DNA of 64,000 nt from Myxococcota bacterium. GTDB taxonomy: Bacteria > Myxococcota_A > UBA9042 > PHBI01 > JAWLBL01. The notes beneath the pieces were generated by a model. The model was not told the origin of the DNA. It ran no database searches and saw nothing but the letters and a program-made list of their open reading frames with translations. A program made the position numbers and the translations under genes. The stretch is taken from NCBI GenBank assembly GCA_041687695.1, contig JAWLBL010000036.1:1-64000 (forward strand). Reading direction: 5' to 3'. Positions 1 through 64,000 of the stretch are shown here, piece by piece. Each line of letters begins with the position of its first letter. Position 1 is the stretch's first letter.

Positions 1-16
1 GCCGCTCCGTGCTCAT
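1..16 (-). CDS. 5' end of a gene running off the left edge of the window (MSTER...)
   Basis: ATG at 16-14 with GGAGAAG Shine-Dalgarno 5 nt upstream; directly downstream of the small ORF 222-37. Confidence 0.4.
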
Positions 17-36
17 GCTCGCTTCTCCAATCGAGG

Positions 37-222
37 TCATGAAGCAAGCTTGCACGAGGAGACGGGAGCGGGGGAGATACCCGATATCGGACGGTTACCG
101 CTGTTGTAATCGCCGTAGTCGGCTCCAGCGAGGCCGGTGGTAGCCGCGTGTTTCCACGCGTGCTCCGCGGCTTCGGCGAACGCCTCAGCCCCAACCGCTT
201 CGATAACATCGTCCTTCTTCAC
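37..222 (-). CDS. small hypothetical protein (61 aa)
   Basis: GTG at 222 with AGGAGA 6 nt upstream; MKKDDVIEAVGAEAFAEAAEHAWKHAATTGLAGADYGDYNSGNRP...; ends just before the RBS of the next gene. Confidence 0.5.
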   Translation of the reverse strand: MKKDDVIEAVGAEAFAEAAEHAWKHAATTGLAGADYGDYNSGNRPISGISPAPVSSCKLAS

Positions 223-848
223 GCCTGGTCTCCTGGATGAGTCATGAGGGCAGCGTGACCCAGGGGCCACGTCCGTGAAAGTCAAATCGCTCGCGGGCGT
301 GCGATGGGGGCTGAAGCGGCGACGTGACGACGACGCGGTACGGGGAGGTATGCGCGAGCGGCGGGAAGGGGCCTGGATCTGCGGCGCGGCCTGGGGCGTC
401 GGGGCCATGAAGTCCAGCGGGTCGGTCGGGCGCGGTGTCGAGGCGGCGGTCAGGTCGGGCGGGGGCCGGGGAGGCTCGCCACGCGGGAGAGTGGACCGCA
501 GGAGGGCGGTGAGGGCAAGGGCAGTGGGGGCGCGTTGGGGGTGAGTGGGGACGAGGGGTCAGGGCCGGGGTTGCCAGGCAGGAGGAGTCGGGCATCATGC
601 CCGCAGAGCTGTCAGGGGTCGGGGCTCGGGTGCGCGCGAGGGGATACTGGGATGGCGGTACATAGGATGACGGCGCCACACGTGGTGCGGATGGGCGAGG
701 GGCGGCAGGTGGCGAGGGCGCTCGAACGGGTGGCGCTGGACAACGTCGAACTCCTCAATGGCTACTTGCAGATCATGGACGCTGTCATCTTCGACTATTC
801 GCAGGCCATGCGGCGTCCCCATGGGTCGGCTCGGCGTTGGGGGCGATA

Positions 849-2495
849 GTGAGGGGGCGGTGGTCGATGGCTGCGCTGGGCGTGCTGTTCGCGTGCGGGG
901 GGGCGGGCGTCGTGCCACCGAGGGCGACCGAGGAGGGAGCCGTCGCGGCGGCCGTGAGTGAAGCGGTGGAGGAAGACACACGGGCATGGGTTGATGTCGG
1001 GCTTACGGCCGAGCCGCTCGGGGCGACCTGGTTCGGCCTGGGGATTGAGGAATTGGTAGAGGGAGAGTGGGAGGCAGCTCGTGAGCTGTTTGAGAAGTCG
1101 TGTGCAAGCGATGCGGAACCCGCTGGGGCGTGTGTCCTTCTGGCGGAGACGCTGTTGTGGTTGGGAGCCGCGGAGGACTCGGCTGAGATTCAGGCGCTGT
1201 TGGGGCGGACGCTGGAGCGGCGTCAAGCGGAATGCGTGGCTGGGAACCAGGGGGCATGTGCGTCGCTGGCGTACCAGCTCATCACGGGACGGGGGGCGCC
1301 GCGGGACGTCACTCGGGCGTACGGGCTTCTGGAGGGGGCCTGCACGTCCGAGGGCGAAGGGTGCTTGTGGCTCGTAGAGGCGACGCAGGCGGTGGGGGCG
1401 CTAGAGGGGCTCGAGGAGAGGTCGCGCAAGTGGCTGGAGGTGGGGTGCGAGGTCGGGCAGGACGGCGAGGCGTGTCGAGAGCTGGGGTGGAGCCTGCTGC
1501 TCGGGGCCGGCGGAGCGCGCGAGGTGGGTCGCGCAGGGGCGCTTTGGAAGCAGGGCTGCGAGGACGAGGACGTGTACGCCTGTCGCCATCTGGCTGACTA
1601 TCATCGGTTCGGCCTGGGGGGGCGGGTGGACGTCGAGCGGGCGCGCGCCGTGGAGGCGGAGCGCGAGCGGTTGCTGACCGAGTGGTGCGAGTGGGGAGGC
1701 CTGGCGCCCTGCATGGAGCTGGCTCAAATGCGGCTGCGAACGGGCGGCGAGTCCGCCCCGGGCGAGGCGCGAGCGCGTTTGGCTCAGGTCTGTGCGTCGG
1801 GGCTGGGTGACGCCTGCGAAGTGCTCGCCGAGGCCGAGGAGCGGAATGCCGGGGGGGATGGCGAGCCGGGGGCCGCGGGCGAGTGGCGCGCGCGGGGGTT
1901 GGAGGTGCATCGGAGGCATTGTGCGTCGTGGAAGCCGGTGGACTGCGAGCCAGTGGCGCGGCTGCTGCGGGACAGCGAGCCGGCGCGAGCGTTGGAGTTG
2001 TACCGGCGGGCGTGCGAGGCGGGGCATGCGCCGTCCTGCTTCGAGGCCGCGCGGCTCGGGGGCGCGGACGAGGCGGCGTTGCGCGAGGCCGCGACCCGCG
2101 CGTGTCTGGCCGGTGAGACCATGGGGTGCGAGGCGCTGGGGCGAGGCCTGCTGAAGTCGAAGGAGGTCGACGAGCGGACGGCGGGGTACCGATGGCTGGA
2201 GGTCGCGTGTCTGAGGGGCTCGGTCGGGGCGTGTCTGGATGCGTGGGAGCAGCGCCGTAGGCCCGCGGAGGCGCGTCTGTCGCGGGGCGAGCTTGGCCTG
2301 GTGACGGTCGCTCAGGGGCTGGACGCGTGCTCGAGCGAGGTGGGGCCCCACTGCAAGCGGCTGGGACAGGCGTTGGCGAGGGGGAAGCGTACCGGGTTGG
2401 ACGAGGCCTGCCGGGCAGTCGCTGGTGAGGCGTGCGCGCGGGTCGCCAGGCGGCCCGAAGTGCGGGCGTGGATGAGCGGGGCGCGCAGCAAGTAG
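849..2495 (+). CDS. Sel1-like repeat (Cys-rich, Hcp-like) lipoprotein
   Basis: Lipobox-like LFAC; repeated A...C..G....C..L modules (e.g. ARELFEKSC, ACASLAYQLITGRGAPRD, ALELYRRACEAGHAPSC); start uncertain (849/867). Confidence 0.8.
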   Translation: MRGRWSMAALGVLFACGGAGVVPPRATEEGAVAAAVSEAVEEDTRAWVDVGLTAEPLGATWFGLGIEELVEGEWEAARELFEKSCASDAEPAGACVLLAETLLWLGAAEDSAEIQALLGRTLERRQAECVAGNQGACASLAYQLITGRGAPRDVTRAYGLLEGACTSEGEGCLWLVEATQAVGALEGLEERSRKWLEVGCEVGQDGEACRELGWSLLLGAGGAREVGRAGALWKQGCEDEDVYACRHLADYHRFGLGGRVDVERARAVEAERERLLTEWCEWGGLAPCMELAQMRLRTGGESAPGEARARLAQVCASGLGDACEVLAEAEERNAGGDGEPGAAGEWRARGLEVHRRHCASWKPVDCEPVARLLRDSEPARALELYRRACEAGHAPSCFEAARLGGADEAALREAATRACLAGETMGCEALGRGLLKSKEVDERTAGYRWLEVACLRGSVGACLDAWEQRRRPAEARLSRGELGLVTVAQGLDACSSEVGPHCKRLGQALARGKRTGLDEACRAVAGEACARVARRPEVRAWMSGARSK

Positions 2496-2690
2496 GCACG
2501 GGCGGCAGCGAGCGGCGCGGCCCGGCGAGCGGGCACCAGCGCGTGCCATGTGCGGCGCTCGACACAGGGGGGAGTTTGATGCTGAGGTTCGCTGACTCTC
2601 GACGGCGGCTGGAGCGGGCGGCGGTGGCGCACTTCGAGAAGTGCGGGCACGCGACGCAGGGCAACGGGTACATCCTGAAGCGGTACGTGA

Positions 2691-3059
2691 CTAATCGGCG
2701 AGATCGAAGCCGGGGCGGCCGTCGATGAAGGTGGCGAGGGCGAGGATGGCGCCGGCGCCGGTGGCGACGAGGCGGGTGACGGGGCCGAGGGCAGTGAGGG
2801 CGTCGGGGGGCGTCGCCGAGGGGGGCGTTCCAGTCGCGGGCGGCGTCAGGGGGGGGCGTCGCCGAGGGGGGCGTTCCAGTCGCGGGCGGCGTCGGTGAGG
2901 ACGGCGGCGAGGGGGCGCGGGTCCGGGCCGGCGCGGAACCAGGCGGGGGCTTCGGCGCAGGGGACGCCGGGCCAGTCGGCGGCGCGGGGGGGCGTCGTCG
3001 GGGAGGCCGGTGAGGGCGAAGACGGGTGTTCCGCTCGTGGACCCGACCCGTTGGCGCAC
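2691..3059 (-). pseudogene. frameshifted gene fragment containing a ~46-bp tandem duplication
   Basis: Protein-like text (GTPVFALTGLPDDAP/AADWPGVPCAEAPAWFRAGP...DAARDWNAPLGDAP/DALTALGPVTRLVATGAGAILALATFIDGRPGFDLAD*) is split across frames at poly-G runs. Confidence 0.35.
2805..2893. repeat. direct tandem duplication, 2 copies
   Basis: GGGGGGCGTCGCCGAGGGGGGCGTTCCAGTCGCGGGCGGCGTC at 2805-2847 and 2851-2893. Confidence 0.85.
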
Positions 3060-3167
3060 AGCTGTCTACGGCAACGACTGCGGTGAGCAGGCGTGTTGCG
3101 CGGAGCGCATGATGGGGCATCATCGCGAGGCTTGGGTGGACGAGCGGTGGGGACGAGGGGGGGCGGG

Positions 3168-4613
3168 ATGGTCGAGGACGAGGGGGCGGCGTCGGTCGGC
3201 GAGGGGGTGACGCCTTCAGATGGGGCGGCTTCTGAGGCGTCGGTGCCTACGGCTCGAGTGGACCCGGTGACGAGCGGGGCGAGGACGGGTCCGGGTGGGG
3301 CGCACTGGCTCGCGAGGATCGTGCTGGGGCTGGCGCTTCTGGCGGCGGCGCTGGTGCTCGCGTTGCCGTTGACGCTGCTGCTCGCAGCGGGGGTGGCCGA
3401 GCAGCTGGAGGGGCTGTTGGGGGCCGTGCTGGCGCAAACGGGAGGGCTCGAGGACGAGGTGTTCTCGACCGCGTGGCGGGGGACGGGCACGGCGGTCGCG
3501 GCGGCGGCGCTGCTGCATGTGCTGGCCCGGATGTTTGAGTGGCCGAAGCCTCGGGAACGTGGAGCGCCGCGGGAACATGGGGCCGTGTCGTTCGCGCGGT
3601 TCGCGCTGCGGCATCCGCTGGTGGTGCTGGCGCTGCCGCTCGTGGTGCTGACCAGCCTGGTGCCGTTTGAGCTGACGGACAATCCGGCGCTGCCGGACGT
3701 GCTGTCGGCGACCGGAGTCGTGGGGCTCTACCACTTGGGTCTTGCGGGGCTGCTGATTGGCTGCGGGACGCTGGTGTTTCTGTTGGCGCGGCTGCTGTAC
3801 CGGGCCGGCGCGCGGTTGCCGTTCGTGGGTGGGGCGCTGACCGTGGTGGCGGCCGGTGGGGCGTGGGCGTTCATCGGGAACGCTGTCGAGGGCCTCGAGC
3901 GCCGCCGGGACGACCTGATCGAGCCGCCGCGGCTGGCGCTGCTGCTGCCGAGCGACGCGGCGCGGGACGAGCTGGCGATCGAGGCCGGGGAGTTCGGCGG
4001 GCTGGGCGGACTGGGGTCGCGGCGCGCCGAAGACGTTGTGGTCGCGAGCGTCGGACGCGCACGAGAGGCGGAGCCGGCCGAACGGCTGGCCGAGCTGGCG
4101 ACGAAGCGGTGCCTGGAAGAGCTGGGCCCGGCCAAGCGCACGACGACGGCGTTCGACCGGGCGACTCGCTACCTGGCGCGCGGCTTCCGGATGGACCTGG
4201 AGGACGCGCACGATCTGGCGATGAAGGCGCTCATCGACGTGTGCGCGGCCGAGGGACGCACGCGCTTCGACAATCCGGCTGGCGCCTTCATGACCGCCGC
4301 GAAGAACCTGGCCATCAAGCGTTTCAAGCGAGGGCGCTACCAGGCGACCTACGCGACCACGGTCCAGGCCTGCGCCTTCCTGGAGCTCGAGGAGGTCCGC
4401 CTCGACGTCGAGGTGCCCGTCATCCGCGCGCTCATCGAGAGCCTCCCGGCCGACGACCAGTCCGCCCTGTACATGTGGGCCCGGGACTACGACCACAAAG
4501 AGATCGCGGCCGAGCTGGGCATCACCAGTCGGAGGTCGCGGGACATGATCGGCAACACCCTGAAGCGCCTCCGCAAGGCCGTCGAAAACGCCTGTCAGAA
4601 CGCGCCCTTGTAG
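3168..4613 (+). CDS. multi-pass membrane protein fused to a C-terminal ECF-like sigma-70 (regions 2 and 4)
   Basis: About 5 hydrophobic segments in the N-terminal half; C-terminus DLEDAHDLAMKALIDV...AFMTAAKNLAIKRFKR (region 2) and IESLPADDQSALYMWARDYDHKEIAAELGITSRRSRDMIGNTLKRLRK (region 4 HTH). Confidence 0.75.
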   Translation: MVEDEGAASVGEGVTPSDGAASEASVPTARVDPVTSGARTGPGGAHWLARIVLGLALLAAALVLALPLTLLLAAGVAEQLEGLLGAVLAQTGGLEDEVFSTAWRGTGTAVAAAALLHVLARMFEWPKPRERGAPREHGAVSFARFALRHPLVVLALPLVVLTSLVPFELTDNPALPDVLSATGVVGLYHLGLAGLLIGCGTLVFLLARLLYRAGARLPFVGGALTVVAAGGAWAFIGNAVEGLERRRDDLIEPPRLALLLPSDAARDELAIEAGEFGGLGGLGSRRAEDVVVASVGRAREAEPAERLAELATKRCLEELGPAKRTTTAFDRATRYLARGFRMDLEDAHDLAMKALIDVCAAEGRTRFDNPAGAFMTAAKNLAIKRFKRGRYQATYATTVQACAFLELEEVRLDVEVPVIRALIESLPADDQSALYMWARDYDHKEIAAELGITSRRSRDMIGNTLKRLRKAVENACQNAPL

Positions 4614-4718
4614 AAAGTCGCAGAAAAACGACGTCCACCTCTACGCAAAACGTCGCCTCACGGCTCGTAGGTTCAGAGCGGCAGGGAGCCGCTCCGGACC
4701 ACGAACCCGGAGAGCACG

Positions 4719-5102
4719 ATGTGCAAGCGAGATGAGGCGGGCGCCGCGCGCGGTCGCCACAGACGTGAACAGGCCCTGGCCCGAGGGACCTCGGCCGCGC
4801 GGGACTCCGAACACGCGGTCGAGCGCGCGTCGGAGCGAGGCATCGACGACGAGGCGGTCGCGGTCGCGCTGAAGTTCGGTGATGCCATCCCGCAGGCGCA
4901 TCACCGGACGGCGTACTTCGTCAGCGCCGCGGCCGTCGTGCGCGCCGCGCGCGTTGGCGACGACATCGGCCACTTCATGAACGTCGCCGTCGTCGTCGCC
5001 CCGGACGGCACGATCGTCACGGTCGTCCGCTCGAGCGAGGAGCGCATGCGCGGCTGGAAGCCCTCGAAGTCGCGGCGCAGCCACAAGCGGAGGGCGTCGT
5101 GA
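4719..5102 (+). CDS. DUF4258-like small protein
   Basis: SEHAVERASERGI motif and C-terminal VVVAPDGTIVTV strand typical of DUF4258; GGAGAG RBS upstream. Confidence 0.65.
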   Translation: MCKRDEAGAARGRHRREQALARGTSAARDSEHAVERASERGIDDEAVAVALKFGDAIPQAHHRTAYFVSAAAVVRAARVGDDIGHFMNVAVVVAPDGTIVTVVRSSEERMRGWKPSKSRRSHKRRAS

Positions 5103-5200
5103 CCTCGATGAGACCCGAACTGTCAGGTGGGGCCTCGACCGCGCCTGAAAGGGGTGCGTCACGCATCCAGACGAACACCATCTCGCGCCAGGAGCGCCCC

Positions 5201-6544
5201 GTGAACCGCTCCGTCATCCTGGTCGACCTGTACTGGACCCGGGACAAGGACCCGCGGGTGCCCCTCGGCCACGCCTCGCTGCTCGCCGCGCTCCGTGCGG
5301 TACCCGGACTCGAGGTCCACTCCGTCGTCGTCGCCGTCAACGACGGCCTCGCCAGCCCCGAGCGCGTCGTGGACGCCATCGTGGCCTGTGCCTCGGGCCG
5401 ACCCGGATGCGAGGTCGACGTCGCCTTCGGCGCCTACGTCTGGGGCGAGGACCTTCTCCGCGCCGTGCTGGCCGGCTTGCGCCTCAGAGGCTTCCGCGGG
5501 CGCATCATCCTGGGTGGACCGCAGGTCTCGTACAGCGGCGCCGGGCTCGAGGCGCTGTACCCCGAGGCGGACGCCTTCGTGCGCGGCTACGGCGAGGAGG
5601 CCCTTGCCAGCCTCGCGCGCAGTGCCGACCGCCTCGCCATCCCCGGCGTCCATTGGGCCGGCACCCCGGACCGGCTCGACCAGGCCAGCGTCGACCTCGA
5701 ACGGCTGCCGTCGCCATGGCTCACGGGTCTCATCCCGCTGGACGGCCAAGCCTTCATCCGCTGGGAGACGCAACGCGGGTGCCCCTTCCGTTGCGCCTTC
5801 TGCCAGCACCGCGAGCCGGGCGCCCGCCTGCACCACCGCGAACTGAGCAAGCCTCGCATCGCCGCCGAGATAGACCTCTTCTGCCGTCACGGCGTCCGCG
5901 AGATCGCCGTGCTGGACCCCATCTTCAACGCGTCGCGCAACGCGGTGGCAGTCCTGGAGCGTTTCGCCCGAAACGGCTTCGACGGTCGCCTGTCGCTGCA
6001 GTGCCGCGCCGAGATGCTCGACGAAGCCTTCCTCGACGCGGCAGCCGCCCTGAACGTCAACCTCGAGTTCGGCTTGCAGACGATCCACCCGGACGAGGGC
6101 AAGGCCGTCAGGCGCGGCAACAACATCGCCAAGGTCGACCGAGCGCTCGCCGAGGTCCGACGGCGCGGCCTCGACCACGAGGTCTCACTCATCTTCGGGC
6201 TGCCCCTGCAGACCCTGGCCTCCTTCCGAGAGACGGTCGCATGGTGCCTCGACCGCCGCGTCCCGGTCATCAAGGCCTTTCCCCTACTCCTGCTGCGCGG
6301 AACGGCCCTCGACCGCGACCGCACCCAGTGGGGCCTCATCACCCAGGGCGGCTCGATGCCCGCGGTCGTCGCCTCCACCAGCTTCGACCGCGCCGACCAC
6401 GAGGCCATGGCCCGCCTCTCCGAGGCCCTGAGAGCCACCGAAGGCCACCACCCCCGTCACCTCGCAGACCTGGAACGGCTGGCCGCCACCCTCGCGCCCA
6501 CCCGCACCCGCTTCCAACCCCCCACCCAGCGAGAAGCCGCATGA
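5201..6544 (+). CDS. cobalamin (B12)-binding radical SAM protein
   Basis: N-terminal B12-binding-type Rossmann motifs (PLGHASLLAAL, AFGAYVW, IILGGPQVS, FVRGYGE) and CxxxCxxC in ETQRGCPFRCAFC; GLQT and LIFGLP motifs; GTG start with AGGAG RBS. Confidence 0.9.
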   Translation: MNRSVILVDLYWTRDKDPRVPLGHASLLAALRAVPGLEVHSVVVAVNDGLASPERVVDAIVACASGRPGCEVDVAFGAYVWGEDLLRAVLAGLRLRGFRGRIILGGPQVSYSGAGLEALYPEADAFVRGYGEEALASLARSADRLAIPGVHWAGTPDRLDQASVDLERLPSPWLTGLIPLDGQAFIRWETQRGCPFRCAFCQHREPGARLHHRELSKPRIAAEIDLFCRHGVREIAVLDPIFNASRNAVAVLERFARNGFDGRLSLQCRAEMLDEAFLDAAAALNVNLEFGLQTIHPDEGKAVRRGNNIAKVDRALAEVRRRGLDHEVSLIFGLPLQTLASFRETVAWCLDRRVPVIKAFPLLLLRGTALDRDRTQWGLITQGGSMPAVVASTSFDRADHEAMARLSEALRATEGHHPRHLADLERLAATLAPTRTRFQPPTQREAA

Positions 6545-7155
6545 ACCACCTCGACACCGACCGCGCGCCCCTCTTCATCGCCTTCGAGGGCCTCGACGGC
6601 TCGGGCAAGAGCACCTGCGCCCGCCTGGTCGCCGAACGCCTGGGCGCCGTCTTCATGACCACCCCCTCGCCCGAGGTCCGCGCCTACCGCGACGACCTCA
6701 TCGCCTCGTTCGACGGCTGCCAGGAGGCCTGCCAGCTCTTCTACCTCTCGACCGTGTTCGCCGCCTCCCAGACCATCCGCACCCACCTGGCCGCCGGCCG
6801 CTCGGTCGTCATCGACCGCTACTTCCTCTCGACGCAGGCCTACGCCGCCTTCCGCGGTTCGCGCCTGACCATCGACTCCGTCGAGTCGCTGCTCGTCCCG
6901 GCCCACGCCACGGTCTACCTCGAAGCCCCGCTCGCCGTCCGCCGCGAGCGCCTCCGCCAACGCGGCACCTCCCACGCCGATCGCGAGACCCTGGCCGAGG
7001 CGGCCGATGCCGCCCTGCGCACTGAGCACGTCCGACGCGCCTACCTCGACGTAGTCGGCCGCTTCATCACCGTCGACACCAGCGCCGCCGACCCCGATGC
7101 CCTCGCCGAGCAGGTCGTCGCCGAGCTCCGCTCGATCGGCTGGCGCGCGGCCTGA
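6541..7155 (+). CDS. thymidylate-kinase-family nucleotide kinase, CMPK2-like
   Basis: P-loop FIAFEGLDGSGKST, VVIDRYFLST motif, lid RRERLRQRG; ATGA overlap with the radical SAM stop; has MTTP where housekeeping Tmk has T-R-E-P. Confidence 0.85.
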   Translation: MNHLDTDRAPLFIAFEGLDGSGKSTCARLVAERLGAVFMTTPSPEVRAYRDDLIASFDGCQEACQLFYLSTVFAASQTIRTHLAAGRSVVIDRYFLSTQAYAAFRGSRLTIDSVESLLVPAHATVYLEAPLAVRRERLRQRGTSHADRETLAEAADAALRTEHVRRAYLDVVGRFITVDTSAADPDALAEQVVAELRSIGWRAA

Positions 7156-7179
7156 TCCGACCGGTGCTCGCCCCCATCG

Positions 7180-7212
7180 ACCAAGGGCCGTGTCCATCGC
7201 GGCCTTTGGTTT
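7180..7212 (+). terminator. hairpin, probable intrinsic terminator after the kinase
   Basis: ACCAAGGGCCGTG-loop-CGCGGCCTTTGGT stem followed by only a short T tract. Confidence 0.45.
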
Positions 7213-7304
7213 CGCCGCACCGCAAGAGATCGACCTGGCAGCGGTTGATTGCGGTTGCAAGCTCGCGATAGCGTACCAGCTCCATCACCCGCTGAGGATC
7301 TCCG

Positions 7305-8072
7305 GTGCGACTGCCATCGCATGACGATCACGCGCTCGTGTCCTCGCCTCCTGCCGAGGAGCTTGCCGCCTGGAGCGAGCTCGTCCGCGTCCTCCTCCAC
7401 CGGAACCTGATCCGATACGCCGAACGTCCCTACGACTCGTCCGGCCGGGCGGACGACTCGTTCGTTTCGCACCGCGAGGTCGCTCACATCCTGTCGCCCG
7501 CGCCGCGCCCCGAGATTGCAGCCATCGATCAGGCGCTCGCGTCGATATGGTCCCGGCTCACTGAACTCGATCGCGCCGAGGCCCCACCGGCCTCGCGGCC
7601 GCTCGCTTAACTTGCCGTCCGCCTCGGCCTCACCCCCGCCGAACGCGACCTCGTCGCCGTCCTCGCGGCCTTGCAGACGCAGACCGAATTCTGGCGTCTC
7701 GCCCGCCACGCGTGGGCGGACTTCACAGTGCAGCAGCCGACGGTTGGGTTCCTCGCTGACCTGCTCGGCTCGCCCCCTCTCGAGCGACGCTCCGTGCTGG
7801 ACGCCTTCGACGGTCCTCTGGTTCGACTCGGGCTCATAAGCCTGGCCAGCGCTCGGTCCTTCGACGGCCCCACGCCGCTTGCGCAGAAGCGAGTCCACCT
7901 CATTGACTCGTTGGCCGCGCACCTCGAAGGGCGCAATGGAGCCACGACGCCTAAAGCTCGGGTCGAGCATGAAGTGCTGGTCGAGCTGCCGTCTCGGATG
8001 CGTATCGCAGGGCGTCTGCGCGAAGCCCTCCGGGCCGCGGCAAGGCGGCCGACTCCCAAGATCGTCGGTGCA
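7305..8072 (+). pseudogene. truncated N-terminal winged-helix region of an AAA ATPase (type found in eCIS loci)
   Basis: ORFs 7305-7610 and 7671- are in the same frame separated by one TAA; RLGLTPAERDLVAVLAA, PTVGFLADLL, GPLVRLGLI motifs; ends at the hairpin at 8073 before any Walker A. Confidence 0.6.
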
Positions 8073-8137
8073 GGGGTCAAGCCTTGCCATTTTCCACTTC
8101 ACGGCGTCGAATATGGACCATGGCTAGGCCTGACGCC
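8073..8137. mobile_element. REP-like palindromic mini-element
   Basis: GGGGTCAAGCCTTGCCAT (8073-8090) pairs imperfectly with ATGGCTAGGCCTGACGCC (8120-8137); resembles the GGGGTCAxGyCTTG ends seen flanking RAYT-type tyrosine transposases. Confidence 0.65.
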
Positions 8138-8422
8138 GAAGCTCCGGGTGGGGCTGAAGGCGGGCTCGGGGCCGGTCCAGACGAGCTCGGCGCGGGGGCG
8201 GTGGGCGCGGCGTTCGGCGAGCGCGGCCTGCAGGACGGGGGCGAGGGCCTCGGGCGGTAGATCGGCGAGCGCTGCGGCGACGGCCTTGTGGTCGATGGCG
8301 AGCCCGGCGGCGGCGAGGCGCCCCGCGGTGAGGTGGGCCGCGAGGAGGCCGCGATCCAGGGCCTTGGCCACGGCTTCGAGGTCGTGAGTGGATAGGTGAC
8401 TCAGGTCGGCGCACTTCGGCAT
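8138..8422 (-). pseudogene. drmC: N-terminal fragment of a DISARM DrmC-like phospholipase D protein
   Basis: Helical N-terminus ending in ELVWTGPEPAFSPTR, the conserved DrmC motif; cut off by the hairpin before any HKD motif. Confidence 0.6.
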
Positions 8423-8668
8423 GGGCCCCCCCTGCCCTCCCCCACGCGGAATGGGCTCGCGAACTCGCGTTGGTCGGGAGCCTGCCCGAGAGCAGGTCGG
8501 GGTGCAGCCGGTGCAGGCGGACTGAACACCTCTTCGCCTTCGGGGCCCTGGGAGTCCGGGGGCTGCGGACGTCGGGCATGCTCGGCGCCTCGGTTACAAC
8601 CGAAACCAGGCAGGTCGACTTGTCGGGCCGGCGATTCTACAGCATGATGGCCGAACCCGGAGCACGCC

Positions 8669-10759
8669 ATGACAGACCAGCACTCGAAACGGGATCCCGA
8701 CCGCGTCGCAGCTCATGCACGTCATGATCAGCCAGTGCCACCGCGCAGCGCAGGCTACTCGCTCGGCCTCGAGCACAAGATCCTGCAACTGCGAGAGGCG
8801 CTATGGGCGTATCCCGGGTTCCCGGAGGTCATGGCGAGGCTCGAGGCCAAGGCTGCTGCGAACGACCCGATGGACGGCGCTACGCAGAGCCACGACCCTC
8901 CGGTCGGGGAGTCCGTTCAACTCAAAGCGGCTGGGCGCAGGGATCAGGACATTCACGCAACTGCGTCGTACGGCGTCTCCGATGGCGGCGGACGATTGCC
9001 CCACCTCGATCGCATCCAGTCAGCTTTCGGGCATCACGACGTCAGCGGCATCCAGGCCCACATCGGTGGGCGCGCCGCGCAGGCTTCCGAGGCCATCGGA
9101 GCCCAAGCATACGCGACGGGCGCACATGTAGCCTTCCGTTCGGCCCCGGACTTGCACACCGCCGCACATGAGGCGGCCCATGTCGTCCAGCAGAGGCAAG
9201 GGGTGCACCTGAGCGGAGGCGTAGGCCAGGCAGGTGACCGCTACGAACAGCACGCCGACGCCGTCGCTGATCGGGTCTTGCAAGGAGAGTCCGCATCCGA
9301 ACTTCTGGACTCTGTCGCTGGCGGGAAGTTGGGCTCTCAGGGAGCAGCCATCCAACTCGAGGAAGACGAGTGCCCGAATCCGGTGAGCGTTGTGGTAGCG
9401 ACTTCCACGGTTCGGAAGTACATCCGGGAGGCTCGGAACGCTATCGCCGCTGGTGGAAGGGCCGTTGAATTGCTTAGAGATTACGTCGAGATAGCTGCCT
9501 CATACGCCGCCGGTGTGATGACCCAGGAACAACTAGCTCAAGCCGGCCATCGCGAGCTGGCTGCTGCCCTCGCTTCCGAGAAGCGGGATGCGCTGATTGG
9601 ACAGTTCACAAGTCTGGCGCTATGCCTCCCGTCGGGCATCTCCGCATTGACTGCGGCAGTCAAGGCCATTCGTTCACAGACGATGGCTGCAGCATTGCGC
9701 CAGGCGCGAACCGCACTCGCGACGACGGGCGGTCTCGAAGGAACTGCAGACCTGGGCGAAGTCGTCGTCAATGCGCGAGAGACAGCGGGAGCCGCAGGCA
9801 GCCAGTCCGGGTTCGATGACGCGGTCCTTCGCAACATACAGCGTCTCGATGCGCGCCTGAGCTTTACCGAGGGGGTCTTGAAAGCTCTCATCCTGCACAG
9901 CATCCAAGGACAGGTAAACATCTTGAGAGATAGCCTGTTCGCGATCGTCCCAACGAATTTTTTGGCCGTCCAGGAGGCCGTTGATTCAGCGAACACCTGC
10001 AACGCATATACGGGTGCTCAGTTTGATGAACTGGCAGCCGAGCAGGCACAGGTGATCGAGCAGCTGGTGTCTGTAGGAGAGGTGGCTCGGAGGTTCATGC
10101 TGTTCGCGGAGGGCTTTCGGCTAACTGGCGCCTCTGGCGATCTGGCGCAGTCCAATGCCGGGAGCAATCCGAACCGCGACTTCTTCGACTTCTTGACCGA
10201 GTTGGACATCAAGGGCGCAACTTCGCACCTGACTGCAACCATCACCCGTGATGTCGAGGTCTCCGGCACAACAGCCCTGGGCATGATGGCGTTCGCGAAC
10301 CTGACGGTTCACCGCTGCAGCTTCGACCTGATGGGGCTCGAAGCCGCAGCGGCCAAAGCCGGGCTCGAGGTACCTGAGACGCTGCCCGCTTCGACCGATG
10401 GCGCCATCCCGCCGCAGCCCGGGGCCGTTCGACTCGATGCAGGAGTCGGTCGGACTCTGATTCAGTTCGCCGGAGGAGGGGTGCAGTGGCGTATGCGCTT
10501 CATCTTCGAAGGGACACCCGTGGTGATTCCCCTCTTCCCGGACTCCGATTGGTACCTGTCGGGGGACTTTCTGGCTCTCGCTCGAAGCCGACTTGCTTCC
10601 AGTTGGGGGACGTATCCGAACGCCCATCGTTGGCACCTCTACGACGCACGACAGGGGCGAGCGCTCGTCGTCGACACGCGTCGGCATACAATTTCGGCAT
10701 ACCCCGATGAGGGCGGAGAGCCTCCTGGATTGAACCCTGATGAGGCTGTGGCGAAGTGA
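8669..10759 (+). CDS. DUF4157 (eCIS core, HExxH) domain protein with an unknown C-terminal region
   Basis: [22 protein letters not shown]...[13 protein letters not shown]...[14 protein letters not shown]...[10 protein letters not shown]; visibly lower GC than flanks. Confidence 0.85.
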
Positions 10760-11562
10760 ACTCCGAGAATTTGGTTTGGGACGCGACCGTTGCCGACAAA
10801 GCACCACATCGGACCCGTCGCTCGGCTGTGTTGCTCAACTTGCTGACCCTGATTGTGGGTTCGGTGGCGCTCGCGCGAACGGCCGCGAGCACGGATCGGT
10901 TGCAGGTTGTGAATGCCGATGGAGGCGGTCGTGGCGAGCTGTCGGTCGATGCCAGGTCGGTGCAGCTCGTGCTCGAGAGCGCGAGTGGGGACTCGGCCGT
11001 GCAGGTCGTCGTGCGTGAGGGCGGCGGGGTTCACGTGTTCGTGGGAGGCGAAGGCGCGCCCTTCATCGGCGTCGGGGCCCATCGCGGGATCAACACCATG
11101 GTCGTGGCGGTCGACGGCGGCGGGGGCGCCGGGCTGATGATGTCGCACCTCATCTCGACCCTCTCGTTGAAGAGCGCGTCCGATACTCTGACCTCGCTCA
11201 TTGTCGCGCCCGAAGCGGCTCAACTCAAGCTGAATGGCTCCGTCGGGCCTGACGATCTCGGCATGAGTCTCCAGGTCGCCGAGGACCGGGCGGGGCTGGA
11301 GTCGCTCGGCCGGGATAGCGCGTCGTTGATTGTGAACGACGGGGCGAGTGAACTCGGCCTCGGCCGCGGGACGACCGCTGGCAGCTTGTCGGTCACTGAC
11401 CGCTGTTCGGTGCTCATGGCGATTCGCCAGCCCATTGATGCGGTGCGACGCCTTCTCCTCATCGATGACCCGACCGAGCAGAGCGTTCTGCCAGACGACA
11501 CCCTGATCGGGGAGCGGCCGCGCTCCGAGTTGCCGAACCGTTCCGCAGTGGAGCCGCCATGA
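10756..11562 (+). CDS. hypothetical membrane-anchored beta-rich protein
   Basis: GTGA overlap with DUF4157 stop; one N-terminal hydrophobic segment followed by short alternating beta-strand repeats. Confidence 0.6.
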
Positions 11563-12356
11563 ACGCATCTCCCTCAGCTTCGGACTCCGATGTGCGTGCG
11601 CAGCTGGCCCGAAAGGAAGGCCGCTCCGGCTTTCCCTGGCTCAGCCTGTTGGGTCTGGCCATCGCTATCGTAGCGCTCGTCCGCGCGTTCGACGAAGCAC
11701 GCCCTCTACGCGTGACCGACGGCAATGGGATCATCCGCGCCTCACTCCAGGTCGAGGACGCGACCGTCGCGCTCGTCTTGCGTGACGGCTCCGGAAAGGT
11801 CCGCGCGCGCCTTGCCGTGGACGAGGCCGGACCAGCGCAGCTCAGCTTGTTGGGAGAAGACGGCGCCGACGAAGTGAGCCTCTCGACGGCCTCAGGACGG
11901 GCCAGTCTGCGAGTCGTCTCGGCCGAAAACACGCTAGAGATCCAGGCGACCGAGTCCGGCTCGCACCTTCGAGTGTCCAGCGAGAGCACGAGCGCCGTCG
12001 TGGCCAGCAGTCCGTTGGTCAGTCAGGTCATTCTGACGGGGCCGGGACAGCGGGATGAGCCCTCCAGGCTGACCCTCGAGTCCGTGTCCCAGGGCACCAG
12101 ACTCGACATGTCGGTCGGGGGCGATTCCGCTGCCTTGTCGGTCAGCCCCGAACGGTCGCAACTCAGCCTCGGCAATGGGCAGCGGTCAGCGCGCCTGTTC
12201 ACCGAGCCCGCTGGCTCCGTTCTTCGCTTCGAAAGCCCAGTGCCCGACCTCGACAATCAGGTCGTCCTGACAACCCGGCCGGGCGAGCGCTCGCGCCTGC
12301 CGCGGACGACGCATCTGGGTGAAAGCTCCGTAAGCAGAACGCCAGCGACGCCTTGA
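11559..12356 (+). CDS. hypothetical membrane-anchored beta-rich protein (likely paralogue of the previous gene)
   Basis: ATGA overlap; TM segment then LRVTDGNGIIRASL / LVLRDGSGKVRARL repeats, similar to [14 protein letters not shown] upstream; similar GERxRLP-type C-terminal tail. Confidence 0.65.
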   Translation: MNASPSASDSDVRAQLARKEGRSGFPWLSLLGLAIAIVALVRAFDEARPLRVTDGNGIIRASLQVEDATVALVLRDGSGKVRARLAVDEAGPAQLSLLGEDGADEVSLSTASGRASLRVVSAENTLEIQATESGSHLRVSSESTSAVVASSPLVSQVILTGPGQRDEPSRLTLESVSQGTRLDMSVGGDSAALSVSPERSQLSLGNGQRSARLFTEPAGSVLRFESPVPDLDNQVVLTTRPGERSRLPRTTHLGESSVSRTPATP

Positions 12357-12444
12357 CGACGAGGCCAAGGCCGCCGCTCATCGCATTGGACGCCAAACCG
12401 TCGGGTATGGACAAGCGCTCCCCTACGGCGCATCTGACGGCGCC

Positions 12445-14970
12445 TCAGCGCGGATCGGTGTCGAGGCCGAGGGGCTCGACGGCGTAGATCTCGGCGGCGG
12501 CGGTGCCGAAGTACAGGACGCCGTCCTCTTCCGCGACAGGGCCGACCGGGCTGGCCAGGGTGATGGACCAGCGGGTGGCGCCGGTGTCGGGGGCCAGCAG
12601 GTGGACCTCGCGGCCGGTCGAGACGGCCGCGCCGCGCGAGGTGGTCGTCACTTCGGCGCCGGCCGGGAAGTCGCGGGTCCACAGCGAGGCTCCGGACTTG
12701 GCGTTCAGGGCGTGCAGTCGCGCGCCGCCGCCGGGGAGTCCGGTCGTCGCGTAGACCACATCGCCGCCGATATGGGCCGGCGAGGCGCACGTCCCTTCGG
12801 CCGGCGACGTCCAGGCGACCGAACCGTCGCGAATGCGCCGCGCCACGAACCCTCCCTCGCGGGCGCTGAAGTAGGTGAACAGCGTCTCGTGCTCTGCGAA
12901 GGCGCAGGGGCACTCGTCGTCGGCCGCCTCGCGTCCCACCTTGGCGAGCGCCTCGGGCTCGGCGTCTTCCGAGACCGGATGCACGCCGAAATACAAGTGC
13001 TCCTTGCCGGCGTGCACGCAATCGGGCGCCGTCATGTCGACGTATGTGCTCGCGCCGCTGCCCGCGCTGACCAGATGCAGCTGGTCGGCCTCGGGCCCGA
13101 GCCCGCGCTCCTTGCCCAGGAACATGCCCTGGCTGACCTGGCCGCCATCGGTCACACCGAAGCGCACCCTCGCCGGAGCCCGCCAACGCACCTTCCCCGT
13201 CTTCAGGTCGATGGCGCGACCGTCGACCAGCACGAGCCCCGCCCACTCGAGCATCTGCGGCGAGGCCCGTCCCGCGTCCAGCCACCGCCTGGCCCCGTCC
13301 TCGAGCGACAGCGCGACCACCGCCCGCTCGCCCGGCAACACGACCGCATCGCCGTCCACCAGGGGACGCCGCGCCGCGTTCCCCACCGCCTGCGGATAGC
13401 GCCAGGCCCAGCGCACCCGCGCCTGAAGTCCGAGCTCGGGATGACGCTCGCGCGGCGCAGCCAACGACGCCGTGCGCGGCCGCGAAACGTCGGCCCGCAT
13501 CAACCGCTTACGCGCACCGCCGACGCCCGCATACACTTCGGTCCCCGCCACCGCCCTCCGCAGCGCGACAGGCAGCTCGTGCCGCCACAGCACGTCCCCG
13601 GTGCGCCGGTCGAGGACCCTCGCCGACGTCCCCCCCAGCGCGAGCACCCCCTGGTCGATGGGGTACACTTCCGAGACGGGGTCGTCGCCGCCTCTCGCGC
13701 GCCAACGCAGCTTCCCGGTCGCCCGCTCCAGGGCGTAGACCCCCTCGTCCTCGAGACCATAGATCGCATACACCAGCTCGACGTCCCCGGCCGGACGCTC
13801 CTTGGCGTGACAAGCGTAGAAGGGACCCGCCGCTCCTGGCCACTCCTCTCTGGGCTCGCCGCCGGCGACCTCCCAGGACCACTTCTCGCCGAGGTCCGCG
13901 CCCAACAGCCGCACGCCGCGCCCGTCCTGCACTACCACCCCGGCCGCCGTCACCTCGACCGCGCACGGCTGGCCGAAGGGCGACCTGTCGTTCGGAAGAG
14001 GCGACTTCATCCCCGCGAGATACGCGTCCCACTCCCTCTGCAGCGCCTCGCCGTCCATCTCCGCCGCGATCGGCCGCTCGCCCAGCAGGAACCGCTCACC
14101 CAACCGGCCCAGCTGGGCCACCTCGAAGATCGGCTCGTACTCGGGCCCCACCGTCTGGCTGCGCGAGAGAACCTCACCCGACCGGCCGTCCAGCAAGGCC
14201 AGCCCGTAGACGGCCAGCTTGCCCCGCTTCCGGTACAGCACCGCGACGTGCCGCTCGTTGGCCGCGAACGCCTCGACCGCCCCGCCGACCCCTTCGGCCC
14301 GCCACAGCTCACGCCCGTCGGTGGCCGCAAGCGCTCGCGGCTCGCCTCCCACCAGCACCAGGTCCCCCGCGACGCCTCGCAGCCACTCGTCCTTGCCCAG
14401 CTTCTGCGCCCACACACGCTCCCCGGTCACGCGCGAACGCGCCTCGAGCGTGCCCTCGACCAGCAAATGGACGTGCTCGCGTCCGACCGCCACGGCAGCC
14501 GCGTATTTCGCCAGCTCGGCCTCCCACACCACCGGCCCGCCCAGCGCCTCACCCGCCGCCAACGGCGCGAGCCCCGGGCCGTCCCCGCTGCCCTTCTCCC
14601 CTCCCTCCGACCGCGGCGCGGGCGGCAGCCTCTCCACCATGACGGCCGTCTCGGCAGACTCGCCCGCCGCCTTCACCGCCGCCTCCGCCGCAGCGCCCTC
14701 GCCCGCCGCCTTCGCCGGCGCCTCCGGCGCAGCGCCCGCCCCCGTCCCCGCGTCCGCCTCGACCGCCGCTTGCTTCTCGGGCCGAGCCTCGCCCTCCTCC
14801 GCAGCCGCCCCGTCCGGCTCCCCGGCACCCGCAGCTTCCGCGCCGCTGCCCTGCGTCGCCCCGGGGCCCGGCACAGCAACCTGATCGACCGCCCCGCCCG
14901 GCCCCTCGGCCTTGCCGCCGCACCCGCCCAACACCAGGCCCAATACCGCGAACCAGCCCGTCCAACGCAT
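12445..14970 (-). CDS. PQQ-like beta-propeller repeat lipoprotein (BamB-like repeats)
   Basis: Lipobox LGGC; many ALD..TG...W repeats (ALERATGKLRW, ALNAKSGASLW, IDLKTGKVRW). Confidence 0.85.
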   Translation of the reverse strand: MRWTGWFAVLGLVLGGCGGKAEGPGGAVDQVAVPGPGATQGSGAEAAGAGEPDGAAAEEGEARPEKQAAVEADAGTGAGAAPEAPAKAAGEGAAAEAAVKAAGESAETAVMVERLPPAPRSEGGEKGSGDGPGLAPLAAGEALGGPVVWEAELAKYAAAVAVGREHVHLLVEGTLEARSRVTGERVWAQKLGKDEWLRGVAGDLVLVGGEPRALAATDGRELWRAEGVGGAVEAFAANERHVAVLYRKRGKLAVYGLALLDGRSGEVLSRSQTVGPEYEPIFEVAQLGRLGERFLLGERPIAAEMDGEALQREWDAYLAGMKSPLPNDRSPFGQPCAVEVTAAGVVVQDGRGVRLLGADLGEKWSWEVAGGEPREEWPGAAGPFYACHAKERPAGDVELVYAIYGLEDEGVYALERATGKLRWRARGGDDPVSEVYPIDQGVLALGGTSARVLDRRTGDVLWRHELPVALRRAVAGTEVYAGVGGARKRLMRADVSRPRTASLAAPRERHPELGLQARVRWAWRYPQAVGNAARRPLVDGDAVVLPGERAVVALSLEDGARRWLDAGRASPQMLEWAGLVLVDGRAIDLKTGKVRWRAPARVRFGVTDGGQVSQGMFLGKERGLGPEADQLHLVSAGSGASTYVDMTAPDCVHAGKEHLYFGVHPVSEDAEPEALAKVGREAADDECPCAFAEHETLFTYFSAREGGFVARRIRDGSVAWTSPAEGTCASPAHIGGDVVYATTGLPGGGARLHALNAKSGASLWTRDFPAGAEVTTTSRGAAVSTGREVHLLAPDTGATRWSITLASPVGPVAEEDGVLYFGTAAAEIYAVEPLGLDTDPR

Positions 14971-15162
14971 CCGACACCTCCGCCTCGAGCCGCCTCATAC
15001 AGCGGCCCCGTCTCGTCCGCAACGGCACCACGCCCGACTGAATGGCCGTACCTACGCCCGCTCACGTAACCGCGACGCAACGCGGGCGTCCCTTCGTCGC
15101 GTCGCCGCCGAAATTCGGGCTGTCAATCACGCCACGCCGGCGCCGAGCGGAGGCGTCGAGGC

Positions 15163-15702
15163 TCAGCGCGTCAGCATGTTCTGGAGGGCGAGGACTGTCT
15201 TGTAGTTGCGCGAGGTAGTCGGGGAGCCGACGGCGCGCTCGAGGAGGGCCGGGGTGAGCTTGGTCTTGCCGGCGCCGGCGGGGTAGTGGATCCACAGGGC
15301 GCCGTCGGCGGCGGCGATCTGTTCGCCGTGGCCGGCGCGCTCGGTCAGGAGGGCGGCGGCGTCGGGGGCCGGTGGGGCCTTCGAGAGCACGAGCATGAGG
15401 CGGTCGGGACGGGCCGCGGCGGCATCGGGGAAGGCGGGGCGGGACGCGAAAGCGGCCCAGTCGGCGGCGCTGCGGGCCATCACGTCGATGTCCATGCCGA
15501 AGTAGCTCTTCAAGAAGAGCTCGAAATGGAAGACGAAGTCCTCGGGCGACCGGCTCGAATCGCCGACCAGATTGCCGCTCTGGATGTAGGACCGGGCGTA
15601 GGCGAGCCCGGCGTCCTCGGCGACGTTCCTGAGCTCGGCCATGGCGATCTTGCGGTGGCCGCCGACGTTGATGCCGCGCAGCAGAGCGACGAGGTTGGGC
15701 AT
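15163..15702 (-). CDS. DUF1697 domain protein
   Basis: VALLRGINVGGHRKIAMAELR, SYIQSGNLV and TSRNYKTV signatures. Confidence 0.9.
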   Translation of the reverse strand: MPNLVALLRGINVGGHRKIAMAELRNVAEDAGLAYARSYIQSGNLVGDSSRSPEDFVFHFELFLKSYFGMDIDVMARSAADWAAFASRPAFPDAAAARPDRLMLVLSKAPPAPDAAALLTERAGHGEQIAAADGALWIHYPAGAGKTKLTPALLERAVGSPTTSRNYKTVLALQNMLTR

Positions 15703-15740
15703 GGTGGGTCTCCACGAAGGCTGAAGCGGCAGAGGCGAGG

Positions 15741-17906
15741 TCAGGCCGAGGCGAGGGACTCGGCTTGCTGGGCCCGAGCGGGCGGAGGCTGGTCTCGCCA
15801 CTCGGTGGCGATGGCGTCGTTGAGGCGCAGGATGGCGCCGAGGCCCTTGTCGGTGAGGCGGTCGAGGCGGGCGCCGACCTGCTGGAGCTGCTCGAGCAGC
15901 GACTGGAGCCACTCGGGGGTCGGGCGGCCCAGGTGGCGGGCGCTGTCGACGAGCGGCTCGCGCAGGAGGAACGGAGCGAGCGGACCGGGGTCGACGTTGG
16001 CCAGCGCCGGGATGTGAATCGCGGCGGCGGCCTCGAGCACCTGGCCGAGGGCGTCGCGCGCGCCATTGAGGGTGGACATGAGCCGCTCGGACTGCTCCTC
16101 GTCGAGCTCGCCTTCGATGCTCGCCAGGGCTTGGTTCGCCGAGGTCCAGGCCTTGGTGATGTCTTCCAGCAGCTTCTGGGCGGCCGCCTGGAAGCGCAGG
16201 CGCTGGTCGAGCTCGGTGAGCAGAGCCGGGTCGCCCAGGGAGGCCGCCAATCGCAGATGGAGCTCGACCAACTCGCGGTCGTGGCGCTTCAGCCAGGCCT
16301 CGGTTTCGTCGAGGTCCCGGCCGAGCTGCTCGAAGAGCTGCTCGAGGTGCTCGGGAGGGTGGGACTCGCCGCGGAAGCGCACGGCGCGCGGTGTTGCCTC
16401 CCCGGAGACCTGCCGGACCAGCTCGTCTCGTTCGGCGAGCAGCGCCTCGCGGCGAGCGGCCTCGGCGGCGAAGGCCTCGCCATAGAGCGCCTCGAGACGC
16501 TTGGCGAGCACGTCATTGGCGGAGGGCTGCGAGGCCAGCTCGGCGAGCGCGCCGTCCAGGTCGGCGAGGTACAGCACCCGGCTCTCGTAGATGCCGCGGT
16601 ACCGGGGGTCGTGCATCGTGTCGGCCCGCTCGCCCTCGATGAAGCGATGCACGTCCTGGGCCGGCGTCAGCGTCAGGCTTTCGCCGCCGTGCGCGGCCTC
16701 GAAGTGGCGGCGGGTCACGGCGCGCCGGAGCGCGTCCGGATTCGAGAAGAGGAGCCAGGCGGAGCGGTCGTCGAGGGGGGCCCGGAGGTAGGTTGCCTTG
16801 GCGTTGGCCTCGCGCTCGGCGGCCGGCGGGTGTGACGCCCACATGCTGGGGGTGGCCGTGTCGTCGGCCGGGAACACGCGCGTCGTGAGGGTGGGATCGT
16901 CGGGCAACGGGGGCGGCACGCCGAAGGAGGGGTCCTTGGCGCGGTGGCGGACGATGTCCACCGCCCGGCTCTGGTGGAAGAAGAGGTCGTCGGTGTGGAG
17001 CCCGTGATCCCTGGCCGCCGCGAGGTCGCGCAAGGTCTGCGTCATGCAGGCGTCGGCGAGCCGGAGCTTGAGGAGCGCGTGGCACAGCGCGTCGCTGCCG
17101 GTCGTCCGGACCGCCATGCGGTCGGCGGCGAACTCCATCTGGCGTGAGAGGGCCGCGTGGGCGAGGTTGATGACGCGAAAGAGCAGCCCCAGGAACTGCC
17201 TGAGCACCCAGGTGACGGCCGCGACCAGCCAGCCCACCCACGCGATGCGGATGTCGAGGCGTCCAATGACCGAGACGAGCTCGTCCCATCGGTCGCGGCT
17301 CCAGATCATGTCGGCGATGACCCGGTTGGCGACGTAGACGTAGCTGCCGAGCCGCATGCTGCGCTGAGAGAAGTGGCCGAGCTCGTGGGCGAAGACCGCC
17401 TTGAGCTCGCTGAGGCCGAGGGCGTTGACGACGCCGAGGCCGATGAGGAGGTTCTTGCGGACGGGGAAGAAGAGGCTCAGGAAGGAGCTGTCGTAGAAGA
17501 CGGCGGCGTTGACCTCGCTCGTGAGGTAGACGCGTTTGGGGGCGGGAGCGCCGGTCTCCTCGACCAGCCGGTCGATGAACGCGAACAGCCGCGGCTCGTC
17601 GGCCCGGGTGACCTCGAGGAAGGTCGAGCGGTCGAGCCGCTGTCGCTTGAAGAGGACCTTGACGAAGAAGAGCAGCAGCAAGGCGCCTACGACGACTCCC
17701 CAGAAGTGGCCCGAACGCTGCGAGCTGCGCTCGAGGCTGTAGTCGATGAGGAAGGCGGCGCCGCCGATGAGGGCGGCGTAGACCGCGAGGAACACCAGGA
17801 TGCTGGCGAACGTGAGCGCAACCCGGCGCCGGTAGGCCGGCGTCGGTCGGGTCAGGTCCTCGGGCACGACCGCCGGCGGCGGTGGGTAGAGGTCGCTCGC
17901 GTTCAT
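15741..17906 (-). CDS. M48 (HtpX-like) zinc metallopeptidase, membrane protein
   Basis: N-terminal TM helices, EVNAAV, AHELGHF (HExxH), RQMEFAADR, SHPP motifs. Confidence 0.9.
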   Translation of the reverse strand: MNASDLYPPPPAVVPEDLTRPTPAYRRRVALTFASILVFLAVYAALIGGAAFLIDYSLERSSQRSGHFWGVVVGALLLLFFVKVLFKRQRLDRSTFLEVTRADEPRLFAFIDRLVEETGAPAPKRVYLTSEVNAAVFYDSSFLSLFFPVRKNLLIGLGVVNALGLSELKAVFAHELGHFSQRSMRLGSYVYVANRVIADMIWSRDRWDELVSVIGRLDIRIAWVGWLVAAVTWVLRQFLGLLFRVINLAHAALSRQMEFAADRMAVRTTGSDALCHALLKLRLADACMTQTLRDLAAARDHGLHTDDLFFHQSRAVDIVRHRAKDPSFGVPPPLPDDPTLTTRVFPADDTATPSMWASHPPAAEREANAKATYLRAPLDDRSAWLLFSNPDALRRAVTRRHFEAAHGGESLTLTPAQDVHRFIEGERADTMHDPRYRGIYESRVLYLADLDGALAELASQPSANDVLAKRLEALYGEAFAAEAARREALLAERDELVRQVSGEATPRAVRFRGESHPPEHLEQLFEQLGRDLDETEAWLKRHDRELVELHLRLAASLGDPALLTELDQRLRFQAAAQKLLEDITKAWTSANQALASIEGELDEEQSERLMSTLNGARDALGQVLEAAAAIHIPALANVDPGPLAPFLLREPLVDSARHLGRPTPEWLQSLLEQLQQVGARLDRLTDKGLGAILRLNDAIATEWRDQPPPARAQQAESLASA

Positions 17907-18055
17907 CACGTCTCCCGCGTGGGCTGAAAACGGACCTCAGGGTGGCACGTCAGGGCGGACGCGGCAATCGACTCGGCGCCCTGGGGGGCCACGAAGATTC
18001 ACGCGCCCGCTCACTCCGACTCGTTCGCGCCCCCTCCCGTTCCCCCAAGCCGCGC

Positions 18056-19729
18056 TCAGTCGTACTGAGGGCAAACGTGGTGGACGGTGAAGGCGGGGTC
18101 GTCCGGATGGAGGCGGGCGGGGACGAGGAAGCAGTCGCCGCAGGGGGTGGGGTAGAAGGAGGCGTCGTCGAGCAGGGGAGTCGGCGAGGCGTCGGGGGCT
18201 TCGAGGTCGTGGGCGAAGAGAGTGCCGGTCTCGAGGGGGCGGGGCGGTCGCTCGGGGCGATCGTACCAGCACTGGGCGACGGTGCCGGGGCCGCGGACGG
18301 CGAGGAGGGCGCGGCCGTCCTGGGTGAGGAGCCAGGGGGCGATGCGGGTGCCGGTGTCGTAGAGTTCGCGCGCAGCGAGGGAGCCCTGGAGGTTGGCGGC
18401 CCAGACGCGGGCGCGGTCGAGCCACATTGGGCATTCGACTGGTGTCTCGGGGCCGTGGGTCGGCTCGGCGAAGACGAAGCGAGCGCCGGCGAAGGCGCCG
18501 ATGGGGCCGACCGCTCGTGGAGGAGTGAGGGTGCGCTCGAAGGAGTCGGTGACGACCGTCCCGCGAGCCCCCACCACGGGACGCCACGAGCCGACTTCGA
18601 GGTCGTGCAGGCTGAGGTAGCCCAGGCACGCTTCGACCGGCTTGATGATGGCGACGGCGTCGTAGGCGCTGCGGCTGTGGGCCTGCCAGCTGACGACGAA
18701 GTCCTGCGCACGCTCGGAGAGGACCGAGTGATGGTCGGTCTCTCGGTCGAGGGCGTCGACCGCGAGCCCGTCGCCGTTGACGCGCGTCCACACCAGGAAG
18801 CGACCCGAGGGCGAGACGGCCAGATCGGTGATGTACCCGCTGGAGCCGTAGGAGTCGAAGGGTCCCGTGATGGGGGTCAGGGCTCCGTCGGATCCGAGGC
18901 GCCAGACGGCGCTGTAGTCGAGCTCGTCCTCGGCCACGAGGTAGAGGGCTCCTTCGTCGGGCGCGGCGCGGATGAGGGTGACGTCGAGCGGGACCTCGTG
19001 GGGGCTGGCCTGGAGGTCCCGGGAGACCCAGGTGCGCTTGTTGTGGTCCCGGAAGGTGAGCCAAGCGCCGAGGACGGCCGACTCGAGCAGGTCGGACCGC
19101 TGGAAGACCTGGGCGAAGGGGGGCGAGGTCCGGAAGCAATGGAGCGAGTGGGTCGAGGCGAAGAGCGCTTGCTGTCTGAGGCAAGCGGCGCCGTCGAGGA
19201 TGCCCATCTCGTCGAGAGGGTGGCCTGGTGCGGCGAACGGGATGGCAACATCGTCGTCGATGATGAAGGCGCCGTCGCAGGTGCGGACATGGAGGCCGCC
19301 GTCGAGGGGGCGAATCCAGCGGCCCAGTTCTTCTTGGCAGAGTGACAGACCGAGGTCGGTCGTCGACCCATCGTCGAAGCTGTACCGGAACAGGCGGCTC
19401 TTGGGTCCGGTGGGCCAGCAGCCTGGGTCGAAGTGGTCGTGCTCGCCCCCGCTGTAGTACACGAAGCGACCGTCGCCGGAGCACGCCGGACCTGGGCCCG
19501 CGCCGTCGAAGAGGGGCTGGACGCGCCACGAGAGTGCCTTGGGCATCGTATCGCTGGCGGCGTCCACTTGCATGATCGTATCGCCGGCCTCGGGCTGGCC
19601 GTCTGCGGCGGCGACGGTGTCTGCAGCGTCGACCCGAGCGTCGGCGCACGCGCTCGACAGGAGCGCCGCGCTGGCGAGGATGAGGCGCAAGGCGGCGGGG
19701 CCCGCCTTGGACACGGCGCAGCGCGTCAC
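18056..19729 (-). CDS. hypothetical lipoprotein, probable beta-propeller
   Basis: Hydrophobic signal ending LSSAC; TolB-like SGDGRFVYY and AVSPSGRFLVW; start uncertain. Confidence 0.6.
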   Translation of the reverse strand: MTRCAVSKAGPAALRLILASAALLSSACADARVDAADTVAAADGQPEAGDTIMQVDAASDTMPKALSWRVQPLFDGAGPGPACSGDGRFVYYSGGEHDHFDPGCWPTGPKSRLFRYSFDDGSTTDLGLSLCQEELGRWIRPLDGGLHVRTCDGAFIIDDDVAIPFAAPGHPLDEMGILDGAACLRQQALFASTHSLHCFRTSPPFAQVFQRSDLLESAVLGAWLTFRDHNKRTWVSRDLQASPHEVPLDVTLIRAAPDEGALYLVAEDELDYSAVWRLGSDGALTPITGPFDSYGSSGYITDLAVSPSGRFLVWTRVNGDGLAVDALDRETDHHSVLSERAQDFVVSWQAHSRSAYDAVAIIKPVEACLGYLSLHDLEVGSWRPVVGARGTVVTDSFERTLTPPRAVGPIGAFAGARFVFAEPTHGPETPVECPMWLDRARVWAANLQGSLAARELYDTGTRIAPWLLTQDGRALLAVRGPGTVAQCWYDRPERPPRPLETGTLFAHDLEAPDASPTPLLDDASFYPTPCGDCFLVPARLHPDDPAFTVHHVCPQYD

Positions 19730-19969
19730 GGGTGTGCGGCCACGTGCGGCCTTCACGGCTGGCCCTGAGCGATCGTATCGGCAGGCTGGCGGGTCATGGA
19801 TCTGATGCGCATTCGGGGTCGGTGGAGGTGACGCGGCGCGGTCGCCGGTCGACCACGCTGGATGAGTCTCGCGCTTTGAGTCGGGTGCGGTCAACGGGGA
19901 CCGGTGGAGGGAGAAGCGAGGTGCGACTGGCACGGCGGAGACAGGGGCATGGGTCGGGGTCGCGGTGGT

Positions 19970-21013
19970 TCAGGGATGTGGCGGGGCCGACCAGTCGTGG
20001 GCGTAGATGAGGCTGCGCTGTAGGCGAAGCCAGTCGAGGCCGGGGCCGGGGTCCCAGCGGTCAGGGAAGACGTACCAGGCGGGGACGAGGCCGACGATGT
20101 AGGGGCCAGGATGGTCGCTGCGGGTCAGGATGCGGCCGTCGTCGTCGAGGGGGAACTGGGGGCGGACCCAGGGGAAGACGCCGAGGAGGGCTCGGAGGAG
20201 GGAGGCGAGGGAGCGGTATTGGGCCTGGGTGAAGCCGTAAGAGGCCACGGTGACATTGGTCGGTCCGGGCGCGGATCGCAGTTGGTACGTCATGGGAGTC
20301 GAGGGGACGCGCTTGAAGGGCCCGTGGCCCATCTGGGAGCGACGGGGGTGCTGGGTGGGCCAGGCCGGCGCGTCGGGGGTGGTGGTGAGGTCGGGCAGGA
20401 GCCCGCTCAGGTGGATGCCGATGCTGCGGTCGTCGAGGGAGCCGGCGTGGCGCGCCTGGTCGCGGGGGTCGAGGGCCTGGTAGACCGTGCCGTCCCAGTC
20501 GATGAGGAAGTGGGTCGACTGATTCTGGTCGACGAGGGCGGCGAAGCCGGCTGCGGAGTCGGCGGCCGAATCGCCGTGAAGGACGAAGGCGCGGACGCGG
20601 GGGCTCCAGGCGCGGAAGGCGCGGGGGTCGTCGGGCGAGGTCGACTTGCCCATGCGGCGCCGAGCCGTGAACAGGCGAGGTTCAGGGTCGGCTCGGGTCT
20701 GCTGGGCTGCGTAGAAGGAGAGGCCGCCGGGCTGATCGAAGCGGACCACAGGGACGCCAGGCTCGAGGGCTATCGGCGTGTCGGCGACCACGATGCTGTG
20801 CTGCTTGGGGACGCCAGGGTCCGCAGGGGGCGGTTCGGTCAGGGCGGCGGGAAGGCGCGCCGGTTCCGGATCGGGTGGAGGCGCGGCCGAGGCGTACGTA
20901 GGAGGCGCAGGTGACTCCGGGGGCGGCGGCGTCACACGCTCGCAACCCCATGGGGCGAACGAGGCGACGACGACGGCCAGCCCGAAGGGCCCGAAGCGTC
21001 TCTTCGCATGCAT
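19970..21013 (-). CDS. Amidase_2-family N-acetylmuramoyl-L-alanine amidase-like lipoprotein (possibly inactive)
   Basis: FVLH, STHFLIDWDGTVYQ, ARHAG, SIGI, FTQAQYRSL, WDPGPGLDW motifs; AGGAGG RBS; signal ending WGC. Confidence 0.8.
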   Translation of the reverse strand: MHAKRRFGPFGLAVVVASFAPWGCERVTPPPPESPAPPTYASAAPPPDPEPARLPAALTEPPPADPGVPKQHSIVVADTPIALEPGVPVVRFDQPGGLSFYAAQQTRADPEPRLFTARRRMGKSTSPDDPRAFRAWSPRVRAFVLHGDSAADSAAGFAALVDQNQSTHFLIDWDGTVYQALDPRDQARHAGSLDDRSIGIHLSGLLPDLTTTPDAPAWPTQHPRRSQMGHGPFKRVPSTPMTYQLRSAPGPTNVTVASYGFTQAQYRSLASLLRALLGVFPWVRPQFPLDDDGRILTRSDHPGPYIVGLVPAWYVFPDRWDPGPGLDWLRLQRSLIYAHDWSAPPHP

Positions 21014-21153
21014 CATGACCTCCTGCGGTGCAGCGACCTCGAGACGGTAGCGGTTACCGTGCGTACGCGCAATCGAGGCGGGCCGCGCCATGCGCTCTTG
21101 TTTGTCTCGCTGCAGGATGATAAGGCACCAACGGAACCGATTGAGAGGAACGA

Positions 21154-22137
21154 ATGACGCCTGAATACCTGCATGCGTCTCCCGAGTTGATCGAGGGCCT
21201 CGGCCCGCGACGAGGCGAGGCCCTGGAAGCCGCTGGAATTGTCACCGTCGCGGACGTCGTCGCGTGTTCGCCTCGTAGGCTGCGCTCTGCCGTGCGGGGC
21301 GTCAGCCTGGGCCAAGCCGATGCGTGGAGAGCGGCAGCCTGGCTGATGCAAGTGCCCAAGGTCGACCAGCACCTGGCTGAGATTCTGGTCGGGGCTGGGC
21401 TCGACACGCTCGAGCGAGTTGCAGACCGGAGCCTGAGGTCGCTAGAGCGCATCGTGCTCGAGGGTGTCAAGGCGCGAAAGATGGCTGAGATGCCCAGCCT
21501 GTATGACTTGGCCGAGGCTCAGCGCAGCGCATGGAAGTTGATGGGGAAGGGCGTCCTCGTGGGACGCGTCCTGGCATGGGACGGGAGCGCCGTCGCCGGA
21601 GTGGCAGTCGTGATCGCGAGCAAAACGCTCAGAACGAATGAGGCTGGGCGCTTCGCGTTCGTGGGGTTGCCAGCAGGTCGACACCGGCTCCACGTCGATG
21701 CCGGGGTCCCGATGCCGCGGACGTGTGAGATTGTGCCCGATGGCCTCCGGCGGCTTACATCGATTCGAATTCCTCGGGTCGTCGAGGTTGCGGCGCAACC
21801 GAGCCTGACCGAAGCGGATGGCTCCTTCATCTTCCAAGGCCGGGGCCAGTCTCTACGGCTGAGCGACATCACGGTCGGGGATCTCCCGGACGACACCTAT
21901 TTGGTTCTGCGCCAGATGGACTCGGGGGGCCACGCGAAGCTGGTTCACCTCAACAAGCGCTTGGCAGGCTCGCAGGTTTTGGTCGAGCGCCTGAGCGTCG
22001 ACCGGGACTCCCTGCCCGCTGGGGCTTCGGAGGGGACCCTTTTGCATTACGTCAAAGGCGCCTTCGAATTGTCGGAGTCGACACTCCGTGAGATCGCGGC
22101 GCGGCGCTTGGCTGTGACGCGAGTGGGCCGTCCGTAG
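21154..22137 (+). CDS. HhH/DUF4332-like protein with a carboxypeptidase-regulatory-like domain
   Basis: IEGLGPRRGEALEAAGIVTVAD and LMQVPKVDQHLAEILVGAGLDTL (tandem HhH), then LVGRV...VAGVAVVI...TNEAGRFAFVGLPAGRHRL; lower GC. Confidence 0.7.
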   Translation: MTPEYLHASPELIEGLGPRRGEALEAAGIVTVADVVACSPRRLRSAVRGVSLGQADAWRAAAWLMQVPKVDQHLAEILVGAGLDTLERVADRSLRSLERIVLEGVKARKMAEMPSLYDLAEAQRSAWKLMGKGVLVGRVLAWDGSAVAGVAVVIASKTLRTNEAGRFAFVGLPAGRHRLHVDAGVPMPRTCEIVPDGLRRLTSIRIPRVVEVAAQPSLTEADGSFIFQGRGQSLRLSDITVGDLPDDTYLVLRQMDSGGHAKLVHLNKRLAGSQVLVERLSVDRDSLPAGASEGTLLHYVKGAFELSESTLREIAARRLAVTRVGRP

Positions 22138-22156
22138 GAGCCTGGGAGGAAAGCTG

Positions 22157-22729
22157 ATGCTCTACTTCTTCGATGGAAGCAGCGGGTGTGATCTGTGCCA
22201 GGCCTTTTCGGGCATCTACGCCTCGGCCGAAGTGCGTCCTCATCCGCACTGTGAATGCACGGTCGAGCCGCTCGAAGAGGACATGCTGACTGACTCGATG
22301 GACGACATCGAAAGTTTGCTGGACGATGGTTGCTACGTGCCGGACTCCCTGGTCATCTCGGAGAGCGATTGGACCGAAGATGAGACCATCACCCTGGACG
22401 ATAGCTGCTTCAGCTCGGCAGGCGAAGCTGAACTGGAGATTCCAGGGGTCGAGGACGACCGCCTCGGCGACCTGAGCGAGTACGCGGAGGCCGAAGGATG
22501 GATTCGACCGACCTCGGAAGAACGGACCGTGACGATACCGGCGCGGCCAGGGCATCGGACCGTCGTTCCAATCAGGAAACACTATGTGACAGTTGACATC
22601 TTGGTCTACGTCGGTAGCTGCAACCCACCGCACATACCCACCGGGACGGAATACGGCAGCTTCACCTATTTGGCGGACGTGGAGGTAGGTGAGCCCGATT
22701 ACGAGCCGTGCGACGATCGGATCGCGTGA
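22157..22729 (+). CDS. acidic hypothetical protein with an N-terminal CxxC...PHPHCxC motif
   Basis: GGAGGA RBS; CDLC...RPHPHCEC; D/E-rich. Confidence 0.65.
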   Translation: MLYFFDGSSGCDLCQAFSGIYASAEVRPHPHCECTVEPLEEDMLTDSMDDIESLLDDGCYVPDSLVISESDWTEDETITLDDSCFSSAGEAELEIPGVEDDRLGDLSEYAEAEGWIRPTSEERTVTIPARPGHRTVVPIRKHYVTVDILVYVGSCNPPHIPTGTEYGSFTYLADVEVGEPDYEPCDDRIA

Positions 22730-23470
22730 CGACGCAGCGTCCTTTGGTGCGGTTGCTCTCGTCGTGGAAAGTGAGCCAATCGCCGAGCACGGCTGACTGG
22801 AACTGGCCGGACCGCTCGAATATCTCGGGCGAAGGGGGGCAAGGTCTGGAGACTGTGGAGTGAGTGGGTCGAGGCGCCCAACGCCTGCTGTCTCATGCAG
22901 GCAGCGCCGTCGAGGATGCCCGCCTCGTCGGGAGTCTAGCCCGGTGCGTCGAACGGGGTGGCCACGGCGTCATCGACCACTTTGCTGCCATCGCACGTAC
23001 GAACTTGCAGGCCGCCCGCGAAGCGACCGTCCACGGTGCACGCCAGACCCGGGCCCGCGCCGTCGAAGAGGGGCTGGACGCGCCATGAGAGTGCCCTGGG
23101 CGTCGTGTCGCCGGCGGCGTCCACTTGCATGACCGTGTCGGTGGCCTCGGGTTCGCCGTCTGCGACGACATCGGCGTCCACTCCATCAACCCGAGGGCCG
23201 GCGCACGCGCTCGGCAGGAACGTCGCGCAGGCGAGGATGAGGCCCAGGGGGGCCGATGGCGCGCGATGGGAAGCGCGATGGGAAGCGCGATGGGAAGCGC
23301 GATCGGGAGCGCATCGGGAGAGCGGCGCGCGGGCTGCGGCCGGACGCGGAGTGGGCTCGGCGGTGCGGCTTGGTGTGGCCTTCACGGCTGGGCCCGAGGG
23401 GTCGTCGGGGCAGGCTGGCGGGTCATGACTCTGTGGGGTCGGTGGAGGTGAGGTGGACGCGGTCGCCCGT
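22730..23470 (-). pseudogene. degenerate partial copy of the lipoprotein gene at 18056-19729 and its upstream region
   Basis: MQVDAAGDTTPRALSWRVQPLFDGAGPG vs MQVDAASDTMPKALSWRVQPLFDGAGPG; internal deletion, TAG at 22936, truncated at 22730. Confidence 0.8.
23261..23308. repeat. 12-bp microsatellite (GCGCGATGGGAA) x~4
   Basis: Directly visible; last copy degenerate. Confidence 0.8.
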
Positions 23471-23582
23471 GTTGCGCGGCAGTGGGATGCCTTCAACAGT
23501 GGCTCGAGGGGCGGCCGTCGAGAGGCGGTGAGTGGAGGTCGGCCAGGTTGTTCGGCTGGGAGGCGGGTCGTAGGATGCGGGC

Positions 23583-24023
23583 ATGAGCGAGGGACGTGAC
23601 GAACGGGCGGGCGAGTCGGGCGAGCGGGGCTCGGGAAGTCAGGAGCTGCCGGGGCGCCGGCGGCTGGTGGTCGATGCGGCCAATGTCGTGGGGTCGGTGC
23701 CGGACGGGTGGTGGAGGGACCGGCTGGGCGCGGCGCGGAGGCTGAGGGACGCGCTGGTGGGGGTCGCGGAGGAGGGGCTGCCGGAGGTGGGGCTGGCGGG
23801 GCCGCTGGAGGTCGTGCTGGTGGTCGAGGGGGCGGCGCGTGGGGTCGAGGGGTGCCCGGGGGTCGAGGTGGTGTCGGCGGCGAGGTCGGGGGACGACGCC
23901 ATCGTGGAGCTGGTGCGCGAGGCGCCGGAGTGCGTGGTCGTGACGGCGGACCGCGAGTTGGCGCGGCGGGTGCGGGCGCTGGGGGCCGAGGTGATCGGGC
24001 CGCGGAGGGTGCCGAGGCGGTGA
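23583..24023 (+). CDS. NYN/PIN-fold (YacP-like) protein
   Basis: LVVDAANVVGSVPDGWWRDR, SGDDAIV, VVVTADRELARRV acidic PIN-type motifs. Confidence 0.8.
   Translation: MSEGRDERAGESGERGSGSQELPGRRRLVVDAANVVGSVPDGWWRDRLGAARRLRDALVGVAEEGLPEVGLAGPLEVVLVVEGAARGVEGCPGVEVVSAARSGDDAIVELVREAPECVVVTADRELARRVRALGAEVIGPRRVPRR
23934..24023 (+). repeat. 90-bp direct repeat copy 1 (3' end of the NYN gene)
   Basis: Near-identical to 25656-25745. Confidence 0.85.
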
Positions 24024-24155
24024 CAGGGGCTCGTGACGGGCGGTCGGGGACCTGTCGATGAGCTGCCGCGGAGGTGTGGGGCGCGGGTTGCCGTGCCGCG
24101 TGCGGGCGCCCTATAAGGCGGGCGGCTGATTGCTGCGGTCTCGGAGGGCTCGCCC

Positions 24156-25538
24156 ATGTCGCTTCGCTTCGTCCTGATGGTCACGATGGTGCTGCCCGGG
24201 TGCGCGGGGGGCTGCGGCAAGACGCTGGAGCCGGCGACCGACCCCGTACCCGCGAGCTATGGGACTCCGGCCGAGAGCGTCGCGCAGGCCGGCGAATGGG
24301 TCGGGCGGCACGAGCAGCGGGCCCTGCCCCTGGAGCAGGACGAATGCTTGGAGCTGTATCTGCGCGCGGCAGAGACGCCGAGGGGCGGGCCGGAGTCGCT
24401 GCTGGTGTGCCGGGTCGAGGCGTCGCGGGAGCGGTCGTACGAGGGCGCGGGCAAGCAGATCGCCACGCTGGGCGCGAGCAATGCGCCCGAGCTGCGGGTC
24501 GCGGTGGCCGTGGGCGATGAGCCGGCGGCGATGCAGGCGGGCGAGGACAACGAGCATGTGGCGTGCGTGACGCTGCCGCTCGTGACGTTGTCGCCCGGGG
24601 ACGCGGTGCGCCTGGCACTGTACGACGACGACACGCCGCTCGGGGATGGTCTGGGCGGTGAGCTCATCGGCACGGGGAGCGGGGCCTTCGCTGGGAGCTG
24701 GCCGCTTGAAGTGACCGGTGAGCACTTCACGGCCACCTGCCTGGCCGCCCCCAAGGCCGAGGGCGAGTGGCGCCTGACGCACAGCGCGCTGCCCATCCTG
24801 GACAGCACGGTCTCGCGGTTGCGCGAGGTCGGGGCGAAGGACGGGACCCAGCCGCCGCTGGCGCGGTTCGCCGACGAGCTGGCCCAGGCCCGCAAGTGGG
24901 TGGACTACGGGGTGCGTTACGTCGGGTGGGCCGAGCCGCGGCTGGCCAAGCGCCGGCGAGCGGTGCGTGAGGCGGTGGTGGCCGTGCTCGCGCCGCTGGC
25001 TCCCGAGTCGCGCCCGAAGCCGGCGTTCTCGTTCGGCGGCGAGGCCTTGACCGGGTTGGTGGATGCGGTCGTGTGCAGGCCGGGCGAGGCGCCGCCGCTG
25101 GCGCCGCAGGTGAGCCTGGACCCGCCGCTCGCATGGCCGGAGCCGCCGGCGAGGAGCTGCCGGCTGGGCCTCACCATGCACGCCGCGGCCGGCCCGGACG
25201 GTCAGGTGTTGCCGGGCAATCGAGCGCTGCCGCTGGTCGAGGCCGAGCTCGTCACGCGCTCGGGCGACGTGATCCCGCTCGAGGCCGCGTGGTGGGACGA
25301 GCGCGCGGGCGACGGCGTCTGGCGCCCTCTGCGCGACGCCCCAGGGAACGCCGGGGCCCTGCCGCCGCCCGGCACGCCCATCCAGGTGCGCCTCGACCCG
25401 CCGCGCGCGCTCGACTTCGAGGGCGCGAGCTACGGCGGCGCCTGGCTTTTGCTGCTGGGCGGCCGTTTGGGACGCGAGGCGCGGGAGCCGCAGCTGTTGC
25501 CGCTGGGGGACGTTTCTCGTTCCTCGGCGGAAGACTGA
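24156..25538 (+). CDS. hypothetical lipoprotein
   Basis: Signal MSLRFVLMVTMVLPGC; 460-aa ORF with GC-rich codon usage; GGAGGG RBS. Confidence 0.65.
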   Translation: MSLRFVLMVTMVLPGCAGGCGKTLEPATDPVPASYGTPAESVAQAGEWVGRHEQRALPLEQDECLELYLRAAETPRGGPESLLVCRVEASRERSYEGAGKQIATLGASNAPELRVAVAVGDEPAAMQAGEDNEHVACVTLPLVTLSPGDAVRLALYDDDTPLGDGLGGELIGTGSGAFAGSWPLEVTGEHFTATCLAAPKAEGEWRLTHSALPILDSTVSRLREVGAKDGTQPPLARFADELAQARKWVDYGVRYVGWAEPRLAKRRRAVREAVVAVLAPLAPESRPKPAFSFGGEALTGLVDAVVCRPGEAPPLAPQVSLDPPLAWPEPPARSCRLGLTMHAAAGPDGQVLPGNRALPLVEAELVTRSGDVIPLEAAWWDERAGDGVWRPLRDAPGNAGALPPPGTPIQVRLDPPRALDFEGASYGGAWLLLLGGRLGREAREPQLLPLGDVSRSSAED

Positions 25539-25542
25539 TCGA

Positions 25543-25617
25543 CGAGCGCCCGCGGCGCCGCGAGCGGCGCGATCCAGTGAGCCCCCGCGAGCGGGGGCAC
25601 TCCATGGGCGGGCGCGA
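25543..25617. repeat. dispersed ~75-bp intergenic repeat, copy A
   Basis: CGAGCGCCCGCGGCGCCGCGAGCGG...GAGCCCCCGCGAGCGGGGGCACTCCATGGG, matching 28839-28911. Confidence 0.7.
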
Positions 25618-25655
25618 TGGGGGTGGCGAGAGCGCGGAGGGAGGGGCCCGGTTGA

Positions 25656-25745
25656 GTGGTCGTGACGGCGGACCGGGAGCTGGCGCGGCGGGTGCGGGCG
25701 CTGGGGGCCGAGGTGATTGGGCCCCGGAGGGTGCCGAGGCGGTGA
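25656..25745 (+). repeat. 90-bp direct repeat copy 2 (duplicated NYN gene 3' end including stop)
   Basis: Encodes VVVTADRELARRVRALGAEVIGPRRVPRR* again. Confidence 0.85.
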
Positions 25746-25829
25746 GGCGTAAGACCGTGGGGTAGTTGCGAGGCGGCGGCTCTGGGGTTGTTCGAGCGGT
25801 TCCCGGACCCGTAGAGTTCGCGCCGCGAG

Positions 25830-28118
25830 GTGGTGATGACGGCGACGGATTCGGTGGGTGAGGCGGGGGCGTGGGTGACGGAGGCGCTGCCGGCGGCGCT
25901 GGCCTCGGTGGAGCGGCCGGGGAGCTTCGCGGCCGGGGGGCGGGTGCGGTGTCCGATGCCCGCCATCGAGGTCGACGGGGTGGGGATGCTGGCGTGGCCG
26001 CTGCCGAGCATGCAGGCCGAGGCGCTGGCGCGGGCGGCCGAGCGCGCGCCGTACGGGCGCGGGGCGGAGACGCTGGTCGACGTCGACGTGAGGCGCTGCT
26101 GGCAGCTGGGGCCCGAGCGGCTGACGGTCGACGACCCGGGGTGGGAAGGGACGATCGCGGGCGTCGTGGACGAGGTGCGGCGCGGGCTGGGCGTGACGGG
26201 CGAGGTGCGGGCCGAGCTGTACAAGCTGCTGGTGTACGACGCGGGCAGCTTCTTCGTGGAGCACCGGGACACCGAGAAGGCGCCGGGCATGTTCGGGACG
26301 CTCGTCGTGGCGTTGCCGAGCGCGTTCGAGGGCGGCGAGCTGGTCGTCCGGCACGGGGGTGAGGAGGCGCGGTTCGAGTTGGGCGCGCGGCGGCCATCGG
26401 AGGTGGCGTGGGCGGCCTTCTATGCCGACTGTCCGCACGAGCTGCGGCCCGTGACGGCAGGCTGGCGGGTCGTCCTGGTCTACAACCTGGTGCGTGGGGG
26501 TGAGGCGTTGGCGCCGCCCGACAATTCGATGGAGCGGACGAAGGTCGCGGAGGTGTTTCGGCGCTGGCGGCGAGAGGGCGGCCCGGTGAAGGTGGCGCTG
26601 TTGCTGGAGCATCACTACACGCCCGAGGGGCTGTCGTTCGAGGGGCTGAAGAACCGGGACGCGGCGGTGGCGGCGGTGGTGTGCGGCGCAGCGCGAGACG
26701 CTGGGTGCACGAGCCAGCTCGCGATGGTGTCGCTGCACGAGGCCGGGGCGGCCGAGTACATGGGCGGGTCGGGGCGGCGGTGGGGGCGGCGTTGGTACGA
26801 GGAGGCCGAGGCGTCGGACGACCCGGACGACTACGAGATCATCGAGATCTTCGAGCGCGAGCAGGTGGTCGGCGGGTGGCTGACGCCGGAGGGCGGGGCG
26901 CCGGCGCTGGTTGGGGCGGTGGAGCTGCTGGACGAGGAGATCACGCCGCCGGGGGCGCTCGAGGGCCAGGCGCCGGACGAGCAGCTCTTCACGGAGGCGA
27001 CCGGGAACGAGGGCGGGAGCTTCGAGCGGACCTATCGGCGGGCGGCCCTGGTCGTGTGGCCCGACGAAGGGCTCATGGACGTCATCGCGCAGGGGGCTCT
27101 GGAGGCGAGCACCGCAGCGTTCAAGGCGCTGGCCGAGCGCGGGGCGGCTGGGGCGGAGCGGCTCGGCGCGCGTCTCATCGAGCGGATGGCGGCGCGACCC
27201 AGGCCGGGGGCGGACCCGCTTCGGGTGAGGCTGCTCGAGGGGCTCGCGCTCCTGGGAGACCGGGGCCTGATTCGGGCGATGGTGGAGCCCATGGCGCGGT
27301 TGGGTGCGCTGGCTTCGGGCGAGGCCGAGGCGCTGGTCGCGTGTGCTCGGGCGTTGGGGTGGACGGAGGGCGGGGCGCTGCTCGTTGGGCTGGCCGAGGC
27401 CGTGACTCCGATCGTGCCGGGCGCCGTGGCTGCGCTGATGGCGCGCGTCGCGGAGGTCGAGGACGAGGGCGCGCGCGAGGCCTGCTCGGTGCCGCTGGCG
27501 CGCGCCGTTCTGGGGGCGTTGCCGGACAAGCGCCTGTACGAGTGGACCTACCGTTCGGACGAGGGCGTGAATGCCGTGACGGCCGAGCGGCTGCTTCGGG
27601 CGATGGGGAGCCTCGACGGCGAGCTGGCCTCCGAGGCGCTGGAGGCGATGGTCGCTCGGTCGGACGTCTTCTTGCCCGACGAGGTGATGGTCCCGGCGGC
27701 GGTAGCGCTGTGGGAGGGCACGACCGAGCGGCCCGAGTGGCTGCGCGCGCTGCGGAAGCTGGCCATCGAGCACCTGGTCGCGGGCTGTGTGGCGCCGCCC
27801 GAGCCGCCGGCCGACTGGACGCGGGAGGCGAACGTCGGGTGTTCGTGCGCGAACTGTCGGGATTTCGCGAGGTTTCTGGCCTCGCCAAGCGAGCCGCGGT
27901 GGGTCTACAAGGCGGCGGAGGCGAAACGAAGTCATGTCGAGGGCACGATCCGCAGCGCGCGCAGCGACGTAGACTACGTGACCGAGAAGCGGGGAAGCCC
28001 TCACTCGCTCGTCTGCACCAAGAACCAGCGCAGCTACGAGGCGCGGCTGGCCAGATACGAGGCCGACGTGGCCCTGCTGAGGCGGCTCGAGCTGTCCCCG
28101 GACGACTTCGAGGCGTGA
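25830..28118 (+). CDS. 2OG-Fe(II) oxygenase domain protein with C-terminal CxCxxC
   Basis: LYKLLVY...FFVEHRDTEK (HxD), DCPHELRPV (distal H), RVVLVYNL (2OG-binding R); CSCANC near the C-terminus. Confidence 0.88.
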   Translation: MVMTATDSVGEAGAWVTEALPAALASVERPGSFAAGGRVRCPMPAIEVDGVGMLAWPLPSMQAEALARAAERAPYGRGAETLVDVDVRRCWQLGPERLTVDDPGWEGTIAGVVDEVRRGLGVTGEVRAELYKLLVYDAGSFFVEHRDTEKAPGMFGTLVVALPSAFEGGELVVRHGGEEARFELGARRPSEVAWAAFYADCPHELRPVTAGWRVVLVYNLVRGGEALAPPDNSMERTKVAEVFRRWRREGGPVKVALLLEHHYTPEGLSFEGLKNRDAAVAAVVCGAARDAGCTSQLAMVSLHEAGAAEYMGGSGRRWGRRWYEEAEASDDPDDYEIIEIFEREQVVGGWLTPEGGAPALVGAVELLDEEITPPGALEGQAPDEQLFTEATGNEGGSFERTYRRAALVVWPDEGLMDVIAQGALEASTAAFKALAERGAAGAERLGARLIERMAARPRPGADPLRVRLLEGLALLGDRGLIRAMVEPMARLGALASGEAEALVACARALGWTEGGALLVGLAEAVTPIVPGAVAALMARVAEVEDEGAREACSVPLARAVLGALPDKRLYEWTYRSDEGVNAVTAERLLRAMGSLDGELASEALEAMVARSDVFLPDEVMVPAAVALWEGTTERPEWLRALRKLAIEHLVAGCVAPPEPPADWTREANVGCSCANCRDFARFLASPSEPRWVYKAAEAKRSHVEGTIRSARSDVDYVTEKRGSPHSLVCTKNQRSYEARLARYEADVALLRRLELSPDDFEA

Positions 28119-28170
28119 CGCGCCGCAGCAGTGCCAAGTCTCCCATGGCGCCGCGAGCGGCGCTGGCGTT

Positions 28171-28557
28171 TCAGTGAGCGGGCCGAGCCTTCGACCGAAA
28201 CTGCACGCCTGGGAGGCCGTCGAAGTCTGCGTCCTGGGTCCAGAGTTCGGCGTCGTGGGCTCGAGCCGTGGCGAGGACGATGCTGTCGGCCAGGGGGAGG
28301 CGGTGGGCGAGGCCGAGTCGAGCGGCCGAGAGGGACAGCTCGGCGGTGAGCTCGACGATGCGCCCCTGATGCATGGCGGTGACGGCCGTCAGGGCGTCGG
28401 TTTCGCCGCGCTGGCTCGCGATGCGGCGGTAGACCTCATAGATCGTGATCGACGGGACGACGAGCAACGCCACGTCTTCGATGGCCGGAGCGAACAAGGA
28501 CGCGTTGGGCCCATCGGCGAAGTATTCGAGCCAGGCCGAGGAGTCGATGACGTTCAC
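28171..28557 (-). CDS. vapC: VapC-family PIN toxin
   Basis: VIDSSAWLEYF, TIYEV, LPLADSIVLATA, LWTQDADF. Confidence 0.92.
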   Translation of the reverse strand: MNVIDSSAWLEYFADGPNASLFAPAIEDVALLVVPSITIYEVYRRIASQRGETDALTAVTAMHQGRIVELTAELSLSAARLGLAHRLPLADSIVLATARAHDAELWTQDADFDGLPGVQFRSKARPAH

Positions 28558-28790
28558 TCGCGGTCGTCCTCTCGCGGGACATCGGTGTCGAGCCCGGGCA
28601 GAAAGCCCCGTAGCTCGCGCATGGGGACGATGGGGACGAGCTCGATGCGGCCGCCGATGACCAGGGCCTGGAGCTTCTGGCCGGGCCGGATTCCGAGGGC
28701 TTCGCGCACGCGCCGAGGGAGGACGACCTGGTACTTGGAAGAGACCGTCAGGGTCTCGGACGCGGTAGGGATCGATCCGGGCTTCGTCAT
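28554..28790 (-). CDS. AbrB/MazE/SpoVT-family antitoxin
   Basis: TVSSKYQVVLPRRVREALGIRPGQKL; GTGA overlap with vapC. Confidence 0.9.
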   Translation of the reverse strand: MTKPGSIPTASETLTVSSKYQVVLPRRVREALGIRPGQKLQALVIGGRIELVPIVPMRELRGFLPGLDTDVPREDDRE

Positions 28791-28838
28791 ACGGGGAGGG
28801 TATCGATGGGATGTGGGTAGGTCAACGTGCGGTGAGCC

Positions 28839-28911
28839 GAGCGCTCGGGGCGCCGCGAGCGGGGTGGGGCTGGGGAGCCCCAGCGAGCGGGGGCACTCCA
28901 ATGGGGCGCGG
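28839..28911. repeat. dispersed ~75-bp intergenic repeat, copy B
   Basis: Matches 25543-25617. Confidence 0.7.
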
Positions 28912-28930
28912 AGCGAGGGCGAGGCGGCGG

Positions 28931-31900
28931 TCAGGGCTCGGCGACGAGGCGGCGGGCGTCGGTGAGGGCGGAGGCCGCGAGGTCGGGGGGGATGGAAGGG
29001 GACTGGGAGAGGGCGTGGGTGCGCAGGAGGGTGGTGGCGAGGTCGGGGGTGATGTGGCCCGAGGGGAGGAGGTCGGAGTAGAGCCAGACGGCGAGGCTCG
29101 AGCGGTCGGGCAGGGTGGACTGGCCGGCGCGGTGGGCCAGGGCGGCGGTCATGGCGGTGGTGAGGAGGTCGAGGGCCTCGGTGGGGTGGTCGGGGAGGAG
29201 GGCCTCGGCGGCGTGGAGCTTGCGGCGGGCGAGCGCGGCGAGCGGGGGCTCGGTCTGGGGGGCGGTGGGGCGGGACCAGGCCTCGCGGGTCTGGGCGAAG
29301 GCGGCGCCGGCGACGCGGGTGAGGGCGGCCCAGGTGCGGCCGTCGAGGACCGCGACCGGGATGGGGCCGGCGAGGGCCTCGGCCTGGGCGACGAGGTCGG
29401 GGGTGGCGACGTCGATCAGGGCGACGAGGCCGGCCTGGGTGACGAGGAGGCGCTCGAGGTGGGCGCCGAGGACCTCTTGCAGGGCCTGGACGAGGGGGGC
29501 GAGGGACTCGTCCGGGGCCTCTGGGGGCTCGGGCGAGAGCGGGGCGACCAGGGTGTCGTCGACCGCCGGGGCGGGATCGAGGGTCGGGATCGCCACGGCT
29601 GGCGGGTCGTCCGACTCGCCGCCCGGGTGCGGGGCCGGGGTGTCGCCGAGGGCCTCGAGGGCGACCGCGAGGGCGCGGGGGGAGAGGCCGACGACGTCGT
29701 CGGTCGCCTCGGGCTCGACGGCCGCGGTGAAGAGGTCGCGCTTGGTGGCGATGAGGGCGGCGACGCGCTCTTCGTACGACTCGGCGGCGACGAGGTGGAT
29801 GATCTGGACCGGCTCGCGCTGGCCGAGGCGGTGGATGCGGGCGATGCGCTGGCCGAGGGTGGCCGGGTTGTACGGCAGCTCGAGATTGACCAAGACCGTG
29901 GCACATTGGAGGTTGAGGCCCGTGGCGCCGGCGTCGGTCGAGAGGAAGACCTGGCACTCGGGGTCGTCGTGGAAGCGGCCGATGAGGGCGCCGCGAGCGC
30001 TGGTCGGGACGCCGCCGTGCAGGCGGGCGACGCCCAGGTTCAGCGAGCGCGCGACCTCTTCGGCCATGTGGGTCATGCGCTCCCACTGCGAGAAGACGAC
30101 GATCTTCTTGCCGCCGTCGACGCAGACCTCTTCGAGGATGCGGGCCAGCTCGTCGAGCTTGGGCGAGCCGACGGTCTCCTTGTCGACGAGGCCGGCGGCG
30201 TTGCAGGCCATGCGGGCGGTCTGCAGGGCGCTCAGGAGCAGCTTCTCTTCGATGGGGGTGAGGGGACGGCGGAGCTGGATCTGTTGGTATTGCTGGGCGG
30301 TCTGCAGGGCGGCGTTGTGCAGGGTGCGCTGCTTGGCGCTGAGGGCGATCTCGATGCGCTGCTCGATCTTGTCGGGGAGCTGGTCGCGGACCAGGCGCTT
30401 GTCGCGGCGCAGCATGACGGGCGCGAGGCGGCGGCGCAGCTCGGAGAGGTTGCGGTAGCCGAGGGCCTTGCCGCGCTCGTCGGTGACGTGGAAATGGGCC
30501 ATGAACTGCCAGAGCGGCCCGAGGACGCGCGGGTCGACCACCTGCATGACGCTGTAGAGGTCTTCGAGGCGGTTTTCGAGCGGGGTGCCGGTCAGGACGA
30601 AGGCGTAGCGGCTGGGGATGGCCTTGACGGCGCTGGCGGTGCGGGTGCGCCAGTTCTTGATGCGCTGGGCCTCGTCGAGGATGACGAGATCGGGGGCGAG
30701 GTCGTTGGCGATGGCCTCGCGGTCGCGGAGGACCAGCTCGTAGTTGACCAGGGTGAAGGCGGGGCGGCGGCGATATTGGGCCAGGCGCGGGGCGACGCCG
30801 CCCTGGACGATCTCGGCGTCGAGGCCGGTGAAGCGTTGGATCTCGCGGGCCCACTGGAACTTGAGGGAGGCGGGGCAGACGATGAGGGTGTGGGCGACGC
30901 CTTCGCGGTCCATCAGGGTGCGGGCGGCGGCGATGGCCTGCAGGGTCTTGCCGAGGCCCATGTCGTCGGCGAGGAGGGCGCGGCCGGTGGCGGCGAGGAA
31001 GGCGACGCCCTCGACCTGGTAGGGGTACAGGCGCGCGCGGACGCCGGGGAGGTGGCCGCCGGAGCGGAGGATGTCGTCGCGCAGCGAGCGGGCGCGGGCG
31101 GCGTGGGCAAGGTCTTCGGCGAGGCGGCGGGCGTGGGCGGCGGCGTCTTCGGCGATGTGGACGTCGGGGAGGAGTGCCAAGGCGCGCTCGGCGTGGAAGA
31201 AGGCGTCGGGGAGGGAGCCGCGGAGGGCGCCGCGGGCGTCGAAGTGGCGGTCGAGGGCGGCGGCGGTGGCGGGGGCGAGGGGGTCCTGCCGGTGGACGCG
31301 GATCTCGGGTCCGTGGGCGGCGTCCCAGGCGACGTAGACGACGGAGGGACGGGTGTCGGCGGCCTTGGCGTCGCCCTTGCGGCGGCCCCCCTTGGCGAGC
31401 TTGTGGAGGACGGCCTCGATGTGCTTGCAGGTGCCGAGGCGGTTGGTGGCGAAGTCGGGGCAGGAGCAGGCGTTCATGCGCTGGGTGCGCGAGCGGATGT
31501 GGACCGTGTAGGGACGCAGCGACGCGCCGCTGGGGGCGAGCGAGCGGGCGGACCAGGTGCCGAAGTCGACGGCGCCGGCGACGTGCTCGACGATGACCTC
31601 GGTGCGGGCGCGTTGGACGCGCTCCGCGATGGCCTGCTCGGCGGCGCTGGCGGCGTGGCCGTCACCCGCCGCGTGGCGCGCGGCGTAGGCGGCGAGGACG
31701 GCGATGCCGTGCTTGCAGGACGGCTCGAGGTCGGCCTCCCACTCGGCGCAGCCGCAGGTGATGGTCAGCTCTCCCTCGCCGCGGCCGATCTCGACCAGGT
31801 ACGGCAGGCCGAGTTGGGAGCCCTCGACGTGGGCCCACACGCGCTCGGCGTCCCAGCCGAGGTCGGTCACGCGGTGCTCGGCGTAGTAGGCGAGGCCGCG

Positions 31901-31990
31901 CTGGACGACGGCCTCGGAGGCGAGGGCACGCAGCGCCTCGGAGTCCAACAGGAACGGGTCCGCCCGAACGCCCTCGACCGCCGCCGCCAT
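28931..31990 (-). CDS. SNF2-family helicase with two SWIM zinc fingers
   Basis: CGC...CKH and CSC...CKH SWIM motifs; ADDMGLGKT, DEAQ, LTGTPLEN, STDAGATGLNLQ, QRIARIHRLGQ. Confidence 0.93.
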   Translation of the reverse strand: MAAAVEGVRADPFLLDSEALRALASEAVVQRGLAYYAEHRVTDLGWDAERVWAHVEGSQLGLPYLVEIGRGEGELTITCGCAEWEADLEPSCKHGIAVLAAYAARHAAGDGHAASAAEQAIAERVQRARTEVIVEHVAGAVDFGTWSARSLAPSGASLRPYTVHIRSRTQRMNACSCPDFATNRLGTCKHIEAVLHKLAKGGRRKGDAKAADTRPSVVYVAWDAAHGPEIRVHRQDPLAPATAAALDRHFDARGALRGSLPDAFFHAERALALLPDVHIAEDAAAHARRLAEDLAHAARARSLRDDILRSGGHLPGVRARLYPYQVEGVAFLAATGRALLADDMGLGKTLQAIAAARTLMDREGVAHTLIVCPASLKFQWAREIQRFTGLDAEIVQGGVAPRLAQYRRRPAFTLVNYELVLRDREAIANDLAPDLVILDEAQRIKNWRTRTASAVKAIPSRYAFVLTGTPLENRLEDLYSVMQVVDPRVLGPLWQFMAHFHVTDERGKALGYRNLSELRRRLAPVMLRRDKRLVRDQLPDKIEQRIEIALSAKQRTLHNAALQTAQQYQQIQLRRPLTPIEEKLLLSALQTARMACNAAGLVDKETVGSPKLDELARILEEVCVDGGKKIVVFSQWERMTHMAEEVARSLNLGVARLHGGVPTSARGALIGRFHDDPECQVFLSTDAGATGLNLQCATVLVNLELPYNPATLGQRIARIHRLGQREPVQIIHLVAAESYEERVAALIATKRDLFTAAVEPEATDDVVGLSPRALAVALEALGDTPAPHPGGESDDPPAVAIPTLDPAPAVDDTLVAPLSPEPPEAPDESLAPLVQALQEVLGAHLERLLVTQAGLVALIDVATPDLVAQAEALAGPIPVAVLDGRTWAALTRVAGAAFAQTREAWSRPTAPQTEPPLAALARRKLHAAEALLPDHPTEALDLLTTAMTAALAHRAGQSTLPDRSSLAVWLYSDLLPSGHITPDLATTLLRTHALSQSPSIPPDLAASALTDARRLVAEP

Positions 31991-32095
31991 CGCCGCCCTC
32001 CCCTGCCCTGCGCGGGCCTCGTCGACGGCGGGATTCGTAACATGGGTGCGGGGTTGGGGCTATGGGTTCGGAAGGAGCCCGCACGGCCCATGCGT

Positions 32096-32512
32096 TCAGA
32101 TGGGTAGGCCGAGCTCCCGGGCCGCCTGGATCTGCGCCAGGTCTCGGCTGACGAAGCGCTTCAGTGGATCGCGGTCGTGGAACCAGCGAGCCGTGCGGAG
32201 GTGCACGAGATCCAGGGACCGGGGGGTGCTGACGACGGGCATCAGGTCGGATCGACAGAGGTCGAGGGTCAGGTCCCGCAGCTCGAACGTCTCCATGTCG
32301 TGGGCGAGGCGCTCGAGAGCGTCCTGCAGCTCGGACGGAGACAGGATGGACTGGCGCGCCAACCGGACCAGGTTCCGTTGCGCCTCGAGCACCAGGAGCG
32401 AACTCGACACGAGGACCTGCTCCCTGAGTTCGTCTCGGAGCTGGGCGCCGCCCGGCTCGTCGAGCAGGGTCGCCAGGTAGGCGGAGGTGTCGAGATAGCA
32501 CCTACCGGTCAT
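32096..32512 (-). CDS. vapC: VapC-family PIN toxin
   Basis: YLDTSAYL, VLEA, RSLDLVHLRTA, FVSRD. Confidence 0.88.
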   Translation of the reverse strand: MTGRCYLDTSAYLATLLDEPGGAQLRDELREQVLVSSSLLVLEAQRNLVRLARQSILSPSELQDALERLAHDMETFELRDLTLDLCRSDLMPVVSTPRSLDLVHLRTARWFHDRDPLKRFVSRDLAQIQAARELGLPI

Positions 32513-32747
32513 CCGCGCGATCCTCCGCGAGGGCGTCGCTCAGACCGGGACGGCCCTTCAGGCCCGGCAAGGGGGCCAGATCGGCCTGGCCGACCCTCTC
32601 GCCGACGTGGACGGAATCGGGCGCAGCGGGCAACAGCTGAGCGACGGGGCGGCGGTGCCTGGTGATCACGATGCGCTCGCCCTGCGAGGCTGCGTCGACG
32701 AGGGCCGCGAGGTTTCGCTTCAGGTCATGGATGGGAACCGTTCTCAT
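32502..32747 (-). CDS. Phd/YefM-family antitoxin
   Basis: MRTVPIHDLKRNLAALVDAASQGERIVITRHRRPVAQL; overlaps the toxin start. Confidence 0.9.
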   Translation of the reverse strand: MRTVPIHDLKRNLAALVDAASQGERIVITRHRRPVAQLLPAAPDSVHVGERVGQADLAPLPGLKGRPGLSDALAEDRADDR

Positions 32748-32763
32748 GGAGATATGGTACCAA
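32748..32763 (-). promoter_or_regulatory. extended -10 (TGGTACCAT) 6 nt before ATG, overlapping the palindrome TGGTACCA (candidate antitoxin operator)
   Basis: TACCAT-N6-ATG on the minus strand; 8-bp perfect palindrome at 32756-32763. Confidence 0.5.
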
Positions 32764-32846
32764 CACCGGGGCTGAACGCAATCACCCCACACGGCTTCAG
32801 TCGTCCCCCGCTTCCAAGGGGGCGCGAGGTCGAGTAGGGTTCGCGC

Positions 32847-34355
32847 GTGTTCGGGGCCGGGCAAACAGCGCTCGCGGGTGAGCGCCTTGAACTCTTCGCG
32901 TTCGCGACCGCGCCGGACCGGGTGATCTACCTGTGGGTGCTGCGCGCGTTCGAGCGGGCCAAGCAGCGCTACGACGTGCGGCTGGGGCCGTCGGCGGTGG
33001 CGGCCGAGCTGGACGCGCTGAGGGCCGAGCACGCCGAGGTGCCGCACCCGTCCAACCTGGCGGGGTCGCTGGACGCGCTGGTCGGCTGGGGCGTGCTGGA
33101 CCGCTCGCAGGACGCCGGGCGCGCGCGCACGCTGGCCGAGTACCGCCAACGCAGCAGCATCTACGAGCTGACCGAGCTGGGGTGGCTAGCCTTCCAGGCC
33201 GTCGAGGGCGTCCTGGGCGCCCGGCCCGACGAGGCCGAGCTGCGCCGCCTGGTCTTCACGGCCGTGCTCGAAGACCTGCGCGGGCTGGCCGACGCCGCGC
33301 GCGCCCGCGACGCCGAGCAGGTCAACATCAAGCTGGACCGCATCCACAACGCGCTCGAGGACCTGACCCGCCGCGCCAGCCGCTTCCACCTGGCGCTCGG
33401 CGAGCTGATGCGCACCCAGGAGACCCGCCCCGAGGTCTTCCTCGAGCACAAGGACCGCCTGCTGGTCCACCTGCGCGAGTTCCTCCAGGCCCTCCAACAG
33501 CACCGCCCGCTGCTCGCCGCCGCCGTCCGCGACGTCGAGGCCGTCGGCGTGGACACCGTCTGCGACCTGGCCGCCGCCGCCGACGGCCCGGTCGCCTCGA
33601 CCCGCGCCGAACGCACCGAACTCTGGCGCGCCCGCTGGCGCGGCATCGCCGCCTGGTTCGTCGGCGGCGCCACCCCCTCGACCTGCGAGCGCCTCGACGC
33701 CGGCACCGCCCTCGCCATCCGCGAGCTCGCCGCCCTCCTCCGCCGCGTCACCGAGGCCCGCCACCGCGGCGTCAGCCGCGCCACCCAGCTCGAGCTCCTC
33801 GCCGAGTGGTTCGCCGCCGCCCCCAGCGACGCCCACGCCCACGCCCTCTTCCGCGCCGCCTTCGCCCTCCCCGCCCCCCGCCACCTCTCCGTCATGCACC
33901 CCGACCCCGACCTCGTCCGCCCCGGCGAGCGCTGGTCCGTCGCCCCGCCCGTCCCCGTCTCGACCACCCTCCGCGCCTACGGCCGCCAGGTCGGCAGCCC
34001 CGGCCGCCCCGCCCCCCTCCCCGAGCGCCGCGCCGCCCGCCGCCTCGCCCGCGAACGCCAGGACGCCGCCCGCCTCGCCTCACGCACCGCCCAGGCCACC
34101 CTCGCCGCCAGCCCCCTGGGCGACCGCGTCCTCACCCGCCCCGAGCTGGCCGTCCTCCTGCGCCTCGTCAGCCGCGCCCTCGAGGCCCGCGTCCCCGTCT
34201 CGGCCGACCTCACCGGCCCGCTCTCGGACGTCCGCCTGGACCGCCTGCGCCTGCGCCTCACCCCTTCGCCCGACGACACCGTGGTCCGCACCGAAGACGG
34301 CCTCCTGGTCCTGACCGGCGTCGCCCTCGACGTCCAGCCCGTGCCCGCCTCATGA
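32847..34355 (+). CDS. jetA: Wadjet type II JetA (TIGR02677/DUF2397 family)
   Basis: LDALVGWGVL...ARTLAEYRQRSSIYELTELG; FLEHKDRLLVHLREF; first of four translationally coupled genes. Confidence 0.88.
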   Translation: MFGAGQTALAGERLELFAFATAPDRVIYLWVLRAFERAKQRYDVRLGPSAVAAELDALRAEHAEVPHPSNLAGSLDALVGWGVLDRSQDAGRARTLAEYRQRSSIYELTELGWLAFQAVEGVLGARPDEAELRRLVFTAVLEDLRGLADAARARDAEQVNIKLDRIHNALEDLTRRASRFHLALGELMRTQETRPEVFLEHKDRLLVHLREFLQALQQHRPLLAAAVRDVEAVGVDTVCDLAAAADGPVASTRAERTELWRARWRGIAAWFVGGATPSTCERLDAGTALAIRELAALLRRVTEARHRGVSRATQLELLAEWFAAAPSDAHAHALFRAAFALPAPRHLSVMHPDPDLVRPGERWSVAPPVPVSTTLRAYGRQVGSPGRPAPLPERRAARRLARERQDAARLASRTAQATLAASPLGDRVLTRPELAVLLRLVSRALEARVPVSADLTGPLSDVRLDRLRLRLTPSPDDTVVRTEDGLLVLTGVALDVQPVPAS

Positions 34356-35668
34356 CGAGCCGCCCCGCCCTGCCCGACCTCGACCTCCCCGCCTACCAGC
34401 GCGCCGCACGCCTCTTGCTGACCCACCGCGTCCTGACCGCCGCCTGGCCCGACCCCGACGCCCTCCCCCTCGTCCGCCGCTTCGCCGCCGACCTCGACCG
34501 CGACCTCGACGCCCTCGCCGCCCTGCGCCTCGTCACCACCCCCGGCGGCGCCCGCCTCGTCGGCCCCGCCGACCACCTCGACCCCTTCGCCGGCCCCGAC
34601 CTCGACCGCCGCCGCTACGCCCTGCTCGCCCTCGCCCTCGCCGTCCTCGAGCGCTCGGGCCTGCAGGTCACGCTCTCCGACCTGTCCGCCCGCCTCCGCC
34701 CCGCCGCCGAAGCCATCGCCGGCCTCGGCTTCGACCCCGACCGCCACGCCCACCGCCGCGACTTCTGCGTCGCCGTCGAGTGGCTGGTCACCCGCGGCGC
34801 CCTGCGCCTGACCGACGGCTCCCTCGAGGGCTGGCGCCGCGGCGACCCCGACGGCGAGGCCCTGTACGACATCGACCGCGACGTCTGCCGCCTGCTCTTC
34901 CACCCGCCGGCCGCCCTGCACGAGCTGGGCTCGGCCGCCCGCCTGCTGACCGCCCCGCCCGCCGACGACGCCGCCCGCGACACCCGCCGCCTCGCCACCC
35001 GCCAGCGCCTGGTCCGCGCCCTGCTCGAGCAGCCCGCGCTCTACCTCGACGACCTGACCGACCTCGAGCGCCGCCACCTGCAGACCGAGGCCGCCGAGAT
35101 CGCCCGCGACGTCGAGCGCCTCACCGGCGCCCACGTCGAGCGCCGCCGCGAGGGCCTGGCCCTCATCGACCCGGGCGCCCGCCACGCCGGCCCGCGCTTT
35201 CCGCAGGGCGGCTCGGACGTGCAGTGCGCGCTGCTCCTGGGCGACTGCATCCTGCGCTTCATCGCCGGCGACGACGCCCGCGAGCAGGTCCGCGTCCCGA
35301 CCCGCGCCGAGCTCACCCAGTCGCTGGTCCGCGAGCTGGACGACGCCCTGCCGCCCCGCGCCCTAGACCCCGAAGCCGCCCTCGACCGCGCGCCGCCGGA
35401 CGCGCAGGCCACGCTCCCGCTGGTCCCCGCCGCCTTCCTCGCCGCCGAGGCCGAGCGCCTCCGCGTCGAATATGCCGCCCATCTCCGCGCCGATCTCCAG
35501 GGCGACTCGGCCGCCCTCCTGGCCGCCGCCCTGCGCGTCCTGACCGAGTTCGACCTGGTCCGCCCCGTCCCCGGCGGCCTCGTCGCCATGCCCGCCCTCG
35601 CCCGCTACCGCGAGGTCGCCGTCCGCCGCGCCGCTGCTCCGCTCCTCGACCTCCTGGACGCCCGATGA
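34352..35668 (+). CDS. jetB: Wadjet type II JetB (TIGR02678/DUF2398 family)
   Basis: RAARLLLTH, DRRRYALLALALA, RLVRALLEQPALY, ERRREGLALID, PALARY; ATGA overlaps. Confidence 0.88.
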   Translation: MTSRPALPDLDLPAYQRAARLLLTHRVLTAAWPDPDALPLVRRFAADLDRDLDALAALRLVTTPGGARLVGPADHLDPFAGPDLDRRRYALLALALAVLERSGLQVTLSDLSARLRPAAEAIAGLGFDPDRHAHRRDFCVAVEWLVTRGALRLTDGSLEGWRRGDPDGEALYDIDRDVCRLLFHPPAALHELGSAARLLTAPPADDAARDTRRLATRQRLVRALLEQPALYLDDLTDLERRHLQTEAAEIARDVERLTGAHVERRREGLALIDPGARHAGPRFPQGGSDVQCALLLGDCILRFIAGDDAREQVRVPTRAELTQSLVRELDDALPPRALDPEAALDRAPPDAQATLPLVPAAFLAAEAERLRVEYAAHLRADLQGDSAALLAAALRVLTEFDLVRPVPGGLVAMPALARYREVAVRRAAAPLLDLLDAR

Positions 35669-38600
35669 GCCCACCGACCCTCCAGCCTGCCGCACCGAAC
35701 GGCCGCTTCAAGCCGACCCGCGCCGGCATCATCAACGTCTGGGACTATGCCGACGAGACGTTCCAGTTCGCCGACGGGCGGCTGGTCCTGCGCGGCGCGA
35801 ACGGCTCGGGCAAGACCAAGGCGCTCGAGGTGCTGTTCCCGTTCGTGCTCGACGGGCGCATGGACCCGAGGCGCCTCGACCCCTTCAGCGGCGAGGCGCG
35901 CACCATGGCGTCGAACCTGCTGTACGGCGGGCGGACGTCGGCCTACGGGTACGTCTGGATGGAGCTGACGCGCCCGGGTCAGGGCGGCGCGGCGCCCGAG
36001 CGGGTGACCATCGGGGTGGGGCTGCAAGCGCGGCAGCACGCGACCGGGGTCGAGTCATGGTTCTTCGTGACCTCGCTGTCGCTGGGCGAGGGCTTCGGCC
36101 TGGTCGACGAAGAGCGGCGGCCCCTGACGCGGCAGGCGCTGACCAAGGCGCTGGGCGAGGCGCACGTGTTCCGCCGGGCGACCGACTATCGGCGCGCCAT
36201 CGACGCGCGGCTGTTCGGCCTGGGTGAAGAGCGTTACGAGGCGATGCTGGATCTCGTGCTGACCTTGCGCCGGCCGCAGCTGGCCAAGGACCTCGACCCC
36301 GAGCGGCTGTCGGCCATCCTGACGCAGGGGCTGCGGCCGCTCGACGACGGGCTGCTGGGCGAGATCGCGGCGGCCTTCGACGATCTGGAGGTCGTGCAGC
36401 AGCGCCTCGAGCAGTTCGAGCGGGCCGAGCGGGCCATCGACGAGGCGCTGGAGGCCTATCGGCAGTATCTACGCGCGCAGGCCAGCCAGCGGCTGTCGGT
36501 CTGGCGCGGCGAGGCGACGCGGCTGGACGCGGCGCGGACGCGCGAGGGCGAGCTGAGGGGCGCGCTGGCGCTGGCCGAGGCGGCGCGGGAGACCGAGGCC
36601 GGGGCGGTCGAGCGGCACGAGCGCGAGGTCGAGACCGCGCGGGCCGAGGCGACCGCGCTGGAGCAGAGCGAGGCGTTCAAGAACGTGGCGGCGCTGGAGC
36701 AGCTGGCGCAGCGGGCGGCCGAGGCGCGGGCGCGGGCGGACGCGGACGCCCGGGCGCTGGCGCGGACGCGAGACGAGCTGGCGCGGCGCGAGCGGCGGCG
36801 GGACGAGGCGCGGCAGGCCAGCGCGTCGCGTGAGCGCGAGGTGACGACGCTGGCGGCGCGGGTCGCCGAGGGCGCCGAGGCCGCGGGGGTGCTGTGGGAG
36901 GCGGCGCCGCTGGGCGAGGGCGAGGGCCGCGAGCGGCTGTCGGCGGGGCTGACCGCGCGCGACAGCGAGGTGCAGGCGGTGCGCGAGGCGCTGGCGCGGG
37001 CCGAGCGGGCCGCGGAGGCGCTGGAGCAGGCGGGGCAGCGAGTGGCGCAGGCCGAGGACGCCGAGGCGCGCGGGGCGCAGCGGCTGGAGGCGGCGGGCGC
37101 GCGGGCCGAGGAGGCGCGGGCGGCGCTGTTGGCGGCGGTCGAGGCGTGGGCCGCCGAGCGGGCGGCGGACCTGTTGGTGCCCGAGGACGTCCAGGCCTTG
37201 CGGGCGGCGGTGGCGCAGGTGGGCGAGCCGGACGCGCCGGGGCTGGACGCGGTGCTGCAGGCGCGGACCGAGGGGCTGCGCGAGGGGCTGGTCGCCGAGC
37301 GGACGCGGCTGTCGGCCGAGCGAACGCGGCTGCAGGGCGAGGTGAATCGGGTCGAGGCGCTGCGGGCCGAGATCGCGGCCGAGCGGGACGACGCGCCGGC
37401 TCCGCTGCCGTTCAGGCCGGCTCCGCGCGAGGGGCGGCCGGGTGCGCCGCTGTGGCGGCTGGTGCGCTTTCGCGAGGGGCTGTCCGTGGCCGAGCAGGCG
37501 GGGCTCGAAAGCGCGCTGGAGGCGGCTGGACTGCTGGACGCCTGGGTCGACCCCCAGCCGGCGGGGGACGGGGACGAGCGATTGGACGCGTTCGTCGAGG
37601 CGCGGGCGCCGGTCGCCGGGCCGACCCTGGCGGACGCGCTGGAGGTCGAGGACGAGCCGTCGGTGCCGGCCGCGCGGGTCGCCGCGATTTTGGCGAGCGT
37701 GCCGTTGGATGCGCTAGGCGCGGACGGGGTCGGGGTGACGGCGGCTGGGCGCTTTGGGCTGGGGCCGCTGCGGGGCGCGTTCCGGCGGGCCGAGCCGCAG
37801 TTCATCGGGGCGACGGCGCGGGCGGCGCGGCGGCGGCGGCGGCTGGCCGAGCTGGCGGCCGAGGCGCGCGGCCTGCAGGCCGAGCTGGGGCAGGTGCTGG
37901 CCGACTCGGCGGCCGTGGCGGGGCGGCTGGAGGCGCTGACGGCCGCGCGCAAGGCGCTACCGGGCGCGGGGGCGCTGACGGCCGCGTTGAAGGCGGTAGA
38001 GCGTGCCGCGGGTGAGCTGAGCGCGCTGCGGCGGGCGACCGAGGAGGCCAAGGCGCACAAGGACCGGCAGCAGCGCGAGCTGAACGAGCGGCGGCGCGCG
38101 CTGGCCGAGGCGGCGCGCGAGCGGCGGACGCCCAGCGACCGCGCCGGGCTGGACGCCTTGGGCGAGCGCCTGGCCGCGACGCGGCGCGACCTGGAGGGGT
38201 TGGAGCGGGCGGTCGACGCGCTGGCCGCGGCGGTACGGCGCGCCGAGGAGGCCACGGCCGACCACGCGCGGCAGGCCGAGGCGACCCGCGCGGCGGCGGA
38301 GGCGGCGGCGGGGTCGGAGGGCAACGCCGAGGAGCGCGAGGCGCAGCTGGCCTCGCTGCGGGCGACCGCCGGGGCCGACGCGGACGCGGTGCTGCGAGCG
38401 CTGGAGGCCGCCCGGTGCGCCGGTGAGGTCGCGGCGCAGGCCCTGAAGGCGGCCCGCGGGCGCGCCGAGAGGGCCAGCAACGAGGCGGCCGGGCTGGCGG
38501 CCTCGCTCGAGGCGCAGCGGCAGACGCTCGCCCAGGCGCTGCAGGCCGAGGCCGCGGCGCGCGAGGCCCTGGCGGTCTTCACCCGCAGGCACGTCGCCGA

Positions 38601-39660
38601 GGCGCTGCGGCTCCCCGACGGCGAGCCGCTCGACGCGTTGGCGGCGGTGGTGGGCGACGCCTCGGGCAGCGACGAGCGGCGCAAGCACACGACCACGCGC
38701 CTGATGAACCTGGTCAAGGACCTGGACCAGGCGCTGGGGGCCGACTACCACACCGAGCTGGGCGCCGACGACGAGGTGGCGCTGGTCACGGTCGAGGACG
38801 CCGAGGGCCGGCACTCCGTCGCCGCCTTCGCCCGCGCGCTGGCCGAGCGGTTGGCCGAGCAACGCCTTCTGCTGAGCGAGCGCGAGCGCGGCCTGTTCGA
38901 GGACCAGCTGCTGGGGACCCTGTGCGGGCAGATGCACGAGCGGGTGCGACACGCGCAGCAGCTGGTGCGCGCCATGGACCGCGCCATGCGCCAGCGCAAG
39001 ACGTCGAGCGGCCAGACGGTCGGCATCAAGTGGCGCCCCCACGACGACCTGTCGGCCGAGGACAAGGACATCCTGCGCCTGTTTGCCATCGACCCGGCGC
39101 ACCTCGGGCCCGATCTGCTCGCGCGCCTGCGCGGGCACTTCGGCGAGCGCGTCAAGCGCGCCCGCGCCGAGCACCCCGAGACGCCCTACGCGGATCTCCT
39201 CGCCCGCGCCCTGGACTATCGCCGTTGGCACACGTTCGCGCTCGAGCTGGTCTCGCACGATGGCACTTCCGCGCCGCTGACCCGCAAGCGCTACGGCGAG
39301 CTGTCCGGCGGCGAGAAGTCGGTCGCGCTCCATCTGCCGCTCTTCGCCGCCGCCAACGCCCAATACTCCAGCGGTTTCCCCTGGGCCCCGCGCCTCATCG
39401 CGCTCGACGAGGCCTTCGCCGGCATCGACGAGACCGGCCGCCCCGAGCTGCTCGCCCTGACGGTCGCCTTCGACCTGGATCTGTTCCTGACCGGCTATGA
39501 CCTGTGGGTCACCGAGCGCGCCGTCCCCGCGGTCGCCCACTACGATCTCCTGCACGATCGCGCGACGCAGACCGTCTCGGCCCTGCTCGTCCTGTGGCGC
39601 GGCGGCGAGCTGGTCGAAGGCGAGCTGGCCGAGCACGCGCTGGCCGCGCTGGCCCCGTGA
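35665..39660 (+). CDS. jetC: Wadjet type II JetC, SMC-like ATPase (TIGR02680 family)
   Basis: RAGIINVWDY, Walker A LRGANGSGKT, long coiled coils, signature LSGGEK, Walker B LIALDEAFAG. Confidence 0.93.
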   Translation: MSPPTLQPAAPNGRFKPTRAGIINVWDYADETFQFADGRLVLRGANGSGKTKALEVLFPFVLDGRMDPRRLDPFSGEARTMASNLLYGGRTSAYGYVWMELTRPGQGGAAPERVTIGVGLQARQHATGVESWFFVTSLSLGEGFGLVDEERRPLTRQALTKALGEAHVFRRATDYRRAIDARLFGLGEERYEAMLDLVLTLRRPQLAKDLDPERLSAILTQGLRPLDDGLLGEIAAAFDDLEVVQQRLEQFERAERAIDEALEAYRQYLRAQASQRLSVWRGEATRLDAARTREGELRGALALAEAARETEAGAVERHEREVETARAEATALEQSEAFKNVAALEQLAQRAAEARARADADARALARTRDELARRERRRDEARQASASREREVTTLAARVAEGAEAAGVLWEAAPLGEGEGRERLSAGLTARDSEVQAVREALARAERAAEALEQAGQRVAQAEDAEARGAQRLEAAGARAEEARAALLAAVEAWAAERAADLLVPEDVQALRAAVAQVGEPDAPGLDAVLQARTEGLREGLVAERTRLSAERTRLQGEVNRVEALRAEIAAERDDAPAPLPFRPAPREGRPGAPLWRLVRFREGLSVAEQAGLESALEAAGLLDAWVDPQPAGDGDERLDAFVEARAPVAGPTLADALEVEDEPSVPAARVAAILASVPLDALGADGVGVTAAGRFGLGPLRGAFRRAEPQFIGATARAARRRRRLAELAAEARGLQAELGQVLADSAAVAGRLEALTAARKALPGAGALTAALKAVERAAGELSALRRATEEAKAHKDRQQRELNERRRALAEAARERRTPSDRAGLDALGERLAATRRDLEGLERAVDALAAAVRRAEEATADHARQAEATRAAAEAAAGSEGNAEEREAQLASLRATAGADADAVLRALEAARCAGEVAAQALKAARGRAERASNEAAGLAASLEAQRQTLAQALQAEAAAREALAVFTRRHVAEALRLPDGEPLDALAAVVGDASGSDERRKHTTTRLMNLVKDLDQALGADYHTELGADDEVALVTVEDAEGRHSVAAFARALAERLAEQRLLLSERERGLFEDQLLGTLCGQMHERVRHAQQLVRAMDRAMRQRKTSSGQTVGIKWRPHDDLSAEDKDILRLFAIDPAHLGPDLLARLRGHFGERVKRARAEHPETPYADLLARALDYRRWHTFALELVSHDGTSAPLTRKRYGELSGGEKSVALHLPLFAAANAQYSSGFPWAPRLIALDEAFAGIDETGRPELLALTVAFDLDLFLTGYDLWVTERAVPAVAHYDLLHDRATQTVSALLVLWRGGELVEGELAEHALAALAP

Positions 39661-40946
39661 ACCCCCGCGCCGCCGAGCAGCTCGCGCGCCTGCGTGAGTC
39701 GGCCTTCGCGCGCCTGTTCGACCGGGCACGGCGGCACCTCGAGCGCTCGGGCGGCGCCCTCGAAGGCGCCGTCCACCTGTCGGCCCCGAGCGACACCGAG
39801 CGCCAGGCACTCTCCGGCCTCCTGGGCCGCCCGCTGCTCGGCCGACAGCTCCGCGTCACCCTCGACGACCTCGACGCCGCCCTGCGCCGCGGCCCCCTCG
39901 CCGAGGGCCTGGCCGACGTCCTGGTCCGCCTCGGCGGCCCCCTGCGCGACCGCCCGGCCGAGCGCGACGCCCGCGCCACTCGCCTCGAAGCGACGCTGAA
40001 CGACGCCCGCGCCGCCTCGGACGCTCCGTGGCTGTCGTCGTGGCTGGAGAGTCTACGAGCCGACGGCAGCCTCGCCCGCCTAGACACCGAGGGCCTGCTG
40101 CCGCTCGTCGTCACCGCCGCCCGCATCCTGGCCTCTCTGCCCGCCGGCGACCTGCCCCTGCCCGTCCTCGCCAGCCGAGCCACTGGCGACACCAAGGCCC
40201 TCGGTCCCGGCCGCCTGTCGACCCTGGTCCTGCGCGGCCTCGCCCTCCGCGCCGAAGCGCCGCTGCCGAGCACCGCCGCCCAGCGCCGCGACCTGTGGGC
40301 CCGCTTCGGCGTCTTCATGGACGACCTCTCGGCCCAGGTGTTGGTCCTGAACCTCCGCCCGACCGACGCCTCGCCCCTCGCCCGCTGGCTCCGCGACGCC
40401 GCCGACCACGGCGAGCCCCTCCGCCTGACCCTGCACCAGCTGGTCCGCTTCCCCCTCCAGTTCGCCCCGGCCGACGTCTTCGCCTGCGAAAACCCCGCCA
40501 TCCTGCGCGCCGCCGCCGAGCGCCTCGGCCCCGCCTGCCGCCCCCTGGTCTGCACCGAGGGCGTCCCCTCGACCGCCTTCGGCCGCCTCGCCGACCTCCT
40601 CGCCGCCTCTGGCGCCCGCCTCCACTACCACGGCGACTTCGACTGGCCCGGCCTCCGCATCGCCGCCGCCATCCTCTCGCGCCCCAACGCATCGCCCTGG
40701 CGCCTGTCCGCCGCCGACTACCGCGCCGCCGTGACCGCCCTCGGCGTCCCCGGCACCGAGCCCCTCACCGGCCCGGCCGACCCCTCCCCCTGGGACCCCG
40801 CCCTCGCCGAAGCCATGCAGTCCCTCGCCCGCACCGTCTACGAGGAGTCCCTGACCGACGCGCTCCTCACCGACCTGGCCGGGCCAAAGGACCAGTCCCG
40901 AGTCGCCGACACCATGCGTGAAGACGCCGAGCCGTCTCGGAGATGA
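39657..40946 (+). CDS. jetD: Wadjet type II JetD, Toprim nuclease (TIGR02679, DUF3323+DUF2399)
   Basis: VFACENPAIL, LVCTEGVPS, LHYHGDFDWPGLRIA, SPWDPAL, VYEE. Confidence 0.92.
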   Translation: MNPRAAEQLARLRESAFARLFDRARRHLERSGGALEGAVHLSAPSDTERQALSGLLGRPLLGRQLRVTLDDLDAALRRGPLAEGLADVLVRLGGPLRDRPAERDARATRLEATLNDARAASDAPWLSSWLESLRADGSLARLDTEGLLPLVVTAARILASLPAGDLPLPVLASRATGDTKALGPGRLSTLVLRGLALRAEAPLPSTAAQRRDLWARFGVFMDDLSAQVLVLNLRPTDASPLARWLRDAADHGEPLRLTLHQLVRFPLQFAPADVFACENPAILRAAAERLGPACRPLVCTEGVPSTAFGRLADLLAASGARLHYHGDFDWPGLRIAAAILSRPNASPWRLSAADYRAAVTALGVPGTEPLTGPADPSPWDPALAEAMQSLARTVYEESLTDALLTDLAGPKDQSRVADTMREDAEPSRR

Positions 40947-41128
40947 CCCGGCTTCGCCGCTCGTTGGCCGGCGCACTGGCTGGCACATGCGCTCCTGGTG
41001 CCGCCCGCCGGGGTGCCTGCCTTTGGGCGAGGGACGCGGACCATGAGGAGGGGTCGCAGGCGCCGGCCTGGTCATGCTCCGCGCGGACGGGAGCCGCCGC
41101 GCCGGGGGTGGGCGCGGCGGCCGAGTGG

Positions 41129-42574
41129 TCACCGGCAGACGTTCGTGCAGACCTTGGAGATGCACTGCTTGCAGGTGCCGCAGGAGGTGCCGTTCGGGGG
41201 ATCGTTCGACTTGCAGGTCCCCTTGCCGTCACAGCTGTCCGGGTTGGTGCAGGGGCCGTCGGTGGAGTCGCCGCAGGCCGTGCCGGCCGACATGTGGTTG
41301 GGTTGGCACGTCCCCTTGCCGTCGCAGGTGTCGGGCTTGGTGCACTGGTTCGAGGTCGACGATCCACAGGAGGTCCCTGAAGCGCGCGGGGAGAACGCGG
41401 TCGTCGACTTCGACGGACTGCAGGCCATGCAGGCGTTCGAGGGGTTGAGCTCGCCCGAGGAGCGACAGACGCCGCCGATGAAGCACCAGCCGGACTTGGT
41501 GCTCTCGGTGCAGGTGTAGCTCTCGGAGCCCGTGCTCTTGCAGGAGGCCACGCGACAGCTCGCGGACGGGCTGGGGCACTCGACCGCAGGACCCGGCGCG
41601 CACACGCCCATCTTGCAGGCGTCGCCCGCGGTGCAGCCGTCGCCGTCCGCGTCGCAGGCCGTCCCGTCGGGGCGCTGGGTGGGGCCGGTCGGGTCGGCCA
41701 GCGGGTCGCAGACGAGGCAGGGCGAGACCGGCATCGCGTCCCCCGCCTCGTAGCACTGTCCTTCGATGAGGCAGCTCCCGGGCTTCACCTCGGGCGCGAG
41801 GCAGCCGCCGGCGCCGTTGCACGCGGTCTGCTGGCACGGCAGTAGCCCATCGCCGCAGCTGTAGGCCGTGCCCTGGCATTGCCCGTCCGCCTGGCAGCCG
41901 TCGTCGAAGGTGCACGGGTCGCCGTCGTCACAGGCGTCGCCCAGCCGGGGCTCCGGGTCGAGCACGCAGGACTTGCTCTCCTGCTCGCAGCGGCCCACGC
42001 CGCAGGGCGCGTCCAAAAAGGCGCAGTCCCCGTCGGTCTGACACTCGCAGACGCCGCTCCAGGCCCCGGCGCAGACGCCGTCCACCTGACAGACGTCCCC
42101 CTCGGTGCACCCGTCCTGGTCGTCGCACGCGACACCGACCGGGATGGCCACCTCGCAGCTCCCGTCGACGCACGCGGCCGTGCGGCACACCTGCTCGGGG
42201 TCCGGGCAATCGGAGGCCGCCAGGCACTCCGGCTCCGGCGCGTCGGCCTCGACGTCGTGGGGCGCCCCGTCGTCGAAGGCCACGTCGTCGCCGACTTCGG
42301 AAGGTGCGTCCTCGATGACGTCGGGCGGCACTTCCGGGACGTCTTTGAACGCATCTTCGCCGACATCATGGGGCGGGGGTTCGACCGCACCGTCGGACGT
42401 GCCATCGACGTCCGGCGGCGGCCGCGACACGTCGGGGTCGTCGGCGACGTCCGCCGGGCCAGCGCCCGAGTCGGCGCCACCATCGGACACGTCCTCGACC
42501 TCGCTGACGACGATGTCACCACAGGCGGCGGTCACGGACAGCAGGATGGCGAAGGGCAGCGCGTGGGGTCTCAA
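41129..42574 (-). CDS. Cys-rich repeat lipoprotein
   Basis: TTG start with AGGAGA RBS; lipobox TAAC; acidic linker; many CDDGDPCTxxDxCxxxGxC-type repeats. Confidence 0.8.
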   Translation of the reverse strand: MRPHALPFAILLSVTAACGDIVVSEVEDVSDGGADSGAGPADVADDPDVSRPPPDVDGTSDGAVEPPPHDVGEDAFKDVPEVPPDVIEDAPSEVGDDVAFDDGAPHDVEADAPEPECLAASDCPDPEQVCRTAACVDGSCEVAIPVGVACDDQDGCTEGDVCQVDGVCAGAWSGVCECQTDGDCAFLDAPCGVGRCEQESKSCVLDPEPRLGDACDDGDPCTFDDGCQADGQCQGTAYSCGDGLLPCQQTACNGAGGCLAPEVKPGSCLIEGQCYEAGDAMPVSPCLVCDPLADPTGPTQRPDGTACDADGDGCTAGDACKMGVCAPGPAVECPSPSASCRVASCKSTGSESYTCTESTKSGWCFIGGVCRSSGELNPSNACMACSPSKSTTAFSPRASGTSCGSSTSNQCTKPDTCDGKGTCQPNHMSAGTACGDSTDGPCTNPDSCDGKGTCKSNDPPNGTSCGTCKQCISKVCTNVCR

Positions 42575-42612
42575 AGCGGTTCTCCTTGGTTGTGGCAGGG
42601 ACAGGGTGGGAC

Positions 42613-44715
42613 TCAGAGCAGCTCGGCGATGGCGCGAGCGGCGCGGCGGGCGCCGTCGGCGGGGACCGGGAGGTAGTCGAGGGGCCGCCGCAGCTCGGCC
42701 ACCAGCGCCTCGGCGATGACCTCGGGGGTGGCGGTGGCGAAGTCCATGCGGCGCCCGGCGCGGTGGCGATCGAGGCGATGAGCGACGTGGAAGGTCTGCT
42801 CGAAGTGATGCCGCAGCGGGAAGTAGAGGAAGGGCCGACCAGCGGCGGTCAGCTCCATGGTGGTCGTGAGGCCGCCCTGCACCACGGCGACGTCGCAGGC
42901 GGCCAGGAGCCGATAGAGCCGCGGCACATAGGCGCGCACCTCGAGCCCCTCGCAGCGCGGTAGGCTGTCGGGGTCGATGCGCGGGCCGGCGACGGCGATC
43001 ATGCGCAGCTCGGGCAGCGCCCGGCGCGCCGCCGGGAGGGCCGCGATGATGCGCCGCAGCAGGGCCGCGCCGACGCCGGATCCGCCCACCGTCACGACGC
43101 AGACCTTCTCGTCGGGCCGGAACCCCAGCTCGTGGCGCAGCGCGTCGCGCGCCAGCGCTGCCGGGTCGAAGCCCGTGATGTAGCCCGAGAACTGGAAGCG
43201 CTGCTCGGTCCAGGCGCGGATGGTCGGCAGCCCCGGCCCCAGGGCGGCCGGCACGATGTCGTCGGGGTCGCCCACGAACAGCGACAGGTCCCGCACGCGG
43301 CGATAGCGTGCCACACGCTCGACCATGTCGGCGTTGTAGTCGGCGGCCAGCGCGGCCTCGGCGGCGCCCCCCTCGGGCATCGGCAGAAAGCCCACGAAGT
43401 CGGTCATCCAGACGTGGGCGGCGCGCTTGAGCTCCGGGTTCTCGTGCCAGAAGTAGTCGACGTCCCAGGCCTCGTCGCACAGCACGAGGTCGTAGCAGCC
43501 CGCCTCGACCACCTCCTGGAACACCAGGAAGTTGGCCAACAGGATCTCGTCCATCGAGCGGTAGGCGTGAAAGCAGTGCAGGTCGTGCTCGCAGGCCTCG
43601 GACGCCAGATGGGCGGACTCGTTGGCCAGGTGGCGGCTCGCCGCGTGGACCCGCTCGCCGTGCTCGGCCAGCACCTCGGTCACCGGGGACTGGGCGAGCC
43701 AGTCGAGCTCCAGGTCGGGGCGCAGCGCGCGCAGCTCGTCGGCGATGGCCAGGTCGCGGCGCACGTGGCCCAGGCCGATGGGCGAGGACAGGTACAGGGC
43801 CCGCGGCGTGCGGCCGAAGGCCCGCGCCCAGGTGGTGCGGCGGACGCGCGGGGGGCCCAGCCGCTCGACGAAGTCGCCGATGAGCTGGTTGACCTTGACC
43901 GGGTCGCGCGCCTGGGGGGCGTGCCCGGCGCCCTCGAGGACCACCAGGCTGCCGCCGGTCAGCTCGGCCACGCGCGCGCCGGCCTCGACCGGGGCGATGC
44001 GGTCCTGGTCGCCGTGAATCACCAGGGTCGGGCAGGTGATGGAGGCGTACAGCGCCGCCGCCGCCTCGAGGTCGGGGCGGCCGGCGCCGAACTGGGTGGC
44101 GATCAGCGTCTCGCCGTCGGTCTCGCCCGCCCAGCCGACCGCGTCCTCGATCTGCTTGGTCGAGTGCGGCTCCGGGAAGACGTTGCGGACGAAGAACGCC
44201 GCGAAGTCCGGGTAGTCGCGGCGCCAATGATGCAGGTTGTACTTGTCCCACCCTTCGGCCGAGTCGAGCGGCCGGGTGAAGGGCACCCGCATGGCCCACT
44301 CGGGGAAGGGGCCGCACTGGGCGCTCGGCCCGATGGCCACCACCCCCAGCGCGCGCTCGGGGTGCTGCGCGACCAGCTGCAGGGCCCAGTGCCCGCCACG
44401 CGACAGGCCGACCACCACGGCGCGCGCGGTGTCGGTGGCGTCGAGCACCGCCAGGGCGTCGGCGACGAAGTGGTCGTGGGTGTAGGCCGCCGGGTCGGCC
44501 GGGCGGTCGGAGCGGCCGTTGCCGCGGCCGTCGAAGGTGACCACGCGGCCGTGGCGGGCGAAGTAGGCCACCTGGGCCTTCCAGACCTCCGAGTGGACGA
44601 TGGACCAGCTGGGCATGAACAGCAGCGTCGGGGCGCCGTGGCCGTAGACCCGGTAGTGCAGCCGCACACCGTCGCGGATGACGTCGCCTTCGATATCGGG
44701 GTAGCGTGCCTTCAT
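42613..44715 (-). CDS. alpha/beta hydrolase - GT-B glycosyltransferase fusion
   Basis: FDGRGNGRS, GLSRGG nucleophile elbow, GDQD, GAGH; then SSPIGLGHVRRD, TVGGSGVG, QGGLTTTMEL, HFEQ. Confidence 0.88.
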   Translation of the reverse strand: MKARYPDIEGDVIRDGVRLHYRVYGHGAPTLLFMPSWSIVHSEVWKAQVAYFARHGRVVTFDGRGNGRSDRPADPAAYTHDHFVADALAVLDATDTARAVVVGLSRGGHWALQLVAQHPERALGVVAIGPSAQCGPFPEWAMRVPFTRPLDSAEGWDKYNLHHWRRDYPDFAAFFVRNVFPEPHSTKQIEDAVGWAGETDGETLIATQFGAGRPDLEAAAALYASITCPTLVIHGDQDRIAPVEAGARVAELTGGSLVVLEGAGHAPQARDPVKVNQLIGDFVERLGPPRVRRTTWARAFGRTPRALYLSSPIGLGHVRRDLAIADELRALRPDLELDWLAQSPVTEVLAEHGERVHAASRHLANESAHLASEACEHDLHCFHAYRSMDEILLANFLVFQEVVEAGCYDLVLCDEAWDVDYFWHENPELKRAAHVWMTDFVGFLPMPEGGAAEAALAADYNADMVERVARYRRVRDLSLFVGDPDDIVPAALGPGLPTIRAWTEQRFQFSGYITGFDPAALARDALRHELGFRPDEKVCVVTVGGSGVGAALLRRIIAALPAARRALPELRMIAVAGPRIDPDSLPRCEGLEVRAYVPRLYRLLAACDVAVVQGGLTTTMELTAAGRPFLYFPLRHHFEQTFHVAHRLDRHRAGRRMDFATATPEVIAEALVAELRRPLDYLPVPADGARRAARAIAELL

Positions 44716-44719
44716 CGGC

Positions 44720-45598
44720 TCATCCCTCCTGGGTGGGGGTTCGGCGGTCCGCGCTGGTCCGCGTCCACGACGTGACCTCGGGCGGCGCGTAGTTCGCGAT
44801 GCGCGTCAGCCAGCGGAAGCCCAGCCGCTCGAGGTTGCGCAGCGACGGGTTGGGCTCGTCGGCGACCGGGGCGCCGGTCTCGGCGGTGATCCAGCGGCAG
44901 CCAGCCGCGTGCGCCAGCTCCAGACGGGCGGCGAGCAGGGCCTGCTGGGCGCCGCGGCCCCGCTGGTCGGGGCGCGTCACCGCGAACACCTGGCTGGCGA
45001 CCGCGCGGTGCACGAACAGCGCCGCCGCGGCGACCACCTGGCCCCGGTCGCGCGCGACGAGCACCCGCCAATTGGCGCGGCGCACCAGCGGCCTCACCAG
45101 GGCGCGGCTCTCGGGCGGCGCCTCGAAGCCCAGGGCGAACAGCTCGGCGACCGCGTCCGCCTCGTCGGGCCGGGCCTCGGCCACCTCGAGCGGGGTCGCG
45201 ACCTCGGGGGGCGGCGCGCCGTCGCGCACCAGCTTGACCCAGGCGCGGCGGTAGGGGGTCAGCCCGCCCTCGGTCAGCGCGGCGTGCAGCTCTGGAGCGG
45301 GACGGGCCGGCGCGTGGACGAAGAACCGGTCCACGCCGGCCGCCCGGTAGCCCTCGGTCACGAAGCGGACCAGCGCCGGGGTCACCGGGCCGTCGAAGCC
45401 CAGCCCGAAGGCGCGGTTGAACAGCAGGCTGTCGAGGCCGGGCGCGACCAGCAGCGTCACGCCGTCGCGGCGCGAGACGCCCAGGCCGAGCCGCCGTTGG
45501 TCGGCCGCGGGGCAGCCGTCGAAGGCGTCGGCCCAGGCCAGCAGATCGACGCGGTGCAGGTCGCGCCACGGTGCGGCGCTCGGGGTCCTGAAGCTCAT
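44720..45598 (-). CDS. GNAT-family acetyltransferase
   Basis: AVTRPDQRGRGAQQALL acetyl-CoA motif; NPSLRNLERLGF. Confidence 0.85.
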   Translation of the reverse strand: MSFRTPSAAPWRDLHRVDLLAWADAFDGCPAADQRRLGLGVSRRDGVTLLVAPGLDSLLFNRAFGLGFDGPVTPALVRFVTEGYRAAGVDRFFVHAPARPAPELHAALTEGGLTPYRRAWVKLVRDGAPPPEVATPLEVAEARPDEADAVAELFALGFEAPPESRALVRPLVRRANWRVLVARDRGQVVAAAALFVHRAVASQVFAVTRPDQRGRGAQQALLAARLELAHAAGCRWITAETGAPVADEPNPSLRNLERLGFRWLTRIANYAPPEVTSWTRTSADRRTPTQEG

Positions 45599-45780
45599 GG
45601 GACTCTCCACGGGTCGTTGCGTCCGTGGAGAGGGCGTGACGTCCGACGGAACGATGTTCCGTGCCGGCCCGCGGTGACCCCGGCCGACGTCGGCGAACGT
45701 CGTTCCGCCGCCCGTCACGCCTATGGGGTGAGACCCCGAGCTGCGCCCAGGCGCGGCCTCACCTCGAATGGAGACTCGAC

Positions 45781-46551
45781 ATGGCGCTCTCTCTGACCAT
45801 CGTCTTCGCGATGTACGGCGCGCTGGCGGCCTGGGAGGCCCTGGCGCCCGCCCGTGCCTTCCCGCGGCCGCGCCTGTGGCGCACGCGCGGGGCCCTGTTC
45901 TTCGCCGCCTACCTGGCCGTCGCCGCCAGCGCCCCGTTCCTGTGGGACGAGCTGCTCGCCAGCCACACCGTGTTCGACCTGACCGGCCTCGGGACCGCCC
46001 TCGGGGCGGTGGTGGGCCTGCTGGTCTCGCAGCTCGCAACCTACTGGTGGCACCGCGCCCTGCACCGCTCCAACACGCTGTGGCGCCTGTTCCACCAGGT
46101 CCACCACAGCGCCGAGCGGCTCGACGTCTGGTCCGCCTGGATGTTCTCGCCGCTGGACGTCCTGGCCTTCGCCTTCGTGGGCAGCCTGGCGCTGGTCGGC
46201 CTCGTCGGCCTGACGCCCGAGGCGGCCCTGGCGGTCAACCTGGTGACGATGTTCCTCACCATGTTCACCCACGCCAACGTCGCGACGCCCCGGTGGCTCG
46301 GCTACCTCGTCCACCGCCCGGAGAGCCACGCCCTGCACCACGGACGCGGCATCCACGGCTTCAACTACTGCGAGCTGCCGCTGTGGGACATCGTGTTCGG
46401 CACCTTCCGCAACCCGACGCGCTTCGACGCGCCGGTCGGGTTCTACGACGGCGCCTCCGACCGCCTCGGGGCCATGCTGCTCGGGCGCGACGTCGCCTCC
46501 GAGCGCCCCGCGCCCCGGTCCGCGCCCGCCCGGGACCCGCAGCCCGCCTGA
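45781..46551 (+). CDS. fatty acid hydroxylase / sterol desaturase family protein
   Basis: His boxes HRALH, HQVHH, HAN, HALHH; WDIVFGTF; TM segments. Confidence 0.92.
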   Translation: MALSLTIVFAMYGALAAWEALAPARAFPRPRLWRTRGALFFAAYLAVAASAPFLWDELLASHTVFDLTGLGTALGAVVGLLVSQLATYWWHRALHRSNTLWRLFHQVHHSAERLDVWSAWMFSPLDVLAFAFVGSLALVGLVGLTPEAALAVNLVTMFLTMFTHANVATPRWLGYLVHRPESHALHHGRGIHGFNYCELPLWDIVFGTFRNPTRFDAPVGFYDGASDRLGAMLLGRDVASERPAPRSAPARDPQPA

Positions 46552-46600
46552 CCTCCGGTCCGGGTGCTCGGGCCCGGCGAGTTCCGGTATAGTCCGGCTC

Positions 46601-49600
46601 ATGTCGGACAGGAGCCCCCTCATCGGGCGGCAGGACGCCCTCGCCGCCCTCGCCACGTCGCTCGACGCCGCGCGCGAGGGGCGCGGGGCCATCTGGTTCG
46701 TCACCGGCGAGCCCGGCATGGGCAAGAGCTGCCTGGCGGACGCGCTCGCCGAGCAGGCGGCCGGCGACGGGTTCACCTGCCTGCGAGGCCACTGCTGGGA
46801 AGCCGGCGGCGCCCCCGCCTTCTGGCCCTGGGTCGAGGTCCTCCGGGACCTGCTGCGACACGACGCAGGCGCCCGCGCCCTGATCCGCCTGGAGGCTACC
46901 GCGCCGCACCATCTTGCGGCGCTCGGCCAGCTGCTGCCCGAGCTGCCGAACCACCCCGCGCGCGCCTCGCAGCAGGGCGCCGCCGACGTCCTCGACCCCG
47001 AGCAGGCGCGCTTCCGGCTGCTCGACGCCGCGCACACGCTCCTGCGCGAGGCCGCCCTCACCCAGCCGCTGCTGGTCACCCTCGAGGACCTCCACGCCGC
47101 GGACGCCTCGTCGGCCCTGCTGCTCGAGCTGGTCGCCCGCTCGGGCGCCCGCTGCCCGCTGGTCGTGGTGGCCACCTACCGCCCCAGCGACGCCCGGCTC
47201 TCCCCGGCCGGGGCCATCCTCGAGCGGACCACCCGCTTCGCCCGCGCCCTCGCCCTCGCGCCGCTCCCCCCCGAGGCCAGCCGCCGCCTGGCGGAGGCGA
47301 CGCTGGGCGAGGCATGCGCCCGCTCGCCCGACGCCCTCGAGGTCCTGCTCGAGCTGGCCGAGGGCCATCCGCTGTTCCTCACCGAGCTGGCGCGCCTGGT
47401 GGCCAGCGGCGTGCCCCCGGACGCGCTGCGACGCGGGCGCACCCTCCCCCTCCCCGAGCGCGTCCGCGCCGCCATCCGCGACCGGCTGGCGCTCCTCGCC
47501 CCCGCCACCCGCGAGCTGCTCGAGGCCGCCGCCGTCCTGGGCCAGGAGCTGCACATCGGCGAGCTGGCCCAGGCGCTCGGGCGCCCGATGACCGACCTCC
47601 TCGACGGCCTCGCCGAAGGGGTCGCCGCCCACGTCCTGCGCGAGCCGGCGCCCGGCCGCTACCGCTTCACCCACATCCTGCTGCGCGAGGCGCTGCACGC
47701 CGAGATCCCACCGAGCCGGCGCGCCAGGCTGCACCTCGAGGCCGCCCAGGCCATCGAGGCCGCCTACACCGACGCCGAGGGTCGGCCCTGGAGCGCCCTG
47801 GCTCACCACTACCTCGAGGCGGGCCCCCTCGCGCCGACGCGCGCCGTCACCTGCTGCCGGGAGGCCGGCGAGGCCGCGCTCGCCCAGCTGGCCTACGACG
47901 AGGCGACCTCCTGGTTCGACCGGGCCCTGCGCGCCGCGGCGGGCCACGCGGGCGACGACGGCGCGCGCGCGGCCCTCATGCTGCGCCTGGCGCGGGCCCG
48001 CATCCACTCCGGCGCGGTCGAGGCCGGGCGGGCGGCCTGCCTCGAGGCGGCCGCGCTGGCCCGGAACCTGGGGGACCCCGAGCTCCTCGCCCGGGCGGCG
48101 CTCGAGTACGGCGGCATCTTCATCTACGGCCGGGTCGATCCGGTGCTGGTCGCGCTGCTCGCCGAAGCGCTCGACCGGCTCGGACCGCAGCCCAGCCCCC
48201 TGCGCGTGCGGACGCTGGCCCGCTACGCGTCGGCCCTGCAGCCGGCGCCCGACGCCGCGGTGCCGATCGCGCTCGCCCGCGAGGCGGTCGCCATGGCGCG
48301 CGGGCTGGACGATCCCGAGACCCTCCTCGCGGCCATCCGGGGCGGCGTGTCGGCGATGATGGACTTCGCCGAGCCCGGCGAGCGGGCGGCCCTCAACCGC
48401 GAGCAGGTGGCGCTCGCCCAGGCGCTGCGGCAGCGCGCCGACGTCTTCCAGGGCAGCGCGCGGCTGCTGATGGACTGCTTGGAGATGGGCGACGCGGTCG
48501 AGGCCAGGCGGGCGCTGGAGACCTGCGCCGCCGTCGCGGACGCGGTGAAGGTCCCCCACTTCGCCTGGCGGGTGGCGGGCTACCGCGCCGCGCTGGCCGC
48601 CTTCGAGGGGCGCTTCGCCGAGGCCGACGCCCTGCGCGACCAAGCGCGGGGGCTGGCGGAGCGGGCCGGTGACCCCAACGCGGCTGGCGCGCTGGCCCTG
48701 CTGGCCGGCGCGACGGCCCGGGCGGCCGAGCGCCACGACGCGCTCCGGGCCTGCCACCCGGCGATGGACGCGGCGCTGCGGGTGATGCCGGGCGGCGAGG
48801 TCATCGGCCGGGTCATGGTCCTGGCCGATCGCGCGCGCATGGAGCGCGGCTCGGGCCCCCGCCCGGCGCCGACCGAGGCGGACGTGGCGGCGGCCATGAA
48901 CGGCGACAGCTCCTTCGCCGGCCTGCTGGCGGACGCGGTGGCCGAGGTCGAGGACACCGCAGTGGTCGAGCGGGTCTACGCCTTCGTGACGCCGCTGTCG
49001 GCGCGCTTCGCGAGCTGGGGGCTCTTCGGGCTGGGCAACGACGGCCCGCTCGCCCGCGTCCTCGGGGTGTTGGCCGCTCGGCTGGGGCGCGCCGACGAGG
49101 CCGCCCGCTGGTTCGCCGAGGCGCGCGAGCGGGCCACGCGGGCCGGCGCCCGCCCTGCCCTGGCCCGGGTGGTGGTCGACGAGGCCTGGGCGGCCCTGCG
49201 GCTGGGCACGCCCGAGCGGGCGCGAGCGCTGCTGGCCGAGGCCCGGGAGTCGGCGAGGACGCTGGACATGCCTGGCCTGGTCACCGTCGCCGAGCGGCTC
49301 GAGGCGGGCTTGGGGCCGGCCGCCTTGGCGGGCGACGAGGGGGCGCGGGGCGCGGTGGCGCTGGTCAAGCTGGGCGACGGCTGGGAGTGCCGCTGGCGTC
49401 AGCGGCGTGTGCTGTTGCCCGACACCAAGGGCACGCGCCTCATCGCCGCGCTGGCCGAGCGGCCGGGCCGCGAGGTGCACGTGCTCGAGCTCGAGGGAGG
49501 CGGCGCCGGCGGGGCGGTGGACGGCGGCGACGCGGGCGAGCTGCTGGACGAGGCGGCGCTGGCGACCTACCGCGCGCGGGTGACCGAGCTACGCGAGGCG

Positions 49601-49864
49601 CTGGAGGAGGCCGAGACCTGGCACGACGCGGGACGCGCCGAGCAGGCGCGCGACGAGCTCGAGGCGCTGCAGGACGAGCTGGCCCGCGCGGTGGGCCTCG
49701 GCGGGCGGGTGCGCCGGGCGGGCGGCGCCGCCGAGCGGGCGCGGGTCAACGTGCAGCGCCGCATCAAGGACGCCATCCGGCGGGCGACGCGCCTCGACCC
49801 GGAGCTGGGCCGGCACCTCGAGCGGTCCATCAAGACCGGCGCCTTCTGTCGTTACGAGCCCTGA
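46601..49864 (+). CDS. large AAA (AAA_16/STAND-like) ATPase with TPR-like region, putative regulator
   Basis: LIGRQDAL, GEPGMGKS Walker A, LEDLH Walker B, YRFTHILLRE, C-terminal AERARVNV...LGRHLERSIKTG. Confidence 0.85.
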   Translation: MSDRSPLIGRQDALAALATSLDAAREGRGAIWFVTGEPGMGKSCLADALAEQAAGDGFTCLRGHCWEAGGAPAFWPWVEVLRDLLRHDAGARALIRLEATAPHHLAALGQLLPELPNHPARASQQGAADVLDPEQARFRLLDAAHTLLREAALTQPLLVTLEDLHAADASSALLLELVARSGARCPLVVVATYRPSDARLSPAGAILERTTRFARALALAPLPPEASRRLAEATLGEACARSPDALEVLLELAEGHPLFLTELARLVASGVPPDALRRGRTLPLPERVRAAIRDRLALLAPATRELLEAAAVLGQELHIGELAQALGRPMTDLLDGLAEGVAAHVLREPAPGRYRFTHILLREALHAEIPPSRRARLHLEAAQAIEAAYTDAEGRPWSALAHHYLEAGPLAPTRAVTCCREAGEAALAQLAYDEATSWFDRALRAAAGHAGDDGARAALMLRLARARIHSGAVEAGRAACLEAAALARNLGDPELLARAALEYGGIFIYGRVDPVLVALLAEALDRLGPQPSPLRVRTLARYASALQPAPDAAVPIALAREAVAMARGLDDPETLLAAIRGGVSAMMDFAEPGERAALNREQVALAQALRQRADVFQGSARLLMDCLEMGDAVEARRALETCAAVADAVKVPHFAWRVAGYRAALAAFEGRFAEADALRDQARGLAERAGDPNAAGALALLAGATARAAERHDALRACHPAMDAALRVMPGGEVIGRVMVLADRARMERGSGPRPAPTEADVAAAMNGDSSFAGLLADAVAEVEDTAVVERVYAFVTPLSARFASWGLFGLGNDGPLARVLGVLAARLGRADEAARWFAEARERATRAGARPALARVVVDEAWAALRLGTPERARALLAEARESARTLDMPGLVTVAERLEAGLGPAALAGDEGARGAVALVKLGDGWECRWRQRRVLLPDTKGTRLIAALAERPGREVHVLELEGGGAGGAVDGGDAGELLDEAALATYRARVTELREALEEAETWHDAGRAEQARDELEALQDELARAVGLGGRVRRAGGAAERARVNVQRRIKDAIRRATRLDPELGRHLERSIKTGAFCRYEP

Positions 49865-49880
49865 GTCGCCGTTGGGGCGG

Positions 49881-50273
49881 GCGCGGGCCCGGACGACCTT
49901 GCAACGACACTCCGAAGGGTCCCGCGCGGGCCCGGACGACCTTGCTGCAACACTCGGAGTGTTCCGCGCGGTCCTCGATGACCTTGCAGTAACACCTCCG
50001 AGGGTCCCGCGCGGGCCCGGACGACCTTGCAGCGACTCTCCGACGGTTCTGCGCGGGCCCTGACGACCTTGCAGTAACACCTCCGAGGGTCCCGCGCGGG
50101 CCCGGACGACCTTGCTGCAACACTCGGAGTGTTCCGCGCGGTCCTCGATGACCTTGCAGAAACACCTCCGAGGGTCCCGCGCGGGCCCGGACGACCTTGC
50201 AGCGACTCTCCGACGGTTCTGCGCGGGCCCGGACGACCTTGCTACGACACTCCGAGGGGTCCAACGCGGGCCC
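49881..50273. repeat. 42/43-bp tandem repeat array, 9 units plus a partial, with ~170-bp higher-order period
   Basis: Core GCGCGGGCCCGGACGACCTTGC at 49881, 49924, 49966, 50009, 50051, 50094, 50136, 50179, 50221. Confidence 0.95.
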
Positions 50274-50487
50274 CTCTGCCCCAGCACCGCCGCGCCCCCT
50301 ACCCCCTCGGCGCCTCACCGTGCACCGCGATCCATAGCGCCGGCGTGGCCGGCGCGGTCCACAGCCGCCTGCGGCGGCGGAAGGCACGGCACCGACCGAG
50401 ATGAGGCCCCGGTGTGGGCGCTCGATGGGATTGCGCGCGGCTCGCCGGCCGCATAGAGTTCCCGCTTCGGCTACCCACGGAGGCCCA

Positions 50488-50934
50488 GTGCTCGAGCGCA
50501 TGATGACAATGACGACCCTCGGCGCGGCGGCGTTGGCGCTGCTGTGCGCCGGCTGCGACGACGAGCTCTCGACCTCGGCGCTGACCAACGAAGGCACCGC
50601 CTGTCTGGTCGCCCCCGCGGCCGACCCGCCGCCCAGCGAGGTCGCCGCCGACGAGATGGCCCACGTGCATGTCGTGATGGACGGCTGCGCCAGCGGCTGC
50701 ACCGTCGTCGATGAGACCTCGTGCACGGTCACCCTCGACGGCGCCGTCCTGCGCGTCGAGAGCCAGGCGCGTCTGCGTATTCGCCAAGGCGACCAGTGCT
50801 CGTTCGAGTGCGTCGTGGTAGAGGCCACCTGCCCCACCCCGCCCCTGCCCGCCGGGAGCTATACGGTCCAGCACGGCGACGCGACGCGCGCGGTCACGGT
50901 GCCAGGTGTCGACGCCTGCCCCGGGCCACGGTGA
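50488..50934 (+). CDS. small Cys-containing lipoprotein
   Basis: GGAGG RBS; lipobox CAGC; Ig-like tail TPPLPAGSYTVQHG. Confidence 0.7.
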   Translation: MLERMMTMTTLGAAALALLCAGCDDELSTSALTNEGTACLVAPAADPPPSEVAADEMAHVHVVMDGCASGCTVVDETSCTVTLDGAVLRVESQARLRIRQGDQCSFECVVVEATCPTPPLPAGSYTVQHGDATRAVTVPGVDACPGPR

Positions 50935-50995
50935 CGAGCCCGCCGAGAGCGCCCCTGTAGGTGTCCGCGGTCAAAGCGAACCCGAGTTTTGTAGC

Positions 50996-51553
50996 ATGCG
51001 CAAGCTTACCGAAATCACGACCTGGACGGACGAAGAACTCGATGATCTCGATGATCAATGGGAACAGGATCGACTGATACGTCGGCTCATCGGCGAGGGA
51101 GCATCTCCCATCGTCCTGGGCCGCTCGATCGTGGTCATCGAACAATGCGACGAAGGCGACGACTCGCCAACGGCCCCTGATGCCACGCCGCTCCGTGTCA
51201 CAATCCATCCAGATCCCGATGTAGCGGGCACCGGTGTCGGGATCAGTGAACTGTACATATCTGCCGGTCGGTATGGTCTGCGCGAAGTCGTGGAGCGTTT
51301 CGAGGTCCGAGGAGAAATCCGGGAACGCCGCTTGACGGATGCTCCAGGCTCGCCGGTGGCCCGAAGGCGGCCTGTCGATTTGGATGCCAAGGTTGCACGG
51401 GCCGCCGAGAGTGGCTTTGAAGACCTGCTGGGTCTCATCGCTTCACACCACGATGAACCGGAGCTGCGCCGCCTCGGGCGAGACGCGGCAGAGGCCTTTC
51501 GCATCTACTTCGAAGCAGTCAAGACCCGCAAGCCTGGGCGCTCTGGGCCTTGA
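50996..51553 (+). CDS. hypothetical protein (lower GC)
   Basis: 185-aa ORF with natural-looking composition and atypical codon usage. Confidence 0.55.
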   Translation: MRKLTEITTWTDEELDDLDDQWEQDRLIRRLIGEGASPIVLGRSIVVIEQCDEGDDSPTAPDATPLRVTIHPDPDVAGTGVGISELYISAGRYGLREVVERFEVRGEIRERRLTDAPGSPVARRRPVDLDAKVARAAESGFEDLLGLIASHHDEPELRRLGRDAAEAFRIYFEAVKTRKPGRSGP

Positions 51554-51771
51554 GCGGTTGGGAAGGTGGCCCAGGCATCAGGCCGGGTCAGGATTCGCCT
51601 TGGCAACTTTGGGCCAAGGTGTTGCTCGAAGGCAAACCGTCCATCTTCTCCGGCCTGAAGCGTGGGAGGTGGGACGCATGGCACATGGGCCATCGCACGC
51701 TCAGGGCGAGCCGAACGCCTCGGAGGGTGGTATGGCGTGGGGACATTCGGGTCCGCGGGCGAGCCGTCGGG

Positions 51772-52848
51772 TCAGTCGCGGACCCGCAGGTCGTCGTCGA
51801 GGTGGACCTGGGCGAAGCCGATGCCGCCGCTGGGTTGGTCGGGGTCGACGTAGCGGAGGTCGCGGAAGGTGACGCGCCACCCGTCGGGGAGGCGCTCGGT
51901 CTGCCAGTAGGGGTAGCGGGTCCAGTTGGCGAAACCTTTGATGGAGTCGGCGGACAGGGCGGCGCGGACGACGGCGTCGGGTTCGGTGCGGGGGACCTCG
52001 AAGGCGGGGCCGTGGGGTGGCAGGACGCGGTAACGGTCGCGGAAGACGACCACGACGCGGTGCTCGAAGGGGACGCCGGGGAGGGGGTTGGCCTGGACCT
52101 CGAGGGGGCGCTCGTCGGTGGCGGCGCGGGACTCGGCGAAGCGGGCGAGGCCGAAGGCGACGCTGACGTACAGGACCACGGAGGCGAAGCCGATGCGGGC
52201 GAGGCGGCGCTGGGTGGGAGGCGATGGACGGCGCAGGCGGAGGGCGACGAGGGCGGCGAGGCCGAGGAGCCAGCCGACCTTGACGCCGCCGGGGACGCGG
52301 GCGCTGCCGAGGATGACGGCGCTGGCGAGGAGGCCGAGGAGGAGCCAGCCGGCGATGGACCAGCGGCTGGAGGAGCGGGCGACGACGACGCCGGCCGCGG
52401 TCAGGAGCCAGAACCAGGGGTCGACGATGAAGAGCGTGTCGCCGTAGAACCAGCGGCCGTCAAAGGGCATCAGCAGGCGCACGCCGTAGGTGTTCATCCA
52501 GTCGAGCAGCGGGTGCGACCAGGTGGCGAGGCAGGCCAGGGCCAGGGTCCAGCCCATGTGGAAGGGAGGTGAGCCGTCGTCGGGGGTTGGCCGGGCGCGG
52601 GCGCGGAGGCGGTCCCAGCCCTGGATGGCCAGGGCGAGCAGGACCGGCAACAGCAGCATGGCCAGCACGCCGTGGGTCCAGCCCCGGCGGAGGTACAGGG
52701 CCGTGTCGTCGCCCAGGAACATGGCGACGGCGTCGACGTCGGGCAGGTTCGCGCCGATGAGCAGGGTCGGCGCGGCGTAGCGCGTCAGGCGCCGGAGGCC
52801 GGTCTCGGCCAGGGTCGCGCCGAAGAGGGTGTGGGCGACGGGGTCCAT
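51772..52848 (-). CDS. YdjM-like metal-dependent hydrolase, inner-membrane
   Basis: MDPVAHTLFG, ANLPDVD, RRGWTHG, SHPLLDWMNTYGVRLLMPF, FIVDP. Confidence 0.9.
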   Translation of the reverse strand: MDPVAHTLFGATLAETGLRRLTRYAAPTLLIGANLPDVDAVAMFLGDDTALYLRRGWTHGVLAMLLLPVLLALAIQGWDRLRARARPTPDDGSPPFHMGWTLALACLATWSHPLLDWMNTYGVRLLMPFDGRWFYGDTLFIVDPWFWLLTAAGVVVARSSSRWSIAGWLLLGLLASAVILGSARVPGGVKVGWLLGLAALVALRLRRPSPPTQRRLARIGFASVVLYVSVAFGLARFAESRAATDERPLEVQANPLPGVPFEHRVVVVFRDRYRVLPPHGPAFEVPRTEPDAVVRAALSADSIKGFANWTRYPYWQTERLPDGWRVTFRDLRYVDPDQPSGGIGFAQVHLDDDLRVRD

Positions 52849-53201
52849 GGGGCGCTCGGTCCGTGGGTCTGCGGCCCCGACGGGTGGGGGTCCTGCCGAG
52901 GGAGCTTACAGCGGGCGCGGGCCGCGCGGGGCAAGCTTCGCCCGCTGGGAGGCGGCGCCCGTGGAGGGTAGGGTCCTGCAGAGCGGGGCACCAACGGCTG
53001 GTGCGAACGTGGGGCCAGACGCCGAGACGGCACCGCCGGGGAACGGACGGTCTGGAGCGTGAACACCTCGACGCGCGCGAAGCGCTCGCGCCGCCGCCGA
53101 CGCCCAGCCCGACAGCGACTCCACCGAGCGCGCCTGAACCTTCGAGTCCTGGGCGGCCACAATGCGTCCGCGCCGACGGAGCGCGGAGTGGCGTCCGAGT
53201 C

Positions 53202-55028
53202 TCAGGGCAGGGTGAGGGTCGCCGTAGCCAGCGTCACTGGCGTCCGGTCGGCGGCCTCGAAGTAGGAGGCGAAGGCGCGGATCTCTGGAGCGTCCACCGC
53301 GAACAGCTCGGCCGCGAACCGCGCCCCCAGCGTCTGATAGAGCAGCGACACTTCGACCTGGAAGGGGCCGTCTGCCGCCGGGCGAGGCAGCGCGAACGCC
53401 ACCACGTCCGAGCCACCGGCGAAGTCGGCGTCGCCGGTCGGCCCGACCGGGCGGGTGTCGGGGGCGTCGGGGTGGTCGTCGCGCCAGCCGATCGGCAGCA
53501 GGCGCGTGTCCTTGGCGTAGCTGGCCGCGTGCATCAGACGCCCGGTCGGGGTCCCGTCCGCGTCGGCCATCACCGCCTCGTACAGCTGCACCTGGGTCGG
53601 CTGGGTGACCACGGCGTGGTGCGGCTCCATGGGGCCGCCGGCACGCTCGAAGGCGAGGGGCTGCCCGTCGGGGCCGACGATCCGCCCGGCGGCGTCGACC
53701 GCTCCGGAGGTGAAGACCGCCTGTCCGGCGGCGTCGCGGACGGTGACCCGGAGCCAGGCGCGCCGCGCTGGGAACCCGGTCGGCAGCTTGTGGCCGGCGC
53801 GGTTGTCGACCCGCACCGAGAAGCGCAGCGCCGCCTCGTCGGCCGGCTCCGGGAGCACCGTGACCGAGGCGGTCCGCTGCTCGAGCTGGGCGCGCGCCGC
53901 GGCGATGACCGCGTCGAAGGCCTCGGCGGGCGCCGGCGGGCGGAGCGTCGCGGCGTTGTCTCGCAGGATGGCGGGGATGAGGGTGTTGCCGCCGACGAAG
54001 ACGTGACGCCCGTAGGGGCTGCGGTCGCCGATGGGCGGGAAGTCGCTGCCGTCGGGGCGGCGGGCGATGGCGGTAGAGATGGGCGCCCCGTCCACGTCGC
54101 GGGTCGGCGTGTGGCAGCCCTGGCAGTCGGCCGCCAGGGGGCCGGGGTCGGCGCGCTCGGTGCTGAAGGCCGAGTTGCGCCATTCGAGGTAGGGGGTCTG
54201 CTCGGGAAGCCGCTGGCCCACCGGCGTCCCGTCGGGGCGGTGGGCGTCGGTGTAGAGCGTGTGGCAGGTGGCGCACAGGGCCGAGGACCGCATGTGATCG
54301 GCGGCGACCGGAACGAAGCCCGAGCGCATCTCCATCGGGCGCTCGAAGGGAGCGGCGTGCGGCCCGTAGATGAGCCGCTCGGAGCCGATGACGTACTTGC
54401 CGGAGAAGCGCTCGGGCTGGCCCAGCCCGTTCGGCTGGATCTGGTGACAGACGGTACACGAGACGCCGTCGAGCGCGAGCTGTCCCTCGGCGGTGTCGGA
54501 GTAGACGGTCGCGAGCGCGATCGCGCCGCCGGTGCTGTGGGCCTCCCAGGCGGCCATGGGCGAGTGGCAGGTCAGACACTTGTCCTCGATGGCGCCGGCG
54601 AGGCTGGGCGTCGCGACGCGCTCGGCGGCCAGGGCGGCGCGAAACAGCGGGTCACGCGCCGAGTTGGCCATCATGGTGGCCTGCCACAGATCGAAGGGCG
54701 CGATGGGACGACCGGCGGCGTCGCGCATCGCGTCCGAGCCGGCCGAGTTGCTGTGGCAGTCGGCGCAGGCCTGCGAGGTGGCGAAGTGCCCGTGATCGAC
54801 GGCCCGCGCGGCGGGGAGCGGCGCCAGGTCGCCCGGAGGCAGGGGGCCGGTCTCCGTCGCGCCCACGTCCGGCGTCCCGCCGCCGAGGCCGGCCGACACC
54901 GCGTCGTGACAGCCGGCGCTGCCCAGGGCGAATGTCGCAGCACAGGTCAACAACGTCGCGACAATCGGCGCGACCGGGGTGCATCGCCGCGCGCCCATTC
55001 CTAGCAAACAAGCCGTCCTGCTCGTCAC
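53202..55028 (-). CDS. pentaheme c-type cytochrome lipoprotein
   Basis: Five CxxCH (CADCH, CLTCH, CTVCH, CATCH, CQGCH); MMANSARDP, NRAGHKLPTGFP; lipobox SAGC; start uncertain. Confidence 0.88.
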   Translation of the reverse strand: MTSRTACLLGMGARRCTPVAPIVATLLTCAATFALGSAGCHDAVSAGLGGGTPDVGATETGPLPPGDLAPLPAARAVDHGHFATSQACADCHSNSAGSDAMRDAAGRPIAPFDLWQATMMANSARDPLFRAALAAERVATPSLAGAIEDKCLTCHSPMAAWEAHSTGGAIALATVYSDTAEGQLALDGVSCTVCHQIQPNGLGQPERFSGKYVIGSERLIYGPHAAPFERPMEMRSGFVPVAADHMRSSALCATCHTLYTDAHRPDGTPVGQRLPEQTPYLEWRNSAFSTERADPGPLAADCQGCHTPTRDVDGAPISTAIARRPDGSDFPPIGDRSPYGRHVFVGGNTLIPAILRDNAATLRPPAPAEAFDAVIAAARAQLEQRTASVTVLPEPADEAALRFSVRVDNRAGHKLPTGFPARRAWLRVTVRDAAGQAVFTSGAVDAAGRIVGPDGQPLAFERAGGPMEPHHAVVTQPTQVQLYEAVMADADGTPTGRLMHAASYAKDTRLLPIGWRDDHPDAPDTRPVGPTGDADFAGGSDVVAFALPRPAADGPFQVEVSLLYQTLGARFAAELFAVDAPEIRAFASYFEAADRTPVTLATATLTLP

Positions 55029-55096
55029 GGTCGACCTCCCGGGTCCGTCCGCGACCAGGCCCGTGCACTTCGCATGCCACCCGCGTGCCGCCCTAA

Positions 55097-55256
55097 AGGG
55101 GCGCGTTCAGAATAGGCTGTTCAGATCGCCAAGGAGGCGCCGTGCTGGGCGCGCCGGCCGAAGCGAAGGTGTATCTGGATACTCCGAGCTTTGGCCGGCG
55201 TGTCCAGTGCGGTGGATCCGCCGGCGAGGTGGGCAGGTTATTCTGATCGCTCCCCT
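55097..55256. mobile_element. MITE-like non-autonomous palindromic element (~160 bp)
   Basis: Terminal inverted repeats AGGGGCGCGTTCAGAATA / TATTCTGATCGCTCCCCT (16/18 match); internal 26-bp stem 55139-55164 / 55188-55213. Confidence 0.75.
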
Positions 55257-55288
55257 GATGTTCCCTCTTCGCCAACATCTGTGAACGG

Positions 55289-55765
55289 GTGGTGCGGCTG
55301 CGACAGCTCGACCCCAGCGACCGCGTCCAGCGGTTCACGGCCGACTTCCTGTCGCAGGACGAATGCATCCGCAGCACGCCGCGCGGCCCCGAGCGCACCG
55401 AGCTGGCCGCGCAGCGCGACCAGACGCTCAACCGCCTCCAGGTCCGCGGCGCCCAGGGCCTCGACCGCGCCACCCGGCCCCAGGCGCAGGCCATCGTCCA
55501 GGAGATCGTCCGCCTCAGGCGCGACGCTCGGCCCATCCAGCGGCAGCTGAGCCGCCACGAGGCCAGCCTCAACCAGACCCAGGGCGCGATGCCCTTCCAC
55601 GTCACCCACATCGGCCGGCTCGACAGCCAGGACGCGACCGCCCGCACCAGCGGCCGCCTCGCCGACATCAGCCCGGCTCCGCCCTGGCCCACCCTGCTGG
55701 GCGCGGCTCCCGAGCAACCCGCGCCGGGCCAGCAGCCCCGCCGAGGTCGCGGCCGCCGACGCTGA
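55289..55765 (+). CDS. hypothetical protein or 5'-truncated gene remnant
   Basis: 158-aa ORF with C/G-ending codons beginning just after the MITE; no clear RBS. Confidence 0.4.
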   Translation: MVRLRQLDPSDRVQRFTADFLSQDECIRSTPRGPERTELAAQRDQTLNRLQVRGAQGLDRATRPQAQAIVQEIVRLRRDARPIQRQLSRHEASLNQTQGAMPFHVTHIGRLDSQDATARTSGRLADISPAPPWPTLLGAAPEQPAPGQQPRRGRGRRR

Positions 55766-55815
55766 CAGGGCGCGGCGTCGCAGGTGGAGCGCCCGCGCTC
55801 GCTCTGTCAGCGCGG

Positions 55816-56349
55816 TCAGTTGGGCTCGATCATCAAGGTGATGACGCGCCCCTCCTGGGCCGGCCGAGAGGCTGGCTTGCCGACGTCACTCAGGCGCTGG
55901 AGCTGCTCGCGGAGCTTTTCGTACCAGCGGTCGGCGAGGTAGCGCTCGCGGCCGCGCAGGCGCATGACGAGGCGGACCTTGTCGCCCCGCTCGAGGAACT
56001 TGCTGGCCCGGTCGAGCTTGATGTCGAGGTTGTGGTCGTCGGTCTTGGGCCGCAGCTGGATGGTCTTCACCGTCACCGTGGACGCCGACGCGGCGGCGGC
56101 CTTCTTGGACTGCTGATACTTGAACTTGCCGTAGTCCATGATGCGACAGACCGGCGGCCGGGCGTTGGGGGCGACCTCGACGAGGTCGAGCCCGCGCTCG
56201 CTGGCCAGCTCGCGCGCCTGGTCGGGCGACATGACGCCGAGCTGCTCGCCGTCGGGGTCGACGACGCGGACCTCGGGGAAGCGGATGGCGCGGTTCACGC
56301 GGTGCTGGGCGGTGGGCATCTCGAGGCTACGGGTCGTGCGGCGGCGCAT
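55816..56349 (-). CDS. infC: translation initiation factor IF-3 (stand-alone paralogue)
   Basis: RVNRAIRFPEVRVVDPDGEQLGVM, GLDLVEVAPNARPPVCRIMDYGKFKY, VKTIQLRPKTDDHNL, FLERGDKVRLVMRLRGRE. Confidence 0.93.
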   Translation of the reverse strand: MRRRTTRSLEMPTAQHRVNRAIRFPEVRVVDPDGEQLGVMSPDQARELASERGLDLVEVAPNARPPVCRIMDYGKFKYQQSKKAAAASASTVTVKTIQLRPKTDDHNLDIKLDRASKFLERGDKVRLVMRLRGRERYLADRWYEKLREQLQRLSDVGKPASRPAQEGRVITLMIEPN

Positions 56350-56554
56350 GATCCTCCGTGGGCTTGCGGTGATGGATGGGGCTGCGCTCGCCGGGGCCGA
56401 AGACACGCGAGGGCGAGGGGCCCCGAGGGAGCGCCCCGCCCTTCGGAACGCGAGGCGCCCGACCGGCAGACGAGGAAATCCTAATCACCACCGGCCGTTG
56501 CGGCCAGGAAGCGGGCCGGGGCGCGTCAGGCGCGGAGGCCGGCGGGGCTCCGGG

Positions 56555-57373
56555 TCACTGCGGAGTCGTGTCCGCGAAGTGCCACACCGGGATGTCGACG
56601 GCGAAGGTGAACCACCAGCTGTTGGGGGTCGGGGTCTGGCCGATCTCGGCCACCAGCGGCGTCACGGAGTTGAGCCAGGCGTTGAGCTGCGCGCCCACCT
56701 TCCAGCCCCAGGCCTGCTCCTGGACCGGATCGCCGTCGAGGGAGGCCTCGGCGCCGGGCGCCCCCAGGCCGCCCAACAGGAAGTGGGCCCAGAAGGCGTT
56801 GGTGCCGGTGACGTGCTCGCCGTCGATGAGGCGCGCGTTCCAGGTGTATTGGTAGCGAACGCCGGCCGCGAGGTGGGTGACGCGCTGCCAGTCGTCGCGG
56901 CGGCTGGTCTCGCCCGCGCCGGCCGGGAGGTTGAAGACCAGCGAGCCGTGGATGAGGCCGGCCTCCACCAGGAGGTGATCGGTGGTCGGCACCTCGACCT
57001 CGGTGTAGGTGGTCGTGATGTGGGTGGTCGTGCGGGACTGATCGAGGGCGTAGGCGTACGTCGACGACCCCTCCCAGCTGAAGAGCGGGTAGCCGGCGTA
57101 CAGCTCCCACAGCAGGCTGCCCGATGAGTCGTCGTCCGCCTCGTTCAGGCCCACGCCCAGGTGGAGGCCCCCGCGGGTGTGCAGGAGCGCGGGCACATCG
57201 AAGCTGCCCGTGATGCGCAGATTGACGATGTGAAAGGGCGTGAGCAGGCCGAATCCCAGGGCGAGGTGGCCGACAGGCGGCTCGAAGGCCTGGTCGATGG
57301 GATCGGCGTGGGCCGTCTCGGCGGCGCACGGGAGGGAGAGGAGGACCAGCAGGGCGGCGCGCAGAAGTCTCAT
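56555..57373 (-). CDS. secreted hypothetical protein, possibly an outer-membrane beta-barrel
   Basis: Signal peptide ending AHA; amphipathic strands with aromatic residues (AGVRYQYTW, GWKVGAQL, WWFTFAVDIPVW). Confidence 0.6.
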   Translation of the reverse strand: MRLLRAALLVLLSLPCAAETAHADPIDQAFEPPVGHLALGFGLLTPFHIVNLRITGSFDVPALLHTRGGLHLGVGLNEADDDSSGSLLWELYAGYPLFSWEGSSTYAYALDQSRTTTHITTTYTEVEVPTTDHLLVEAGLIHGSLVFNLPAGAGETSRRDDWQRVTHLAAGVRYQYTWNARLIDGEHVTGTNAFWAHFLLGGLGAPGAEASLDGDPVQEQAWGWKVGAQLNAWLNSVTPLVAEIGQTPTPNSWWFTFAVDIPVWHFADTTPQ

Positions 57374-57632
57374 GTCGGGGTCTCCGCAAGGGGCCAATCA
57401 CCTCGAAATGACAGGGGACTACGCGGGCTGCAAGCTCGCAGCGCGCCATCGGCGGCGCGGTGTGGCAAATTGAGCAGGGTTGCTCACGGGCGAGTGAGCA
57501 GGGGCGCTCACGGCGGCATCGGTTCGGGCGCCGCGCAGCGCTCCGGTCGGCTCACCGAGCCTGGCGGCGGTTGCGCGGGGGATGGGGATGTGGTGGGGTC
57601 GGAGCTCGAGGCGAGCGCCGTGCGGGGGTGTC

Positions 57633-59207
57633 ATGTCGCGGGTCGGCCGGTGGAGCGCGCTGTTCGGGTTGGCGCTGGTGGGCGCCGGAGCGGGGCCGGC
57701 GGCCGCCACGCCGGGCGCGGACGGGCCTGCCGGGGTGCCGACGGGGCCCGCGCCGGCGGTCGAGGTCCGTGAGGGCGGGGACGTGCCGCGGCGCTGCCTC
57801 GGCTGGGCGCCGGAGGGCGAGCGGGTCTATGTGATCGAGCAGCGCTACGAGGGCGACCACCTGACGGAGCGCAGCGGGCGGGTCAGGCTGCTCGAGGTGG
57901 ACGTCACACGGCAGCGGGTGAAGGTCGTCAGGCGCATCGCCGACGAGGCCGACGCGCGGTCGTGGCCGGCGCCGCACGCGGACGGCTACGCGGACGACCG
58001 GGCGATGCTGCGGCTGGTGCGGGCCGTGCCGTGGCTGAACGCGTTCATCGCCAGGCGCGGACTCACGGCGTGCACGGCCGCCGAGGAGGCGGCGCCGTGG
58101 GCCTGGCTGGAGTGGCCGCGGGGACGTCCTCTGGTCGCCGCGGCGATGGGCGCGGTCGCGCGGCGCGGCTGGGAGTCGCCGGAGACCCTGGACGCCGCGG
58201 CGCCGCTGCTGGGGGTGCTGCTGGCCGCGCGACGTCCGGCCGCCCTCCTGACGCTGATCGAGCGGACCTCGCGGGATCCGCGTGAGGTGGTCGACCTCGA
58301 GGGGATCGCGCTGGAGGTCGAGCGGCTGGCGGCGCTCGCGCGGGCGCTCGGAGGCGCCAAGGACAGGGAGCTGCGGGCGCAGCTGCGGGCGGACTGGGCC
58401 AGGGTCGCGGACCTCGTCCGGGCGCAGGTGGCCGAGGCCGCCGAGCAGGACGACGCGCGGGACGTGGACGACACCGCCGTGCTGGCCTGGCGCGTGGTCG
58501 AGGTGCACGGCGAGCTGCGCCTGGGCGGCCGACCCGCCAAGGCCGTCGGGGTGGCCGAGCGCGCGACGCGGCCCGGGGCCGCGGAGGAGGTCGCGGTGGC
58601 GGCGGCGCGGGCGTGGGAGGCGCTGGGGGACACCAAGCGTTCGGAGGCGGCGCTGGCCGCGGTGCAGCAGCCCGAGGGTCGGCTGGAGGTGCGGCTGGCG
58701 GCCGTGCAGCGGCGCATGCGGCGCGGCGACGCCAAGCGGGCTGCGGCCGCCGTCGCGGCGCTGGAAGGCGAGCTGAGCGCCCTGGCGGGGCGGGCGGACC
58801 CGCCGCTGGAGGAGCTGGCCGCCGGCTGGCTCGAGGCCGGGCTGTCGAGGGCGCGGCTGGGGGATCCCGAAGCCGCCCGCGCGGCGCTGGCGAGGGCCGG
58901 CGCCAGCGATGAGAGCGCCACCCTGCTCGCGCGTCTGGCGGCCGAGCCGCCGCACGAGGTCACGCTGCCCGCATCGGTGGAGCGCTCGGCCCTGCTGGCG
59001 GCCGCCCAGGAGGGCCCGCCGCAGCTCTCCGAGCGGCTGGAGACGCTGCTGGCCGAGGCGTTGGCCGCCCGGGGCGACGACGAGGCCGCCCTGCAGATCG
59101 CGGAGGAGGGCGCGCGCGATTCGTTGCCCCTTCGCATCGCCGCGCAGCTGCTGGCTCGGGGTCACCGCCCCTCGGCGGCGCTGCTGAAGGAGCTGGACGA
59201 CCTCTGA
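57633..59207 (+). CDS. secreted hypothetical protein with TPR-like helical C-terminus
   Basis: Signal-like N-terminus; Ala/Leu-rich helical repeats (ARAWEALGDTKRS, SRARLGDPEAARAAL). Confidence 0.6.
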   Translation: MSRVGRWSALFGLALVGAGAGPAAATPGADGPAGVPTGPAPAVEVREGGDVPRRCLGWAPEGERVYVIEQRYEGDHLTERSGRVRLLEVDVTRQRVKVVRRIADEADARSWPAPHADGYADDRAMLRLVRAVPWLNAFIARRGLTACTAAEEAAPWAWLEWPRGRPLVAAAMGAVARRGWESPETLDAAAPLLGVLLAARRPAALLTLIERTSRDPREVVDLEGIALEVERLAALARALGGAKDRELRAQLRADWARVADLVRAQVAEAAEQDDARDVDDTAVLAWRVVEVHGELRLGGRPAKAVGVAERATRPGAAEEVAVAAARAWEALGDTKRSEAALAAVQQPEGRLEVRLAAVQRRMRRGDAKRAAAAVAALEGELSALAGRADPPLEELAAGWLEAGLSRARLGDPEAARAALARAGASDESATLLARLAAEPPHEVTLPASVERSALLAAAQEGPPQLSERLETLLAEALAARGDDEAALQIAEEGARDSLPLRIAAQLLARGHRPSAALLKELDDL

Positions 59208-59285
59208 GGCGCGGTGGGGCGGCGCCGCCGACGCGTTCCGGGGCGGTGGTGTCGGCAGGCTGGAGGGTCACCAGCCCGCACGAGG

Positions 59286-62200
59286 TCACATGACGTCGGG
59301 GCCGACGTTCTCGATGAAGCAGTCGTCGGGGTGGCCGAAGGCGAGCGGGTAGATGAAGCCCTCGGGGAGGTACTTGGCGGGGACCGGGGCGCCGTTGAGG
59401 TTGAGGTCCATGCCGTCGTCGTCCCAGGCGTCGTAGGCGGCCTGGTTGGCCTTGGCGCGGGCGTCGAAGGCGGCGATGAGCTGGGCGGGGGGCGTGCCGG
59501 GGACGTAGTCGTCGCCGATGAGGTTGGCGAAGATGGCGTCGCGCTGGGCGGCGACGAAGGGCGGGTCGTAGGTGACGACGGCCAGCTCGCCTTCGTAGAG
59601 CAGGCCGCGGTTGTTGGAGTTGCAGGAGCCGACCTCGAGCCAGACGTCGTCGATGACGACCAGCTTGGAGTGCAGGGAGTGGGGGACGAAGTGGGCGTCG
59701 ACCTCGTCGATGCAGAAGGTGCAGTCCGTGTCGACGTAGTCGAAGCTGCGCGTGGCGTAGGTGCGGTAGCGGGTGGGGAACTGGGCGGCGAGCTGCTGGT
59801 GGAGCTTGTAGGTCTGGAAGCAGCCGGGGTCGACCCACTCGTTGATGGGGTTGGTGACGACGATGAGGACGAGGCCGGGGACCTCGGCCATGCGGGCGGC
59901 GATGCGGTCGACCAGGATGGGGGCGCGGAAGTACTGGTCCTCGATGAAGATGTAGTCCGTCGCCTGTGAGACGGCGCGGAGCAGGGCGTCGAGGATGGCG
60001 TTGTCGTCGAAGGGCGCGGGCATGGTGGCGACGACCTGCACCTGCTGGCCGTCGGCGAAGGGGGCCGAGGGCGCGGCCGGGGTGAAGGGGGTCGACAGGT
60101 CGGCGTGCTGGACGTCGGCGGCGAGCTGGTGCTGCCAGCGCGTGTGGAAGATGGCCTCGACGTCGGCGGCGGCGGGGCCGTCGAGGCGGGCCATGTAGTC
60201 CTTGCGCGGGGTGAAGCTGGGCTTGGAGAGCTTGTCCATGACCTTCTGGCGGGCCGAGGAGGAGGCGTCGAAGGCCATACGCAGGGGGTCGAAGACGAGG
60301 TGGTCGGAGGTGTCCCAGTCGGTGGTCTTGAAGTTCATGCCGCCGACGAAGGAGACCTGGCCGTCGATGGTCAGGAACTTCTGGTGCCAGGAGGCGATGG
60401 GCAGGTTGAGCCAGCCGAGGCCGAGCGGGACGGCGCTGGTGTTGACCTGGATGGGCGGAGAGAAGGCCGGGTGCGGCGCGGCGGCGACCGGGGTGGGGGC
60501 GGCGGCGGTCGGGGCGTCGGAGGCGAGGACGCGGGCGGCGAAGTCGACCGGCTGGGGGGTGACGGTGAACTTGCCGTGGGCCTCGTTGGCCATGCCCATG
60601 AACTCGAAGTCGTCGGCGGGGGTGGTGGCCTTGGCCTCGAGGGCGTCGTCGATGGTGACGCCGCTGAGCAGGCCGTCCTGGCTGTAGAACTGGCCGACCA
60701 GGACGCGGCGGGCGACGCCTTCGAGGGCCTCGAGGCGGCCCATGATGGTGTTGAGCCACCGCTCGTCGGAGGGCAGCCAGGGGTGGAGCGCGGGGTCGCG
60801 GAGGACCTCGACGTCGCTGGTCCACCACCAGCTCGAGGCGTTGACGCGCTCGGTGGCGAGGGTGAGCTCGGCGGCGACGGTGGCCCAGGCCTCCTCGCCG
60901 TCGCGGAGCAGGGTGAGGCGGGTGCCGTGGCGCGGGGGACGGCCGCTGGGGGCGAACCAGCGGTGGGCGAGGCCGGCGTAGAGGGTGTAGTGGCGGACCT
61001 GCTGGTCGCCGAGCTGGCGGAGGTCGGTGGTGAGGGACCAGGCGGTCTTGGGCTGGCCGGCGGCGGACTTCCAGGTGAGGGCGCCGGGGCCGCCGCCGCC
61101 CGCGTAGGCGAGGGTGCCGACGAGGGGGTCGTGGAGGGCGGCGGAGACGTCGACGGCGAGGCTGGTCTTGCCGCACAGGGGGACGGTGAAGACGCCGCCC
61201 GGGGCAGAGGCGAGGGGCTCGCCGTCGGGGCCGGTGACGGTGAGGGCGGCGTCGGGGAGCGGCTGGGCCCAGACGTCGAGCGGGACGATCTCGAGCAGGG
61301 CGGTCTGGGCGCCGCAGCCGTCCGGGGCCCAGGCGCACTCGCAGAGGTCGCCGGCGCAGGCGGCGCCGCAGGCTGGGGCGGCGTCGGCGCACTGGTCGTC
61401 CCAGGCGACCTGGCAGCAGTAGGTGTCGTCGGCGCAGACGCAGGCCTCGACCGCGGGGTCGCCGCAGCCGGGCGCGTCCGCGGCGTCGCAGCAGTCGCCG
61501 CCGCCGCAGGCGCCGCAGTCGTCCGGGCAGGTGGCGCAGGACTCGGCGCCGTCGCACAGGCCGTCGCCGCAGGTCGGCGCGGGGGCGTCGCAGGTGGCGG
61601 CGCAGGTGTCGATGGCGCCCAGGACGCACAGGCTGTCCCAGGCGGTCGCGCAGCAGAAGGGGTCTGCCTGGCAGACGCAGGCCTCGAGGCTGGGGACCTC
61701 GCAGCCGGCGTCGGCGCGGGCCTGGCAGCAGTCGCCGGGGTCGCAGGGGCCGCAGTCGGCGGGGCAGGCGCCGCAGTCCTCGACGTCATCGCAGACGCCG
61801 TCGCCGCACTGGGGGGCCATGGCGCAGCCGGCGGCGCAGTCGTCGGCGGCCTGCTCGACGCAAAGGGCGTCCCACTCGACCTGGCAGCAGTAGGCGTCGA
61901 GGTCGCAGACGCACTGGGTGGTGGCCTGCGAGGCGCAGGCCGGCGCGTCATGGGGCGCGCAGCAGTCGCCCGACCCGGCGCAGAAGCCGCAGTCGCCGGG
62001 GCACGAGGCGCACGACTCGTCGGGGCCGCAGACGCCGTCGCCGCACTCAGCGTCGCCGGGGCCCGGGCCGGCGGCGCCGCAGCCGGCGAAGCACAGGACC
62101 GTGGCGGCCTCGACGCACTTGCCGGTCCAGGCGCCGTCCTCGGGGTCGCAGCAGACCGGCAGGTGGGCGCAGACGCAGTCCATGATGGCCGGGTCGGCGC

Positions 62201-62501
62201 AGCCGGGGGCGTCGCTGAGCTCGCAGCAGGTGTTCTCGGGGGCCGGCTGGGCGTCCGCAAGGTCGCCTTCGGCGTCGCCGGCGTCGGGGACGGCGGTGTC
62301 GGGCAGCTCGGGCGCGAGCGTGTCCTCGGGCGGGGTCTCGGCGTCGGGCTCGGCGTCGGCGACGTCCTGCGCCGTGACGTCCTGCGCGGCGCCATCCGGC
62401 TGCGCGGCGTCCACCAGCCCCTTGGGCCCGGTCGCGGTCGCGCCGTCGCCGCAGCCCATCACCAGGACGGCGGCCACGGCCGCGGCCAGGACCTTCCACA
62501 T
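59286..62501 (-). CDS. phospholipase D superfamily lipoprotein with N-terminal Cys-rich repeats
   Basis: Lipobox VMGC; two HKD motifs (WHQKFLTIDG, LHSKLVVIDD...GSCN); YIFIEDQYF. Confidence 0.9.
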   Translation of the reverse strand: MWKVLAAAVAAVLVMGCGDGATATGPKGLVDAAQPDGAAQDVTAQDVADAEPDAETPPEDTLAPELPDTAVPDAGDAEGDLADAQPAPENTCCELSDAPGCADPAIMDCVCAHLPVCCDPEDGAWTGKCVEAATVLCFAGCGAAGPGPGDAECGDGVCGPDESCASCPGDCGFCAGSGDCCAPHDAPACASQATTQCVCDLDAYCCQVEWDALCVEQAADDCAAGCAMAPQCGDGVCDDVEDCGACPADCGPCDPGDCCQARADAGCEVPSLEACVCQADPFCCATAWDSLCVLGAIDTCAATCDAPAPTCGDGLCDGAESCATCPDDCGACGGGDCCDAADAPGCGDPAVEACVCADDTYCCQVAWDDQCADAAPACGAACAGDLCECAWAPDGCGAQTALLEIVPLDVWAQPLPDAALTVTGPDGEPLASAPGGVFTVPLCGKTSLAVDVSAALHDPLVGTLAYAGGGGPGALTWKSAAGQPKTAWSLTTDLRQLGDQQVRHYTLYAGLAHRWFAPSGRPPRHGTRLTLLRDGEEAWATVAAELTLATERVNASSWWWTSDVEVLRDPALHPWLPSDERWLNTIMGRLEALEGVARRVLVGQFYSQDGLLSGVTIDDALEAKATTPADDFEFMGMANEAHGKFTVTPQPVDFAARVLASDAPTAAAPTPVAAAPHPAFSPPIQVNTSAVPLGLGWLNLPIASWHQKFLTIDGQVSFVGGMNFKTTDWDTSDHLVFDPLRMAFDASSSARQKVMDKLSKPSFTPRKDYMARLDGPAAADVEAIFHTRWQHQLAADVQHADLSTPFTPAAPSAPFADGQQVQVVATMPAPFDDNAILDALLRAVSQATDYIFIEDQYFRAPILVDRIAARMAEVPGLVLIVVTNPINEWVDPGCFQTYKLHQQLAAQFPTRYRTYATRSFDYVDTDCTFCIDEVDAHFVPHSLHSKLVVIDDVWLEVGSCNSNNRGLLYEGELAVVTYDPPFVAAQRDAIFANLIGDDYVPGTPPAQLIAAFDARAKANQAAYDAWDDDGMDLNLNGAPVPAKYLPEGFIYPLAFGHPDDCFIENVGPDVM

Positions 62502-62752
62502 CCTCGAGTCACCCTTCGCTCGCATCGCCCTACCCCGCTCGTCCGGCGCGCCGCCGCTCGGCCCGGGCCCCCACAGCCCGCGCTCATCCCCAACGGCGTT
62601 CGGCGGACCGTACCCCCGCCGGGGCGGGTTCGCCAAGGGCACCCTGGTGGGACGGCGAGCGGGCGGGCCGGGCTCTGTGAGATCCGGGTGTGTTGACAGG
62701 GCGCGAGGGGCCGGCGAAGGATGCCGCGCGTTCCTTCGACCCGGGAGTCTCC

Positions 62753-64000
62753 ATGCGATTCGCCGTTCCGCTCGTCTTTTCGATGGCTTGCGTCGCCCTG
62801 GCGGCGTGTGGAAGCAAGGAGGCGCCGGTGGAGGCGCGCGGGGCCTCGGGCACGGTGGCCGCGGCGCCCAACGGGGCGCAGGCGGTCGAGGCGCCCAACG
62901 GGGCGGAGGCGGTCGAGCCGGCGCAGGGCGCGGGCGCGGAGCCCGCGGCCGAGGCTGCGGCGGGGACCGCGGAGGCGAGCGCGCGCGCGGCGGTGGCCGC
63001 CGAGGCGCCGATCTATCTGGTCTGGACCTCTGGGGAGGACGGCGACGAGACGGTCTGGCTGGCGCCGGGGGCCCAGGGTGAGCACGAGGCGCTCGCCCGA
63101 AGGCCGCAGGTCGTGGCGTTTGCCGAGGGCACGCTGTGGGGCCTCGAGGAGCCCAAGGTGACCTTCCGGGCCGTCACGTGCCAGGACTTCAACGACGATG
63201 TGCTCGACCGCCCGGGGCCGCCGGCGACCTTGCCGTACCTGGCGGCGCGCGGGTTGGCGGGGGCGCGGAAGGGGGCGGTGGCCGAGGTCACGTCGCCCAA
63301 GTCGCAGTACTTCGACGGGGAGGCGGACGCGAAGGGTGTCTATCGTCTCATCGGCGAGCACTGGGGGCGCAAGGCCTCCGTCGCCGGCGGGTGGCCGGGG
63401 GTGCTGATGGCGGTGGACTGCGAGGGCGCCTACAGCTGCGGCGCGCACGGCGATCATGGCTGCCGGTTCGCCACCCATCGGTTCGGGGCGGAGGCGGGGG
63501 CCGATCCGATGCCAGCGGTGACCGAGGCGCTCGCGGGCGACACGGAGGCGCTGCTGAAGACCTGGAAGCGCGAGTCCGAAGGCGAGGTCGAGGAGGCCGC
63601 GGTCAAGGCCGTGTACCAGCGCGTCCGGGGCGGACGGCCGACGATCGAGTACGTGCTGGTGGCCGACACGTCGTACGCGGCGGGGACGGGTGACTGGGGC
63701 AGCTATACGCAGACCCGCAGCCACTTCGGGCCGGCCGTGGCGGCGCTGGGGATGCCCGCGGTGCCCGAGGCGGTGGCCAAGCAGGTGGCGCGGCTGCCGG
63801 AGCGGGCCACGTTCGGGTGGTCGGTGGTCCCGCCGGGGGCCGCGGCCGAGGTGAGGGCGGCGTTCGAGGAGGTGGCCTCGGTGCGCAAGCGCGAGGTCGA
63901 GCCCAGGGAGCGCGCCGAGGCCGTCAAGGACACGGCGACGGTCCTGGCGAAGGTGAACGAGGGGCGGGCGCTGACGAAGGCGAAGCGATACGCCGACGCC
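62753..64000 (+). CDS. lipoprotein, partial (runs off the right edge; TPR-like start at the end)
   Basis: MRFAVPLVFSMACVALAACGSKE lipobox, GGGAG RBS; appears open to the window end (…KVNEGRALTKAKRYADA). Confidence 0.7.
   Translation, partial: MRFAVPLVFSMACVALAACGSKEAPVEARGASGTVAAAPNGAQAVEAPNGAEAVEPAQGAGAEPAAEAAAGTAEASARAAVAAEAPIYLVWTSGEDGDETVWLAPGAQGEHEALARRPQVVAFAEGTLWGLEEPKVTFRAVTCQDFNDDVLDRPGPPATLPYLAARGLAGARKGAVAEVTSPKSQYFDGEADAKGVYRLIGEHWGRKASVAGGWPGVLMAVDCEGAYSCGAHGDHGCRFATHRFGAEAGADPMPAVTEALAGDTEALLKTWKRESEGEVEEAAVKAVYQRVRGGRPTIEYVLVADTSYAAGTGDWGSYTQTRSHFGPAVAALGMPAVPEAVAKQVARLPERATFGWSVVPPGAAAEVRAAFEEVASVRKREVEPRERAEAVKDTATVLAKVNEGRALTKAKRYADA

Follow-up and report, generated by a model that had tools for sequence, protein, structure and literature searches.

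The window (the whole stretch of 64,000 nucleotides of Myxococcota DNA that was analyzed) carries a radical SAM gene and a thymidylate-kinase-family gene whose ORFs are joined by an ATGA overlap (Table 1). This bears out the translational coupling proposed in an earlier note made from the sequence alone. We call the two products M51A and M51B, after a candidate system in PADLOC. A DUF4258 gene and a gene for a sigma-70-like protein lie before the pair on the same strand; these two genes and the PADLOC match were absent from the earlier note.

Table 1. Features of the locus, with positions in the window.
Feature	Position	Strand	Details
Membrane-anchored sigma-70/ECF-like gene	3168-4613	+	Pfam Sigma70_r4_2 E 4.5e-5; NCBIfam TIGR02985 E 4.9e-8
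DUF4258 gene	4719-5102	+	Pfam DUF4258, 25.8 bits
M51A radical SAM gene	5201-6544	+	447 aa, GTG start; homologue starts align at the same point
M51B kinase gene	6541-7155	+	204 aa ORF
RNA hairpin 3' of the kinase stop codon	7179-7211	+	14-bp stem, without U-tract
drmC fragment	8099-8422	-	NF038319 E 2.7e-9, positions 3-94 of 236; PADLOC DrmC E 1e-13
Wadjet type II	32847-40946		~26 kb from the pair

The hairpin said to close the pair is present, in a region (7150-7240) with a folding z of -4.59. However, it is not a canonical intrinsic terminator, because a terminator scan of positions 2500-9000 gave 0 sites. A scan of the locus for sigma-70-type promoters also gave 0 sites, as did Rfam 0 matches across 2400-8700. 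Three of the four genes have low GC3 (0.89 versus a median of 0.967), which favors the antiviral module set out below. The drmC remnant reported about 1 kb away is also there, as the N-terminal part only, without the phospholipase-D domain; it is context and lies outside the module. An intact DISARM system around it was rejected, as a search of the genome found no full-length DrmC.

By its sequence, M51A is a cobalamin radical SAM enzyme of the TokK/CysS type and not a viperin, in agreement with the class that had been proposed for it. It matches Pfam Radical_SAM (E 1.4e-19) and the PADLOC PDC-M51A profile (E 2.5e-146, positions 4-416 of 420), and an M51A profile found CysS (E 3.4e-35) and TokK (E 9.4e-34) in the PDB. 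The Pfam B12-binding match (E 1.4e-5, 25.4 bits) falls below the cut-off of 32.1. In the predicted structure (model pLDDT 92), however, a fold search likened the N-terminal Rossmann domain (residues ~1-145) to cobalamin-binding domains. The viperin models NF038283 and TIGR04278 and PADLOC pVip gave no match to M51A at E 0.01 (among 20 NCBIfam matches), whereas the true viperins compared here score 204-280 bits on NF038283.

Residue conservation, scored over 117 diverse M51A-type sequences, is strongest at the CxxxCxxC cysteines (C194/C198/C201, 100%). The TokK subclass has a downstream motif, A-x-S-x-Y-x-W, with the Trp under cobalt (PMC9204698). Y79 and W81 of M51A align with Y74 and W76 of TokK, and W81 is 96% conserved; the GG motif (G105 92%, G106 97%) and the GE motif (G131-E132; E132 97%) are likewise kept. 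Two TokK cobalamin contacts are changed: the Ser of the motif is G77 in M51A (G 69%, S 28%), and W215, the Trp two residues past the third cysteine, is His203 (H 83%, Y 9%, F 5%).

When full-length structures were ranked against M51A, MgmA came top (Z 27.9), tied with AprD4 (Z 27.5), and OxsB came fifth (Z 23.2). The substrates of the closest solved relatives are carbapenem or cystobactamid intermediates, a protein (MgmA) and an aminoglycoside (AprD4), which argues against an antiviral nucleotide. AprD4 is not known to use cobalamin, and it is a full-length match of equal size (403 aligned; TM 0.73/0.72). M51A might thus have the same antiviral role while being cobalamin independent: a radical dehydratase like AprD4, forming deoxy- or didehydro-nucleotides and converging on the product type of viperin. 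The two changed contacts favor this, as does one genome (G418) in which the M51A-type enzyme is the only match to a B12-binding domain, a finding that also counts against the antiviral module as we propose it; a search for BtuB in the same genome gave no match. We nevertheless regard a dehydratase as quite improbable: the N-terminal domain aligns by sequence with TokK and CysS and not with AprD4, W81, GG and E132 are conserved, and the host genome encodes a cobalamin-dependent MetH.

M51B, as far as its sequence can place it, is a TMPK-fold nucleoside monophosphate kinase of a viperin-associated clade and not a housekeeping Tmk. It matches Pfam Thymidylate_kin (E 2.7e-16), PADLOC PDC-M51B (E 1.5e-56, positions 3-175 of 191) and VakA (E 1.8e-18), and reaches 60.3 bits on TIGR00041, under the cut-off of 83.25. 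Its Foldseek matches are TMPK, with a TM of 0.74 to the housekeeping Tmk fold. The P-loop, DRY motif and LID arginines are intact, and the F-x-x-x-R arginine of Tmk is missing. The T-R-E-P motif is absent, as the earlier note observed: the kinase has T-T-P where most aligned housekeeping Tmks carry (T/S)REP or a related motif that ends in EP. The host genome also has a full-scoring tmk of its own, on contig C38 (162 bits).

Trees agree with this placement. We built a quick tree and a careful tree of 42 rows without viral rows, and the support of 100/100 and the AU test come from the latter. The window kinase, 8 viperin-linked kinases and 7 GreA-operon kinases split from 12 Tmks at 100/100, and a grouping of M51B with Tmk was rejected (p-AU 0.0098). 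The 8 viperin-linked kinases form their own subclade (100/99), with the window kinase outside it. The proposed likeness to CMPK2 therefore holds in so far as M51B groups with viperin-linked kinases, but animal CMPK2 was represented by proxies only (viperin-linked kinases and eukaryote-like kinase-viperin fusions). Among 401 genomes of the host phylum, 29 of 30 inspected loci of the kinase clade adjoin M51A (13), a GreA-like gene (13) or a viperin (3); the clade thus also serves viperins and a GreA-like/MoaA-like operon. Across 401 genomes from the class to which G417 belongs, with 8 candidates scored in each, the VakA profile had 0 matches at E 1e-14.

The pair recurs, tightly coupled, across phyla. 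A kinase gene lies directly downstream of M51A at 27 of 69 non-redundant loci (24/73 in another count). Because the kinase is missing at the other 42, what is conserved at the core is M51A and not a strict pair. All three partners are missing at 35/69 loci, and these absences argue against an antiviral module. For bacterial viperins, an excerpt of 10.1101/2023.09.13.557418 gives a kinase in 12% of cases. Among the best 150 representatives, no fusion of M51A with a kinase or DUF4258 was found. The candidate module is patchily present (31/401 and 6/350 genomes), which favors the antiviral reading. Homologues of M51A occur in three fungi and one alga, and in a Pseudomonas strain (L039) and a Massilia strain (L038). 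Carriage by phages or plasmids was rejected, with no relatives in viral contigs, none among plasmids at E 1e-20 and a single distant match in phages (22.6%).

The DUF4258 protein is a predicted RNase toxin and a recurrent third gene of these loci. Its assignment in the window scores above the Pfam PF14076 cut-off of 25 with partial cover, homologues at other M51A loci reach down to E 2.7e-9, and no antitoxin gene adjoins it. DUF4258 appears in part of PMC11980606 as a BECR/RelE-fold family listed as undescribed. A DUF4258-like gene lies within 1.2 kb of M51A on the same strand at 18/69 loci. Outside the seeds of the profile this is 8/59, against 2 matches in the whole 8-Mb genome, and the association favors an antiviral module. 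The sigma-70-like protein has three hydrophobic segments and a C-terminal sigma region 4. It is probably a regulator and an uncommon partner, with a close homologue upstream of M51A at two loci only (L017 and L049).

Single loci extend this picture. In the Pseudomonas strain, an ankyrin gene, a HicA-like gene (PADLOC E 1.9e-25), M51A and M51B follow one another between WYL genes; section 10 of 10.1101/2023.12.08.570793 describes viperins flanked by HicA and RelE genes. At L073, a viperin gene lies ~0.9 kb upstream, in favor of the antiviral reading. At L041, a methylpurine DNA glycosylase gene is coupled downstream. This last link, the top structural rank of the protein-methylating MgmA and the loci where M51A stands alone would suit an enzyme that methylates a macromolecule (tRNA, DNA or a protein of the host or phage) and serves a conflict module as toxin or modifier, with kinase and RNase as co-regulated helpers. 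We consider this unlikely, although it is the strongest of the four alternatives that we weighed, since the glycosylase link is one locus and the commonest coupled partner is a nucleoside monophosphate kinase of a clade dedicated to radical SAM enzymes.

A defence context had been inferred from the drmC remnant and a defence island further on. Wadjet type II is indeed present in the window, but the neighbors of M51A are not enriched in defence genes. PADLOC matches were found for 23/251 neighbors versus 11/143 control genes (P = 0.71), the controls being 143 of the 171 genes in 20 randomly chosen 10-kb regions, all from the host genome and thus unmatched to non-host lineages. After post-hoc removal of generic domains, the figures were 11/251 versus 2/143 (P = 0.15). 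Enrichment in defence islands was therefore rejected, the difference not being significant. No viperin scored above the cut-off in the host genome. These neighborhoods would also fit an accessory enzyme with a role outside defence (cofactor, lipid or salvage tailoring) that drifts among insertion hot spots, its partners reflecting shared regulation or hitch-hiking, and so would low-GC marine loci, where M51A stands alone beside housekeeping genes (kinase in 1/20). Yet distant lineages repeatedly show M51A translationally coupled to the kinase and to small genes of RNase fold, and no metabolic, phosphatase or exporter gene family recurs among M51A neighbors. We give this explanation the least weight of all.

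Among immune enzymes, viperin is the paradigm for the production of an antiviral nucleotide. We find that the locus is best read, with a probability of about 55%, as an accessory antiviral module, organized like that of viperin around a different enzyme, whose product is a methylated or rearranged nucleotide. This reading is supported by the kinase clade, the recurrent coupling, the DUF4258 and HicA-like neighbors, the viperin at L073 and the PADLOC listing. From its motifs, M51A would bind a [4Fe-4S] cluster, SAM and base-off cobalamin, and may take a hydrogen from a nucleotide sugar. Methylcobalamin would then most likely methylate that sugar carbon, or the ring could be rearranged in the manner of OxsB; either product would be a nucleotide analogue able to stall or poison viral polymerases. 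The kinase, whose clade is observed, may be an optional booster, either providing the substrate or adding phosphate to the analogue. The DUF4258 protein, associated but optional, may act as an RNase back-up, like HicA and RelE beside viperins.

Cobalamin-dependent radical enzymes that act on nucleotides are already known: OxsB, whose substrates are dAMP, dADP and dATP, and AlsB both belong to the cobalamin radical SAM class and remodel deoxyadenosine nucleotides (as described in part of PMC13331322). By the same logic as oxetanocin and albucidin, the module could make a nucleoside antimetabolite for export, aimed at competitors or prey, instead of an intracellular antiviral triphosphate. At one locus (L006), the pair lies in a biosynthesis-like cluster among an epimerase, a glycosyltransferase-rSAM fusion and a PhyH dioxygenase, which speaks for export and against the antiviral reading. 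That context is one locus, however, and no phosphatase or exporter family recurs. Furthermore, the phosphohydrolase partner of OxsB readies the product for export (same excerpt of PMC13331322), whereas the partner of M51A adds phosphate. Export ranks next after macromolecule methylation and is also unlikely.

If the antiviral reading is true, a second enzyme class, with cobalamin chemistry, would yield a new natural nucleotide analogue and a new reaction, and the viperin-kinase-RNase layout would be a reusable chassis. Fungal and algal homologues make M51A a candidate for cross-domain immunity. The gene is small, is solitary in many genomes and has Pseudomonas and Massilia homologues, and so lends itself to a direct test. 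More tentatively, M51A could be a second, independently evolved "viperin" that makes a sugar-methylated or ring-contracted nucleotide chain terminator. It would plug into a kit common to viperin and a MoaA-like enzyme (CMPK2-type kinases, small RNases and a GreA-like proofreading factor), and, as an antiviral gene that has gone unrecognized, would have reached archaea, algae and early-diverging fungi.

The surprise is limited, as the M51A/M51B pair is not new and is already catalogued as a PADLOC defence candidate. Both window genes match the two PDC-M51 components nearly full length, adjacent and in the same order. The difference is the recurrent DUF4258 partner, whose gene in the window has no PADLOC match. 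Payne et al. (2024, bioRxiv 10.1101/2024.01.29.577857) present such systems as computational phage defence candidates, predictions for future study, and PDC-M51 entered PADLOC through guilt-by-embedding. "M51" is absent from the main text of that paper, whose supplementary tables may describe it; "PDC-M51" was not found in the searched full-text literature; and no characterization of the system was found in titles and the starts of abstracts, a scope that leaves aside subscription papers and bioRxiv supplements. M51B shares its fold, P-loop and DR motif with housekeeping Tmk (TIGR00041), but scores below the cut-off, belongs to a separate clade and lacks the F-x-x-x-R arginine. TokK and CysS (PDB 7KDX, 9N1B) are the best sequence and Foldseek matches to M51A, which keeps their Y-x-W lower-axial motif, GG, GE and CxxxCxxC. 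M51A is, however, only ~21% identical and ~200 residues shorter, has Gly for Ser in the downstream motif and His for Trp215, and is not surrounded by an antibiotic cluster in the window. OxsB/OxsA (oxetanocin A) and AlsB (albucidin) also combine a cobalamin radical SAM enzyme with a partner that handles nucleotide phosphates, and OxsB makes an antiviral nucleoside analogue (again from part of PMC13331322). In contrast to M51A, OxsB has Asn and not Trp under cobalt and an HD phosphohydrolase and not a kinase as partner, and it gave no sequence match to M51A at E 0.001. Viperin is structurally distant (Z 15.2, 11% identity): it is a lone partial TIM barrel, whereas M51A has an extra N-terminal cobalamin domain, and near the base-binding helix the kinases differ, with N in those of viperins and T/S/V in those of the M51B type. 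Like the viperins (pVip/VakA; RSAD2/CMPK2), however, M51A is a radical SAM enzyme whose kinase, where present, comes from the same clade and whose HicA/RelE-fold neighbor is likewise optional, and both have spread into eukaryotes.

We find that the coupled radical SAM and kinase genes of the window are a real, conserved and uncharacterized member of PDC-M51, a phage defence candidate in PADLOC. The radical SAM protein matched PDC-M51A (E = 2.5e-146) and the kinase PDC-M51B (E = 1.5e-56), as well as VakA, the profile for viperin-associated kinases (E = 1.8e-18); we call the two genes and their homologues M51A and M51B. The 145 PDC systems are predictions, made from genes that lie inside loci of BREX, DISARM or type I RM (10.1101/2024.01.29.577857). 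'SAM' and 'dNK', named in the Figure 6E legend of that paper, may be PDC-M51; 'M51' is absent from its main text, and a full-text literature search found 'PDC-M51' in no paper. As the earlier note had claimed, both genes are real, with ORFs overlapping by ATGA, and the nearby drmC is a remnant, its match ending at position 94 of a 236-position profile; no complete DrmC was found across the host genome. The hairpin said to close the pair is present but lacks a U-tract. A Wadjet II system lies ~26 kb from the pair.

Features of the window in and around the M51A-M51B pair
Feature	Position	Strand	Remarks
Membrane-anchored sigma-like gene	3168-4613	+	Precedes the pair, same strand
DUF4258 gene	4719-5102	+	Precedes the pair, same strand
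Radical SAM ORF (M51A)	5201-6544	+	447 aa
Kinase ORF (M51B)	6541-7155	+	204 aa
Hairpin	7179-7211		After the kinase; 14-bp stem, z = -4.59
Broken ORFs, probably a decayed gene	7305-8387	+	Weak winged-helix match (PF22977, E = 4.4e-4); run into the drmC fragment
eCIS-core-domain protein, two coupled genes without annotated function	8669-12356		GC reduced (62-67%)
VapC-like/AbrB pair, SNF2 helicase, Phd-type antitoxin gene, complete Wadjet type II (jetABCD)	28171-40946		

The window kinase has a TMPK fold by structure search and a Thymidylate_kin match in Pfam; the P-loop, D-R-Y and LID arginines are invariant among 15 aligned M51B homologues. It is not a housekeeping Tmk: it scored below the Tmk profile cut-off, a separate tmk is present in the host genome (and in 10 of 10 other genomes checked), and phylogeny places it, as the note had anticipated, outside Tmk and on the viperin-linked side. 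In a 42-row tree, taken from an 85-row quick tree with viral and redundant rows omitted, 15 M51B, 8 viperin-linked and 7 GreA-operon kinases split from 12 Tmks (100/100). Constraining M51B to join Tmk was rejected (p-AU = 0.0098), and the quick tree was concordant (SH-aLRT = 96). All 12 Tmks show F/Y-x-x-x-R after the base-stacking aromatic, an arginine that reads thymine, whereas M51B has T, S or V instead; from this replacement we infer a non-thymidylate substrate. The same kinase clade also occurs fused to a PhyH dioxygenase, and to viperin in both orders (P0125; P0126-P0128, P0131-P0137; L221:1414-2874).

Loci from genomes (39), metagenomes (80) and relatives (5) yielded 94 M51A representatives at 90% identity. 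The kinase lay directly downstream in 24 of the 73 with enough downstream DNA (high GC, 20/40; mid, 3/13; low, 1/20). Phylum-sample loci raised the non-redundant set to 110, of which 69, the window among them, have both flanks; these had a kinase (27, including one weak fragment at 33 bits), a DUF4258-like gene (18), a GreA-like gene (1) or none of these (35). Kinase coupling recurs, but the kinase is missing from the other loci, and the pair is not a strict one. Ten of the 18 DUF4258-like loci were seeds of that profile; the gene occurred in 8 of 59 non-seed loci versus 2 matches across the 8 Mb of the host genome (0.02 expected; related genomes are not independent). Even sampling found M51A in 31 of 401 host-phylum genomes, with an adjoining kinase in 13, and in 6 of 350 genomes from the class of genome G417, with a kinase in 1. 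Because kinase, DUF4258-like and GreA-like genes are missing from many loci, M51A is the core of the module and its partners are optional.

Other genes accompany M51A at particular loci. At three loci (L071:6571-7992, L085:2-1030 and L088:3060-4493), the gene immediately upstream of M51A-M51B-DUF4258 and coupled to it encodes 475 aa, with an XRE-like helix-turn-helix at the N terminus; the surroundings of the L071 block, near drmD, resemble an integrative element. Five loci (L034, L037, L044, L064, L068) have genes for a divergent Ser/Thr protein kinase, an ECF sigma factor or both a short way upstream of M51A. In a single case, in a small genome, M51A overlaps at its stop codon, through ATGA, with a gene for a methylpurine-DNA glycosylase (L041:9341-9862). 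At L006:3128-10436, the pair belongs to a tightly coupled cluster whose other genes encode an NAD-dependent epimerase, a fusion of GT4 and radical SAM, a PhyH dioxygenase and a repeat-bearing protein; the cluster looks like nucleoside or sugar tailoring.

The window M51A protein matched Radical_SAM in Pfam (E = 1.4e-19), with a sub-threshold B12-binding match (25.4 versus 32.1 bits). Its nearest solved sequences were the cobalamin enzymes CysS (E = 3.4e-35) and TokK (E = 9.4e-34) by profile search, and Foldseek placed both on top for the AlphaFold model (pLDDT 92). By Z score, the model ranked MgmA (27.9), AprD4 (27.5), CysS (26.3), TokK (24.7) and OxsB (23.2) ahead of viperin, at just 15.2; there was no viperin-family or PADLOC viperin match, so the claim that this partner is not a viperin stands. 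Judged against the motifs of PMC9204698, TokK Y74/W76 align with M51A Y79/W81, whereas Gly77 stands where TokK has Ser, and His203 replaces Trp215. All of 117 diverse sequences (100%) keep the three cysteines; W81 is conserved in 96%, G105/G106 in 92/97% and E132 in 97%. Because the TokK motifs are largely kept, with two contacts changed, M51A is predicted as likely to bind cobalamin. The host encodes MetH; in the small genome G418, M51A is the sole B12-binding-domain match and no BtuB match was found, which counts slightly against a strict need for B12. Dehydration independent of B12 is an unlikely reading for M51A.

The dedicated kinase suggests that the substrate would be a nucleotide; that M51A methylates a macromolecule instead is unlikely. 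TokK-type motifs, and the precedent of OxsB, which acts on dAMP, dADP and dATP (PMC13331322), suggest that M51A would methylate the sugar or rearrange its ring. An exported antimetabolite is slightly less likely than a macromolecule methylase. That the partner is a kinase rather than a phosphatase favors an intracellular triphosphate over an exported nucleoside. Viperin-like company and the PADLOC listing suggest that this product would act antivirally. We put the probability of an antiviral module making a methylated or ring-rearranged nucleotide at roughly 55%.

The enrichment near defence genes that the earlier note had named as a check did not appear. At two genes each side of 93 of the 94 representatives (PADLOC, E = 1e-15), 23 of 251 neighbors matched, versus 11 of 143 genes from random host regions (P = 0.71). 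Post hoc removal of generic kinase, AAA, helicase and desulfurase matches left 11 versus 2 (P = 0.15), or 9/93 versus 1/20 by locus (P = 0.69). Nine hand-picked farther genes, three matching DrmD-type helicases, were excluded from this count. The missing enrichment weakens the defence reading rather than refuting it, because embedded candidates less often adjoin other defence systems (Payne et al., 10.1101/2024.01.29.577857). A non-defence role is the least probable alternative.

The module is patchily distributed. When 1.84 billion representatives were searched with a profile, the best 150 proteins reached down to 273 bits; 4 of 30 looked up among these bear eukaryote names (Tribonema minus, Rhizophagus irregularis, Fimicolochytrium jonesii and Diversispora eburnea; P0182, P0226, P0181, P0173), while one batch of ten bore none. 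The four retain the core motifs, with identities of 34-38% and gaps in two gene models, and the three fungal rows fall within one 6-row clade (FastTree, SH-like 97). By record name and sequence, they are candidate homologues in an alga and early-diverging fungi; Glomeromycotina keep B12 pathways (PMC8085122). A 29-row clade (support 98), nearly all low-GC metagenome loci, is probably archaeal because its neighbors include class I LysRS, TFIIB, PAC2 and Trm1. No M51A copy was found among viral contigs or, at E = 1e-20, among plasmids.

Thirty kinase loci from the phylum sample lay by M51A (13), by a GreA-like gene (13) or by or fused to viperin (3), with one cut by a contig end. GreA-like, M51B-clade kinase, MoaA-like radical SAM and second P-loop protein genes form an unnamed operon (L263:2633-5308, L264:3153-5905, L265:2332-5052), a candidate third nucleotide-modifying system. 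Its MoaA-like protein has only weak viperin-model matches in PADLOC and its GreA-like gene none; the GreA-like factor, whose acidic tip is lengthened, possibly clears analogues from host RNA polymerase. In L257, the gene immediately preceding M51A-M51B is GreA-like, and in L073 a viperin gene lies ~0.9 kb upstream of M51A. A Pseudomonas strain offers a tractable locus for testing, ordered WYL, uncharacterized gene, ankyrin, HicA-like, M51A, M51B, WYL (L039:3181-12060). Prokaryotic viperins are flanked by HicA and RelE genes (10.1101/2023.12.08.570793); likewise, HicA-like (at L039) or DUF4258-like genes lie near M51A at some loci, DUF4258 being a BECR-fold family of putative toxins (PMC11980606). 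The module would resemble viperin plus kinase in its working, although M51A itself falls outside the viperins. More tentatively, M51A could be an independently evolved second 'viperin', making a sugar-methylated or ring-contracted terminator with a shared kinase, RNase and GreA-like kit, and spread to archaea, fungi and algae.
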